A stretch of 64,000 nucleotides of DNA from NCBI GenBank assembly GCA_963701965.1, contig OY969695.1:768001-832000 (forward strand), read 5' to 3'. The position numbers were made by a program, and so were the translations under genes. Of this stretch, positions 1 through 64,000 are shown piece by piece; the first letter of the stretch is position 1, and the number at the start of each line of letters is the position of its first letter. The notes under the pieces were generated by a model. It saw only the letters and a list, made by a program, of their open reading frames with translations. It did no database searches and was not told the DNA's origin. The stretch comes from an uncultured Gemmatimonadales bacterium (GTDB lineage Bacteria; Gemmatimonadota; Gemmatimonadetes; Gemmatimonadales; Gemmatimonadaceae).

Positions 1-486
1 CACGGTGGCGAGGTCGGCGAGGTACGCTTTGCGCGTGCCGTCGAGCGTGGCGTCGGCGAGTTCTTCGAGCAGCGTGTGCGCTTCGCGATAGAGCACGCGG
101 TAGCCTTGGTGGATGACGGCGCGGCCAATGGCTTGGGCCAGATGACTCTTGCCGGATCCGGGCGGCCCGGCGAACAGGGCGTCCTCCCGCTGGGCGACGA
201 AGCGGGCGGTGGCGAGGTCGTAGACGAGGGCGCGGTTCATCTTCTTGTTGAAGTCGAAGTCGAAGGTGTCGAGCGAGCGGTCGGGATCGCGGAAGCGGGC
301 GTGCTTGTGCCGGCGCTCGAGGAGGCGATCCTGGCGGCGGAGGAGTTCGTCGCTGACGAGGGCGGAGAGCAGGTCGATGGGCGCGAGGCGTTCGGTCTGG
401 GCTTGGTGCAGCCGGGTCTCGAGAACCGCAGCCATGCCAGAGAGGCGGAGTTGGCGGAGCGCGTGATCGAGTTCAACGAGGTTCAT
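1..486 (-). CDS. istB: IS21-family helper ATPase IstB (runs off the left edge)
   Basis: Manual translation from ATG at 486 gives MNLVELDHALRQLRLSGM...DTFDFDFN...GPPGSGKSHLAQAIG (Walker A). ATGA overlap with the istA stop. Confidence 0.93.
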   Translation of the reverse strand, partial: MNLVELDHALRQLRLSGMAAVLETRLHQAQTERLAPIDLLSALVSDELLRRQDRLLERRHKHARFRDPDRSLDTFDFDFNKKMNRALVYDLATARFVAQREDALFAGPPGSGKSHLAQAIGRAVIHQGYRVLYREAHTLLEELADATLDGTRKAYLADLATV

Positions 487-2024
487 GGGGGATCTCCGAG
501 CGTGCGATCGATGAGGTCGCGGTAGAGGGTGAGTTGCCGGATGAGGGGATCGACTTGGCGGAGCGTGAGGGGGACGGGGACGCGGTGCTCGAGGTAGCGG
601 CGGAGGAAGCGATAGGTGGGCACGCCCAGCTCGAGGGCGGCGTGCGCGGCCGCGTCAACGACGGCCGGGCCGTAGCGCTTGGCGAGGGCGAGGACGCCGA
701 GGATGCGGCGGACGGCGAGCACGCCGTCCTGGCGGTGGATCGTGTCGCAGAGCGTGCCAATGTGCGGGCCGGCGCGCTGGGTCCGCGCGAGCAGGGCGAC
801 GGTCGTCAGCGGCGTCCGGGCGGGGCGGTCGGTGTCGTGCACCCGATGCCGGCCGCGGGCCGTCCGCCGATGCTCCCGGAGGAGTTGCCCCGTGTCGGGG
901 GCGAGGAGGCGCACCCAGAGATCGTTCCACTGGACCTGCACGCGCTGGCTGATCCAGCCGGGTGGGGCGCTGTAGTAGGCCGCCTCCACTTCGACGCACC
1001 CATTGAGATGCACCGTGCGGGTGCCGTAGCGGTAGTAGCGGAAGGGTTCGAGCGGGAGCGGCCCGAGCGTGGGCTGTTCCTCGGCGAACATCGCGGCGAC
1101 CTGGCGCTTGGTCGTGCCGTGGATGCGCGTATCGGCCCAGCGCGTCTCCCACTGATCGAGATACGTCTGCGCGGCCTCCAGTGACTCGAAGCGGAGGCCC
1201 TTGAGCGGCGTCCGCTGCGTGTGGCCAACCCCCGATTCGACTTTGCCCTTGCGATCCGGATCCCGCACGCGACACGGCAAGGCCACGACGTGGTAGTGGG
1301 CCAAGACGTCGCGATAGAGTGGATTGAGCGTCGGGTCGTAGACGTCGGGCGTGAGGACGCCTTCGCGCAGGTTGTCGAGCACGATGACGCGCACCGTGCC
1401 GCCCAGCCGGCGGAAGGCGCGCTCATGCAGCTCGGCCCAGATCTGGGTGCTCGATCGCCAGACGAGGAGCCGGACCGACTTCCGCGAGTAGCCGAGCGTC
1501 AGGACGAAGAGCCGGACGCGCCGGTACTTCCCCGTGGCGGGGTCGCGCACCATCGGCCCCTCGCCGTAATCGACCTGCGCCTCGTCGCCCGGGGCGGTCG
1601 TGATCACCACGCGCGCCTCGACGGCCGCCGGATCGTGGAGCGTCCGGATGAACCGGCGGACACTCGCGTAGCGGGCCGCGAAGCCGTGCGTGTCGACCAG
1701 GTCTTGCCAGATCGCCATGGCGTTGCGGCCCTGCGCCACCCCGGCCACGATCTGCTCGCGGTACGGCTCGCACGCACTCGCCCGCCGCGACGCGGTCGGC
1801 GCCGTCGAGTCGGTGGACACCACCGGTGTGGTGGCCGGATTTGCCGGCGGCCACGCGCGCGGCCGGCCGCCGCGCCCCCGCACCGGAATGCCCGCCGCCT
1901 TGAGATACGCGCTCGCCGTCTCCCGGCGCACGCCGGTCGCCTGTTCGATCCGCCGGAGCGACCACCCGAGTCGCCCCAACGCCACGATCTGCTGTTGGAT
2001 GTCAGCCTTCAAGACGTTGCTCAT
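483..2024 (-). CDS. istA: IS21-family transposase IstA
   Basis: 513 aa with N-terminal HTH and the IstA motifs QVDYG, LGYSR, DNLRE, KGKVE. Confidence 0.95.
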   Translation of the reverse strand: MSNVLKADIQQQIVALGRLGWSLRRIEQATGVRRETASAYLKAAGIPVRGRGGRPRAWPPANPATTPVVSTDSTAPTASRRASACEPYREQIVAGVAQGRNAMAIWQDLVDTHGFAARYASVRRFIRTLHDPAAVEARVVITTAPGDEAQVDYGEGPMVRDPATGKYRRVRLFVLTLGYSRKSVRLLVWRSSTQIWAELHERAFRRLGGTVRVIVLDNLREGVLTPDVYDPTLNPLYRDVLAHYHVVALPCRVRDPDRKGKVESGVGHTQRTPLKGLRFESLEAAQTYLDQWETRWADTRIHGTTKRQVAAMFAEEQPTLGPLPLEPFRYYRYGTRTVHLNGCVEVEAAYYSAPPGWISQRVQVQWNDLWVRLLAPDTGQLLREHRRTARGRHRVHDTDRPARTPLTTVALLARTQRAGPHIGTLCDTIHRQDGVLAVRRILGVLALAKRYGPAVVDAAAHAALELGVPTYRFLRRYLEHRVPVPLTLRQVDPLIRQLTLYRDLIDRTLGDPP

Positions 2025-2421
2025 GCCGGCGGAGGGACAATGCCCGCCGCCTCGGCGTCAACGCCTCGGACGTCCCCCCGGCTGGTGGCCGGTTTTCAGC
2101 CGTCGATCAGTGGCCGGTTTTGACTGTCCACCGAGGGCCAGCACCCGTCGCGATTGCCGAGGGTATGCCTTGACCCACTGGCCGGACGAGGCGCGCCGGA
2201 TGAAGACTGATGCCAATGCGCTCGAGGTGTCCGCTTTACACTGAACCTGTAGAGGCGGCCTCCAGGGCGCCCGCTCCTCATGCATGGCGGGCGTCAACGT
2301 TGAGGACCACGGACGGGATCAGGATTCACGTGTGAATTGTTTTTACGAGGCGGGCCAATGCAATCGGCCGCTACAAGGTCAACGACCCGGACATCGGCGG
2401 TCGCCAGAGCGTTGCTGACGC

Positions 2422-2862
2422 TCATCGCTGCGGCCAGACCGTGATCACGCCGTCACTCCCCGACATCTCGGCGCTGGGCCCACGGAACGCCAGGTTACTC
2501 TCCGTTTCGATCTTCTGACCACGTCCGGCGCCGCCGATGATGGTGCCGACGAGATGGGTCCTGCCCGATACTATGTCGCCGGTTCCGCTCAGCCTCGCCT
2601 CGAACGAGTTGGACGCCGGCGTGGCGCTGACGACCCAATGGCTATCGATGAACGCGACGCTCGGCTTAGGACCCGGCCTCTCCTGGAAGCGCACCGCCAC
2701 GGTCGCGCGCCCGGTGACCGCGCCGTTGACGGGCCCAGTCCAGGCATATGCTCCGGACGTATCGCGGCCGGTGAGGGTGAGGTGATACGCGCTGCGCTGC
2801 GCCGCGCCATGGCACGCCAGGGCAAAGGCCAGAAAGGCGGCGAAGGGAATGTTCGTGTGCAT
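2422..2862 (-). CDS. Hypothetical secreted beta-rich protein
   Basis: GGAGG RBS, then MHTNIPFAAFLAFALACHGAAQ, which looks like a signal peptide. Confidence 0.6.
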   Translation of the reverse strand: MHTNIPFAAFLAFALACHGAAQRSAYHLTLTGRDTSGAYAWTGPVNGAVTGRATVAVRFQERPGPKPSVAFIDSHWVVSATPASNSFEARLSGTGDIVSGRTHLVGTIIGGAGRGQKIETESNLAFRGPSAEMSGSDGVITVWPQR

Positions 2863-2901
2863 GGCGCCTCCGTTCGGCTGACAGTCGGTCTTGACGAGCA
2901 C

Positions 2902-2957
2902 GACGGACGGGCGGAATTCGAACCCGCGTGAGCCTTTCGACCCCACACCCTTTCCAG
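2902..2957 (-). pseudogene. 3' half of tRNA-Ser(GGA), att-like remnant
   Basis: Minus strand reads CTGGAAA (anticodon loop) GGGTG T GGGGTC-GAAA-GGCTC (long variable arm) AC GCGGG-TTCGAAT-TCCGC (T arm). The 5' half is absent. Confidence 0.75.
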
Positions 2958-3303
2958 CCGAACCCCTCCCTGCCCTGATCCGGAGAATATATCGCTTTTC
3001 CCTCTGACAGCCGTGCGATCCGCCGGATTTGCATCGCGAATGTCGGACGAGATCGGGATCGAACATCCACCCGCGTAATTCACACGTGCAATTTGCGTGT
3101 GGGTCACGCGGTTTCGATGCTCCGAGGGCGAGTATAGTGATTGTGACACCACAGGCAGCCTGTCAAGCAGGCGTGTCCATAGCGCCCCGCGCTCACACTG
3201 GCCGCTCCTCTAAGAATGTTGACGGTGCCGCGACATGATATGCCACGCGCACGGCTGAGCAACCGCGAGCGCGCCTTCAGAATCCGACCTATAATTACTC
3301 CTC

Positions 3304-3633
3304 ATGGCGCGCTGGCACGTCAGTCGGCTCGACCATCTCCGCTATATCGCCAAGGCTGCCTACCTGCCTATCTCGAGATACAGGAAGTCGAGACGCGCGA
3401 CCGGCGATCCAGTCGCCGCCGCGCAACGCGCGACGTGGTTCCACGACCACTCCGACGGCCACCGCCGTCCGATCCTCGTCGCCGAAGAGACGCCAGGCAA
3501 GATTGCCGGCTACACGGCCACCGGCCGCTTTCGGGCAAAGCAGGCCTACGTTCCCACGGTGGAAGTCACCATCCAGTATCGCCCGGACGCGACTCACCGC
3601 GGCATCGGGACGGCTTTATGGATCAGTCGCTAG
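3304..3633 (+). pseudogene. GNAT acetyltransferase (YncA/Pat-like) fragment
   Basis: ILVAEE...IAGY...FRAKQAYVPTVEVTIQYRPDATHRGIGTAL. The N-terminus is degenerate and the C-terminus truncated. Confidence 0.65.
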
Positions 3634-4096
3634 CCAAGCCACTTGCTCACCTTAGGATCCGGCGCCCGAGCGTGACCAGCACTCTGCCAAAGAATGTCCA
3701 GCACACCTTGGAAGAGCGAGACGTTGTCTCCGAGGGGGTCTTCAACGATGACCGGGTCAATGTCAAGCACGTCTCGATCGATCGTACCGATGTTGTCGTC
3801 GAATGCATTCCGGGCCCCGCCTAGCACTCGCAATCCTGCCATCTTGTGCAACCGGACCGCGAGCACGAACGGGGGATCGACTCCGATGGTGTTCACTAGG
3901 AGCTTGAGGATGTCAGGCACCGAAGTAGCTGCCTCCCCTCCCTGCGGTGTTGGCGACCCGTATGCCGGGTAGCGCGTAGATCGCGTCCGCGGCGGTCGCC
4001 CGCCATTCGCTGCCGACCCCAGTCTTGCCCGGCCGGTTCGTTGCCGAATTGCGCTAGAGGCTCGGCCAAGTGCGTTGATTGAGGGATCTCCCAGAC

Positions 4097-4663
4097 TCAG
4101 ACGGTGCGCGACCCGCTTTGGCCGCGCTTGAGCCACAGCGCCCAAAGGTCGCGATCGGTCGGAGTCAAATCGGTTGGCGTTCCAGCACGCACCTCTTCAA
4201 TGTAGGCGGGATCGAACAGCTCAGGAAAACTGAACACAAACCAGGCCCTAAACGCAAACCGCTCAGGCGTGTCCTCTACGGCAATCCGACCGGCGAGTTC
4301 GACTGCTTCGTACACAAACAGTACTGTTCCCTCCTCCACGTAGTCGAGCGTCGCGTCACAGTCCTTGTCCGCGTGCTTGAGGAAGTTCTGCGTGCGTCTG
4401 AATGCTCGAGTCAACTCGTCGATTCGCTCCGCTTGCAAGAATTCGTCACTGCGAAACCTACTGACAATGCCCGCACCCCGACCTAAGTCTTCGAAAAGCT
4501 GAAACGCCGCGGCGGTTAAGGTGTGTACCGCGAGCATATCGCCGCGCTCGAAGAACAATCGAATCCCTTGATTCAATTGCCTCGACGCTGCGTCGGGCTT
4601 AGTCACTTTCGCGCTTTTTGACTCCATAACTCCAGGCAGAAGACTGGCCTTGCTTTCAGTCAC
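4097..4663 (-). CDS. Hypothetical protein
   Basis: 188-aa ORF with globular composition (AASRQLNQGIRLFF...AVHTLTAAA...QNFLKHAD), translationally coupled to the upstream gene. Confidence 0.7.
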   Translation of the reverse strand: MTESKASLLPGVMESKSAKVTKPDAASRQLNQGIRLFFERGDMLAVHTLTAAAFQLFEDLGRGAGIVSRFRSDEFLQAERIDELTRAFRRTQNFLKHADKDCDATLDYVEEGTVLFVYEAVELAGRIAVEDTPERFAFRAWFVFSFPELFDPAYIEEVRAGTPTDLTPTDRDLWALWLKRGQSGSRTV

Positions 4664-5331
4664 CGCTGACAGGTTCGTCAGGGGTTGCGAGTTCGAACCG
4701 GAATCCTCGCTGTCTCAAACGTGATAGCGTGACATCGTCGAGCGTCTCCACGAGCTCGGCAGCCAGCCAGTAGAGCGCTTGTCGAACACGGTCAAACCGA
4801 ATGGCCATCGCATGCAGATCGTGTATACTGCCGAAGAGGAATGCGAAATGTGATGAGGTCTGACAGCTCGTTGTTGACGTCCAGTCGCCGAGGTCCAAAA
4901 CCTGTCGCGAATGAGAACGACTCCGCCGGCAAAGTCGGCAACACGCGACTGGCAATGGTCGGATCGACATGAAATGCCGCCCGGTTCCGAATCGCCCGCA
5001 GCGGCTCGGCGATCGCAGGATCGTTCATCGCCGCATCCAGAACGGCCTTCGCGGCTGCGTACGACGTTTGACCGGCCTCACTTTTGGTTTTATCGAGGAA
5101 TTCGAGCGCCTCGTGCAGAACGCCGGCTACGTATAGGAAAGCGTTCATACGTTGTCTGTCGGCGCGGGGCGTCGGCTCCTTTCCCTGGTCATTCATGGCC
5201 GCCATTCCGAACTTGAGCGCGTTCGTGATGCGCGAGATCGCGACCAAGAACGTGAACTCCCTATCGTTGCGCAGTTCGGCGAACGCGTCGGCGCTACACG
5301 CAAACTTCCAATGTCCGTCAGGTGGCCTCAT
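4656..5331 (-). CDS. Putative HEPN-domain protein (frameshift near 4850)
   Basis: Helical protein with an RxxxxH motif (IRNRAAFH). The C-terminus continues in the 4656..4970 frame (FAFLFGSIHDLH...). Confidence 0.55.
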
Positions 5332-5647
5332 TGTCGTCTTGCTAGGGTTGTTTTCGACACGAAGCTGCAACGTGGGGAATCGCAGCACTGTCCGTATCTC
5401 GCACTTGAGCTCGCTTCCAGAGCTGCCAGGGTCTGGTCTGATCTCCAGCCTGCGATTGTCATCGGGTTGACGCAACTCGCCGGCGCTTAGCACGGAGAGG
5501 GAAGTGAGGTCTTCTGGACCCATCGCATACGGTGCTTCCCATCGGCCCGACTTGTCCACACTTCGGAATCCGGACCGTGGGTTGGCAATTCCAGCGAAAT
5601 GAGCAACAGGTCACCGGAATCGTCCACGGTAGCCGGCGTCGCGGGTT

Positions 5648-5932
5648 TCATGACGACGGCTTGTGCAATTCATGAACGCCAAGCCACCATTTGAATTCAG
5701 CAGGATCGATCCAGCCATAGGAGCGATCCTCGGCATTGGGTGACTGAGAGGTCCATTCGGCCTTCTCGTGGACGGCGCCGTAGTGATCGACTTCTTCGAC
5801 GCTGAACTCGACACACGCGTTGTCGTCGATGAATCGACTCGAATACGCGCGCTGGAATGCAACGAACGACAGGTCGCCCGCTAAGTAGCGTTCGATCAAC
5901 GCGTCAAGATCTCGCTTGGCACTCGCCGGCAT
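5648..5932 (-). CDS. Small acidic protein, immunity-protein-like
   Basis: LDALIERYLAGDLSFVAFQRAY...YGWIDPAEF resembles colicin-type self-protective immunity proteins (inference). Confidence 0.5.
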   Translation of the reverse strand: MPASAKRDLDALIERYLAGDLSFVAFQRAYSSRFIDDNACVEFSVEEVDHYGAVHEKAEWTSQSPNAEDRSYGWIDPAEFKWWLGVHELHKPSS

Positions 5933-6169
5933 GAGCTCTTCATCCGTGTCTGTAAGCTGGGCATTCGCGATCGCGTGAGTCGTCGCGGAAGTCATGACCA
6001 TAAGTATCGACTAAGAGTACGAGCGATGACATCTGCGACGGTACCACGCGCCATACGGGTCAATTCATGCTCCCAGAAATGCGACTCGCTGGCGGGAGAA
6101 CCGCGCACCAAACCCGGATCGCACGGCGCATGGCCGCTTGTGTTGGAGGTAAATGGCGCCGTGTCTAAA

Positions 6170-6586
6170 TCAGCGATTGAGCCAGCGGCCAACGCCGCTG
6201 TGGTGAGAGCAGGTACCGGAGGTGTGACCGCTGAACAAGACGGACCCGTCCCCACACAATGCGCTACCCCCACCCGCTAAGTGCATGCAGTAGTCCGTCA
6301 CAAGAAACAGCGAGAGAAACAACCACCAGAAGGTCACTACCAGACGACCCTCGCTTGTGGACGGGCGCAGCTGCTTGACACCGAACGTCGCGCTTGCCGC
6401 AACACAGACCAGGAACACAATAACAAGCAGCGCCACGTTGCCAGTAATGGCGCCGTACACTGCCCCGACCGCCAACCAGCCTGAGAGGAAGGCGGCAATG
6501 GTGTTAACGGTTCTCGAGAGTCGCGAAAATAGGCGACCTACCCCGAGAGCGACGCCCCGGAAGGCGAGAACATAAACGATAGCCAT
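6170..6586 (-). CDS. Hypothetical membrane protein
   Basis: Three to four hydrophobic segments. The 3' end may be frameshifted. Confidence 0.5.
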   Translation of the reverse strand: MAIVYVLAFRGVALGVGRLFSRLSRTVNTIAAFLSGWLAVGAVYGAITGNVALLVIVFLVCVAASATFGVKQLRPSTSEGRLVVTFWWLFLSLFLVTDYCMHLAGGGSALCGDGSVLFSGHTSGTCSHHSGVGRWLNR

Positions 6587-6688
6587 AGCACCCTACGGAC
6601 TGCCGCAAATAGTGCGCTGTAACTAGCCTCCTTGGTTACAGCTCCTGCCTCAGTCTCGGCGTGATGCTCTGTCGTGGTAGGCCTAACC

Positions 6689-6743
6689 TGGAATTGACCC
6701 GGTAAAGTGGACACCCAAGTAACCCTGCGTATGTTCGGGGAGG
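6689..6743 (+). mobile_element. Orphan IS3-group left end
   Basis: TGGAATTGACCCGGTAAAGTGGACACC resembles an IS3 IRL. It is followed by a GGGGAGG RBS that is cut off by the next IS. Confidence 0.5.
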
Positions 6744-6794
6744 TGACGTTCCCCCCGAGATGAGGTCCGCGTATTCTGACACAAGCCGCTGGAC

Positions 6795-8035
6795 GGCCTG
6801 GGTCCCCCAAGTGAGTCCGAGCTAGCGCGTCAGTTTGTCAGCGCGGGGTTCGAGGGTGGTGACTGCCAGCGCTCCAATATCGCGCTGGGGGATTCAACCC
6901 CAAACTGGTATGGGGTCGGTGGTTGTTGTAGTCCTCGCGCCAGGCTTCCAGCTCGATCCGGGCTTCCGCGAGGGATGCGAACCAATGACGCGTGAGACAC
7001 TCACGCCGCAGGCTCCCGTTGAACGCCTCGCAGACGCTGTTGTCCACCGGCTTGCCCGGCCGACTGAAGTCGAGTTGCACGCGGTTCCAGTACGCCCAGT
7101 GATCGAGCGCGGTCGACGTGAACTCGGTCCCGTTGTCGCACTGGATGACCGGGGGCAGGGTGCCGCGTCGCTCCCCCGCCTCGGTCAGCAGCCGCGCGAC
7201 ATCGGTCCCGCGGAACCGTCCGGCGACGGCCAGCGCGACGCACTCGCGCGTGCACACGTCCACGAGCGTGAACACCCGGACCGTCTGGCCGGTCGCCAAG
7301 ACGTCGTGCATGAAGTCCATCGCCCAGCGTTCGTTCGCCCGCGTGACGACAGCCCGGGGCTGGCGCACCGTGGCCGCACGGCGTCGGCGGCGCCGCGGCT
7401 TGAGCTGGAGCCGTTCCTCGAGGTACAGACGGCGCGTCTTCTTGTGATTGATCGGCAGCCCGTCGCGGCGCAGCATGACGTGCAATCGCTTCACTCCAAA
7501 GCTCGGCCGCGCCAGTGCCAGCTCGTGCAGCCGCCGGCGCACGGGCGCGTCATCCGGCTTCACCGACGTGTAGCGCACCAGTGCGCGATGGACGACCAAC
7601 GCGTGACACGCCCGCCGTTCGCTGACCTGGTAGGCCGACTGCGCCCAGCCGACCGCCTCGCGCCTGTGGGCTGGGCTCACCATTTTTTTCCCAGGGCGTC
7701 CCGGAGGATCGTCTTGTCCAGCGTGAGATCGGCGACCACCTGCTTCAATCGCCGGTTCTCTTCGCGCAGCTGCTTCAGCTCCCGGAGCTCGCTCACGTCC
7801 AGCCCCGCGTACTGCTTCTTCCAGCGATAGAACGTCGTCTCGGTCACGCCCAGCTTCCGGCAGATCTCGCCCACGACGGTCCCGGCTTCTGCCTGCCGCA
7901 GCGCCTGCAGAATCTGCTCCGGGGTGAACTTACTCTTCCGCATTCCTGGCCTCCTCCCGTTCGGGGAGTCTGGCCTCGAATCCCTACGCTGTCAAAACGG
8001 GACCGCCGCCGGACTCAGAATCCGGGACCCAGGCC
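6795..8035 (-). mobile_element. Inner IS3-family element with 4-bp target duplication GGAC
   Basis: IRs GGCCTGGGTCCC...TGAGTCC at 6795-6818 and 8011-8035. GGAC at 6791-6794 and 8036-8039. Confidence 0.88.
6838..7943 (-). CDS. IS3 transposase OrfAB (orfA 7677-7943, orfB 6838-7683, programmed -1 frameshift)
   Basis: OrfA has an HTH (MRKSKFTPEQI). OrfB has WAMDF, DNGTEF, EAFNG. A7 slippery run at GGAAAAAAATGGTGA. Confidence 0.93.
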
Positions 8036-8057
8036 GGACGGCGGCCTGGAGGTTCAG

Positions 8058-9181
8058 ATGCGACGGAGTCGCTTTAGCGAGGAGCAGATTGTCGGGATCC
8101 TGAAGGAAGCGGAGGCCGGCGCGAAACTGGCCGAGCTGCTGCGGCGGCACGGGGTGTCGCGCGAGACGTACTATCGGTGGCGGAAGAAGTACCACGGGAT
8201 GGAGGTCGCGGACGCGCAGCGGCTCAAGGCGCTCGAGGAAGAGAACCGGCGGCTCAAGCGCCTGGTGGCGGATCAGGCGCTCAACATCCAAGTGCTCAAG
8301 GACGTGGTGGGAAAAAAGTGGTGACCGCGGCACAACGGCGGACCGTGGTCACGTACGTGCGCGCGACCGCCGGCCTTCAGGAGCGTCGGGCCTGTCGCTA
8401 CCTGCACATCCATCGCGCGCTCGTGCGCTATCGCGCTCGCCGGCCGTCCGACACCGCCCTGCGCGCGGCGCTGGAAGGGTTGGCCGAGGCGCACCCGCAA
8501 TGGGGCTGTCCGCGGTTGGCCTGGCGGTTACGCCGCGAGGGGTGGCGGGACAACTACAAGCGCATCGAGCGGGTGTATCGGGCAGCGGGGCTGGCGGTCC
8601 GACGGCGGAAGCGGAAGCGCATCGCGACGCGCCGCGTACCGATGCCCGCCCCGGCCACGGCGAACGACCGGTGGAGCATGGACTTCGTGCGAGATACGCT
8701 GGGGAGCGCGGGCCGCGCCTTCCGCGCGTTCACGCTCGTGGACGATTTCACCCGCGAGTGTCCGGCGATCGAGGTCGATCACGCGCTCCCGGCGACCCGG
8801 GTGCTCGCGGTGCTGGAGCGCGTGGCGGTCACGCGGGGACTCCCGCGGGTGATCGTGCTGGATAACGGCCCGGAGTTTCGGAGTCGGGCGTTGGACGAGT
8901 GGGCCCACGCGCGCGGCGTGGCGCTCCAGTTCATCGATCCCGGGAAGCCGGTGCAGAACGCGTACATCGAGTCGTTCAACGGGCGGTTGCGCAATGAGTG
9001 CCTGAACCAGCACTGGTTCCTGACGCTCGCCAATGCGCGCGCGACCATCGAGACGTACCGCCGGAGCTACAACGAGGCTCGGCCCCACGGCGCGCTCGCG
9101 GGGCGCACCCCAGCGGAGTATGCTGCAGAGATGGAGCGAGCGAGCTTGACCCCCATCACCCTTTCCCTGTTGTCAGCATAA
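8058..9181 (+). CDS. IS3 transposase OrfAB (orfA 8058-8324, programmed -1 frameshift)
   Basis: MRRSRFSEEQI, then WSMDF, DNGPEF, ESFNG. AAAAAAG slippery site at 8313-8319. Confidence 0.93.
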
Positions 9182-9300
9182 ACGGGCTCACACCGGGGGG
9201 AACGTCACGTACAAGTTCGCTCGGGCGGACTTGTCGATGATCGACCCGTGAGCCGTGTCATCAGCAATGCCCATCTCTGACACAAGCCCCGACAGCTGCG

Positions 9301-9579
9301 TTGTGCGTGACTGACGACGGACTGACGCGACACACTATATTGAAGGCCGCCGGTTCTCCGCGCGCAGGGGGACAGACCGCAGGGCAGCAGGAACCGGTCT
9401 ACTTCACACAACGCGAAGCCGCGCAGTACGTGCGCGTGTCGGTCGCCTACCTCCGAGCTAGCGATTGTCCAAAGGTCCTGTTGCCCTCGGGACGCGGGCG
9501 CCGCCCGCTCGTTCGCTACCTCAAGAGTGATCTCAATGCCTGGATGCAGACCTGGAGAGTGACTCGCCGTGCTTCGTAG
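9301..9579 (+). CDS. Excisionase/AlpA-like HTH protein
   Basis: YFTQREAAQYVRVS...VRYLKSDLNAW, directly upstream of the integrase. Confidence 0.75.
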   Translation: MCVTDDGLTRHTILKAAGSPRAGGQTAGQQEPVYFTQREAAQYVRVSVAYLRASDCPKVLLPSGRGRRPLVRYLKSDLNAWMQTWRVTRRAS

Positions 9580-9636
9580 CTCGTCCCGACCGACTACACG
9601 ACCCTCCTTCGACCGTGCTCTCGAGGCAGCTCACTG

Positions 9637-10962
9637 ATGCCTTATCGACGCGGGAGTCGTGAGACCTGGTCGTTCATGGCCGCGACGCGGACGGGGCGCA
9701 AGCAGCTCTCGAGCGGGTCGCAGAGCAAGAGTCAAGCGACACGCATCGAGAGCATGTGGCACATCCTTGCGGATGAGCACCGTGCCTGGGACCTGCTAGA
9801 TCCCGTCCTCGACGGTGAGACCTCGGTAGAGACCCTATACGACGCGTGGCAGGATACGCGGCACGACCTTGGCGAGATGCGTCGGCGCTTGGCGGACGTT
9901 GATATCGTACCACTCGTCGAGGAGTACCTTGCACACTACGGCGGTCTCGGCAAGCACGACACGTCAGCCGACAAAATCCGCTCCCACCTTCGGTGGTTAT
10001 TCCCGGTCGGATCCACGCGCAAGCGCACAACCGTCACGCCAGCCTCGCTGACTGCGAAACTCGGTGAGTACGCCGGCATTCCGCGGGCAGGCCAGAAGCT
10101 TCTGCCGCCAATCACGCCAGGTACGCGGCGGCGCGTCCACAGCGCGTGGAGCGGATTCTTCGCGTATCTCGCCAGTCCACAAGTCAGCACCGGACCGCTG
10201 TTCGCCACGAATCTGATGGATGCCGTGACTCGCCCCAAGGCGGCCACACCGCCCATCCGCTTCTATGAACTGCGCGAGATCCTGCTGCTGCTCGACCAGG
10301 CGCCTTCGTCTGACATGCGCGCCCTCTGGGCGCTCCTCTACGCCACCTCGATCGACATCTCCACCGCAATCCAGCTGCGACGGCAGGACTTTGACGAGCT
10401 CCGACGCGAAGTGCGCGCGCCAGGCACCAAGGCACACGCCCGCGATCGGATCTGCCGAGTCGCGGACTGGGCGTGGGAGATCGTTGCAGAGTTCCTGGCC
10501 GACAAAGCGCTCGGAGATCTCCTCTGGCCCGGATGGAATCAATGGACACCGACCGACGCCCACCGAGTCGCAACTAAGGCCGCCAAGCTTCGGCCCCTGC
10601 TGCCCCTCCGGTGCTCACGGCACTCGTGGGCCGTCCGAGCGGCGAAAGCGGGAACCCCAATCGCCATCATCGTTGCCCAGCTCGGACACGGCAGTCCCCA
10701 GCTCGCGTTGACGCGGTACGGGCGGTTCATGCCACAAGCCGTCGACCGAGACCGGTGGGAGAAGCAAGCGGCGGAACGCGACGCAGAAGCAATGCATCGC
10801 GCGAAAAACGTGCAGGCTGCCGTCCAATCTGCCGTCCACAGGGACGAACACCCAAAAAACACAAAACCGCATCGCGCGCAACTCATTGCGGCAATGCGGT
10901 TTCGGAATAGCAGGGGCGGGACTCGAACCCGCGACCCCGGCATTATGAGTGCCGTGCTCTAA
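9637..10962 (+). CDS. Tyrosine recombinase/integrase of the tRNA-Met island
   Basis: GTK, SRHSWA, QLGH and TRYG motifs. The ORF runs into the antisense strand of tRNA-Met. Confidence 0.88.
   Translation: MPYRRGSRETWSFMAATRTGRKQLSSGSQSKSQATRIESMWHILADEHRAWDLLDPVLDGETSVETLYDAWQDTRHDLGEMRRRLADVDIVPLVEEYLAHYGGLGKHDTSADKIRSHLRWLFPVGSTRKRTTVTPASLTAKLGEYAGIPRAGQKLLPPITPGTRRRVHSAWSGFFAYLASPQVSTGPLFATNLMDAVTRPKAATPPIRFYELREILLLLDQAPSSDMRALWALLYATSIDISTAIQLRRQDFDELRREVRAPGTKAHARDRICRVADWAWEIVAEFLADKALGDLLWPGWNQWTPTDAHRVATKAAKLRPLLPLRCSRHSWAVRAAKAGTPIAIIVAQLGHGSPQLALTRYGRFMPQAVDRDRWEKQAAERDAEAMHRAKNVQAAVQSAVHRDEHPKNTKPHRAQLIAAMRFRNSRGGTRTRDPGIMSAVL
10817..10838. repeat. Tandem 10-bp direct repeat, putative integrase arm-type site
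   Basis: CTGCCGTCCA-AT-CTGCCGTCCA, about 70 bp from the tRNA 3' end. Confidence 0.55.
10864..10902 (-). terminator. Hairpin/terminator downstream of tRNA-Met
   Basis: AAACCGCAT...ATGCGGTTT inverted repeat followed by a T-rich run on the minus strand. Confidence 0.55.
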
Positions 10963-10981
10963 CCAGCTGAGCTACCCTGCC
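10908..10981 (-). tRNA. tRNA-Met(CAT), elongator type
   Basis: GGCAGGGTAGCTCAGCTGGTTAGAGCACGGCACTCATAATGCCGGGGTCGCGGGTTCGAGTCCCGCCCCTGCTA. CCA is not encoded. Confidence 0.95.
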
Positions 10982-11472
10982 AATGTTGATCCCATTGAAC
11001 TTAGCCGGTCGACCTGCAACCTCAATTACCCGAGCGTCGCCGCAGTCGGTACATGTTCAGGACGAAAAAATAGCGCTGGTATGGCCAAGCTGTCGACCGA
11101 TGGTCTCGGCCTGGGCGCAGCCGCACCGCGTGGCGGTGGCGACGGTCGCCAATCTGGTTTTCGCGGTCGTCTCGACGCTGGTGTCCGAAGCACGAATTTC
11201 ACCGGCTAACACCACGCGGAACCCTGGCGAACCCCGCCGCGGGAATCCAGTATGTGTATCAGTTCACCGCCACCAGTGGGGTCTTCATGGAGTGGTTTCG
11301 CGCCTTGGTTGCTTCGCACCAATCCTTCGCCGGCGGCATCGGGCTTGCCATCGCCTGCGCCTCGCGTGGTTCCGCATTCGCGCCTTTTGGCAACGTTCCC
11401 GTCCTGGCCGCCGACTATGATGGCATGGGTCGGCACCGTATCTTCCGACCGTAACCGCGGAGTGGATGCCCA

Positions 11473-11589
11473 CGGGATGCCGAGACGGCGGGTTCGATTC
11501 CCGCGTACTACCCTGGGTCTCGGTGCTATGTGCTGGGTTCGAGTCCCGGGCGGTTACATCGGCAGTACGACGTCCCACCCTCTTGCCCG
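11473..11589 (+). ncRNA. Putative structured ncRNA with two tRNA-type T-arms (Y-RNA-like / tRNA mimic)
   Basis: GCGGG-TTCGATT-CCCGC (11488-11504) and CTGGG-TTCGAGT-CCCGG (11533-11549) sit inside closing stems. There is no cloverleaf or anticodon. Confidence 0.6.
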
Positions 11590-11685
11590 CCCCGCGCGAG
11601 CGGCAGTATACACAGCCCCATGACCCGCCCCCTCGCCCCACCACGGACACCAGCCACCGCCTAGGCCTTTACTGCATTGCACGAA

Positions 11686-11720
11686 GGCGCCCGCGAGATC
11701 TGCTCGCGGACGCTTTTTTT
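11686..11720 (+). terminator. Intrinsic terminator
   Basis: GCGCCCGCGAG-ATCTG-CTCGCGGACGC followed by T7. Confidence 0.8.
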
Positions 11721-11897
11721 CATCCCCGGAGACTTGAACCGTATGAGCACCCCCGTACACGTCGGCTCTCGCCCGACGTCTGCGCCGTCGGCGCCATCGG
11801 CGAGATCGTGATCGCCGTCATCACGCTGGGGCTCGTCTATGGCGCGGACCGCGTCGTCGGGCTGTGAGCCGGTGCCGGCACCGGTACCTTTCGTGCG

Positions 11898-13388
11898 ATG
11901 CCCAACGCGCCGGAAGAGACTTTCGACCCGCGAAACGCCCAGGAATGGGCCGAGTTCGGCGCGCTCGCCCATCGCATGGTCGATGACATGCTGGCGCACC
12001 TGGCGAGCCTCGGCGAACAACCCGCCTGGCGGATGATGCCCGCCAACGTGCGCGCCGCGCTGCGGGAACCCGTGCCCCGCGCGGGCGTCGGCGCCGAGGC
12101 GGCGTACGAACACTTCGTCGAGCGCGTCCTCCCCTACCCCAACGGCAATCTCCACCCGCGGTTCTTTGGATGGGTGCAAGGGAACGGCACCCCGCTCGGC
12201 ATGATGGCCGACATGCTGGCCGCCGGCCTCAATCCCCACATGGCCGGGTTCGACCAAGCGCCGGCCTTGGTCGAGCAACAAGTCGTCGACTGGCTCGCCG
12301 AGCTGCTCGACGTCCCGGGCGCCAGCGGCGTCCTCGTTGGCGGCGGCACCATGGCCAACACCCTCGGGCTCGCGGTCGCCCGGGCCGCCAAAGCGAAAGC
12401 CCACGGCATCAATGTGCGGGAGACCGGCGTGCAAGCGTGGCCCGGCCAGCCCGTGCCCAAGCCACTCGTGTTCTATGGCTCGGTCGAAACCCACGGATGG
12501 GCACGGAAAGCCGCGGAGCTCGTGGGACTGGGGAGCCGCGCGTTCCGGCGGATCGGCGTCGATCGCGAGTACCGCATCGAGATGACCGAGTTGGCGGCCG
12601 CCGTGACCGCCGACCGGGCCCAGGGCCTGGAGCCGTTCTGCGTCGTCGGCACGGCCGGCACCGTGGGCACGGGCGCGACGGACGACCTCGAGGCACTGGC
12701 CGCATTCTGCCAGCGCGAGCAGCTCTGGTTCCACGTCGACGGCGCGTTCGGCGCCATGGCGTACCTGTCGCCCGCGCTGCGGCCCCAGGTGCGTGGACTC
12801 GAACGCGCCGACTCGATCGCGTTCGATCTCCACAAGTGGGGCTCCCTCCCCTTCGAATGCGCCTGCGTCCTCGTGCGCGACCCGGCGCACCACCGCGCGG
12901 CGTTCGCCTACGACATCGCGTCCGCCCAGTACCTCGCCACGCAAACCCGGGGCGTCATCGCCGGCGGCATCCCCTTCGCCGAACGCGGGCTCGATCTCAC
13001 GCGCAACTTCAAGGCGCTCAAAGTCTGGCTCTCGTTCAAGGCGCACGGCGTCGACAAGCTCGTGCGCCTGATCGAGCAGAATGTGGCCCAGACCCGGTAT
13101 CTCGTCGATCGCGTCCGCGAAGAGCCCACGCTGGAGCTGCTGGCGCCGGCGCCGCTCAACATCGCATGCTTTCGCTATGCGCCGGCCGGTGCGAGCGAAC
13201 AGGCGCTCAATGCGCTCAACGCCGAAATCCTGGTGCGGCTACAGGAAGAAGGGATCGCGATCCCGTCCAGTACGATGCTCGGCGACCGGTTCGCCATCCG
13301 CGCCGCCAACGTGAATCACCGCACACGCCAGCACGATCTCGACGCGCTCGTCGACGGTACCATCCGCCTGGGGAAGGCCATCGCGTAG
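11898..13388 (+). CDS. PLP-dependent group II (aromatic amino acid-type) decarboxylase
   Basis: HPRFFGWV, GGTMAN, HVDGAFG and DLHKW (PLP lysine) motifs. Confidence 0.92.
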   Translation: MPNAPEETFDPRNAQEWAEFGALAHRMVDDMLAHLASLGEQPAWRMMPANVRAALREPVPRAGVGAEAAYEHFVERVLPYPNGNLHPRFFGWVQGNGTPLGMMADMLAAGLNPHMAGFDQAPALVEQQVVDWLAELLDVPGASGVLVGGGTMANTLGLAVARAAKAKAHGINVRETGVQAWPGQPVPKPLVFYGSVETHGWARKAAELVGLGSRAFRRIGVDREYRIEMTELAAAVTADRAQGLEPFCVVGTAGTVGTGATDDLEALAAFCQREQLWFHVDGAFGAMAYLSPALRPQVRGLERADSIAFDLHKWGSLPFECACVLVRDPAHHRAAFAYDIASAQYLATQTRGVIAGGIPFAERGLDLTRNFKALKVWLSFKAHGVDKLVRLIEQNVAQTRYLVDRVREEPTLELLAPAPLNIACFRYAPAGASEQALNALNAEILVRLQEEGIAIPSSTMLGDRFAIRAANVNHRTRQHDLDALVDGTIRLGKAIA

Positions 13389-13495
13389 GGGCTACTCCGT
13401 CAAGTGGTCATCTGAGTTCTCGACTTTTCAGCGATGTGAGATGACCACTCGACATCATGGCACGAAAAAGATGTGTGAAGCGCCGGGTGACCTCC

Positions 13496-14084
13496 CTAGG
13501 CTCCGGATTTCCCTGTCGGCGAAAATGGCACGAGCATCGGCACGCGACGCCGATAGGCGTCGTAGGCCGCGGGGCCGAGCTGCGTACGCAGCCAGCGCTC
13601 CTCGAGGCTCGCCTTCATCCAGAGGCCAATGGTGACCAGCACACCCCCCGCGATCCCCAGCACCGTGCCTTTGGCGGCGACGGTCGCCCAGAATGGCGAG
13701 CAAAATTCCCGTGTAGATCGGGTGACGCACGATCCCATACGGGCCCGTCTCGACCACGCGGTGATCGGCCTTGGTCGTGATCTGTCCGGACCAGAGCGTC
13801 CCGAGATGGATCCGCGCCCACCAGGCAAAGGCGAATCCCAGCGCCATGAGTCCCACGCACGCCCACGCTTCCGCGCGCGTCAGGAGCCAGAGACGGAGCG
13901 GCCCGTAATACCCGCGGGCCGGAACAAACAGCACGAGCGTCCCCGCTGTGAGCACCAGCCGGTAGGGCGTCTCGGCGCCCGCGCCGACACTCTTCTCGGG
14001 CTTCGTCGCCCAAAATGCCGCGGCCGCCCACGACACCACCCAGCCCATCCACAGCCCCGTGATCGCCAACCCCACGCGTATCAT
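13496..14084 (-). CDS. Isoprenylcysteine carboxylmethyltransferase (ICMT/PEMT) family membrane protein, frameshift near 13690
   Basis: GPYGIVRHPIYTG in one frame and KASLEERWL...YDAYRRRVP in another. Confidence 0.8.
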
Positions 14085-14192
14085 TCCGCCTCCTCGCCTG
14101 CGCGAATGGTACGCAAAGCAGCTCAGACTCGCTGGTGGAAATGACCTGGATGGGAACACGATCGAGCGCTGGCCGCCGCTGTCCGACGAGCC

Positions 14193-15050
14193 CTAGAACT
14201 TCGGCGCCGCCTGCTGGCCAGCCTTCTGGATTTGTTTCTGTTGGGCCACTGCCGCCGCGGCGTGCACGTATTTCGAGGTCGCGACGTAGTCCCGCAGGTC
14301 CTCGGCGCTCTCGATCATCTCCAGCGTAAACCCTTGCGCCAGTTGATTCGCGTGCTCCGGCGCCGAGTCAATGCCACCGACCCAGACGACCACCGGGTAC
14401 GGCGTCATCGACAAGAGTTGGGTCATGCGCAGCGGCGTAATCGGCTCGCCGACGGTCAGGGCGGTGACGGGCGCGGGGGGATTCTGGGTCCCCGGCGTCC
14501 CCGACCCGTACGAATTGAAGTTCGTCGTCAGGTATCCATTCGGCGCCGCCGGGCGACCCTGCTCGTCGAGCACCCATGACATGGGTCGCTTGACGACGTT
14601 CACGGGCGCCTCCTGACCGTATTTCTGCCGCACGGAGCTGACGAGATTCGCCATCGTGGTCGGCTGAGTCATGTTGACCACCCGCGTGATCCGCACGACC
14701 ACCTGCGGGTTCGGCGGCGAGTTGAACCACACGCGGATCTCATCGCCCAACCCACCAGGGCCGGGCTTGTCCGCCTGAATGTTGGTCATCCAGGCCGGAT
14801 CGTTGGTGTCCTGGAACTTCGCGTAGTATGCCACAAGTCTGTTGTCGGCGCCGGCATAGTTGCTCCTGACGAGCGCCACGGCCTGCGCCGCCGGCATCCC
14901 GAGATGGATCCCTAGAACGTCTGGCAACTTCGCGGCATCCGCTCGACCCGAGGCGAATGCCGTGGCGATCGCCGTCTGGGACGTCGGTTGCGCCCACGCG
15001 AGCGGCGCCGCGCCGATGATGAACGACGCGAGGAGAGTGAATATGCGCAT
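14193..15050 (-). CDS. Hypothetical secreted protein
   Basis: Signal peptide MRIFTLLASFIIGAAPLAWAQ followed by DVLGIHLGM. Confidence 0.75.
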   Translation of the reverse strand: MRIFTLLASFIIGAAPLAWAQPTSQTAIATAFASGRADAAKLPDVLGIHLGMPAAQAVALVRSNYAGADNRLVAYYAKFQDTNDPAWMTNIQADKPGPGGLGDEIRVWFNSPPNPQVVVRITRVVNMTQPTTMANLVSSVRQKYGQEAPVNVVKRPMSWVLDEQGRPAAPNGYLTTNFNSYGSGTPGTQNPPAPVTALTVGEPITPLRMTQLLSMTPYPVVVWVGGIDSAPEHANQLAQGFTLEMIESAEDLRDYVATSKYVHAAAAVAQQKQIQKAGQQAAPKF

Positions 15051-15214
15051 GGTATAGAGATCCGTCCTCTGTGCGTGGGATGTGCAGGCGGGCCGATGTC
15101 CGGCCCACTCCCCAATGCGCAAACTCTTGCTACGAACCGTCACGCCGGGCACCATTGCCATCTAGCGCCGGGGACAATGGCGGCTATCTTCCCGGCTCCA
15201 ACGCCGAGGACGCC

Positions 15215-15874
15215 ATGGGAACCGTGATCCCGCTGAACAATGCGACCCGCCGGCCGGTCAACATGCCGGTCGTGACCATCGGCCTCATCATCGCGAACTT
15301 CGTCGTCTTCGCCCTGGAGCTCATCGGCGGCGACGCCTTCGTCCTCAAATGGTCGGCGATCCCCAGCCACATCTCCGCGGGGCAAGACCTGATCACGCTG
15401 TTCACCGCCATGTTCCTGCACGGCGGTTGGTCGCACATCCTCGGCAACATGGTGTTCTTCTGGGCGTTCGGCCCCGAGATCGAAGACGCCATGGGTCCGC
15501 GCAAATACCTGGCGTTCTACCTGCTCGGCGGATTGGTAGCCATGAGCGCCCAAGTAGCCATCGACCCTCGCTCCACCGTCCCGAATCTCGGCGCCAGTGG
15601 CGCGATCGCCGCGGTCATGGGCGCGTTTCTCGTGACGTACCCGAAAGACCGCATCCGCTCGATCCTGGTCATCATCGTCTTCGTCCGCGTCACGGCCATC
15701 CCCGCCGCGCTCCTCATCGGCGTGTGGTTCCTCACGCAACTCGTGAACGTCGGATCGGTCGCGGCGACGCAGCAGGGTGGCGTGGCGTACGTCGCCCACG
15801 TCGCAGGCGTCGTCTTCGGCATGGCCACCGCCCGGCTCTTCGAACGACGATCGCGCGAGACGGACGCCGGTTAG
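15215..15874 (+). CDS. Rhomboid family intramembrane serine protease
   Basis: FLHGGWSHILGNM, GASG and AHVAG motifs. Confidence 0.93.
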   Translation: MGTVIPLNNATRRPVNMPVVTIGLIIANFVVFALELIGGDAFVLKWSAIPSHISAGQDLITLFTAMFLHGGWSHILGNMVFFWAFGPEIEDAMGPRKYLAFYLLGGLVAMSAQVAIDPRSTVPNLGASGAIAAVMGAFLVTYPKDRIRSILVIIVFVRVTAIPAALLIGVWFLTQLVNVGSVAATQQGGVAYVAHVAGVVFGMATARLFERRSRETDAG

Positions 15875-16177
15875 AACGCCTTTCTTCCCAAGCACCCGCA
15901 TATCGACAAAGCCGCTCGGCCTGGTGATCCCGTCGCTCCTGCTGGGCGCCGCCAGGCTCTGGAGCCAACCCGCGCATCTCCCGCCGTTGTTGGTCGAATG
16001 CGAAACGGGTCCCGGCTTCAGCGGGCACTGGACCGGGACGGCCGTGAACGCCGGCACGATGACGGCGCGCTTCGGCGGCCCTTCCAACCCGGGCACCTGG
16101 ACCGGGACGCCGACGCTGACACCGGTGCAACACGGGATCGACACGTTGGTGACCTGCGCCCTTATCTTGCTGGGGTG

Positions 16178-16951
16178 ATGGGTCTCGGCCACGTCTTCAG
16201 CGGAGCGCCCACATACGTCCGGCGGTTCGGCGTACTGGGCGGCATATTCGTCGGCATCCAGACGCTCGGTCCGCGTCTCCGCCGCCGCAACACGCGCACA
16301 TCGATCCGGGTACCCGGCCTTCGCGGCCGGCTGCTGCTCCGCGCCAGGACGTCAGACCTGCGCGCGTTCCAGCAGATATTCGTCGACGGCGACCACGACC
16401 TCACCCTGCCCGATGAACCCAAGGTCATCGTCGATGCCGGCGCCAACGTGGGATTCGCGAGTGTCGCGTTCGCGTCACGGTTTCCCCGCGCGCAGATAGT
16501 GGCGCTGGAGGTGGACGCCGGCAACTACGCGATGCTCTGTCAAAACGTAGCCGCGTACCCCAACGTGCACCCGGTGCACGCGGGGCTCTGGAGCCACCAG
16601 GCGCAGCTCAAGATCGACAACCCCTCCGACGAAGCGTGGGCGTTCCGGGTGAGCCCCACGGAGACAAGCAGCCCGTCGACCGAGAGCATCCCCGCGCTGG
16701 GCGTCCTCGATGTCTGTCGCCTGGCGGGCGTGGAAACGATCGACATTCTCAAGATCGACATCGAGGGCGCCGAACTCGATGTCTTCTCCCGCGATGTCGA
16801 GACGTGGATCGACCGCGTGCAGGTCATCATGATCGAGCTCCACGACCATCTCCGCCCCGGGTGCGGCGCCGCGCTCGACGCCGCGACGGCAGGTCGGTTC
16901 GCGGCTCGCCACCAGCAGGGCGAGTACCACTTTTTGACCCGCTCCGGCTAG
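16178..16951 (+). CDS. FkbM-family methyltransferase
   Basis: VDAGANVG, LKIDIEGAE and IELH motifs. Confidence 0.9.
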   Translation: MGLGHVFSGAPTYVRRFGVLGGIFVGIQTLGPRLRRRNTRTSIRVPGLRGRLLLRARTSDLRAFQQIFVDGDHDLTLPDEPKVIVDAGANVGFASVAFASRFPRAQIVALEVDAGNYAMLCQNVAAYPNVHPVHAGLWSHQAQLKIDNPSDEAWAFRVSPTETSSPSTESIPALGVLDVCRLAGVETIDILKIDIEGAELDVFSRDVETWIDRVQVIMIELHDHLRPGCGAALDAATAGRFAARHQQGEYHFLTRSG

Positions 16952-17724
16952 GTCTGCTGCGCGGCCTCGGCGATGCGCACGACGTTGACGGTCGTCGTAA
17001 TGGCGCCACCGCTGGCATTGATCGTCTGACCAGTGACCCATGCCGCGTCGTCGGACGCCAGAAAGGCGACCACGGGCGCAATGTCCTCGGGTCTTCCGAA
17101 CCGGCCGAGGGGAATGGTGCGCGCCACGAGCGATCGCGTGGCCGCGGGAAACGAGTCGTACATGTCGGTCGCGGTCGGACCCGGTGCCACCGCGTTGACC
17201 GTGATGCCACGGGGCCCGAGCTCGGTCGCGTGACTGCGCGTCAGTGACTCGACGGCGGCTTTGGTGGCCGCATACACCGACGCGCCGCCGTTCGGCATGC
17301 TGCCGGCGATCGAGCTGATATTGATGACGCGGCCGACCCCGCTCTGCGTGACGGCCGCAAACTCGCGCGTCGCGAGAATCACCGCGCGGACATTGATCGC
17401 GAACATCCGGTCGATCGCATCGGCGCCGAGCGCATCCACGGCGCCGACCGCGAGCGCGCCCGCATTGTTGACGAGGATATCGAGCGCCCCAAATGCGTCG
17501 AACGCCGCGCGGACGAGCTCGGCCGGTGCCGTCGGGGACGCGAGTTCGGCTTGCAACACGCGCGCTCCGGCGATCTCCCGCGCCAGGGCGTCCGCCGGGG
17601 CGCGCTGCGCGCTGTAGTGGATGACCACTGACGCCCCATCGTTTGCGAGCTGTCTCGCGATCGCGGCGCCGATGCCGCGCAATGAGCCCGTCACGAGCGC
17701 CACGCGCCCCTCGAGTTTCCTCAT
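16948..17724 (-). CDS. SDR family oxidoreductase
   Basis: TGSLRGIG, NNAG and YAATK motifs. Confidence 0.93.
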   Translation of the reverse strand: MRKLEGRVALVTGSLRGIGAAIARQLANDGASVVIHYSAQRAPADALAREIAGARVLQAELASPTAPAELVRAAFDAFGALDILVNNAGALAVGAVDALGADAIDRMFAINVRAVILATREFAAVTQSGVGRVINISSIAGSMPNGGASVYAATKAAVESLTRSHATELGPRGITVNAVAPGPTATDMYDSFPAATRSLVARTIPLGRFGRPEDIAPVVAFLASDDAAWVTGQTINASGGAITTTVNVVRIAEAAQQT

Positions 17725-17831
17725 ATGGTCATCTGTCCGGCCGCCGACAAACTGGTTCCAACAACGCTCGCCTTGACAGCGCAACGGGTTGGTCATAGTA
17801 CACGGCGACGCTGAGCTCGCCGTGTACTTCC

Positions 17832-20480
17832 ATGCTTACCAGCAACCGGAGTGCGGTGCGGTACTCTGCCATAACGCTCGCCCTTTTGTGCGCCGTCCGT
17901 CCACTCGGCGCGCAAGACCGCGGCCGAGGGCCGCACGCGGAGCCCGCTCCTGGACGCATCGTGCCTGCGCCCGCTCCCCCGACGGCTGACCTACCCGAGT
18001 CGGTGACGGTTGTCCCGGAACCCGAGTACCGGGCCCGGTGGTGGCGCGTGCTGTTCAACGGGGCACATTATCGCGATCTCTGGGCGACCCCGATCCGGGT
18101 TCCCGTCATCGATCTCGCGCGCTACGGCGGAGGGCTCACGCCGGTCGAGACCGGCGGAGGCCAGCAGACGATCTCCCTGCATCTCAAGGGTGCCGACGGC
18201 ATCGAGTACGTCCTGCGTTCGGTCGACAAGCGACCGAAACTCCCGGAGGAACTCCACCGGACGGTGGTCGAAGATGTCGTCCGGGACGAGATCAGCGCGA
18301 CCCATCCGTCGGCCGCACTCGTCGTCGCGCCGCTGCTCGATGCGGCCGGAGTCCTGCACGTCAAGCCGTCGCTCGTCGTGATTCCCGATGATCCGCGTCT
18401 GGGGCCATACCGCGCCGAGTTCGCCGGGATGCTGGCCGAGCTCGAAGGACGCCCCAAGACGAAGGACGGCGAGGAAGGGTTCGAGGGCGCGTCGAAGGTC
18501 GAGAAGACGGAAAAACTGTTCGGCGACCTCAATATCAGCGCATCCAATCGCGTCGACGCGCGCGGCTACCTCACGGCGCGCCTCATGGACTTTTACGTCG
18601 GCGACTATGATCGCAATGCCTCGCAATGGCGGTGGGCCCGATTCGGCGGCAAGGACGACCGGCTGTGGAGGCCGATCCCGCTCGACCGCGACTGGGCGTT
18701 CATGCGCTCGGACGGCCTGCTCTCCGCCGCCGGGCGTATGGAGATTCCGCAGCTGCTCGTGTTCGGCCCCAAGTATCCGGACCTGCTCGGGCTGACGTAT
18801 GAGGAATGGGACCAGGACCGGCGACTCCTCCAGTCCCTCGAGCGTCCCGTGTTCGATTCGGTCGCGCGCTGGCTGCAGCGCGCGCTGACGGACTCGGTGA
18901 TCGCCGACGCGGTCGCCCACATGCCCGTCGAAGAGCAGGCCAAGGGTGCCCCACCGATGATCGCCGCGCTCCGGGCTCGACGCGCGCAGCTTCCGGCAAT
19001 CGCCGACGCGTTCTATCGCCAGATGGCGTGGGACGCCGATGTGCATGCGACCACCGAGGCATCGATCATCGCGATCGCGCGCCGGCCCGACACCCTGGAG
19101 ATCCGGATGCGCCGCGGCGACGCCGACACCACGGATCCCTATTTCGTGCGCCGCTTCGTGCGTGGGGAGACGCACGAGGTGCGGATCTATCTCGACGGCG
19201 GCCCCGATCGTATCACCTTACACGGCGACGACAATGGCGTGAACCTGCGCGTCATTGCGGGAGCCAACGGCGATACGCTGACCGACTCGGCGACCGATCG
19301 CGCCGGGAAGACCATCGTGTACGACAACGACCATCCGGTGCAGATCGCGGACGGGGTGCGCGCTCCCGCAGTCGACAGTCGGCACTGGCAGCGGCCCAAG
19401 ACCGTGCCGGGGCCGTTGGACCGCGATGTGGGACAATGGTGTGTGACGCTTCCCGGCGCCCAGGGCGGATCCGACGCGGGCGCCGCCATCGGCCTGACCC
19501 TGACCTGCGACGAGTTCGGGTTTCGCCGGAGTCCGTGGGCGCTGGAGAATGCCATTTCAGTGGGCTACGTCACCGGCACGGGCGGGGGCTCGATCGACTA
19601 TCTGGGCCAGCTCCGCCCGGTGGGCGGTCACGAGATCTGGTCCCTGCATGCGACGGCGGTCAGCTCGCAGTTCAACTGGTTCTTCGGGATGGGGAACAAC
19701 ACGACGTTCAACAACAGTTCGAACGCTGGCGAGACCTTTTACCGCGGGCGGCAGTTGTACGCCGAGCTCAATCCCGGCCTTACGATCCCGTTCGACCGCT
19801 ATACGACGGTCACCGTCTCGCCGTACGTGCGGTACTGGGACACCAGCGTGTTGGGCGGGTTCATCAATGCTACACGCCCGTACGGCGTTGGTCCGTTCGG
19901 ATCGATTGGGGCCACGGTCGAGACCCGGTTCGACACGCGCGACACGACGACGTACGCGACCCGGGGGTTCTTCCTGCACGTGACCGGTCGGGCGACTCCC
20001 GCCGTGTGGAATGTGCAGGATCCGTATGGCAAGGTGCGGGCGACCGCGACGACGTATCTGACCGCCGGCGCGCTGCCGTTCCACCCGACGCTCGCGCTGC
20101 GCGTCGGTGGCGAGAAAGTCTGGGGCATGGCGCCATTCCAGGATCTCGCGCACATTGGCGCCGACGCGCCGGGCGAGCCATCCAGCGTTCGGGGCTACAT
20201 CGCCGACCGATTCACGGGCAACGCGGCAGCATTTGGCAACGCCCAGCTCGAGGTTCCCCTGGGTCGGCCGAAGCTCCTGGTCCCGACCGAGGTCGGCCTG
20301 CTGGCGATCAATGACATCGGGCGCGTCTTCGTGCCGAATGATGTCCCGTCGCACTGGCACGATGGCGTCGGCGGCGGATTCTTTCTCGCGCCCGTCGATC
20401 GACGGTTCACCGCGAGCGCCACGCTCGTTCACGGGACGGATGGGACACGACTCTACTTCGGGTCTGGGCTTGGACTTTAG
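17832..20480 (+). CDS. Secreted/outer-membrane protein with a kinase-like N-domain and an Omp85(BamA/TamA)-like barrel
   Basis: Signal peptide. GGGQQT...LRSVDK...DYDRNASQWRW...PLDRD. C-terminal beta-strands with an SVRGY motif. Confidence 0.75.
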   Translation: MLTSNRSAVRYSAITLALLCAVRPLGAQDRGRGPHAEPAPGRIVPAPAPPTADLPESVTVVPEPEYRARWWRVLFNGAHYRDLWATPIRVPVIDLARYGGGLTPVETGGGQQTISLHLKGADGIEYVLRSVDKRPKLPEELHRTVVEDVVRDEISATHPSAALVVAPLLDAAGVLHVKPSLVVIPDDPRLGPYRAEFAGMLAELEGRPKTKDGEEGFEGASKVEKTEKLFGDLNISASNRVDARGYLTARLMDFYVGDYDRNASQWRWARFGGKDDRLWRPIPLDRDWAFMRSDGLLSAAGRMEIPQLLVFGPKYPDLLGLTYEEWDQDRRLLQSLERPVFDSVARWLQRALTDSVIADAVAHMPVEEQAKGAPPMIAALRARRAQLPAIADAFYRQMAWDADVHATTEASIIAIARRPDTLEIRMRRGDADTTDPYFVRRFVRGETHEVRIYLDGGPDRITLHGDDNGVNLRVIAGANGDTLTDSATDRAGKTIVYDNDHPVQIADGVRAPAVDSRHWQRPKTVPGPLDRDVGQWCVTLPGAQGGSDAGAAIGLTLTCDEFGFRRSPWALENAISVGYVTGTGGGSIDYLGQLRPVGGHEIWSLHATAVSSQFNWFFGMGNNTTFNNSSNAGETFYRGRQLYAELNPGLTIPFDRYTTVTVSPYVRYWDTSVLGGFINATRPYGVGPFGSIGATVETRFDTRDTTTYATRGFFLHVTGRATPAVWNVQDPYGKVRATATTYLTAGALPFHPTLALRVGGEKVWGMAPFQDLAHIGADAPGEPSSVRGYIADRFTGNAAAFGNAQLEVPLGRPKLLVPTEVGLLAINDIGRVFVPNDVPSHWHDGVGGGFFLAPVDRRFTASATLVHGTDGTRLYFGSGLGL

Positions 20481-20483
20481 GCG

Positions 20484-21065
20484 CTAGGCCTCCTGACCTT
20501 GCTTGTTCCACCCGTGGAAACGCGACAAGTCACCCGCATCCCATGCCGCGCGCAGTCCAGGGGTACTCAGGTCCCAGTCCGGGCGGATCTCGCGCGTCAC
20601 CGCGCGCAGGTCGTGCCACAGATCGACGACCGACGGGCGTCCCCAGAACCAATAGCCGTTGTAGACGCTGGAGATCACGAGACCAGGCTTGAGCACGAAC
20701 GTGTGCGGAATCATCGCGTTGTGCTCAGGGTCCGTGTACTCCTGGATATCCAGATCCTTCTGAATGGTCCGCTCGACGTCGGAAAGGAACGTCCACGGAG
20801 CGCCGAGGGACGCGCGGAATTCCTGGAGCGTGTGGTGGTCGTCGGTGGTGATCGTGACGATCTGCGTGTACGCCACGGCGATCTTGGGATAGAACGCCGC
20901 GAGCTCCAGATGCTGCTGGTGCTCCTTAGGGCAATAGTGGCCACGCGCGAGCGTGAGGATCAACGGATCGTCCCCCTGGAGCTCGCTGAGCTTGCGCCGA
21001 TGCTCCGTGTGATCAGGCAGCTCGTAGTCGGGAAAGACGCCCCCCGGAACAATATCAGAGCGCAT
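20484..21065 (-). CDS. Redoxin/peroxiredoxin-like protein
   Basis: PDYELPD, RGHYCPK and FLSD motifs. Confidence 0.85.
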   Translation of the reverse strand: MRSDIVPGGVFPDYELPDHTEHRRKLSELQGDDPLILTLARGHYCPKEHQQHLELAAFYPKIAVAYTQIVTITTDDHHTLQEFRASLGAPWTFLSDVERTIQKDLDIQEYTDPEHNAMIPHTFVLKPGLVISSVYNGYWFWGRPSVVDLWHDLRAVTREIRPDWDLSTPGLRAAWDAGDLSRFHGWNKQGQEA

Positions 21066-21073
21066 CGGCGCGA

Positions 21074-21508
21074 TTAGCTATAGAGGTCGAGCGGCGAGGC
21101 GGTAAACGTCGTCTGACCAACTTCAATGAGATACCCGTCCGGGTCCCGGATATAGCATCGGATTTCCGAGACGTGTACTTTCGGCGCGGTAATGAACGTT
21201 GCGCCCCGGGAACGCCACATTTCGTAGAATCGCGCGATATCCGTGACCCTCAGGTTCATGAAGCCGCTCAGCTCGTTGGGATGCTGCGGCGGCGTCGCAA
21301 TGACCTCGGGCTTGTCGTCGGTGGGGCCGCCGCCGACATTGATGCTGAGCCACATGTTGCCGAGTCGCAGATAGGCCGGCTCTCCCAGGGATGCGTCGGC
21401 CTCACGCAATACCGTGGCGCCGAACACGTCGCGGTAAAAGGCTTGCGAGCGCGCGATATCGGCGACGATGAGCGTCATAGTGACCACGAATTCGGGCTGG
21501 GAATGCAT
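21074..21508 (-). CDS. VOC/glyoxalase family protein
   Basis: LIVADIARSQAFY...YIRDPDGYLIEV. Confidence 0.88.
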   Translation of the reverse strand: MHSQPEFVVTMTLIVADIARSQAFYRDVFGATVLREADASLGEPAYLRLGNMWLSINVGGGPTDDKPEVIATPPQHPNELSGFMNLRVTDIARFYEMWRSRGATFITAPKVHVSEIRCYIRDPDGYLIEVGQTTFTASPLDLYS

Positions 21509-21515
21509 TGAGGGC

Positions 21516-21869
21516 ATGATGGCACAGAAGAGCGCGGGGATAGATCCGAGTATCCGACCGAGTGGCGACGGCTGCGTAGAGTGCCTGGCGACAGGCGGTT
21601 GGTGGTTGCACCTGAGGCGTTGTGCGGAGTGCGGACACATCGGCTGCTGCGACACATCGCCGAGCCAACATGCGACCGCACACCATCACGCGACCGGCCA
21701 CCCCATCATAGCGAGTTTCGAGCCGGGCGAGGAGTGGTTCTACGATTACCGCACACAGGGCTTCGTTGACGGTCCTTCCGTCGCCCCACCGCGTTGGCAC
21801 CCGGCGACCCAACCGGTGCCAGGCCCGCAGGGTAAAGTCCCCCGCGACTGGCAGTCACGCCTCCATTAG
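21516..21869 (+). CDS. UBP-type zinc finger protein
   Basis: CVEC...LRRCAECGHIGCCDTSPSQHATAH. Confidence 0.9.
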   Translation: MMAQKSAGIDPSIRPSGDGCVECLATGGWWLHLRRCAECGHIGCCDTSPSQHATAHHHATGHPIIASFEPGEEWFYDYRTQGFVDGPSVAPPRWHPATQPVPGPQGKVPRDWQSRLH

Positions 21870-22624
21870 TCGAGGGGCGCCAGCGCATGGCCCATCGGCG
21901 CGCTCGGGATCCGCATTGGCCCGGCAAAGGGCTCGCTCATTCCCAGGATGAGGAAGATCGCGGCGGAAGCCGACAAGGCCACGACGAACAAGACCGCCAC
22001 GACGGTCAGGTTGAGGCGCGAGAATAGACTGAAACTCATGAAGATCATCGTCAGCCAGAAGACCAACACGACCAGAAACGGCATCGGAATCGAGTTGCGG
22101 GAGTGCTCGAACAGAAGCATGCGCGTCCGCGCCATTTCGGTGCTGATCCCTATGACGCGACCTTTGAGCGAGGTTTGCGCGTCATTCTTCGGCGCGAGTT
22201 TCTGAATCTCCGCAAAGGCCGCTTCTCCCGCGGCCGTGGCTTGGAACGGCCCCGCCGAAGCGCCGTCGCGGCGGTCCGCCTGCCAGATCCGTTCGACCAT
22301 CGGACCAACCGCATCCCGGAGATGACCGCGCGCCGTGTTGGCCTCCGGCCCGTATTGCTTGAGCAGAAGGTCGAGCAAGACGATATCGGCGGTCATCTCC
22401 CGCACTTGATTGCTCTGCGCGTCATAGGAACTCTTCGCCGATGCGATGAGGAGGCCGAGCACCAGAGCCGACATGGTTCCGACGAGTCCGGCACCCAACT
22501 TCACCACCTCCCGGGTATCCTCGGTGAGTACGCGGCCAGGCAGCACGTTGCGAAGGAGAGCCCCGACGAATGCTCCGCCCATCATGACGGCAAAGACGAG
22601 CAAGGATAAGCCAGTGCTGCTCAC
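21866..22624 (-). CDS. DUF4239/bestrophin-like membrane protein
   Basis: GLVGTMSALVLGLLIASAKSSYD plus C-terminal transmembrane segments and PFAG. Confidence 0.75.
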   Translation of the reverse strand: MSSTGLSLLVFAVMMGGAFVGALLRNVLPGRVLTEDTREVVKLGAGLVGTMSALVLGLLIASAKSSYDAQSNQVREMTADIVLLDLLLKQYGPEANTARGHLRDAVGPMVERIWQADRRDGASAGPFQATAAGEAAFAEIQKLAPKNDAQTSLKGRVIGISTEMARTRMLLFEHSRNSIPMPFLVVLVFWLTMIFMSFSLFSRLNLTVVAVLFVVALSASAAIFLILGMSEPFAGPMRIPSAPMGHALAPLD

Positions 22625-22643
22625 GATAGGCTTGACCTCACCG

Positions 22644-23879
22644 TCACAACACGACCTTGACCAACCGATCGAGCAGGTCCGCCATGGAAATCATCGTCAA
22701 CAAGAGCGGCGCGACCGGCAGGAGCGTCACGATCGCGAGTTGGGCCATCATCGTGAGAGTGAAGGGCACCCATCTCATGCCGTTGACCACCTCGAAGCTG
22801 TTACTCAGGTCGGCGAGCGACTGGATGTCGGGACTGCCGACGAAGGGCTCGTCCGCTGGTGCGCCGCCGCGCAACCACTTCCGGTCGTACTCGCGCACGT
22901 ACCGCGCCGCCAGAATGCCGTGCTGGCGCAGACCCCGGCGATGCGCGGCTTCGAGCTGGGGCGTGAATACGAGCATCGGGCCGAGGATCGCCAGCACCAT
23001 CAGGGCGACGAGGCCGGCGAGCTCCACCTTGAACTGTGGCAGACTCGCGCCGGCGTTCAGGATCCGGCCGGCAATCAACCCGGCCAACACCGTCCCTTGA
23101 GCCAGTAACACGGGCAGAAACGCGTATCGCACTGCGGCCAGGAACCCCAGGCCGCCGAAGCGGTCTGGATGCATCGGCATGAGCTCGAGCTCGATACGCG
23201 ACACGCGCCACAGGAAGCGCGCCCAGATGAGGAACCGGAAGTACCAGCGCAGCAGCAGAAATCCCCAGAGCGGCAGGCTCACGCATTCGAGCCACCAGCC
23301 GGCCCAAGTGAGCCGCAGGCCGCCATCGGCCGGCGCCTCGTACCAGTTCGGCGCATCGAGCCCCACCCGCGAGCGCCAGACGAACCACGCCCAGATGTAC
23401 ACGACGACCAGCAGCACCAATTCCGCCACGACCGAATTGCGCAGCCGCATCGCTGAAGCGATCGCCGCGTCGAACGTGGGACGCGCGGTGTCGGGAATCA
23501 GGCCCCGATCCACGAACTGGCGAACCACAGCGGCGATCCGGCGGTGGACCACCAGCTCGGCCACGATCAAGAGCGGCACTGCCACGAGGAGGCGCACGTG
23601 CACATCGACGTCCCTGAGGAACGGCAGCGGGACCCGTCCGCCCCACGCGTGACCCTCCGCGATCGACAACACGAGCAGGGGCGCCCACGCCAACAGCGTG
23701 AGCACGACAACACGACGCCGTAGCAGCTCCAGCGTGTGCCCGACGAGGTGAGTCCGGCGCCAGGCCTGATAGAGCGGCCCGCCAAGGACCAGCGAGAAGG
23801 CAGCCGGATCCTCCGCGAGCGGTTCGATGACTTCGCTCACGTCGCCAACTACAAGCACAAGGCGAGCCACAGGCCACAT
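22644..23879 (-). CDS. Hypothetical polytopic membrane protein
   Basis: Multiple transmembrane segments with HPDRFGGLGF and DIQSLADL. The start is uncertain. Confidence 0.75.
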   Translation of the reverse strand: MWPVARLVLVVGDVSEVIEPLAEDPAAFSLVLGGPLYQAWRRTHLVGHTLELLRRRVVVLTLLAWAPLLVLSIAEGHAWGGRVPLPFLRDVDVHVRLLVAVPLLIVAELVVHRRIAAVVRQFVDRGLIPDTARPTFDAAIASAMRLRNSVVAELVLLVVVYIWAWFVWRSRVGLDAPNWYEAPADGGLRLTWAGWWLECVSLPLWGFLLLRWYFRFLIWARFLWRVSRIELELMPMHPDRFGGLGFLAAVRYAFLPVLLAQGTVLAGLIAGRILNAGASLPQFKVELAGLVALMVLAILGPMLVFTPQLEAAHRRGLRQHGILAARYVREYDRKWLRGGAPADEPFVGSPDIQSLADLSNSFEVVNGMRWVPFTLTMMAQLAIVTLLPVAPLLLTMISMADLLDRLVKVVL

Positions 23880-23947
23880 CGCCAGAGCAAGAGCCGTCGG
23901 CCTCGGCTACGGACTGGTCGTCGGGCGGCGCCATAGGGCGCCGGTCG

Positions 23948-24989
23948 TCACGTCAGTTCGGCCTCTTTGCCGTGAAACTTCCCGTAGCGCTCGACCGCAC
24001 GGGCGAGCGCCGCGGTCTCGCGGCCGGTGAGACGGCGGAACGGAGTCACGGCGACAGTGACGGTGTGGTCGGCGATCCTGCGCCCCCACGTACCGACGAC
24101 CCGGCCGTCGATCACCACCGTGTGCGTGAAGAGGAGATCCTTCTGCTCGCGATCATATATCGCACTGCGGTCCGCGTAGGCGACGATGAACTCGTCGTAG
24201 TTCGGAAGCAAATGCGCCCGCGGGCCACGGAGGGCGGGCACCGACTGCGGACCCCACGAGTACGCCTGGCCGTCAATGGTCCCTGACGCCAGCTCCGATC
24301 CCACGATCGCCAATCCTCGCTTGGCTTGAGCGACGGTCAGGCCCGACCACCAGGCGAAATCCTTGACGGTCGCCGGGCCATGACTGACGAAGAACCGCCG
24401 GGTCAGCGCCGCGAGTGCTTCATCGCGTTCGATCGGCTTCCCCGGTGGCACCCGTTCGTCCAACAACGCATACATCTCGATGCGCGCCATTCACGGCACC
24501 GCTACAGACCACGCCGTCCAACTCGGCGCGCAGCAACAGGTAACTCACCGCGCGCTTGTCGACCTTCCCCAGCACGCGCGCCAGCTCGACCCGCGTCAGT
24601 TGCCGCCCACCCTCGAGCGCCCGCGCAATGGCGGCGTGACTGCGACGGAATGACGCGGCATCAAGGCCCAACTGGCGAAACGGGCCCGCGCATGCGGCGA
24701 GCACGCGGGACGCGGTCAGCGAGAGCATCCAGCGAATGTCCGCCGGTAACACCAGGTGCCACGTGGGACGCAAGACGTGCGTCCGGAGGATGGCGCCTTG
24801 GTTGAACGCACGCTCGACATCGCTATTCGTCAGTGCCGAGGTCCGCTGGGCAACCGCCCACTTCACGGCCGGGAGGTCCTGCGCCTGCACCGCACCGAGC
24901 CAGCCGACCACATCCTCGGCCCGCTCGAACCGCGGCTCAACGAGCGAGTGACAGTAGAGTCGCCGCGCGACGATCTTGGTCAGCGTCAT
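23948..24989 (-). CDS. AlkZ/YcaQ-like winged-helix DNA glycosylase (HTH_42), frameshift near 24485
   Basis: AVQAQD and LRPTWH in one frame, HGPATVKDFAWWSGL and LLPNYDE in the next. Confidence 0.85.
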
Positions 24990-25070
24990 GGTCCGCGGAA
25001 GGCTGGGCACGTCGGGAAAAGCTAATGTGTCGCCAACGGCGCTAAGTTTGTCAGGAGCAGGTGACGCCGC

Positions 25071-26021
25071 ATGAGCCGACGCGGGAGACACTTCATCATG
25101 ATTGTCGGCGCGCTCGCAACAGCCGTGTGCGCCGGGGGAGCAGGCCTGCTCCGTGACCCGCTGCCTCACTTCCTGTCGCGTCGGTCTTCACTCGTCGCGG
25201 CAGAGGCCGCACCGGCAGTTATGGACTCGTCCGGCGTGCTCACGCCAGTCCACCTCACGGCCGTAAGCGGCCTCGAGGTCGATCTCACGGTGCGGCGACC
25301 GCACGGAGCACCCGACGGGGCGCGCCTCCCGCTGATGGTCATTCTCGGCGGACATCTGAACGGGCGCGATGCCGTGCGACTCCTGGGCGAGACGCCTGGC
25401 GTCGTCGTCGCCACGCTTTCGTACCCGTTCACCGGTGATCCGCGCCCGAGCGCTACCACCTTTCTCCGCCAGATCCCCCAAATCCGCGCGGCATTCCTGG
25501 ACACGCCTCCGGCGATCATGGTCGCCGTGGACTACCTCCTGACGCTGTCGTTCGTGGATGCATTGAGAGTCGAGATGATCGGCGTGAGCCTCGGCGCCCC
25601 ATTCGCGACGATCGCGGGTGCGCTCGACCACCGGTTTCAGCGCGTGTGGGTGCTCCACGGATCTGGTGGGTCGTTCCGCCCGCTGAACTCCAACATGCGA
25701 CCGACGATCCGGTTCGCCCCGGCGCGCATCGTCGCGGCGTTCGTCGCCAACGTCGTCATCGCCGGGCCACGTCTCGACCCCGTTCGGTGGGCGCCGCGCA
25801 TCGCGCCACGCCCGTTCATCATGGTGAACGCCGCGTCCGATGAGCGGCTGCCGCGCGAGTCGGTCGAGGCCCTCTACCGGAGCGCCCGCGAACCCAAGGA
25901 GCTCCTGTGGCTGGAGGGCAAGCACATCCACGGCGACCCGGCAACCATTCGCCGACTGGTGAGCATCGTGACGTCCCGCGTCGCACCCGCCGCCCGCGGA
26001 GCCACGTCATGCTTTCGCTGA
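25071..26021 (+). CDS. Alpha/beta hydrolase fold protein
   Basis: GVSLG nucleophile elbow, with downstream D and H. Confidence 0.75.
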   Translation: MSRRGRHFIMIVGALATAVCAGGAGLLRDPLPHFLSRRSSLVAAEAAPAVMDSSGVLTPVHLTAVSGLEVDLTVRRPHGAPDGARLPLMVILGGHLNGRDAVRLLGETPGVVVATLSYPFTGDPRPSATTFLRQIPQIRAAFLDTPPAIMVAVDYLLTLSFVDALRVEMIGVSLGAPFATIAGALDHRFQRVWVLHGSGGSFRPLNSNMRPTIRFAPARIVAAFVANVVIAGPRLDPVRWAPRIAPRPFIMVNAASDERLPRESVEALYRSAREPKELLWLEGKHIHGDPATIRRLVSIVTSRVAPAARGATSCFR

Positions 26022-26042
26022 TGGCTCCTGGCAATAGATTTT

Positions 26043-27164
26043 ATGGGCATGAGTAGCGTCCGAGTTCTCGTGGGCACCCGTAAGGGTGCATTCGTCCTCA
26101 CGTCGGACGGTGGTCGACGGCGGTGGGATGTCAGTGGCCCGTTCTTCGGCGGCTGGGAGATGTACCATGTCAAAGGTTCGCCCGCCGATCCGAACCGGAT
26201 CTATGCGTCGCAGTCACTCTCCTGGTTCGGCCAGCAGGTCCAGCGATCCGACGACGGCGGTCGGACATGGACGCCGGTCGGCAACAAGTTCACGTACGAT
26301 GGAGTGCCCGCTACGCACCAGTGGTACGACGGCACGCCGCACCCATGGGAGTTCAAGCGCGTCTGGCACCTGGAGCCATCGCTCACCGACCCGAACACGG
26401 TCTTCGCCGGCGTGGAGGATGCGGGTCTGTTCCGATCCATGGATGGCGGCGCCACATGGCAGGAGCTCAGTGGACTGCGCGGTCATGGCACGGGCCCCCA
26501 GTGGCAACCCGGCGCGGGCGGCCTGTGCTTGCACACGATTCTCCTCGATCCGACGAAACCAGACAGGATCGTGATCGCGATATCGGCGGCCGGCGCCTTC
26601 CGCTCCGATGACGGCGGGGCGAGCTGGAAGCCGATCAATCGGGGGTTGCGCTCGCAGCACATCCCCGACCCGGCGGCCGAAGTCGGTCATTGTGTACACC
26701 ACATCGCCATGCACCGGGGGCGACCCGACGTGCTGTTCATGCAGAAGCACTGGGACGTCATGCGCAGCGACGACGCCGGCGACTCGTGGCGCGAGATCAG
26801 CGGCACGCTGCCGACCGATTTCGGGTTCGCGATCGACGTCCACGCCCACGAGCCGGACACCGTGTACGTCGTCCCGATCAAGAGCGACTCGGAGCATTAT
26901 CCGCCAGACGGGAAACTCCGCGTATACCGGAGTCGCGCCGGCGGTGATGAATGGGAGGCACTGACAAACGGGTTGCCGCAGCGTGATTGCTACGTGAACG
27001 TGCTGCGCGATGCGATGGCCGTCGACACGCTGGATCACTGCGGCGTGTACTTCGGCACTACGGGGGGCCAGGTCTACGCATCGTCGGACGCGGGCGACAC
27101 CTGGAGCGCGATCGTCCGCGACCTGCCGGCGGTGTTGTCCATCGAGGTGCAGACGCTCTCGTGA
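26043..27164 (+). CDS. BNR/Asp-box beta-propeller protein (exo-alpha-sialidase-like)
   Basis: Repeated SxDGGxxW Asp-boxes. Confidence 0.88.
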
Positions 27165-27457
27165 TTCGCGTCGTGCTTCCCCACCATCTGCGGACGCTGG
27201 CCAGCGTCAATGACGAGGTAGCGCTCGACGTCGTAGGCCAGGCTACGCAACAGTCGATCCTCGACGCGCTCGAAGCGCGCTACCCAGTGCTCAAGGGCTC
27301 GATACGCGACCACGATACGCGGCGCCGGCGCCCGCTCGTCCGGTTCTTTGCGTGCGCGGACGACGTCTCGCACCGGCCGCCCGACGAGCCACTGCCCGAG
27401 GCCATCGCCTCAGGGGCCGAGCCTTTTCTCATCATCGGCGCCATCGCCGGCGGCTAG
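27161..27457 (+). CDS. MoaD/ThiS ubiquitin-like protein
   Basis: GTG start overlaps the upstream stop. C-terminal GAIAGG. Confidence 0.88.
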
Positions 27458-27473
27458 CTCGAGGACCGGCCGA

Positions 27474-29384
27474 CTACATGGCGGGGGCTTTCAGGTACTG
27501 ATCGAACCAACGCACGGTCCGTTCCAGCATATCCCGCCGGTGCGCGGGATTTCGGAAGCCGTGGCCTTCGTCCGGATACACGATGAGCTCTGACGTGACG
27601 CCGTTTTGCTTCACCCCACGCCAGAACTCGAACGATTGCGGAGCGGGACACTCGACGTCGCGCTCGCCGGCCATGACCATCGTCGGGGTACGCACCTGCT
27701 TGATGAAGTTGATCGGCGAGCTCTTGGCGTAGACGTCCGGATTGTCGTACACATAGGCGCCGAAGTACGGCAGCATCCACTCATTGATACCGTTCTCGCC
27801 GGTGTAGCTCACAAAGTCGGAGACGCCTGCACCGGCCAACGCGGCTTTAAACCGCGTGGTCTGCGTCACGGCCCACATGGTCATGTACCCACCGTAGCTC
27901 CAGCCGGTGAGACCTAACCGCGCGCTATCAACCGGAAAGCGCCGGATGACCGTATCGACGCCGGCCATGATATCGCGCAGATCGCCATAGCCAAAGTCTT
28001 TCACATTGGCTCGTGTGAACGCCTCACCTTGGCCATAACTGCCGCGCGGGTTGGGCATGAAAACGAAATAGCCTTGTCGCGAGAGCGCCCCGGCAATCGC
28101 TTGCTCGGACATCCACCGCCCGGCCTGAGCCTCCGCAGGACCACCGTGCACCTGCACGATCATGGGGTAGTGTTGCCCCGGAGTGAAAGTCGCCGGGTAG
28201 ACGAGCCAGCCCTGCACGGTGAACGCATCGCTTTTCCATTCGACGCTCTCGGCTTTGCCATACGCCGGCGTGACACCGGCGTTGACGTGCGTTAGCTGCT
28301 CCAAATGCGCCCCCGAGCTAACCCAGATCTCTGGCGCTTCGGCGAACGACTCGTGTTCGACAGCGATCGTCTGGCCGTCGCGGGAGACGGACGCCGATGG
28401 GATGGGGCCACCATCAGTCGTCAGATGAGCGTTCAGCCGGTATAGCACTTTCGCCGTCCCGCTGCGGCTATCCAGCGTTTCGATTTCGGTACCGGCACTC
28501 GCCCAGGCCGTGACGACCAGCTGGTGGGCAACCGTTGTCCATGCCAGATCTGACGGGGATGTCGTGATGCCCTGGGTGATGTTTCGGGGTTCTCCCCCGG
28601 TCGCCGAGACCACCCAGACGTCGCCTCCGGTGACGCCCTGATCGCTCATGATCCCGCCGATGTAGGCGATCTCCGAGCCGTCCGACGACCACCTGGGCAC
28701 GGCGATCTGCGTGGTCGGGCGGGCAATCTCTATTGGAGTACCCGAATCGACCGGCGCTGCATACAGACGGGCTGTCCACCAGTTGTTGTTGCCCGACCCC
28801 GTGGCGGCGCTGATGACGAGCTTGCGGGCATCCGGCGCCCAATCGAACTCGTACACGTAGAGGTCAGCGGGCGTGATGATGCGTAAAAGCCCCGTCTCGA
28901 GATTGACGACGGCGAGATGCTGCCGCTCGACCTGATCACCAATCACGCCGGTGTCCCGCGGCGACGCTTGCGTCGGCCCGAACGCGATCTCCTCGGGCTT
29001 GGAGTACAGCATGGCCAGGGTCTTACCGTCCGGCGAGAAGCGTAAGTCCTGCGCCTCGCCGGGGATGGTCGCAATGACCCTGCTCTGACCGTCGGTGATC
29101 GATGCGAGAGTCAGCGCGCCGCCAGGCGCGAGAAACGCGACCGACTTGCTGTCGGGCGACCATTCGAGGCTGGACGCGGCCCCAAAGGTGCGAAGCGGCG
29201 CGCGGGGTGACCGGCGGTCCAAAATCACCACACCGGGAGCGCCCGTACGCGACGAGTCGGTTGGGTTGGGTCCTATCCACGCCACGAGCCGTCCATCGGG
29301 CGAGATCGAGACGTCGGCGAATCGGCGCGCCGCGTGGGTCGGCGGCGGCACCAAAAGGGCGGAGAGTAGAAGAAGAACATGCAT
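27474..29384 (-). CDS. S9 family (prolyl oligo/acylaminoacyl) peptidase, secreted
   Basis: Signal peptide, PD40-like repeats, HGGP, GWSYGG and EGHG motifs. Confidence 0.93.
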   Translation of the reverse strand: MHVLLLLSALLVPPPTHAARRFADVSISPDGRLVAWIGPNPTDSSRTGAPGVVILDRRSPRAPLRTFGAASSLEWSPDSKSVAFLAPGGALTLASITDGQSRVIATIPGEAQDLRFSPDGKTLAMLYSKPEEIAFGPTQASPRDTGVIGDQVERQHLAVVNLETGLLRIITPADLYVYEFDWAPDARKLVISAATGSGNNNWWTARLYAAPVDSGTPIEIARPTTQIAVPRWSSDGSEIAYIGGIMSDQGVTGGDVWVVSATGGEPRNITQGITTSPSDLAWTTVAHQLVVTAWASAGTEIETLDSRSGTAKVLYRLNAHLTTDGGPIPSASVSRDGQTIAVEHESFAEAPEIWVSSGAHLEQLTHVNAGVTPAYGKAESVEWKSDAFTVQGWLVYPATFTPGQHYPMIVQVHGGPAEAQAGRWMSEQAIAGALSRQGYFVFMPNPRGSYGQGEAFTRANVKDFGYGDLRDIMAGVDTVIRRFPVDSARLGLTGWSYGGYMTMWAVTQTTRFKAALAGAGVSDFVSYTGENGINEWMLPYFGAYVYDNPDVYAKSSPINFIKQVRTPTMVMAGERDVECPAPQSFEFWRGVKQNGVTSELIVYPDEGHGFRNPAHRRDMLERTVRWFDQYLKAPAM

Positions 29385-29529
29385 ATTGCGTGAGGTTGAC
29401 GTCGAGGTTGGTCGTAGCCACAGGCTATCGCCGTTCCCATCGCCACGCAAGGGGTCGGCCCAGCGTCGCCGCTCACTCGCCGTGCTTTGCGATCCAAAGC
29501 TCAGGCGTCTGTCACCGTTGGCACACATG

Positions 29530-29618
29530 CAAATCCGCGCGACCAACTCAAGCGAGTTAGCCGCGCGGATTTGTTGTCAATTTGTATAGCGGGGGCGGGA
29601 TTTGAACCCGCGACCTTC
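29530..29618. repeat. att direct repeat, distal copy (tRNA-fMet 3' part plus terminator)
   Basis: 89 bp identical to 45222-45310. Confidence 0.95.
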
Positions 29619-29882
29619 CGGTACCGACTAGACCGTTTCAGTGCTACGTCGCGGCGAATCAACGCGCGTTTGGCGCGAAACGCGCTCCGCGGCGGCCGGA
29701 ATAGGGCGAAAGTCGCTCCGAAAGTGTCAGGAAAAATCGGAGTCGCTGCGCTCATGAGCCGGGCGCAATTCTATCACAATTGTGCTCCTGTGTTGTCCGA
29801 GCGGTCGACGACCGCCCGCACGCGTTCAGGGAGCCGCGCAACCAGCAACCACCCCGCGGCCCGCGCGGCAGCAATCGCCGCC

Positions 29883-32800
29883 TCAATCGCCTCGCGCGTC
29901 AGAATGAGACGGTTTTGGCTGAGGAATACCTGTCGGTTGGCACACCAATCGATACTCGCAGCGACGACACTTGCACTCGTCCCAACTCGGGCGCGGGAGA
30001 TCGCGCCCGCGCCGTACCCTGTCGCGTAGCATGTCTACGACCATAGAGACCCGTATGCGCCAGTCGTTCAACCAGGCTGGCGTGATCGATATAACGCGAG
30101 ACTCGCCAACGCTGGTGAAGAAGAATACGAACTCCCGCAACTGCTCCACGCCGACCACCTCGGCAAACGCGAGTGCATACACAGCCGCCTGGATCTCGTA
30201 TTCCTTGAATTCCAGATCGAGAACGCGACCTAACTCAGGACCGGACACGTGATAGATGCCGGTCTTGGCATCAAGTATCCGCCAACCGTCGCGCTCTTGC
30301 CACACGCAGTCCAGTGTACCACGGAGCCGGATGTCCTCCCGCAGTTTGGCGACGAACGGTACCTCTCGATTCCGTCGGATCGCCCCCGCAATCCGACCGT
30401 TCCACTCACTCGCGAGGTAGTGTTCGGCGTGCCGCAGCAACGCCGCGATGTTGAGAGTCGCCTCTTCATCCGACATAGGCCGATGGCGTAGTAAGGCTCG
30501 CTTCATGGCGGCAGCCTGGCCCGCCTTGTCAGCATCAGGTTCCAACAGTTGCAAGAACTCGTGCAGTATCTGTCCGAGTGCCGCGGGTGCGATATTCTCA
30601 ATCACCGGGCCTTCCGCCACTGCCTCGATCTTGTTTGTCGATAGACTTGTCACGTAGCCGTAGTGATGCTTCCAGTCGCAGGATGCAAACTGCATCAGTT
30701 CACTCGCGCCAAACTCCGTCCGGAGGGGAGACCGGTCGAAGAGCGACCCCGCCCGATCCGTGACTGACTTGGGCCATGGCTGAGGCTCCGATGTCGGCGC
30801 CGCCGGGGGCGAGCCTGCGGAACGATCTACCGGTTTCGCTAACCATTCGCGCGGCCGGGTCTTGCTAATGGCTTGGATAGCCAGTGCAGGCGGCCCGCCG
30901 AGACCGCCTTCGAGTGTCGGCGGAAGACTCCGCGTCGCCTCCAAGCCGCGAAGAATGGGCGCCGCCCAACCGGCGGCCTTCTGCCCATTCGAGGCCCCGT
31001 ACTTGAACTCAGATTCACTCCCTCGAATCGCCGGATATAAATAACGCAACCAGTGGTCGACGCCACTCTTCGATCGCCATTCGCCTTTGGGATGCAGTGA
31101 ATAGGCCTCGTGAAGGGAGGGAGCCCCTGCAAGAATGAGTCGGTCTCGTGCGCGCGTGGCCGCCACGTAGAACAGCCGTTTTGCTTCAGCGTAGTCACGG
31201 GCCATCGCGGCTTCCTCGTAACGTTCCCAAATTCGGGATGGCTCCAACACGGGCGATTGAGAGCGCTCGTCGCGGAGCACAAGCCGCGTCGGGAGCGCAA
31301 CGCCGATCTTGGGCGCGAGGCCGACATGGCCTTCCCCAGGTTTACGGCAGAGCTTTTCTTCTAGCCCCGTGAGAAAGACATACGGCCACTCCAGCCCTTT
31401 CGCCTTATGCACGGTCGATATGACTACCACGTCATTGTCCGGCGTATAGATCGGCGCCTCATCCTCGGGCTCAGCGCGACGCACACGCGCGCCGATGCTC
31501 TCGACAAAGTGAGCTAGAGGCTCGCTCCCCCCAGTGCGCACGATTCGTAGAAACTTGTCGATATTGCGAAGCCCGGCTGGCGCGTCCGGTGCACCAGACA
31601 AGAACACCCGATACGCGGTCTCGGTGATAGCCACGTCAAGCAGCTGATGGTGTGGCAGCCTGTCCTTCAGGCCTATGAGGAGTTGCAGCAAGGCCAGCGC
31701 GTCCTCGACACGGCGGAGGCGCACCGCATTCGTTACGAACGCAGACGCTCCCTTGAGCGCGTCGAACAGCGACGCACTGCCGGCCTTCGTAGGCGGGCCT
31801 TTTCTGGAAGTCGCTTGCGTCAGCTCGAAAAGCGCGAGATCGTCCACTCCCCCAAGAGGCGAGCGCAGGAACGCCGCCAGGACCACCGGATCCACCGGAT
31901 CGGCCACGGCGCGAAGCAGGTTGACTAGGTCCTGAATTTCGGGGCGGGCATACAGGCCACGCCCGCCGTAGACGTAACAATCAATTCCGCGCTGCCGCAG
32001 CTCCCGTTCGTATACATTGGCTGAACTGACAAGCGCGCGAGACAGAATAGCGACATCCCGCTCGCGCAGGGGCCGCGCATGTTCCGAACCAGCCGAAGCC
32101 GGATCGCGCTCGAACACGGGAAAGTCCCCGCGATGGTCAAGCATGGTCCGGATACGTTCCGCGACGAGCGGCGCTGTTGCCGACGCCCCACCACCTCCTG
32201 GCGCCAGAAGGAGTTCGATTGCAACACCCGGCGTCTCCGAACGGCCAGACACAAGCGCCCGGTATGGCACATCGAACGTCATCCGAGTAGCCTCGTCCTC
32301 ACGACCCATAATCTGCTGCATGCAATCGTCAACGAACGCGATCAGGGCAGGGCGGCTCCGCTGCGAAACCGTCAAGGCGCGAGTCGTTCCGCCTGCGCGC
32401 ACCAGTATTCGGCGGGTGGCGGTCCACAAGGAGATGTCTGCTTGACGAAAGCCATAGATGCTCTGTTTTGGATCACCCACACAGATGAATCGCGGGCTCG
32501 GCGGACCACCGGGCTGACGGGCAGCGGCGGAGACCCCCGAGAGTCGCATAAGAAGTTCAGCTTGCGGACGGCTCGTGTCCTGATGTTCATCGACTAACAT
32601 CAGCCGCACCCGCGACTGGAACGCATTCTGCACCGTGGGCTCGTTCGCGAGCCGTGCTGCCTCCAGCACCACGTGATTATGGTCGAGCGCCCCGCGCATT
32701 TTCAAGCGCGCGACATACTGTCGTTCCGCCTTCGTGACAAGATGCAGGACGTCGCGCGCGTAGGGCTCGAGGAGCAGATCAGTCGCTGTCACCTTGACGA

Positions 32801-33497
32801 GCTCCCGCCAGGCCACCGGCCGTGCCTCCGGCCGCTCGGCAATGTCACGGAGGAGTGCTGCTTGCCCAATCAGTTCTGCCAGCAGCTCCCGAGACCGCAC
32901 GTACCCATAATGCCGTACGAAGAAGAGCGCCCCCGAGTCGCCCGCCCGGACACCGCTGAGAATTTCTGCGGCGGCCACTTCGGCCTGCAGCTCCGACGCC
33001 TCGCCGCCCTCCAAGATCTCGAATCCAGTTTCGATGCCGAGGATGGCACCATGGTCCCGCACGATACGGCCCGCAAACGAGTCGATGGTCCCCACAGCCA
33101 CATCATCGAGCAGAAACGCCTGCCTGGCCCATCGCTCGCGGTCACGGCCTTCAGCCGCGCCGGCACGCTGAATGAGCTGTCGACGCAATCGGTCACGGAT
33201 CTCGGCGGCTGCTTTCCTCGCGAATGTGATAGCCACAACTCCGTCGATGTCCAGTGCGGCCGGCGGGCCATGGCCAAGCTCCGGATAAAAACCCAATTCA
33301 TATAAGATCTTCGCTACAAGCAGCGTCGTCTTCCCCGTTCCTGCTCCAGCCTCGACGAGTTGGTGCCCACTGCAGTCAAGGACGACGGCCAGTTGCTCTG
33401 GTGTGAGCAACTTCGTCGGAAGAACGCCGCATTGCGCATCCGGTAGCGTGTCCGTAAGTGACGCCGCCGATGCGTGTCGCTCGTCCCAGGAACTCAT
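29883..33497 (-). CDS. AddA-like UvrD/SF1A helicase with C-terminal PD-(D/E)XK nuclease
   Basis: AGAGTGKT, DEHQDTS, GDPKQSIYGFR, HKAKGLE, YVAATRARD, then LDC...DAKTG...QAAVY and CRRCEYRLVC. ATG at 33497 overlaps the upstream stop. Confidence 0.88.
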   Translation of the reverse strand: MSSWDERHASAASLTDTLPDAQCGVLPTKLLTPEQLAVVLDCSGHQLVEAGAGTGKTTLLVAKILYELGFYPELGHGPPAALDIDGVVAITFARKAAAEIRDRLRRQLIQRAGAAEGRDRERWARQAFLLDDVAVGTIDSFAGRIVRDHGAILGIETGFEILEGGEASELQAEVAAAEILSGVRAGDSGALFFVRHYGYVRSRELLAELIGQAALLRDIAERPEARPVAWRELVKVTATDLLLEPYARDVLHLVTKAERQYVARLKMRGALDHNHVVLEAARLANEPTVQNAFQSRVRLMLVDEHQDTSRPQAELLMRLSGVSAAARQPGGPPSPRFICVGDPKQSIYGFRQADISLWTATRRILVRAGGTTRALTVSQRSRPALIAFVDDCMQQIMGREDEATRMTFDVPYRALVSGRSETPGVAIELLLAPGGGGASATAPLVAERIRTMLDHRGDFPVFERDPASAGSEHARPLRERDVAILSRALVSSANVYERELRQRGIDCYVYGGRGLYARPEIQDLVNLLRAVADPVDPVVLAAFLRSPLGGVDDLALFELTQATSRKGPPTKAGSASLFDALKGASAFVTNAVRLRRVEDALALLQLLIGLKDRLPHHQLLDVAITETAYRVFLSGAPDAPAGLRNIDKFLRIVRTGGSEPLAHFVESIGARVRRAEPEDEAPIYTPDNDVVVISTVHKAKGLEWPYVFLTGLEEKLCRKPGEGHVGLAPKIGVALPTRLVLRDERSQSPVLEPSRIWERYEEAAMARDYAEAKRLFYVAATRARDRLILAGAPSLHEAYSLHPKGEWRSKSGVDHWLRYLYPAIRGSESEFKYGASNGQKAAGWAAPILRGLEATRSLPPTLEGGLGGPPALAIQAISKTRPREWLAKPVDRSAGSPPAAPTSEPQPWPKSVTDRAGSLFDRSPLRTEFGASELMQFASCDWKHHYGYVTSLSTNKIEAVAEGPVIENIAPAALGQILHEFLQLLEPDADKAGQAAAMKRALLRHRPMSDEEATLNIAALLRHAEHYLASEWNGRIAGAIRRNREVPFVAKLREDIRLRGTLDCVWQERDGWRILDAKTGIYHVSGPELGRVLDLEFKEYEIQAAVYALAFAEVVGVEQLREFVFFFTSVGESRVISITPAWLNDWRIRVSMVVDMLRDRVRRGRDLPRPSWDECKCRRCEYRLVCQPTGIPQPKPSHSDARGD

Positions 33498-36400
33498 TGT
33501 GCCCGCTGCGGTTGCCGGTCGCCAGACACTGCCTGCGTCGCGGCATTGAAGTCTGGCAAGGAGACAGCGACAGGCATCGGCGACCGACCACGTCCGGGAG
33601 CCATGTGGGGCGTCTTTGACGCTCGGCACACCTCTCCTAACGGACAGCCAAAGCAGTCTCGATCTGCCTGCGGAACGAAATCCCCACCGCGCATCCCGCC
33701 AACGAGATCCGCCGCGCGCTTGGACGCGGCGGCAGCAGCAGCGATGATGGGATCCTTTCGCCCATTGTACCATGGGTCGAGTGTCAGTCCGTTGCCATGG
33801 ACGGAAAGCGTCGCGGCAGCAAAGAGGCGAGGGTCGGCGTTTAGCGCCGTGTGCATCTCCACCGAAGCCGAACACGCGCTTGCGGAAGTGCGATGCCGCT
33901 ATCCGAGCATAGAGAGGCAATTGTAATTCGCGCCCAGCGAGATACGCCTCACGCTCACGCTTCAGGCGCCAGCCGCGCGGGTCGCGTGCGGTTTTGTAGT
34001 CCCGAAGGATCAACATTCCCTGCACTGCGTTCGGGAGCCTCGGGTCACGGATCGCTTCCACGCGGTCGATCTTGCCGTGGAGACGAAAACGTATTCCGCC
34101 TTCAGATATCACTACTGGGGCGCCATATCCCACACGCGCCTCCACCGCCACAAGATCTGTCGCGATCATAAGCGACCTCGCGTCAGTCGCTGCCGCTAGC
34201 ATGCCTGAGAGGTCGCGACGGACGAAGTCGCGCAACACGTCAACGACGAACTCCCGATCAAGCTCTCGCAGCTCATCGTGGGCGGAGGGCGTTGACTCTT
34301 GCACGCAACTCCCCGCGACGGCCGCCAGACGAGCCAAGGCGGCGCTGATGTCCCCCGCGTGCCGTGGCGGAAGCATTCCATCGCGCGCCAGGTCGCGGTA
34401 CAGCCGCTCAAGAATGGCGTGTTGTAGCGTGCCAAACGCGGCAGCCTCGTTGTAATCCTCAGGATCGTCGCCTCCGCGTAAGCCTAGAAGGCGGGTCGCG
34501 AAGAACCGGAAGTGACACCGCTCGTAGAGTGCGAGCTCGCTTGGACTGAACGTCGCGTCGTCAGAGGCGATGTCTTCTGGAATCGCTGCCACGGGGAAAC
34601 GGCCAGCGAACGACGCACTAAGCCCCCCTATCGCCCCATGACTGAGTCGCGCATGTTGAGCGTCCCACAAATCGAGAACGCGCTCGGTCGCGCCGCTGGT
34701 GAGCCATGCGGCCAAGAGAGGATCCGCGGCGATAACGTCGCGGACTGCGCCGGCAGCGGCAGGCGGCGTCATTGGCCGTCGATGAACGTATTCGCGGTAA
34801 CGCGTTGCAGCCAACGCATTAACATTTGCCCATGCGTGGACATCCTCCACCCTGGTCGGCATTAGTTCCCTCGCCGCGAGCTGAATGACTCGAAACCCGG
34901 CCAATCGAAGTGGCACCGCGTTCACGAAGAGCGATGGCACGAGCGCCTTGCCCCGTTGGTCGGACGCAGGGGCGAGCAACACAAGTGCCTCCCTCGCGGT
35001 GGCAACCGCGAGATGAAACAAGTGGCGCTCCCTCGCGGCGCGATCCTCATTGGTCGGCAACCGCAGGGCGCGACGTTCCAGGTCCGACACGACATGCTCA
35101 TTGAGATCGGCACGAATCGGGAATTCGCCCTCGGCGAGCCCTACCACGTAGACATGTCGCCAGCTGCGAAATGCCGCATCGTGCGGATCAACCACGTGCA
35201 CCGCCTCGCGCGGATACGTCGTGTTCCGCACGAGCGTCGCACGCGACAGGGCGTCCAGCTCCTCCAGCCAGGCAGCCGCGTCCATCGGAGTGTCCGCCAA
35301 CGCTGCCACCTGCCGTCCGAGGAGCCACTCGGATGCGGCCTGCGTCAGCGCATTTAATCCATCAATGTCGTCGCGAGCGAGTTCGGCACGCCGGTCGTGG
35401 GGAATGCGTTCGTCGCCCACCGTAACGCGTTCGATGGGGAGCCATCTCGCGATGACATTCCGGAGCGATTCGACCCAGGTTGATGGACGTTGCGTAGCGG
35501 CAGCGCCGGTTGCCGCAGCGAGACCGTCCACAAAAGTACGGAACGCGGTCGCCAGCCCATGGAGCTCATCCACGGCCGCTAGGGACTGGTTCCGGGCATC
35601 GTTCTCAAGAAGCCCGAACCAGCCTGCGGCGCCGGTCGCGGGCGATGCCCCGTCAGCAATGTGTCCCAAGAGCGTCGTGTTGAGACCCAACGCGAGATAC
35701 GGCGACCCCGCAGCCGCCAGCACGTCTCGCACGTGCCAGTTGCCTGCGACGAGGCGAAAGACCAGGATCGCAGCACGTACGGCCGGTATGGCGGCCAACG
35801 CCGTCTGGCTGGATGCCTAGGCAGGCAGCCCCCGATCCGTCAGCGCTTGCACAACATTGGTCGCGATGTCCTCTGTGCGACGCGCAATGATTGCGACGTC
35901 GCTAGATCTCAACGTCGGGTCGGTGAGCAGAGATCGCTTTATTTCGTTCGCGAGCCAATCGATTTGTAGCTGACGGTCGGGAACGACAACAGCCCGCACC
36001 GCCCCCGTAAGAGCCGCTGGTGGACGTCTATACGCAAAGGGATCAGTCGCGAGCGCATGGAGGTCCGGGGCCACCCGTTGGCTTCCTGAAACTATGGTCC
36101 GCACGCTTCCACCCAGGTCAGACCAGCGATTGACAAGTGCGTCGTTGGCGTGGGTGGGCCACGCCGAGACCAAGGCCTCGTCGGGCATGACCAGAGCTAG
36201 ACGAACCCGTGACACATCCGCGCGTACGCAAAGACCGGCGGCGAGGCGGATGCCGACATCCATGGGACTTACGGCGTCGAATCCCAGGAAGGTGAATGAG
36301 CTGACGCCAAACGGCGGGGGCACGAGTCTCGCCTGTTCGGCCGCGCTGATGGCGCGACCCTTTGGACCAACGAACGCCTCGGCACGCATCGCTGCAGGTA

Positions 36401-36901
36401 ACGGCGGTAGACCTCTGCCAGGACCGATGCGCGGTCCGACAACGCTGGCACGCCAGGATTCTGACCCCGAAGTGCCTCCTCGAGGGCCTCTGCCGTCCAG
36501 CCAAAGGGTTCTAAGTCCGCGAAGAGACGGGTGAGCGAGCGGAGCGTGGCGTCGCCGACCCGTGACCCAACAACGTTGCCCTTGAAACGTTTTCCGCCAG
36601 ACTCGGCATGCAGATCGAGAATGATGGCCGCAATGACCTGTCGCACCTGGAGCGCCGTCAACGTTCGCGACGGATCCAACTGCAGCGCATAGTGCTCGAC
36701 GAGCGAGTCGAGACTGACGACTTTTGGGCCCGCCCAGGCGCCAGACGGAACCATCTCCACCACTCGTTGGATCACGTCGCGCTGCAGCGGGACTCGTGCA
36801 ATCACCAGGCACGCGCGATCACCATCAGAAACGACGTCCGCGACGACCCGGTCCAAGAGGGCTGACGGATCTTCCGACGTCAGAAGTTCGAGTCGAAGCA
36901 T
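33494..36901 (-). CDS. AddB-like inactive helicase plus PD-(D/E)XK nuclease (interrupted: frameshifts ~36340 and ~33860, in-frame TAG at 35817-35819)
   Basis: SDVAIIAR, VVGLAEGEFP, FSPSEL..YERCHF, FGTLQHAILE, GKIDRVE, DYKT, QLPLY and CFGCPLGEVC, spread across four ORF pieces. Confidence 0.8.
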
Positions 36902-38148
36902 AGGCGCTATGTGGTCAAGGAGGACGCCGCTTCCACGGCCCGTGGTAGTTCACGACGTTCATTCGGCCCCGCCGGCCCAATCGGCCGCCAACCGGAAACC
37001 GCAACGCTTGCCGGCCGCGCGAATCCCCCGGCGGCGGTGGGTCATGATTTCGCCGGACAAGATGCATCGGGGTGACCCGGACGGTAAGATGCGCCGCCCG
37101 ACAAGGGGCGCACCGTGCGCCAGGTCACCAGCCATGCTAGCCTCCGGGCTTCGTTTGTCATCACCGGCGTGAACTTCAGCCGGCGTTGACACGCCCCAAT
37201 TCCGGTGAGGAGGCCGAGGCGCAGGTCGCTCGGTCCGCGGCCCGAGCTGGTCGGTGCGACGTGGAAATGCTCGACCGTCGCGCATCGGTCTCCGAATCCG
37301 CAGTCCCTGCGATGTCCGGTTAAGCCCTCACGCGCTGCATGTCCGACGGTATGTCCGATAGGGGCGGGTGGACTCCTGCCCGCCGGCATTGGTACGGTGT
37401 CGTAGCGAGCCATCTTCGCTCGCCTCGCCACGTACGGGCCGGCGAACCGCGATCCACTTTCGAGTATGCGGTACGACGGATCCGATGGATCCGAGTCACT
37501 TGATGCGTTAGGTCACCGGCTGACGAGGCGTCCTGCTGGCACTGAACACGGCAGACCTCATTGACCCAGCGAGCGCACTCCAGAGATTCGCGCACTCCGA
37601 AGCTGCGGCCAGCGCGTTTGTCGACCTACGTGCAGCCGACACAACTTGCCTCGACCTGGACGGCGACCCGGACGCATTCAGGGCGCACCTCGCGTCTTTG
37701 TCTCAGACGTAGGACGCCATCAATCTTTCGGTTTTGCGGAAGTGTTGGTTGACTGGAACATCAATATGGAGAGGGCCTCGCAGCAGGCGCCGCCAACGCT
37801 GATCGCGAGCGTCCTGATCCCCCAGCCTTACCGCACGCAAGTCCGAGTGGCGCGACGGGGCCAGTTTGGACGCTGAGGGTCGGCCCGTCGCACCGGCCGA
37901 CGAGACGATGGACGGTGGATAATGCGACGGTCGGGACAAAGAGCAATAGCTGCACTCTGCCCCGTGACGGGCGAGAATTCCGGTACGGGCGACACTACGC
38001 AGCAGGCCGAAGTCGCCTGCCAGCGTGCTTGGCGCCTCGCCGCAACGACGACCAGCGGTGCTACGTGAGCGCGGCGGGGGCACGTGGCGCCTCCGTTCTC
38101 GGCGCCTGCTGCAGTGCCACGGAGACGAAACTTCCTCAGGGAGGCGTC

Positions 38149-40206
38149 ATGCTCGATTGGTTCCGACGCGATAAGTCAAGCACTAAAGAGGAGACCAAAG
38201 TCGGGACAGCCTGCACGCCGGGGGCGCCAGGCGACAGCGCTGCACCGCAGGGGCCCACCCAGCACGACGACGGCGCCGGCACCGCAGTGGCGCGGCTCGG
38301 CGGCGCCATGGACTACCTCGCCACCCCCGCTGTGGCCGCGTACTTCGACGCCCGCGAACACGAAGCGTACTATCACGCGCTGAAGCACGTCGGCCCCCGC
38401 CGTGACTTCCACGAGCGGATCATCGCGGTCGGCACACGGTTCATCTAGCTCACTGACAGTGAGGGCGGGACAGTAGCGGTGGATCGCGCAATGGCGACTG
38501 CGCACGGGCGCCATAACCGGACGACCGCGGGAAACCGGCTCGCGAGTGCGCGGGGCCAGCACCCGCGCGGTGTCGAGTTGCTCGGGCTCGTCGAGCCGCT
38601 CACGTATGAATCCCTGAAGGCCGCGTACCGCATCGCTGCCCGCCGTAACCATCCCGATGCGGGCGGTGATCACGACGCGATGGTGGCGGTGAACGAGGCG
38701 TTCAGCCTCGCGCACAACCTACTGCGGGAAGAGCAGGTCGCTGGCGGCGACAATGGCCGTGGCGTGCTGTTCGGCAATGTGGTCGAGCCCCGAGACTGCG
38801 CGGACTACCGATACGTCTGTGGGGAGCTGCTCTTCTTGGCCACGCTCGACGACTGGAACGTCGACGTGGCACTGGGTTGGCTGGATCGCCTCACGTCCGC
38901 CGAGTGGCAGCAGTGCCACTACGCGCAAGACCGCCAACAGCGCCTAGCGTTGACCGAGCCGGCCGGGCGACTCGCGACTCGACTCGCAATCGCGCAGCGC
39001 ACCGCGGGGGCGCGGAGATCGCTCGCGGTGGCGCAGGAGGCGCTACGCGTCGCGAAGGCGGAGGGGCTCTCCTACGACCATTACGTCCGCGAGCCCGAGG
39101 CAGTCCTCGCCGGCACCAAGCGCTCGCAGGTCGTCATCAACCACCCGCGCCAGGCCGAGAACGCGCTCCGCCTCGGCCTCATTGACGAGAGACGGTACCG
39201 GAGGTCACTGGAGAAGTGCGCGGCGGAGGCTGAGGAGCACGGTACCGTCGAAGAGCAGCTGCGGAGGGTTCAGTCCCCAGGCGGGTTCGTCGCCGACTTG
39301 CCGACCGACCGCCTGGCGAGGGGCAAGGTCGTGCGGAGCAGTCTTGTGCCGGAACCCGGCTACTTCGTCACGCGAATTGCGCAGCTTACGGACGACCAGC
39401 AGGCCGAGTACCTGCGTGCGTTCGGTGGCGGGGCTCCGCTCGGGTTCATGCGGAAGTACACATTTGTGCGTTTGGTGAGCCTGCTCGAGTCCGTGCTTTT
39501 CCGCCCAGGTGAGGCTGATTCCGCCTCGGCCGCGCGTGAGGCCACCGTCTTGGGATCGCTCCACACTGGTAGCGGCATGGCGTACGCCGCCGCCGTCGCG
39601 GAAGCCCTCACCGATCTCGGGTCGCGGCCCAGTGACGAGCGACGGGAGCGCGCCGCGATCCTCTCCGCCATCGAGAGCAGCGCCCGTCACTCGTCCGGCG
39701 GCATCCTCGGCTTCGGGGGCTCGCCTCTCGGGATGCCGCTCACCGCGGACTACATGAAGCTGATCCGGCGCCCGCTCGGCGACCTGCGCGTACTCCAGCA
39801 GCGTGGGGTACTCGCGGAGGGCGCTTCCGACCACCGAGAGCGCGAAGCTTGGTCTCGGGACATGGATGCCTTGCGGGCCCCCGACGTGGTGGCCTCCCAG
39901 GGGGTGGCCTTCGCCACCATGGACAACGCGAAGGCCGCCCCAGACCGCGCCGTCGACACATGGGCTCGGCACTGCGAGATGCTGCTGGAGCTCGGCGAGT
40001 CGATGGTGCACGTCGAGCAGTTGCAGCTGGGGTACTGGATCGACCGACTCACTGCCGCGCTCGTGCGCCTGAAGCGATGGGACGACGCACTGACGTGGCT
40101 AGAACGGTACTCGGGTCTCCCGGACAGGTACCGCGGGCGCTCGAGCCCCTCCGAGGATGGGCGCTTGCGGAAGCGTCTCGACCGCTGTCGCGGCAAGGTG
40201 ACGTAG
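38149..40206 (+). CDS. J-domain (HPD) helical-repeat protein; in-frame TAG at 38446-38448
   Basis: LKAAYRIAARRNHPDAGGDHDAMVAVNEAF. GGGAGG RBS before ATG 38149, which is in frame with the 38479..40206 ORF. Confidence 0.7.
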
Positions 40207-40254
40207 CGGCGCACCGGCCGGCGTGTAGATGAGGAACCGATGACCTGCGGCCAT

Positions 40255-41333
40255 CCAAACGACGGACGCCCGGCGAGGGGCGCCAGGCGGTGGGCCTCGT
40301 CGCGCGCGAAGAGCCCACCGTCGGGGGCTCCCCCGTCGTGCCGTGCGTCCGTCCGTCGGCGACGTCGCGCGTCCATGCCACCAGGTGCGCCTCGAGCGCG
40401 GCGAACGACGCGAAGCGATGTCCCGCCACGGCGTTCGCCTTCACGTAGCCCACGCCGCGCTCGTCCTTCCCCTTGGTCCGGGCCCGATACGCCGCGCACG
40501 CAACCGGCCGGACGCCCCAGTGCTGCGCGAACGCGAGGAAGCGCGGGTCGAAGACCGCCGGCACGGTTGCGCGCCGCGCGCGGTGAGCACGAGCGGCTTC
40601 GTATTGTCGACGAGCACCGTCACCGGCATCCCGCCGAACGCGTGGAACGTCCTCTCCAGCCCCTTGAACCAGGCCGTCTGCCGCTCGTGCCGGAAGACGC
40701 GCACATGACAGCGGCGCGAGTATCCGAGCGTCGCGACGAAGAAGTACAGCCGCTCCGGCACGCCGTCGAGCACGACCCGGCGCTCGCCGAAGTCGATCTG
40801 CAACTGCTCGCCCGGCGCCCTCTCGAAGCGGACCGTCGCCCGTGCCTCGGCCCGGAGCACCTGGCGGAGCGGGGCGACCGCCCGTTCAACCGCGCGGAGC
40901 GAGGCGTCGACGCCGTGCACGCGGGCGAGCTCCTGCCGGACGACGTCCGCGTTCCCGCGGTGCTGGTAGAACTGCGCGGTGATCCAGTCCGCATACGCGG
41001 CGAGGCGACCGGGCCGTGGAGGACGCCCCCCAGGGCCCCAGCCGCCCTGCGCCAGATAGCGCTTCACGGTGTTCCGGGCGCAGCCGACCTCGGCGGCGAT
41101 CCGCTTCGAGCCCCAGCCGAGGGCGTGGAGGCGCAGGAGCACAGCGACATCATGGGGGTCCGCACAGCATCCACGTCCGCAGGTGGCGAAGCCGCGGCGG
41201 CTGGCCGGGATGGGGACGACGTCGAACACGGGACCAGGCGAGGGGCGTTCCACGGGACCAACCTCCGCAGCATCAGGGTGGGGGGGTCAATTCCACGTGT
41301 CGCCAGGGGGTCAGTTTACCGTGTCGCCCGACA
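40255..41333 (-). mobile_element. istA: Truncated IS21-family element (left end plus partial, frameshifted istA)
   Basis: Left end TGTCGGGCGACACGGTAAACTGACCCCCTGGCGACACGTGGAATTGACCCCC. QIDFGE, LGYSRR, DNTK and TKGKDER motifs. No istB or right end. Confidence 0.85.
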
Positions 41334-41405
41334 GCGGGTACCGGCTGCCGACCCATGGTTGGTGTGTCCCGGGCTCGGCACTCGAGACCTTCCGTGCGCG
41401 TACTG

Positions 41406-41651
41406 TCAGCCTAGGTGCCACCAGCCGAGGATGAGGCCGACCACGGCGATTACGAGCACCCCGACCAGAGAGACTAAGCATCCGACCTGTTGGTTTAGGC
41501 TACTCAGGTGGGACACGAGCAGCACGACATCCTGCCGCGTGTGGATGATCGCCTGCCGCAACTCCTGAGCGGAGTGGTCGGTCACCTGCTTCGCCTCATC
41601 CCATTTCACGTCGCGTTGCAACTTCGCTGCTCGCGTGTCGAACCAGGCCAT
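41406..41651 (-). CDS. Small hypothetical protein with C-terminal transmembrane helix
   Basis: MAWFDTRAAK...LVSLVGVLVIAVVGLILGWW. Confidence 0.5.
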   Translation of the reverse strand: MAWFDTRAAKLQRDVKWDEAKQVTDHSAQELRQAIIHTRQDVVLLVSHLSSLNQQVGCLVSLVGVLVIAVVGLILGWWHLG

Positions 41652-41808
41652 TGCAGTCCCCGGCATAAGTTCGTGCCTCAAAACGACTAGCTTGACGACA
41701 CGGTCACGAGACCACCACCCCGCCGACGGGGCGACGGTCGAACGTCGATCGTTGCCACTCGGTACAGTCAGTGCTTCAGTCGCGGCGCGAAGCTCTCTGG
41801 TGGTACGC

Positions 41809-42264
41809 CTAACTCTGATACGACGCACCTAAACGGGTCACACCTGACTCTCCAGCACCGTGATGGCGCTGCTTGATCTGATGGCCTGCCAAACCCGGTC
41901 TCGCAGCTGCGCGAAGGCGTGAGAGTCCCGCCGATGAAACAGTCGCTTGATCAGATTGAGTCCGGCCATCGTAGGTTACCGACACAACGCACCGCCCAGG
42001 CGTCTCTTGGGGACCCTCGCCGACGAAGCTGAGCGCGATCCAGAACGGGTCTTCACCGTGGTTGGCCCAGAAGCCCCAGCCATAGTCCTCTTGGATCGGA
42101 TCAGACAGGGTGAAATCAACGCCGACGAGTGTCGACAGCTCGTGTTTGAGCCATGCCGCGAGATCTTCGCCGAAGCAACAGGGGTTGATGAAGTGCGGAC
42201 CTACTTTCCGGTGCTCGAATAGGTCGGTTTCGATCGTGATGCTGTCGTCCAAGAGGTCAGGCAC
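41809..42264 (-). CDS. Hypothetical protein (probable frameshift near 41965)
   Basis: INPCCFGEDLAAWL...QEDYGWGF has a globular pattern. Confidence 0.6.
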   Translation of the reverse strand: MPDLLDDSITIETDLFEHRKVGPHFINPCCFGEDLAAWLKHELSTLVGVDFTLSDPIQEDYGWGFWANHGEDPFWIALSFVGEGPQETPGRCVVSVTYDGRTQSDQATVSSAGLSRLRAAARPGLAGHQIKQRHHGAGESGVTRLGASYQS

Positions 42265-42297
42265 CGATCGAGGTGTGTGTCACGCGACTCGCCTCTT

Positions 42298-42666
42298 CTA
42301 CTGATCGGCGGTATACACGTAGTGAAACGCGCCGTCCGTCCTATCGGGCCATCTCGACGGATCTTGGCTATACATCCCGGACTCACCAAACTTCTCACTC
42401 ACCACGAGGCGTGCCGGGAGCATGTTGTAAGGCTCCTTCCGACGCCCGGCGCCGGGACCGCCGTGGTATACGACGTCGACAATCGTGGTCGGACCCGGAG
42501 CACCGCGCAAACGCCTTTCTTCGCAGTCAAGCACGCGGCGGCCCATCGTGTGCTCGTCGTCGCTTGGAGACCACGTACCCGCGTGATACGCGGCGGCGTC
42601 GCTGCCATTGGTGTACATCAAGAATCCAGTGGGGCCGCCGTCATGATTCACCTGGTGAACCTGCAC
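42298..42666 (-). CDS. Hypothetical protein
   Basis: ORF only; the start is uncertain. Confidence 0.3.
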   Translation of the reverse strand: MQVHQVNHDGGPTGFLMYTNGSDAAAYHAGTWSPSDDEHTMGRRVLDCEERRLRGAPGPTTIVDVVYHGGPGAGRRKEPYNMLPARLVVSEKFGESGMYSQDPSRWPDRTDGAFHYVYTADQ

Positions 42667-42801
42667 CGTGAAGGTCCGCAGTCCGGCGTGCCATCGGCCT
42701 CAAGCATAAACTGTCGCAACAACATAGCCACTCCCTATGTTCGGGTTTTGTACGGTAGTGGCTCACGGCCTCATTGGCAAGAGTGGCCGCCAGGAGGTGT
42801 A

Positions 42802-42819
42802 TTGTAATTTGCACTACAA
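42802..42819. promoter_or_regulatory. Putative TA operator palindrome
   Basis: TTGTA-N8-TACAA in the AT-rich promoter upstream of the antitoxin. Confidence 0.45.
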
Positions 42820-42852
42820 CCAGCTATCGTTCCTGCACGAGGAGACAGAGCT

Positions 42853-43158
42853 ATGACCACAAATGCCGAACGTAAAGAGCATCCAATCTCGATGCGCCTG
42901 CCTGAAGCCGACATCGCGATAATTGATCGCGCAGCCCTCTTGCGGGGCAGTTCACGCACGGATTTCGTTCGCGAGGCGGCCGTCCGCGCTGCAGAGACCG
43001 TGCTGCTGGAGCGCGGACTTATCCGGATGAGCCCGAAAGGGTTCGCCCATTTCGTTGCTGCCCTCTCGGGGCCAGCGACACCGGTGCCGGAACTGGTTGA
43101 ACTGGCGAGGCGCCCCGCCCCGTGGGAGACAGGCTACCGAGCCAAGACCAAGCGCTGA
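42853..43158 (+). CDS. DUF1778 (TacA/AtaR-like) ribbon-helix-helix antitoxin
   Basis: ISMRLPEADIAIIDRAA...SRTDFVREAA. Confidence 0.9.
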   Translation: MTTNAERKEHPISMRLPEADIAIIDRAALLRGSSRTDFVREAAVRAAETVLLERGLIRMSPKGFAHFVAALSGPATPVPELVELARRPAPWETGYRAKTKR

Positions 43159-43671
43159 GCTTTGGCCCCATCGGTCCTGAACGACTGACTGCGGCGCACG
43201 ATGTGTCGCAGTTCAGTTGCGGCAAGCCGACCCTTGATCACTGGCTCAAGACGCGCGCCCTCTCCAACCAGGAGAGAGGCTTCACCGCCGTCATGGTCGT
43301 GCATCAGGCTGGCCGTGTGGTCGGATACTACTGGTCTGGCGCCGACAGCTGTAATTCCCAATGTGTTGCCTCGGTCGATTCGGACCGGTCAGCCTCCAGA
43401 TCCCGTCCCCTGCCTCTTGCTCGGTCAGCTGGCGACCGACATTGGCTGGGCGGGGCAAGGGATTGGCACCGGCCTGTTGAAGCACGCCTTGGAGCGCTGC
43501 GTGACGGCCGCGCAGCTGATCGGGGGGCGCGCGCTTGTGGTCAACGCCGTGGATAGCGAGGCTGCCAAGTTCTGGGAGCGACGAGGGTTCATCCCCTCGA
43601 AGGATGACCCGCTCGTGCTGTTCTGCTCGATCGCCTCGATCGCCACCTCCCTAGCCGAAGCGCGCCGATGA
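43155..43671 (+). CDS. GNAT toxin (TacT/AtaT-like), frameshift near 43333
   Basis: HDVSQFSCGKPTLDHWL...VVGYY in one frame, PVPCLLLGQLATD...GQGIG...FWERRGF in the next. Confidence 0.85.
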
Positions 43672-43963
43672 TTGTGCGAAATACGTGGGCGACCGGCAAC
43701 CGGCTGATCCGAACAGTAGCTGGCGAAAATCGATGCCGCGCACCATAACGGTCGTGCACAACTGGACCTACGCGCTGAGGCGCACAGCCAAATAGAGGTC
43801 CGGGGCACCATTGGATGGAGCCCAATGAATTTAGAGGTGAGGAAGATGCCCGGCGAGACCTACCATCGCGACCTTTGGTGAGCGTGGCTCCACGATACGC
43901 GTCCTCGGCGATGCGCAAACACACCGCATCCATGTTGAATGGCGGGAAGGCGGTAGGCGCAAG

Positions 43964-47736
<3,773 letters not shown>

Positions 47737-47740
<4 letters not shown>

Positions 47741-48678
47741 CGCGAAAAGTGATCGTAGCCCCGGGGCGGGTCAACGAGCCGGCCGCCGAGCGTCACATCC
47801 ACGCCACCCACGGGGTCAGTCCCGGCCACGACGCCGATCTCCGTCAGCCGCAGCTGAAACGCGCGCGCGAACGCCGCGCCGTCGAGCTCGACGCCAGGGC
47901 GCGCCACGATCAACAGTTCGTATTCCTCGCCGGACGCCGCGGCGTCGTACGGCGACACGCCGCTCACGCACGGCACGCGGTCGAGATCGAGCGCGAGCCG
48001 CACTTGGCTCGCCGCCGCAATGTGACTGGCATCGGCGACCAACCCGTCGGAGATGTCGATCGCCGCCGCCGCGCCATGCGTCGCCAGCCAACGCGAAGCC
48101 ATGAGCCGCGGCTCCGGCCGCACGAATCGCTGTCGCGCACTCGCGGCCGGCGGCCGGCCGGCCATAAGGGCCGCGAGCGCCGCGAGCGGTCCGCCCAGTG
48201 TTCCCGTGACATACACCCGGCCACCCGGCGCCGCGCCGGCGCGGGACAGCGGATGCGATGACACGCCGAGCACGGTCACGGTGAGCGCGAGCATCTCGCC
48301 GCGCACTGTGTCGCCGCCGACGATCGGCGCCCGCGCAGCGCGCGCCGCCTCACCAACGCCATCGGCCAGTCCCGCCACGGACTCGCGCCAGGCGGCGGGC
48401 AGCGTCAGCGCCAGCAGCACACCAATGGGCGTGGCCGCGACCGCGGCCAGATCGCTCAGCGCGGCCGCCGTCGCGCGATAGCCGATCTCCTCCGGCGTCA
48501 TCCAGTCGCGCCGAAAGTGCACGCCTTCGACGCTGGTGTCGGTGCTGACGAGCAGTCGCTGGCCGTCGGGGACCAAGAGATCGGCCGCGTCCCCGCCAAT
48601 CAGCGACGCCGACGCGCCCCAGCGGGCGACCAGTTCGCGAATGGCGTCGAATTCGCCGCCGGGGCCGAGCGCGGTCAC
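47737..48678 (-). CDS. thiL: Thiamine-monophosphate kinase
   Basis: EFDAI, SDLAA, GGDT, IDISDG and GEEYEL motifs. GTG start overlaps the nnr stop. Confidence 0.92.
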
Positions 48679-50285
48679 GCGCTCGAGCCAAGCTCGCCGA
48701 CGGGTGGCAGCTCGGCGATCACGGGATACGAGGGCCGCCCACCGGCCGCCACTGCTGCCCAGGCGTCGCCGAACACGCCGGCGACATCGTCGAGCGTCAC
48801 CGCGCGCACCGCTCTCCCGGCGTTGGCGATTTCGGCGGCGGTGCCATGGACCCACGCCGCGCAGGCCGCGCTGGCGAAGGGATCGCCAGTCTGGGCCAGC
48901 AGCGTCGCCGCCACGCCGGCCAGGAGATCGCCGCTCCCACCCGCGGCCAACACCGGGGTACCGGCGGCACTGACCACGCGGTCACCGTTGGGCGCCGAGA
49001 CAATGGTCGGCACGCCTTTGAGCAACACCGACGCGCCCAGTTGTTTGGCCAAGGCGGCACCGGCATCGAAGCGGTTAGCCAGCACATCTTCCACTGGCCG
49101 GCCGGTGAGTCGGCCGAACTCCACGGGGTGCGGAGTGATGAGCGCCGGCCGGCCGCCCAGCGCCGCAGCCAGCGCCGGCACGCGACCGGCAAAGATGTTG
49201 AGCGCATCGGCGTCGACGACGGTCGGCCCGGTCCAGCCCCGGAGCACCCGGTCGACGAGGGCCCGGGACTCCTCGGTCGTGCCAAGTCCTGGGCCGAGCA
49301 ACACGGCGTGGGCGAAAGATGCGATCTCGCGCTCCACGGCCGCGTCATCGGCCGGCCACGGGAATGCCAGCGAGTCGGACGCGATCGTCTGGGCGACGGA
49401 CACGTTCGTGGGAGCGACGAACAGGCGAATCAAACCGATCCCGCTCCGATGGGCGGCGCGCGCCGCCAGGGCGGCAGCGCCGAACATCGACGGGCCCCCG
49501 GCGATGATCGCCAAGCGGCGGCGGGTGCCCTTGTTCGACTCGGCGGCGATCGCCGGCACGCGCCCGCGGACCCACGATGCGTCCACCAAAGTCGTGCCGC
49601 CCACCCGCGGCGGCAGGCCGATGTCCAGCACGACTATGCGCCCGGCGCGCCCACGGGCGACCAGGAGGCCACGCTTGAGGGTCCCAAATGTCAACGTGAG
49701 ATCAGCGGTTACGGCCCGGGAGTCATGATCATGACCGTCGTCCCCGGCGTGGCCACTGGTGGCATCCACGCCGCTCGGGACGTCGAGCGCTACGACGCGC
49801 GCGCCTGCGGCGCGCCGCGCGGCGATCTGCGCGATGGCCCCCGCGATGGGCTCGCGCGGCGCGCCGGTGCTCCCGGTCCCCAGCAATCCGTCGACAATGA
49901 CGGCCGCGCCCACCGTATTCGTGACACCCATGGCATCGGCCGCACTGGCCCCACCGGCCGTGACGCCTAGCTGCGACGCCGCGAAGCGGCGCGCGGCCTG
50001 GGCGTCGGGCGTCCGCGGCTCCAACACTTCCACGACCCGCACCGGCACGCCGGCCACTGCCAACGCCGCCGCCACCACCCACGCGTCGCCGCCGTTGTTC
50101 CCCGGCCCGGCGAACACCAATACGCCGCCGGACAGGACGTCCGCGTAACGCCGCACGATCTCGCCGGCCGCGGCCATGCCCGCCGACCGCATGAGGGCCA
50201 GCGACGGGATGCCGGACTCGATCCCCGCTCGATCGTGCTCGGCGCTCTCGGACGCCGAGGTGACGGCGACCGGGGAGCGTGCCAT
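48675..50285 (-). CDS. nnr: Bifunctional NAD(P)H-hydrate epimerase/dehydratase
   Basis: GPGNNGGD, DVPSG, GPGLG, DADAL, TPHP and GSGD motifs. Confidence 0.92.
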   Translation of the reverse strand: MARSPVAVTSASESAEHDRAGIESGIPSLALMRSAGMAAAGEIVRRYADVLSGGVLVFAGPGNNGGDAWVVAAALAVAGVPVRVVEVLEPRTPDAQAARRFAASQLGVTAGGASAADAMGVTNTVGAAVIVDGLLGTGSTGAPREPIAGAIAQIAARRAAGARVVALDVPSGVDATSGHAGDDGHDHDSRAVTADLTLTFGTLKRGLLVARGRAGRIVVLDIGLPPRVGGTTLVDASWVRGRVPAIAAESNKGTRRRLAIIAGGPSMFGAAALAARAAHRSGIGLIRLFVAPTNVSVAQTIASDSLAFPWPADDAAVEREIASFAHAVLLGPGLGTTEESRALVDRVLRGWTGPTVVDADALNIFAGRVPALAAALGGRPALITPHPVEFGRLTGRPVEDVLANRFDAGAALAKQLGASVLLKGVPTIVSAPNGDRVVSAAGTPVLAAGGSGDLLAGVAATLLAQTGDPFASAACAAWVHGTAAEIANAGRAVRAVTLDDVAGVFGDAWAAVAAGGRPSYPVIAELPPVGELGSSA

Positions 50286-50310
50286 CACGATGCGTCGGTT
50301 GTCAGGGATC

Positions 50311-50698
50311 CTACGCGCGTTGCGCGGCGTTCCATGGGTAGTTCTGCTCGAACGCCTCGTCGAAATCGAACACCGCGAGAAAATCATCGCGGCTGTCTGT
50401 CGGTTGGCTGATCGAGCAGATTCAGCTCGACGAGCGTGAACACGATGTCGCCAATGTCGCCGCTGGCGTGCACGCCCCAGTGGCTCAACACCTGGCGGGC
50501 CAACACCCCGTACCGCTCCAGCGCGAGATCCCGGCACGCCATCGCCAACTCCCGCCCGGTGATGTGCCGGCGCTCGGTCAACCGCGCCTGGCAAAACTCC
50601 AACGCCGAGAGGACAAAGAGGTAGGCGTGCTCGTGGAAGCGCCGCTCGCGCAAGCGGATCTGGTCCATGATCCCGTCCCGGAATGCCAGTTCGGCCAC
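50311..50698 (-). CDS. Conserved hypothetical protein (Minf_1886-like), frameshift near 50412
   Basis: AYLFVLSAL...HITGREL...WGV...DIGDIVFTLV, continuing DSRDDF...FDFDEAF in another frame. Confidence 0.75.
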
Positions 50699-50713
50699 GG
50701 TCTCCCTACCTCG

Positions 50714-52012
50714 TCACCGCCGCGCACCCTCAGCGACGGGATACAAGGGGAACGCCCCAGTCAACTCGCGCACATCCTCCCGCACGGTCTTCGCCAGATC
50801 CTCATCGGTCGGTGCCGACAGCACCCGGTCAATGCACTCCGCCACCCGGTGCATCTCCGGCTCCTTGAAGCCCCGCGTCGTCACGGCCGGCGTGCCAATC
50901 CGAATACCGCTCGTCACGAACGGCGACTGCGTCTCCCGCGGAACCGTGTTCTTGTTGACGGTGATGCCGGCGGCGTCGAGCGCCTTCTCCGCCGCCTTCC
51001 CCGTGAGCCCCTTGTTCCGCAGATCGACGAGCATGAGATGCGTATCCGTCCCGCCGGAGACGACCTGATAGTCGCGCTTGATCAGGTCCGCCGCCAGAGC
51101 CTTCGCGTTGGCGACGACCTGCCGCGAATACACGGCGAACGACGGATCCAGCGCTTCCTTGAATGCCACGGCCTTGGCCGCGATCACGTGCTCCAGCGGT
51201 CCGCCCTGCAGTCCGGGGAACACGGCCTTGTCGATGGCCTTGGCGTGGGCCGCCGTACAGAGCACGAGACCAGCCCGCGGGCCCCGCAGCGTCTTGTGTG
51301 TCGTCGTCGTGACGACGTCGGCGTACGGCACCGGCGACGGATGGACGCCGGTCGCGACCAATCCCGCGATATGCGCCATGTCGACCAGGAAATACGCGCC
51401 GACCTCGCGCGCGATCGACGCGAATGCCGCGAAGTCGATCGTGCGCGCATACGCGCTGCCACCGGCGATGATCATCCGCGGCTTGTGCTCGCGCGCCAGC
51501 GCGCTCACGGCGTCGTAATCGATGAGCCCCTGATCGGTGACACCGTAGTGCACAGCCCGGTACAGGATACCGGAGAAGTTGACCGGTGAGCCGTGCGTCA
51601 GGTGTCCGCCCTGCGAGAGATCGAGGCCCATGAACGTCTCGCCGGGCTTCATCAGGGCCAGGAACACGGCCTGATTGGCCTGGGCGCCCGAGTGGGGCTG
51701 GACGTTCGCGTGCTCGGCCTTGAACAGCGCCTTCGCCCGATCGATCGCCAACTGCTCGACCTGGTCGACGAACTCGCAGCCGCCGTAGTAGCGCTTGCCA
51801 GGCAAGCCCTCGGCGTACTTGTTCGTCAGCGGCGAGCCCATGGCCTCGAGCACAGCCGGCGAGACGAAATTCTCGCTGGCAATCAGCTCGAGTCCTTCGG
51901 ACTGCCGCTCGATCTCGCGCTCGATCAGCCGCGCGATCTCGGGGTCCGTTTCATTGAGCGCTGCCCCTGGCGGGCACCGGTCCCAATTCGACCACTTCAT
52001 CATCCCCATCAT
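50714..52012 (-). CDS. glyA: Serine hydroxymethyltransferase
   Basis: LIASEN, NKYAEG and [10 protein letters not shown] motifs. Confidence 0.97.
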
Positions 52013-52039
52013 ACCACCTCGCCCCGCCCAGGGCCACTC

Positions 52040-53197
52040 TCAGTCTTCGTACAGGGATCGGCCGATGACGATGCGCTGAATCTCCGACGTCCCCTCGTAA
52101 ATCTCCGTGACTTTGGCGTCGCGGAACAGCCGCTCGACCGGGTACTCCTTCACATAGCCGTAGCCGCCGAAGACCTGGACCGCCTGCGTCGCCACCCACA
52201 TCGCCATCTCGCTGGCCGCGAGCTTGGCCATGGAGCTGAGCTGCGTGATGGGCAACCCGCGGTCCTTGGCCGCCGCAGCCGCGAACACCAGCGCCCGCGC
52301 CTGGGAGTACCGGGTGGCCATGTCGGCGAGCTTGAACTGGATGGCGCCGTGCGCCCGGATCGGCTGACCGAACTGCCGCCGCTCCCCCGCGTAACGGACC
52401 GAATGCTCGAGCGCCGCGCGCCCGATCCCGAGGGCTTGGGCCGCGATGCCCAGCCGCCCGTTCTCCAGCGATCCGAGAGCGTAGGCGAGTCCGTCCCCTT
52501 CGGCACCCAGCAGGCGGTCGGCGGGGACGCGCAGGTTGTCGAACGTGAGCTGAACGGTGGGCGACGCGCACAATCCCATCTTGTCTTCCAGCTTGCCCAC
52601 GTGAAACCCGGGCAGATCAGGCGTCACGATGAACGCCGAAATGCCCCGGGCGCCCTGCCGGTCGCCGGGCGTGTCGGTCCGGGCCATCGCCAGCACGACC
52701 CCCGCGCGATTGCCGTTCGACACCCAGGCCTTGGTGCCGTTCAGCACCCAGCAGTCGCCGTCGCGGACGGCCTGGGTCCGCAACGCCGCCGCGTCCGACC
52801 CGGCGTCCGGTTCCGAGAGCGCGAACACGCCCAAGGCCTCGCCGCGCGCCATGGGCTTCAAGAACCGCTCCTTCTGCGCGTCGGTCCCGCGCGCCAGAAT
52901 CATCTGGGTCGGGAGCGAGTTGTGGACGCTCAGCAACACCGCGGTGGACGCATCCGCGGCGGCGATCTCCTCCAACGCCAGGAGATAGGTGGTCGTGTCG
53001 ACTCCGAGTCCGTCATACTCGGGAGGGATGAGCATGCCGAGAAATCCCAGCTCCGCCAGCCGCCCGACGAGCGTCTGGTCGGGCTCCCCAGCTTGATCCC
53101 ATCCCGCGGCGAATGGCACGATCCACTCGGCCGCGAAATCCCGGGCGACGCGCTGGATCTCCCGCTGCTCTTCCGTCAGCGCCAGAAATTCGCGCAT
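52040..53197 (-). CDS. Acyl-CoA dehydrogenase
   Basis: ALSEPDAGSD, GGYGY and IYEGTSEIQ motifs. Confidence 0.93.
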   Translation of the reverse strand: MREFLALTEEQREIQRVARDFAAEWIVPFAAGWDQAGEPDQTLVGRLAELGFLGMLIPPEYDGLGVDTTTYLLALEEIAAADASTAVLLSVHNSLPTQMILARGTDAQKERFLKPMARGEALGVFALSEPDAGSDAAALRTQAVRDGDCWVLNGTKAWVSNGNRAGVVLAMARTDTPGDRQGARGISAFIVTPDLPGFHVGKLEDKMGLCASPTVQLTFDNLRVPADRLLGAEGDGLAYALGSLENGRLGIAAQALGIGRAALEHSVRYAGERRQFGQPIRAHGAIQFKLADMATRYSQARALVFAAAAAKDRGLPITQLSSMAKLAASEMAMWVATQAVQVFGGYGYVKEYPVERLFRDAKVTEIYEGTSEIQRIVIGRSLYED

Positions 53198-54046
53198 CAG
53201 TCGTACTGGTAGAAGCCGCGTTTCGTCTTGCGGCCGAGCCATCCCGCCGCGACGTACTTCCGGAGCAACGGACAGGCGCGATACTTGGGATCGCCGAGAC
53301 CGTTCTTGAGCACGTCGAGAATCGACACGCACGTATCGAGCCCGATCAGGTCGGCAAGCGCGAGCGGCCCCATCGGGATGATTCATGCCGAGAGTCATCA
53401 CCGTGTCGATGGCTTCGGGCGTGCCGACGCCTTCCATCACGCAATAGGCCGCTTCATTGATCATGGGCATGAGTACGCGGTTGGCGACGAATCCGGGATA
53501 GTCGCGGACCTCGACCGGCGTCTTGCCCAGCCGCTTCGACAGTCCGATCACCGTGGCTGTCGTCTCATCCGACGTCGCCAACCCGCGGATCACTTCCACG
53601 AGGCGCATCACCGGCACCGGATTCATGAAGTGCATCCCGATCACGCGATCGGGACGGCCGGTGTGGGCCGCGATCTCGGTAATGGAGATCGAGCTGGTGT
53701 TCGACGCCAGGATCGCCCCGGCCGGCGCGATGGTGTCCAGCTCGGAGAACAACTCGAACTTGAGCGCGATGTTCTCGGTCGCGGCCTCGACGACCAGCGC
53801 CGCGTCGTGCGCGGCGCCGAGCTCGGTCGAGACGGCGATCCGCGCCAACGCCGCGTCCCGGGCGTCGGCCGTGATCGTGCCCTTTTTCACTTGCCGCTCG
53901 AGGTTCGCCGTGATCGTCGCCTTTCCCCGGGCGAGTGCTTCGGCCGACACATCGACCATCGTGACGGGGATGTCCGCGACCGCGAACGTGTGGGCGATCC
54001 CGTTGCCCATCTGACCCGCGCCAACCACCAATACCCGGTCAGCCAT
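53197..54046 (-). CDS. hbd: 3-hydroxybutyryl-CoA dehydrogenase (frameshift near 53376)
   Basis: GAGQMG, SNTSS, GMHFMNP. GMNHP continues [11 protein letters not shown]...GFYQYD* in another frame. Confidence 0.9.
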
Positions 54047-54048
54047 GG

Positions 54049-55266
54049 TCAAATACGCTCGACGGTGAGGGCCACGGCATCGCCGCCGCCAAGACACAGC
54101 GTCGCCAAACCGATCGACAGCTTCCGGTTTTTGAGCGCGTACAGAAGCGTGGTCAACACGCGGGCGCCGCTGGCGCCGATCGGGTGACCCAGCGCAATGG
54201 CGCCGCCGTTGACGTTCACGCGACTCCAGTCCCAGCCCAACTCTTGGCCGTCGGCCAGTGCCTGTGAGGCAAACGCCTCGTTGGCTTCGATGAGATCGTA
54301 GTCGCTGATCTTCGTTCCCGCGCGCTTCATGAGCTGGCGCACGGCCATCACTGGCGCGAAAAAGAGCTCCTGGGGCTCGACGGCTCCTGTGCCGTAGCCC
54401 GTGATCTTGGCCATCGGCGTCAAACCGTGTGCGGCGGCATACGCTGCCGACACGACGACGAGCGCTGACGCGCCGTCGTTGAGCGATGACGCGTTGCCCG
54501 CCGTGACGCTCAACTCGGTCGCCGACATCCCGCGGGCATCGGCCGCGAACGCCGGCTTGAGCTTGGCCAGAGACTCGACCGAGGCATCGCCCCGTGGACC
54601 CTCATCGGCGGCGATCGTCGTCGCGCCTTTCTTGCCCGGTACATCCACCGGCACGATCTCATCATTGAACTTGCCCGCGGCCGCGGCGGCCACCGCCCGC
54701 TTGTGCGACTCGACGGCGAACGCGTCCTGCGCCTGGCGCGTGACGTGGGCCTTCTTGGCCGTGTACTCGGCGTGCCCGCCCATGTGCACGTCGCAGAACG
54801 AGCACCACAATCCGTCCTTGATGACGCCGTCCGTCAGCGTCTGATTGCCCAGCTTCACGCCGTTCCGCATCCCATAGTTGTAGTACGGGGCGTTGGACAT
54901 GGACTCCTGACCGCCCGCGACCACGACGTCGGCATCGCCGGCTTTGATGGCCTGCGCCGCGAGCATGACCGCGGCGAGCCCGGAGCCGCACACCTTGTTG
55001 ATGGTCAGCGCCGACACCCCCGCCGGCAGCCCGGCGTGAATGGCCGCCTGCCGCGCGGGGGCTTGGCCCACCCCGCCCTGCACCACGTTGCCGAAGATCA
55101 CGTCGGTGATGTCGGCCTGGTCGAGGCCCGCGCGCTCCACCGCGGCCCGAATGGCCACGGCACCGAGCTGCGGCGCACTGACCGGCGCCAGTCCGCCAAG
55201 AAAACGGCCGATCGGCGTGCGGGCCGCCGACAGGATCACGGGAGTACGATCGTTGATATTGGACAT
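54049..55266 (-). CDS. atoB: Acetyl-CoA C-acetyltransferase (thiolase)
   Basis: KVCGSG, NEAFA, GHPIGASG and CLGGG motifs. Confidence 0.93.
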   Translation of the reverse strand: MSNINDRTPVILSAARTPIGRFLGGLAPVSAPQLGAVAIRAAVERAGLDQADITDVIFGNVVQGGVGQAPARQAAIHAGLPAGVSALTINKVCGSGLAAVMLAAQAIKAGDADVVVAGGQESMSNAPYYNYGMRNGVKLGNQTLTDGVIKDGLWCSFCDVHMGGHAEYTAKKAHVTRQAQDAFAVESHKRAVAAAAAGKFNDEIVPVDVPGKKGATTIAADEGPRGDASVESLAKLKPAFAADARGMSATELSVTAGNASSLNDGASALVVVSAAYAAAHGLTPMAKITGYGTGAVEPQELFFAPVMAVRQLMKRAGTKISDYDLIEANEAFASQALADGQELGWDWSRVNVNGGAIALGHPIGASGARVLTTLLYALKNRKLSIGLATLCLGGGDAVALTVERI

Positions 55267-57204
55267 CTAGTGGCCACCTGCTCGAAGATCGAGCGCGCGC
55301 GTGGCAATCTCATGTCGCACACGCGCGATGAAGTCGTCGACGGAAATAGGCGTCGGGCGCTGCTTCTCTCCTGCCCCACGCACGCTGACTGCGACCGTCC
55401 CGGCCTGCGCTTCGCGCGGACCGATGACGGCGAGATACGGCACCTTTTGCAGATTTGCCTCGCGTAAACGGAACTGCAGGGTCTCGGCCCGCGCGTCGAG
55501 ATGCGAGCGGATTCCCGCCGCGCGCAGACGTTCGTGCACCGTGGTCGCCGACGCGTTCACCTCGTCGGTGAGCGGGAGGACCCGCACTTGCTCCGGCGCG
55601 AGCCAGACCGGGAAGGCACCCGCATAGTGTTCGATCAATCCGCCCACGAACCGCTCCATCGAACCCACGAGCACGCAATGCAGCATCACGGGCCGATGGC
55701 CCGCATTGTCGGACCCCGTGTACTCGAGCTGGAAGCGCTCGGGCAAATTGAAATCGAGTTGCACGGTGGGCCCCTGCCACTCCCGGCCAATGGCATCCAC
55801 CAGCTTGAAGTCCAACTTGGGCCCGTAGAACGCGCCGCCGCCCGCATCGATCCGGAACGCCTGCCCCCGCGACTCCAGCACCGCGGCCAGCCTTTGCTCC
55901 GCCTCGGCCCACACTTCGGGGCTCCCCAGGGATTTCTCCGGACGGGTCGATAGCTCGATGGCGTACGCATACCCGAACGTCGACATCATCTCGTGGACGA
56001 GATCGAGCAGACGGCCGATTTCGCTGTCGACTTGCTCCGGCGTGCAGAAGACGTGGGCATCGTCCTGCGTGAACCCGCGCACCCGCAACATGCCGTGCAG
56101 CACCCCGCTCCGTTCGTACCGGTAGACGGTGCCGAACTCCGCGTAGCGGATCGGCAGGTCGCGGTAGGAACGGGGCTTCGACTGATAGACGGCAATGTGT
56201 CCGGGACAGTTCATGGGCTTTGGACGATAGCCAACCCCGTCGACGTCCATCGCGCTGAACATGTTCTCCTTGAACGTCTGCAGGTGCCCCGAGATCTCGA
56301 AGATCTTCTCGTTATAAATGTGCGGGGTGTAGACGAGGTCGTACCCGTGCCGCAGGACGAGATCGCGCTCGAAGTTCTCGATCTCCATCCGGATCACGGC
56401 ACCCTTGGGATGCCAGAGGATGAGGCCGGGTCCCACCCGGGGATCCGTCGAGAAGAGATCGAGCTGCGCGCCCAGCACGCAATGATCCCGGCGCTTGGCT
56501 TCCTCCAAGCAATGGAGATGCTCGCCCAACGCGGGCTCGGACCAGAAGGCCGTCCCGTATATCCGTTGCAGCATCTGCCGCTTCTCGTCACCGCGCCAAT
56601 ACGCGCCCGCGGTGTGGAGCAGCTTGAAATGCTTGAGGAATCCGGTGTCCGGCACGTGCGGACCGCGACACAAGTCGGTGAAAGGGCCGTCGGTGTAGGT
56701 GGAGATGATCTCATCATCCCCGAGCTCGGCGATCCGTTCGAGCTTGAGCGGATCGTCGGCAAAACGCCGGACGGCGTCCCCTCGCGTCACCTCTTCCCGC
56801 ACGAACGGCAAGCGCTCGGCGACGACGCGCCGCATCTCGGCCTCGAACGCCGCCACGTCCTCGGGGGTGAACGGCTCGCCGACCCCGAAGTCGTAGTAGA
56901 ACCCCTCGTCGATCGCCGGTCCGAACCCGATCTGGGCGTCCGGCTTGAGCCGGCGCACCGCGGTCGCCAGCACGTGGGCGGCCGAGTGCCGCAGCACCGC
57001 CAGCGAGCGCTCATCCTTCTCGGTCAAAACGACGAAAGCGCCGTCCGACCGGAGCGGCGTCATGAGATCCTGGATTTCCCCGTTTACGGCCACGGCGACC
57101 GCCGCCTTGGCCAGGCGGGGGCCGATTGACTCCACGACGACGCGCGGGAGGGTGCCCTCGGGCACCTCCCGGACGCTGCCGTCAGGCAAGGTAAAACGAA
57201 GCAT
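55267..57204 (-). CDS. thrS: Threonine--tRNA ligase
   Basis: TGS domain, RHSAAH, DLCRGPH, KPMNCPGH and GAFYGPK motifs. Confidence 0.97.
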   Translation of the reverse strand: MLRFTLPDGSVREVPEGTLPRVVVESIGPRLAKAAVAVAVNGEIQDLMTPLRSDGAFVVLTEKDERSLAVLRHSAAHVLATAVRRLKPDAQIGFGPAIDEGFYYDFGVGEPFTPEDVAAFEAEMRRVVAERLPFVREEVTRGDAVRRFADDPLKLERIAELGDDEIISTYTDGPFTDLCRGPHVPDTGFLKHFKLLHTAGAYWRGDEKRQMLQRIYGTAFWSEPALGEHLHCLEEAKRRDHCVLGAQLDLFSTDPRVGPGLILWHPKGAVIRMEIENFERDLVLRHGYDLVYTPHIYNEKIFEISGHLQTFKENMFSAMDVDGVGYRPKPMNCPGHIAVYQSKPRSYRDLPIRYAEFGTVYRYERSGVLHGMLRVRGFTQDDAHVFCTPEQVDSEIGRLLDLVHEMMSTFGYAYAIELSTRPEKSLGSPEVWAEAEQRLAAVLESRGQAFRIDAGGGAFYGPKLDFKLVDAIGREWQGPTVQLDFNLPERFQLEYTGSDNAGHRPVMLHCVLVGSMERFVGGLIEHYAGAFPVWLAPEQVRVLPLTDEVNASATTVHERLRAAGIRSHLDARAETLQFRLREANLQKVPYLAVIGPREAQAGTVAVSVRGAGEKQRPTPISVDDFIARVRHEIATRALDLRAGGH

Positions 57205-57229
57205 CCGGGCTGGAGCGGTTGCTACCACA

Positions 57230-57373
57230 CTACTTACCCCCGCCGAGCATCGGCGCGAGTGAGGTTTGATACCGGAAATAGAGAACGACGCCGGCACCGG
57301 CCAGAAGCGCTATGGCAAGCCAGACGCCGTACCGCCAGGGCGGGCGCGATGGCGACCGATTCGGTTCGCTCAC
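57230..57373 (-). CDS. Small single-transmembrane hypothetical protein
   Basis: GTG start, then WRYGVWLAIALLAGAGVVLYFRY. Confidence 0.5.
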   Translation of the reverse strand: MSEPNRSPSRPPWRYGVWLAIALLAGAGVVLYFRYQTSLAPMLGGGK

Positions 57374-57458
57374 AAATTGGCCTTGTTCTTGCCCGCCACA
57401 GACTTGGAAATTAACCGTTGACGTTCGTCCCTCGCCACCGCCTCGCACGGGAGAGTGT

Positions 57459-58103
57459 ATGTCCCGGTACCGAATCCGAGTCAATGATGAAGATGAGGGC
57501 GGCCCGAATGGCCTGCTCCTGCTCACCGCGGGAGCGCTCGCCGGGTTCGCAGCGGGTGTCTATCTCTCTCAACGGTTTGGCGGCATCGCGGGCGTGACGT
57601 CGCGACTCCGCGAGCAGTTCGGCCGTCACACGACCAGCGAACGGGGCGCCGGCAACGGCGACGAATACGAGGGCGAGGAGGAAGACGAACTTGCCGAGCA
57701 CGAGTCATTTGTGAGCGCGAACGAGGAGCTGGAGGAGCGGGTCCTCGAGGCGTTCACGCACGACCCCACGCTCAAGGAGCGGGCCGTCGATATCGGCGCG
57801 GTCGCCGACCGCACCATCGAGCTGACGGGACACGTGTTCAGCACGTTCGAGTCCGAGCACGCGACGACGATCGCCCGTGGCGTACCGGGGGTCGAGACGG
57901 TCGTGAACCGGCTGTCCGTCCGGTCGGATGAGCAGGACGAGACGGACGAAACGGACGTGGAGGCGACGTCCAATGTCGTCCTGGACGAGCATTGGGACGA
58001 TGCGGATGAGCCGCTGTCGGACGCCAATGGTCCGGCCGACCAGGGGCGGCCCAGCTTTTACGAGACCCGCGACCGGGGGACGGAACCCCCACCGCCCGCC
58101 TAG
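57459..58103 (+). CDS. BON domain protein with N-terminal transmembrane helix
   Basis: LEERVLEAF...IELTGHV...ARGVPGVETVVNRL. Confidence 0.85.
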   Translation: MSRYRIRVNDEDEGGPNGLLLLTAGALAGFAAGVYLSQRFGGIAGVTSRLREQFGRHTTSERGAGNGDEYEGEEEDELAEHESFVSANEELEERVLEAFTHDPTLKERAVDIGAVADRTIELTGHVFSTFESEHATTIARGVPGVETVVNRLSVRSDEQDETDETDVEATSNVVLDEHWDDADEPLSDANGPADQGRPSFYETRDRGTEPPPPA

Positions 58104-58125
58104 CCCTGTTGGTTATCTTGCTCGG

Positions 58126-60869
<2,744 letters not shown>

Positions 60870-60873
<4 letters not shown>

Positions 60874-62240
60874 ACCACGCGGTGGCGCGCTGGCTCGTGC
60901 TGGGCGCCGCTACGGCATGCGTGCTGGCCGCATGCGCGTCCCAGCAATTTCCGCCGGGCGGACCGGAGCGGCACGCGCCGCCCAAGCTGATCGAGCTCGT
61001 GCCCGAGACGAACGCGGTCAATGTGAAGACCGACCGCGCCGTGTTCCGGTTCGACGAGGTCGTGAGCGAGCTCCCGGCGGGCGTTCCAAGTCTCGACCAG
61101 CTTTTTCTCGTGTCGCCCAACGAACGCAAGGCGCCGGTCCAGGCCGCCTGGCATCGCGATCACGTCAGTTTGAGTCCAAAGCATGGCTTCCGGCCGAACA
61201 CCGTGTACACGGTCACCATGCTGCCCGGGATGACGGACTTGCGCGGCAACACGGTCAAGAACGGATTCACACTCACGTTCTCCACGGGACCGACGGTCCC
61301 GGAGACGTTCGTGCGCGGGGTCGTCTTCGATTGGGTCAAAGGGCTGACAGCGCCCAAGGCAATAATCGAGGCGTGGGTGCCGCCGGACACCAATACCATC
61401 TGGGTCGCGATCGCCGACAGCAACGGGGTCTTCTCGATGCCCCATGTCCCGCCGGGGCGCTACACGATCCGCGGCTACATCGATCAGAACAACGACCGGA
61501 AGCTCCAGCAGCGCGAGTTGTGGGACTCGGTGGGCGTGACGCTCACGGACAGCGTCAAGGTCGAGTTGTTGACGTTCATCCACGACACGATCGGGCCGCG
61601 GATCTCCGAGGCGCGGGTGATCGACAGCCTGACGTTGCGCCTCACGTTCGACAAAGGGGTCGACGCGAGCCAGAAGATCGGGCCCGAATTGTTCGGGATC
61701 AAAGCCAAGGATTCGACGGCGATCGCCATCGTGAGCGCCGTGTCCGGGCGCGCCTACGACTCCACGCTCGCGGCCCTGCAGCGTGCGCGCGACGACTCGC
61801 TGGTCCGGGCTGATTCCATCAAGCGCGCGGCCGAGGGCGGCGTGGGCCGGGACACCGCGACGACGCGACGGCGCAATGCGTTGCGCCAGGCGCGCCGCGA
61901 TTCGGCGGGCGAGGCCAAGCTCGCCAAGCCGAGCCGGCCCATACCCGAGACGGAAGCGGTGCTGACGGTCAAGACGCCGTTCGCGGCCGGCGCGTTCTAT
62001 CGCATCACGTCGATCGGGCTCCGGAACCTGCTGGGCCATCCGCGCACCGCCTCTCTCGTGCTCAGTACCCCAAAGCCGGACACGACGAAGGCCGACAGCA
62101 CGCGCAAAGGCCGACCGCGGAAGGGCGCCGCGCCAACCCCGCCGACGCCGCGCACGCCGCCGTCAACGCCAACACCGGCGGTACCGCCGCGCGACTCGAC
62201 CCACCCGCCCGCGCCGCCCAAGCGCGACTCGGCACCGTGA
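60870..62240 (+). CDS. Ig-like (Big_5) domain lipoprotein with Pro-rich tail
   Basis: Lipobox VLAAC, PPGGP, TDLRGN and LTFSTG motifs. Confidence 0.8.
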
Positions 62241-63580
62241 CCGACCCGCGCCGCGAGCTGCCTTCGGTCAACACCCTCCTGGAGAGTCCGGCCGTCGGCC
62301 GGCTTGCCGAGCTGGCCCCGCGCGCGCTGCTGGTCGACGCCATCCGCGATGCGGTCGAGCGGGCGCGGCGCGACCCCGGCGCCGTTCCGCGCGGCGAAGA
62401 CGGGTGGGCCGAGGCCATCGGCGCGTGCCTGGCCGCGCGCGCGCGGCCGTCGCTCCGTCCGCTGTACAACGCCACGGGCGTCGTGCTGCACACGAACCTC
62501 GGCCGCGCGCCGCTGGCCCGGGCCGCCGTGGATGCGATCGCCGCGACGGCATCGGGATATACGAACCTGGAGTACGACGTCACCCGCGGACGCCGCGGCT
62601 CGCGCTATGTCCATTGCGTGTCGCTGCTGCGCGAGCTCACGGGCGCCGAGGATGCCATCGTCGTCAACAACTGCGCGGCGGCGCTGGTACTCGTGCTCAA
62701 CACCTTGGCCAATGGCAAGGACGCGGTCGTCTCGCGCGGGGAGTTGATCGAGATCGGCGGCAGTTTCCGCGTGCCCGACATCATGACCAAGAGCGGCGCC
62801 CGCCTGCGCGAGGTGGGGACGACGAACCGCACGCACGTGGCGGACTACTCGGCGGCCCTGACGCCCGAGACGGGCGCGCTGCTCAAAGTGCACCGCAGCA
62901 ACTTCGCCATCGACGGCTTCGTCAGCGAAGCGTCGGTACCCGAGCTGGCGAAGCTGGCCGGCGCGCACGACCTGCCGTTGGTGCACGACTTCGGCAGCGG
63001 TCTCATGGTCTCGTTGGAAGCGTATGGGCTGGGTGGAGAGCCCACGGCCCGCCAGCTGGTGCGCGACGGCGCGACCGTCGTCACCATGAGCGGCGACAAA
63101 CTCCTCGGCGGCCCGCAGGCTGGACTCATCGTGGGTCGCGCCGGCGCCATCGACGCCGCGCGGCGCAATCCCCTGGCCCGCGCGCTCCGCGTCGACAAGC
63201 TGACGTTGGCGGCGCTCGAAGCGACGCTCGCGCTCTATCGTGATCCGGCACTCGCCGTGCGGACGATTCCGACCCTCGCCATGCTCACGACCCCGCTGGC
63301 CGCGGTGCGCGCCCGGGTCGAAGCGCTTCGGGCCCGATTGGGCGTGGGCGGCGTGGTCGCCTCCGAAGGCGCCGTCGGCGGCGGCGCCTTCCCCACGGCG
63401 CGCATTGCGTCGGCCGCGCTGTCGTTGCCCGACGCCGAGTCCACGGAACGGCGCTTGCGACTTGGGCTTCCGGGCGTCATCGGTCGCATCGCCGACGGAC
63501 GGTGCCTGCTCGACCTGCGTTCCGTGCCCGAGGCCGACGACGACGGCTTCGCGACCTCGGTCGCGCGAGCGCTGGCGTGA
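62237..63580 (+). CDS. selA: L-seryl-tRNA(Sec) selenium transferase
   Basis: NATGVVLHTNLGRA, EIGGSFR, GTTNRT and SGDKLLGGPQAG motifs. Confidence 0.95.
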   Translation: MTDPRRELPSVNTLLESPAVGRLAELAPRALLVDAIRDAVERARRDPGAVPRGEDGWAEAIGACLAARARPSLRPLYNATGVVLHTNLGRAPLARAAVDAIAATASGYTNLEYDVTRGRRGSRYVHCVSLLRELTGAEDAIVVNNCAAALVLVLNTLANGKDAVVSRGELIEIGGSFRVPDIMTKSGARLREVGTTNRTHVADYSAALTPETGALLKVHRSNFAIDGFVSEASVPELAKLAGAHDLPLVHDFGSGLMVSLEAYGLGGEPTARQLVRDGATVVTMSGDKLLGGPQAGLIVGRAGAIDAARRNPLARALRVDKLTLAALEATLALYRDPALAVRTIPTLAMLTTPLAAVRARVEALRARLGVGGVVASEGAVGGGAFPTARIASAALSLPDAESTERRLRLGLPGVIGRIADGRCLLDLRSVPEADDDGFATSVARALA

Positions 63581-64000
63581 CGGCACTCCGCCCCGTCGTG
63601 TTCCTGGACCGCGACGGTACCGTGATCCATGACGAGCACTATCTCGCCGATCCCGCCCGGGTGACCCTCGTCGACGGCGCACCGGCCGCGATCGCCCGCC
63701 TGCGCGCGCACGGCTTCGCCGTGGTCATCGTCACCAACCAATCCGGTATCGCCCGCGGCCTCATCACGCCGGGGCAGTACGACGCGGTGCGCCAGCGCCT
63801 CGATGCGCTGCTCGCCGCCGCCGGCACTGCCGTCGACGCGACGTACCTGTGCCCGCACCACCCGGATGTCGGTGGGCCTTGCGACTGTCGGAAGCCCGGA
63901 CCGGCCCTCTACCGGCGGGCCATCGCCGACCTCGGGCTCAATGCCGCGCGGCCGGCGTTCATCGGCGACCGTTGGTCGGATGTCGCCGCCGCCGAGTCGT
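63577..64000 (+). CDS. gmhB: HAD-family heptose-bisphosphate phosphatase (runs off the right edge)
   Basis: Manual translation gives FLDRDGT...VTNQSGIARG...CPHHP...CDCRKPG...IGDRWSD. Confidence 0.88.
   Translation, partial: MTALRPVVFLDRDGTVIHDEHYLADPARVTLVDGAPAAIARLRAHGFAVVIVTNQSGIARGLITPGQYDAVRQRLDALLAAAGTAVDATYLCPHHPDVGGPCDCRKPGPALYRRAIADLGLNAARPAFIGDRWSDVAAAES

Follow-up and report, generated by a model that had tools for sequence, protein, structure and literature searches.

A coupled addB-addA pair on an island at tRNA-Met

Within the window, by which we mean the whole 64,000-nt stretch of DNA that was analysed, a 15.8-kb integrase island was found inserted at tRNA-Met, downstream of enolase (Table 1). 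The island is flanked by a 122-nt direct repeat, the two copies of which are 93% identical, and its largest cargo is a pair of genes resembling addB and addA, in which the TGA of addB and the ATG of addA overlap as ATGA (33497-33494). This bore out the original prediction of an ATGA-coupled AddAB-like pair on a tRNA island carrying a toxin-antitoxin (TA) pair. Besides this TA pair, no defence genes were found on the island, nor were genes for replication or conjugation. The true start of the integrase is likely to lie near 43847, behind a one-base indel. The 571-aa cargo ORF, with a GC3 of 0.84 and host-like codon use, had no PADLOC match. The tRNA-Met was kept in all five congeners with different genes downstream; two of them (G005 and G003) contained a similar att duplicate preceded by different cargo, and G005 also retained a related integrase remnant at the same tRNA.

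Table 1. Features of the island and their positions in the window.
Feature	Position	Strand	Remarks
Distal att copy, far island boundary	29501..29622	-	tRNA 3' part and downstream hairpin; 122-nt direct repeat
addA-like gene, intact, 1204 aa	29883..33497	-	SF1A (UvrD-type) motor, C-terminal RecB-family nuclease, putative 1+3 Cys staple
AddA Cys triad CRRCEYRLVC	29940..29969	-	C1177, C1180, C1186
AddA first staple Cys (C940), in ASCDWK	30686-30669	-	sequence motif
addB-like gene, ~1135 codons, broken in assembly	33494..36901	-	inactivated helicase fold, C-terminal nuclease, putative 1+3 Cys staple
AddB Cys triad CFGCPLGEVC	33626..33655	-	sequence motif
addB lesion 3: frameshift, one-base gain in short G run	33856..33864	-	between nuclease motif IV and Cys triad
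AddB first staple Cys, in ERCHF	34523-34509	-	sequence motif
addB lesion 2: in-frame TAG	35817..35819	-	homologues have Val, Tyr or Arg there
addB lesion 1: frameshift, one base lost near 36390	36386..36395	-	frame shift relative to P0128 and P0129
Cargo ORF, 571 aa	38491..40206	+	weak N-terminal DnaJ-like match, PF00226, E 0.006, below cut-off
Truncated, frameshifted remnant of an IS21-like transposase (istA)	40230..41253	-	rve and HTH domains
TacA antitoxin, intact	42853-43158	+	PF08681, E 1e-17
TacT-like GNAT toxin, one frameshift	about 43155-43671	+	GNAT domains
Tyrosine integrase	43847..45319	+	PF00589, PF02899; open frame 43964-45319
Proximal att copy (45193-45314) and intact tRNA-Met(CAT) (45279-45352)	45193..45352	-	insertion site

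Relationship to known helicase-nucleases

The addA gene forms one unbroken frame (33497 to 29883), with intact motor motifs (Walker A, 33350-33327; DEHQD, 32591-32577) and the nuclease motifs D1063, D1076-x-K1078 and Q1103xxxY. The predicted model of AddA (pLDDT 86.5) gave Bacillus subtilis AddA as its top fold match (4cej_A, E 1e-45), and a PDB sequence search with the nuclease domain alone returned no match. In AddB the nuclease motifs H, DRV, DYK and QLPLY are intact, and a Walker A motif was absent from the 16 intact homologues and from the piece in the window. AddB matched the profile of 3u44_B (E 6e-20), and the predicted model of its intact homologue P0128 matched AddB best (4cei_B, E 3e-35). 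PF12705, the PD-(D/E)XK family, was detected at the C-termini of both subunits (E 1e-20 and 1e-22), in agreement with the two nuclease domains originally proposed.

AddAB of B. subtilis (PDB 3U44, 3U4Q, 4CEH-4CEJ) was the top match in sequence and fold for both subunits, the fold of AddB being judged from P0128. The two systems share the coupled addB-addA order without recC or recD, an AddA built from an SF1A motor and a RecB-family nuclease, and an AddB that combines an inactivated helicase fold with a nuclease bearing a predicted iron staple. However, identity in the structural alignments was only ~15-18%, and both subunits stayed far below the NCBIfam cut-offs for the Bacillus-type equivalogs TIGR02785 and TIGR02773, with 203 bits against 708 for AddA and 32 against 904 for the largest AddB piece. 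Furthermore, the island AddB lacks the Walker A motif of Bacillus-type AddAB, the pair is accessory and island-borne, and it appears to have a second staple, on AddA, whereas the cluster of B. subtilis is placed in AddB by PMC3321194.

AdnAB of Mycobacterium smegmatis (PDB 6PPJ, 9NP6) likewise consists of two paralogous motor- or motor-like nuclease subunits. AdnA is described as keeping Walker A/B, binding nucleotide and holding an Fe-S cluster in its nuclease domain (PMC13000450, PMC3321194), whereas the island partner subunit has no NTP site, and matches to AdnAB were weaker than those to AddAB. Escherichia coli RecBCD has the RecB-like motor-nuclease fold in common with the pair but differs in that neither a RecC nor a RecD gene is present here and the partner keeps intact nuclease motifs, giving two nuclease domains instead of one. 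The UvrD-Cas4-like fusions of pfam12705, as portrayed in PMC5704561, also join an SF1 helicase to a Cys-staple nuclease, with some loci near type III restriction-modification (RM) or WYL genes; in that account they are single genes beside RM or Dcm/Vsr, whereas here the fusion is coupled to a full-length AddB partner in the eight homologue pairs whose contigs agree in length. Lastly, the UvrD-type helicase domain of AddA scored on the GajB models of Gabija (GajA-GajB; best E 6e-31), but the matches to this and other PADLOC helicase-nuclease systems comprised short, generic motor motifs, and no GajA/OLD nuclease was found.

Cysteine staples in the two subunits

The AddB nuclease has the motif of a 1+3 Cys iron staple, as in many, but not all, AddAB enzymes, and the same putative arrangement recurs in AddA, as the original prediction had it. 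Staple counts were scored on the Cys triad, because the regular expression for the first Cys is conservative and misses C940 of the island AddA (P0001). By this measure, 15 of 16 intact AddB homologues have the triad, as do 20 of the 29 close homologues of AddA, the other nine having lost it. Across the family, staples were observed in both subunits, in AddB only, in neither and, rarely, in AddA only. The double staple, which the original prediction contrasted with Bacillus AddAB, is not distinctive of the island: of 50 pairs drawn from the phylum, 20 have it, as do 3 of 42 from other genomes, some Bacillota among them. We rejected it as a defence marker, since it also occurs in apparently ordinary loci and was lost in the nine close AddA homologues. 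Most likely, the staple on AddA belongs to the structure of the nuclease fold and was simply retained, with gains or losses across the family, and is no sign of a new activity.

State of addB

As assembled, addB is interrupted by three lesions, and tblastn with P0128 recovered it in three pieces of 56, 56 and 50% identity, with the Cys triad downstream of the last frameshift. These pieces keep 182 of the 198 residues conserved in the subfamily (92%), which compares with 84-94% in intact homologues and 92% in addA, so that any decay must be very recent. A long-dead pseudogene was rejected since the conserved sites are intact, as was recoding of the TAG stop codon, which involves a single site at which the residue varies in homologues. 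The assembly contains 10 frameshifts in 141 orthologues, pcrA among them, and the end of enolase has lost one base in a T run ~400 bp from the island. Since such frameshifts also affect core genes, the lesions in addB could stem from assembly error, to which we give a slightly better than even chance. At three in 3.4 kb they are nevertheless more frequent than the error rate of core genes predicts (Poisson P 0.001-0.03), and single indels were also seen in istA, in tacT and at the start of the integrase.

Acquisition and distribution

The host genome (G000; 95% complete, one contig) contained no other gene of the AddA, AddB or AdnAB type, and RecC was not found in it. Its only PF12705 matches were the two addBA domains and one 233-aa frame, its remaining UvrD-family genes were of the UvrD/PcrA type, and it encodes RecO, RecJ and Ku. 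AddAB was present in none of the five congeners, and RecC was not found in them either; since a core copy is absent from these relatives, one hidden in the missing ~5% of the genome is unlikely. The GC3 of addBA (0.67-0.70) lies below the 1st percentile of the genome (0.75). This low GC3 and the absence from five congeners support horizontal acquisition of the pair.

In trees, the island AddA fell in a subfamily of ~29 members that is sister to the main AddA clade of the phylum (SH 100; SH-aLRT 99) and stood apart from the copies of the host family. The original prediction had named, as one outcome that would count against it, a sole addAB grouping with vertically inherited orthologues; the genome indeed has no second addAB, but the pair does not group with the copies of its host family. 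Nearly every genome of family f6 has the main clade (28 of 30), and some carry two AddA-like genes. The close subfamily is rare and consists mostly of singleton metagenomic proteins, and the only host named in its clusters was that of a Candidatus Palauibacterales MAG protein. Searches of 400 genomes from the phylum, 400 from the family and 250 from the order, and of plasmids, gave no member, and no close relative was found in IMG/VR or GenBank phages. Contig scans covering genomes, metagenomes and viruses, in which generic AddA motifs were dominant, yielded distant loci only, and an AddB-specific viral scan gave no match. Pairs resembling addBA did occur on Deinococcus plasmids, where they adjoin a replication initiator; in the plasmid-borne copy of D. 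deserti, addA is also split.

Among 150 near-complete genomes of the host family, 31 had AddAB and 21 had RecC, both in a patchy and nearly exclusive manner, and about 98, or about two thirds, had neither. None of the 21 RecC genomes (one if G096 is counted) was among the 31 AddB genomes, where 4.3 were expected. RecBCD fills the same slot in this family, and such exclusivity is the pattern that PMC6452273 associates with interchangeable repair pathways.

Neighbourhoods of related loci

Gene contexts were counted for 48 loci of the sister clade and of addBA lineages further removed (28-37% identity), the flanks available from the close subfamily being those of the island locus only. Most of these loci are surrounded by ordinary genes of metabolism, and the scanned neighbours included no integrase. 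A PafBC-like WYL pair was present within the fetched flanks of 19 of the 48 loci and ~9 kb from recC in G273 and G324, an echo of AdnAB, since damage induction of mycobacterial adnA is attributed to PafBC (PMC8682763). The host genome itself had no WYL gene. Repair genes nearby included RmuC (2 loci), spore photoproduct lyase, photolyase and SRAP.

Defence genes, namely RM, Azaca/Hma, AIPR or PDC genes, adjoined 6 of the 48 loci as opposed to none of 20 control windows (p=0.17, a value that overstates the difference because the loci are kin and not independent), and were thus rarer neighbours than the WYL pair; at one of the six, L299, the pair has HmaC on one side and a complete Azaca ZacABC on the other. 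A link to Dpd or Argonaute was rejected, since the scanned neighbours contained neither, save for weak DpdE scores on an Azaca helicase. PADLOC 2.0 assigned the 12 island proteins or pieces to no specific system; AddA received generic GajB/RTasHel UvrD matches, among the 25 of 49 families listed, and AddB matched no model. These data lend the proposed defence role little weight.

Function of the island pair

Together, these findings suggest that addBA, the only AddAB-type helicase-nuclease of this genome and one acquired with an island, is probably an accessory enzyme that resects double-strand breaks, so that RecA can act in their repair, in a genus otherwise without such a motor. More likely than a new anti-virus system is an optional break-repair module that relatives hand on to one another. 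By analogy with B. subtilis AddAB and mycobacterial AdnAB, a heterodimer of AddA and AddB would bind a DNA end. The AddA motor would track 3'->5'. Of the two nucleases, that of AddA would cut the 3' strand and that of AddB, braced at the fork by its predicted [4Fe-4S] staple, the 5' strand, so that 3' tails of single-stranded DNA remain. Phage or plasmid DNA that is linear and unprotected might be degraded as a by-product, and an anti-plasmid side effect is plausible. In Thermus, transformation is reported to rise as much as 1000-fold when AddAB is lost (PMC9751324), so genomics cannot separate a role in repair from one as a barrier.

Alternatively, defence could come first, the subfamily being kept on mobile islands as a destructive nuclease that degrades linear invading DNA with no switch to repair. 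The rarity of the subfamily, the TA pair, the Deinococcus plasmid copies and the six loci beside defence genes would fit, as would the absence of a Walker A site from the island AddB. In AddB, this site is linked to Chi handling. UvrD-Cas4-like fusions have, moreover, been put forward as defence accessories (PMC5704561). Nevertheless, no defence model fits either subunit, the TA pair supplies the only defence-type genes on the island, the enrichment over control was not significant, and exclusivity with RecBCD suits repair and not a stackable defence; the screen for RecBCD-affected phages presented in PMC12315714 found none inhibited. We consider defence first unlikely. Rather less likely still is the specific idea that a mobile AddAB with two [4Fe-4S] clusters and no AddB nucleotide site is a Chi-blind destroyer of linear DNA, spreading on tRNA islands through a phylum whose genomes mostly lack any end-resection motor and giving recipients a new barrier to phage and plasmid DNA; if true, a housekeeping repair machine would have been repurposed as a transferable defence system. 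The version in which the pair backs up the host enzyme needs such an enzyme, and none exists. Accordingly, the 'second' end-resection machine of the original prediction, beside a core addAB or recBCD, is hardly credible: some f6 genomes do carry two AddA-like genes, but the nearly complete host genome and its congeners have no other AddA, AddB or RecC.

It is also conceivable, if quite improbable, that the island is degenerating, with addB a true pseudogene, AddA alone doing little and no current function. The lesion density in addB, the other island indels and the split addA of D. deserti favour such decay, whereas the conserved residues kept in the addB pieces and the error-prone assembly speak against it; it would, moreover, concern the state of this copy and not the role of the family. 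Very unlikely, finally, is an AddAB that promotes recombination, repair or transfer of the island itself instead of the host. While no other cargo of this integrase element matches addBA in size and the plasmid copies lie beside a replication initiator, related loci sit mostly amid metabolic genes without an integrase in the scanned neighbourhood, close relatives were not found in IMG/VR or GenBank phages, and genes for replication or conjugation are absent from the island.

AddAB, RecBCD and AdnAB count as core genes that almost every genome carries, with a figure of 88% of genomes given in PMC6452273. The host family, by comparison, is about two thirds without AddAB or RecC, and the remainder is patchy, often with a PafBC-like regulator alongside. 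This copy matters less, being broken in addB as assembled and residing in an uncultured host. The family at large offers a natural system for asking what such enzymes are retained for, be it repair or a barrier against foreign DNA, a question debated for RecBCD, and its staple variation allows a direct test of the role of the cluster. The island itself looks like one of these patchy acquisitions of AddAB or RecC, with att sites that are still readable.

The gene pair encodes an AddAB variant

The TGA of addB overlaps the ATG of addA. AddA matched the Pfam families UvrD-helicase, UvrD_C and PDDEXK_1, and the main AddB piece matched PDDEXK_1, while the top NCBIfam models were addA_Gpos, addB_Gpos or the related TIGR03623, with scores far under the cut-off. 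The motor motifs and the nuclease motif sets of both subunits were intact, and 4/4 cysteines of the Cys staple (one Cys, then a C-terminal triad) were present in AddA and in AddB and kept across the subfamily. A Walker A motif was absent from AddB, in the window pieces as well as in the 16 intact homologues inspected, whereas B. subtilis AddB has one according to the accessible part of PMC3321194. Predicted models (pLDDT 86.5 for AddA residues 24–1204; 84.7 for P0128, an intact AddB homologue) had B. subtilis AddA and AddB, respectively, as their best structural matches, and PDB sequence searches also ranked these two proteins best. By architecture and fold the gene pair is thus AddAB, and its sequence predicts a variant with two staples and an AddB without a nucleotide site.

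Features of the addBA island (window positions)
Feature	Position	Strand	Description	Basis
addA	33497->29883	minus	single intact frame, 1204 aa	
addB	36901 to 33494	minus	upstream of addA, four pieces	
addB lesion 1	near 36390		one base lost	P0128 alignment
addB lesion 2	35819-35817		TAG	P0128 alignment
addB lesion 3	near 33860		one base gained	P0128 alignment
Direct repeat, 122 nt	29501-29622 / 45193-45314		copies 3′ end of tRNA-Met(CAT)	

In the relaxed Cys-triad pattern applied to complete pairs, which were sampled by likeness to the query, 20 of the 50 Gemmatimonadota pairs carried the staple on both subunits; a further 16 had it on AddB alone, and 14 lacked it altogether. Both subunits had it in 3/42 pairs from other genomes (Thermoflavimicrobium, Phascolarctobacterium and a Tissierellia MAG) and in 2/40 metagenomic pairs; an AddA-only staple occurred in two genome pairs. 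Within the close subfamily the full triad was missing from 9/29 AddA proteins, two of them truncated or frameshifted. As read from these motifs, the double staple is a labile, widespread trait. In the openly available literature we found no description of clusters in both subunits, nothing on Gemmatimonadota break repair and, at the level of search listings, nothing on island-borne addAB.

The host genome shows no other AddAB and no RecC

The original prediction held that the pair is a second machine beside a core addAB or recBCD. This was wrong, because there is no core copy in the host genome (one contig, 94.96% complete): PF12705 matched only both addBA domains and one 233-aa frame, the remaining UvrD-family matches were of the UvrD/PcrA type, and RecC was not found. 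Ku, RecO and RecJ are present. An AddA-level match was found in 0/5 congeners, where PF12705 matches sit in 187–535-aa frames, the longest of which encodes a 476-aa protein without a helicase, and RecC in 0/4 of those at least 90% complete. Two machines do coexist in family f6, where many genomes have a staple-free addBA operon alongside a different one with an AddB staple (L312–L315; G087, G110). At one further locus (L311, G234:C1:1318350-1319610), 13 tRNA genes form an array roughly 4 kb away from a second addBA operon.

The protein search gave 2308 matches in 7989 scored candidates. Close AddA homologues numbered ~29, mostly of 38–54% identity and nearly all singleton metagenomic proteins; a profile search added about 16 full-length AddB partners, eight of which come from contigs equal in length to that of a close AddA. 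Two trees were built, a FastTree with 178 helicase cores (8/186 rows, E. coli RecB among them, were left out for incomplete domains) and an IQ-TREE subset of 43; in both, the close subfamily branched as sister to the main AddA clade of the phylum and was not nested in host-family copies. Proteins of the relatives cluster with named Gemmatimonadota records, which points to that phylum for the host. The grouping with vertically inherited orthologues of the host family, named in advance as counter-evidence, was seen in neither tree.

With the window AddA as query, which overlooks a second addBA lineage at greater distance (as in G034), AddA was detected at E<=1e-25 in 16/93 host-family, 16/166 f2 and 28/30 f6 genomes. 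Among 150 host-family genomes, each at least 90% complete, PF12705 matched in 42, of which 31 were judged AddB-type by hand, and RecC occurred in 21; the two overlapped in no genome (one when counting G096, excluded for its 497-aa frame and no AddA match) versus 4.3 expected, and about 98 of the 150 had neither. RecBCD and no fewer than three AddAB lineages have a scattered distribution in this family. The congener and family tallies include the unpublished G012 and G573, and no claim is based on those two alone. Further afield, addBA-like pairs occur on the Deinococcus plasmids L382 (NC_012529.1) and L383 (NZ_CP140099.1); the D. deserti plasmid addA is annotated as three pieces, and the other plasmid pair adjoins a replication initiator.

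The island occupies an insertion hot spot

Between the repeats lie a tyrosine integrase, a TacA/GNAT pair, an IS21 remnant, a 571-aa ORF and addBA. The GC3 of addA and addB is 0.67–0.70, and their codon scores fall under the 1st percentile of 1210 long host genes. The tRNA-Met is retained in 5/5 congeners with differing downstream genes, and G005 and G003 have att duplicates of their own. This site is an insertion hot spot, and addBA was gained horizontally, in a genus without end-resection motors.

The 571-aa ORF (38491-40206), though inside the island, has codon use like that of the host, and its N-terminus weakly resembles DnaJ. Another tRNA-Met(CAT) (10907-10982) marks the end of a second mobile region (483-10982) that contains IS21/IS3-like transposases and a 428-aa integrase (9676-10962); in G001 and G003 this tRNA is only 3.5–7 kb from the first. 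Outside the window, about 1–320 kb of the host contig deviates in tetranucleotide composition, most at 100–200 and 260–300 kb. A second valS, uvrD and recJ lie in this stretch and look betaproteobacterial at the protein level. Here the single contig is probably a chimera.

Decay or assembly error in addB

P0128 (1138 aa) aligns to addB in three frames with 56, 56 and 50% identity. Assembly error as the source of the lesions is slightly favored. A check of 141 core orthologues (162.7 kb; reference, 259 G001 genes) revealed 10 frameshifts, i.e. in ~7% of those examined, and five stops, of which about two look genuine; four of the 10 frameshifts cluster in 24.7 kb at contig 800–850 kb. The enolase gene is one base short in a T run close to its 3′ end (45730-45745), and both RecJ copies are split. 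Any gene that is broken in this assembly calls for caution. Three lesions per 3.4 kb of addB correspond to a Poisson P of 0.001–0.03, single indels also occur in tacT, istA and the integrase start, and 92% of conserved residues are still present in the addB pieces, comparable to intact homologues. Recent decay of addB and poor polishing of accessory DNA both fit. The TAG in addB is part of a perfect 10-bp palindrome (35814-35823) that occurs twice in the genome; a template-switch origin is possible.

Repair and defense as possible roles of addBA

We took 72 addBA regions, 48 of them in f1 (the host family) to f3, many ending at contig edges, and scanned selected sets of neighbors (88/118 picked, 70/91, and 106 by PADLOC). 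Neighbors varied by genome and were mainly metabolic. Among them, the only recurring partner was a PafB/PafC-like WYL pair at 19/48 loci (among them L294, L298, L300-L302, L306-L308, L327, L329, L348, L353-L355, L408, L409, L419 and L427); no WYL gene was found in the host genome. Genome-wide, the PafC HTH occurred in 12/16 f1 genomes with AddA versus 20/77 without, and in 11/16 versus 47/150 in f2, the kin not being independent. In G273 (C54) and G324 (C4) its distance to recC is ~9 kb. In mycobacteria, adnA is controlled by PafBC, as stated in the accessible portion of PMC8682763. The WYL pair with addBA, or with recC in two genomes, possibly forms a portable damage-inducible resection module outside Actinobacteria.

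Repair is the best-supported role of addBA and a probable one, with a mechanism that would follow B. subtilis AddAB and AdnAB (PMC3321194, PMC13000450, in part; background also from sections of PMC6452273 and PMC5704561). The enzyme could plausibly also act as a barrier, as a by-product, in the way described for Thermus AddAB in the available part of PMC9751324. That barrier or defense is the primary role seems unlikely; a recent screen saw no phage inhibited by RecBCD, as far as the accessible text of PMC12315714 goes. Defense genes were near 6/48 loci in the selected neighbors (L295, L297, L298, L299, L352 and L411; weaker matches at L300, L308, L356, L412 and L427 were left out) versus 0/20 control windows of one congener, a nonsignificant excess (p=0.17; 43/259 proteins, skewed to core contigs). 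The clearest defense-island case is L299 (G219:C36:12000-31999), where addBA without Cys staples has a Swt1-HEPN/DUF499 (HmaC) gene on one side and the complete Azaca ZacABC set on the other, and a tRNA-Thr adjoins the locus.
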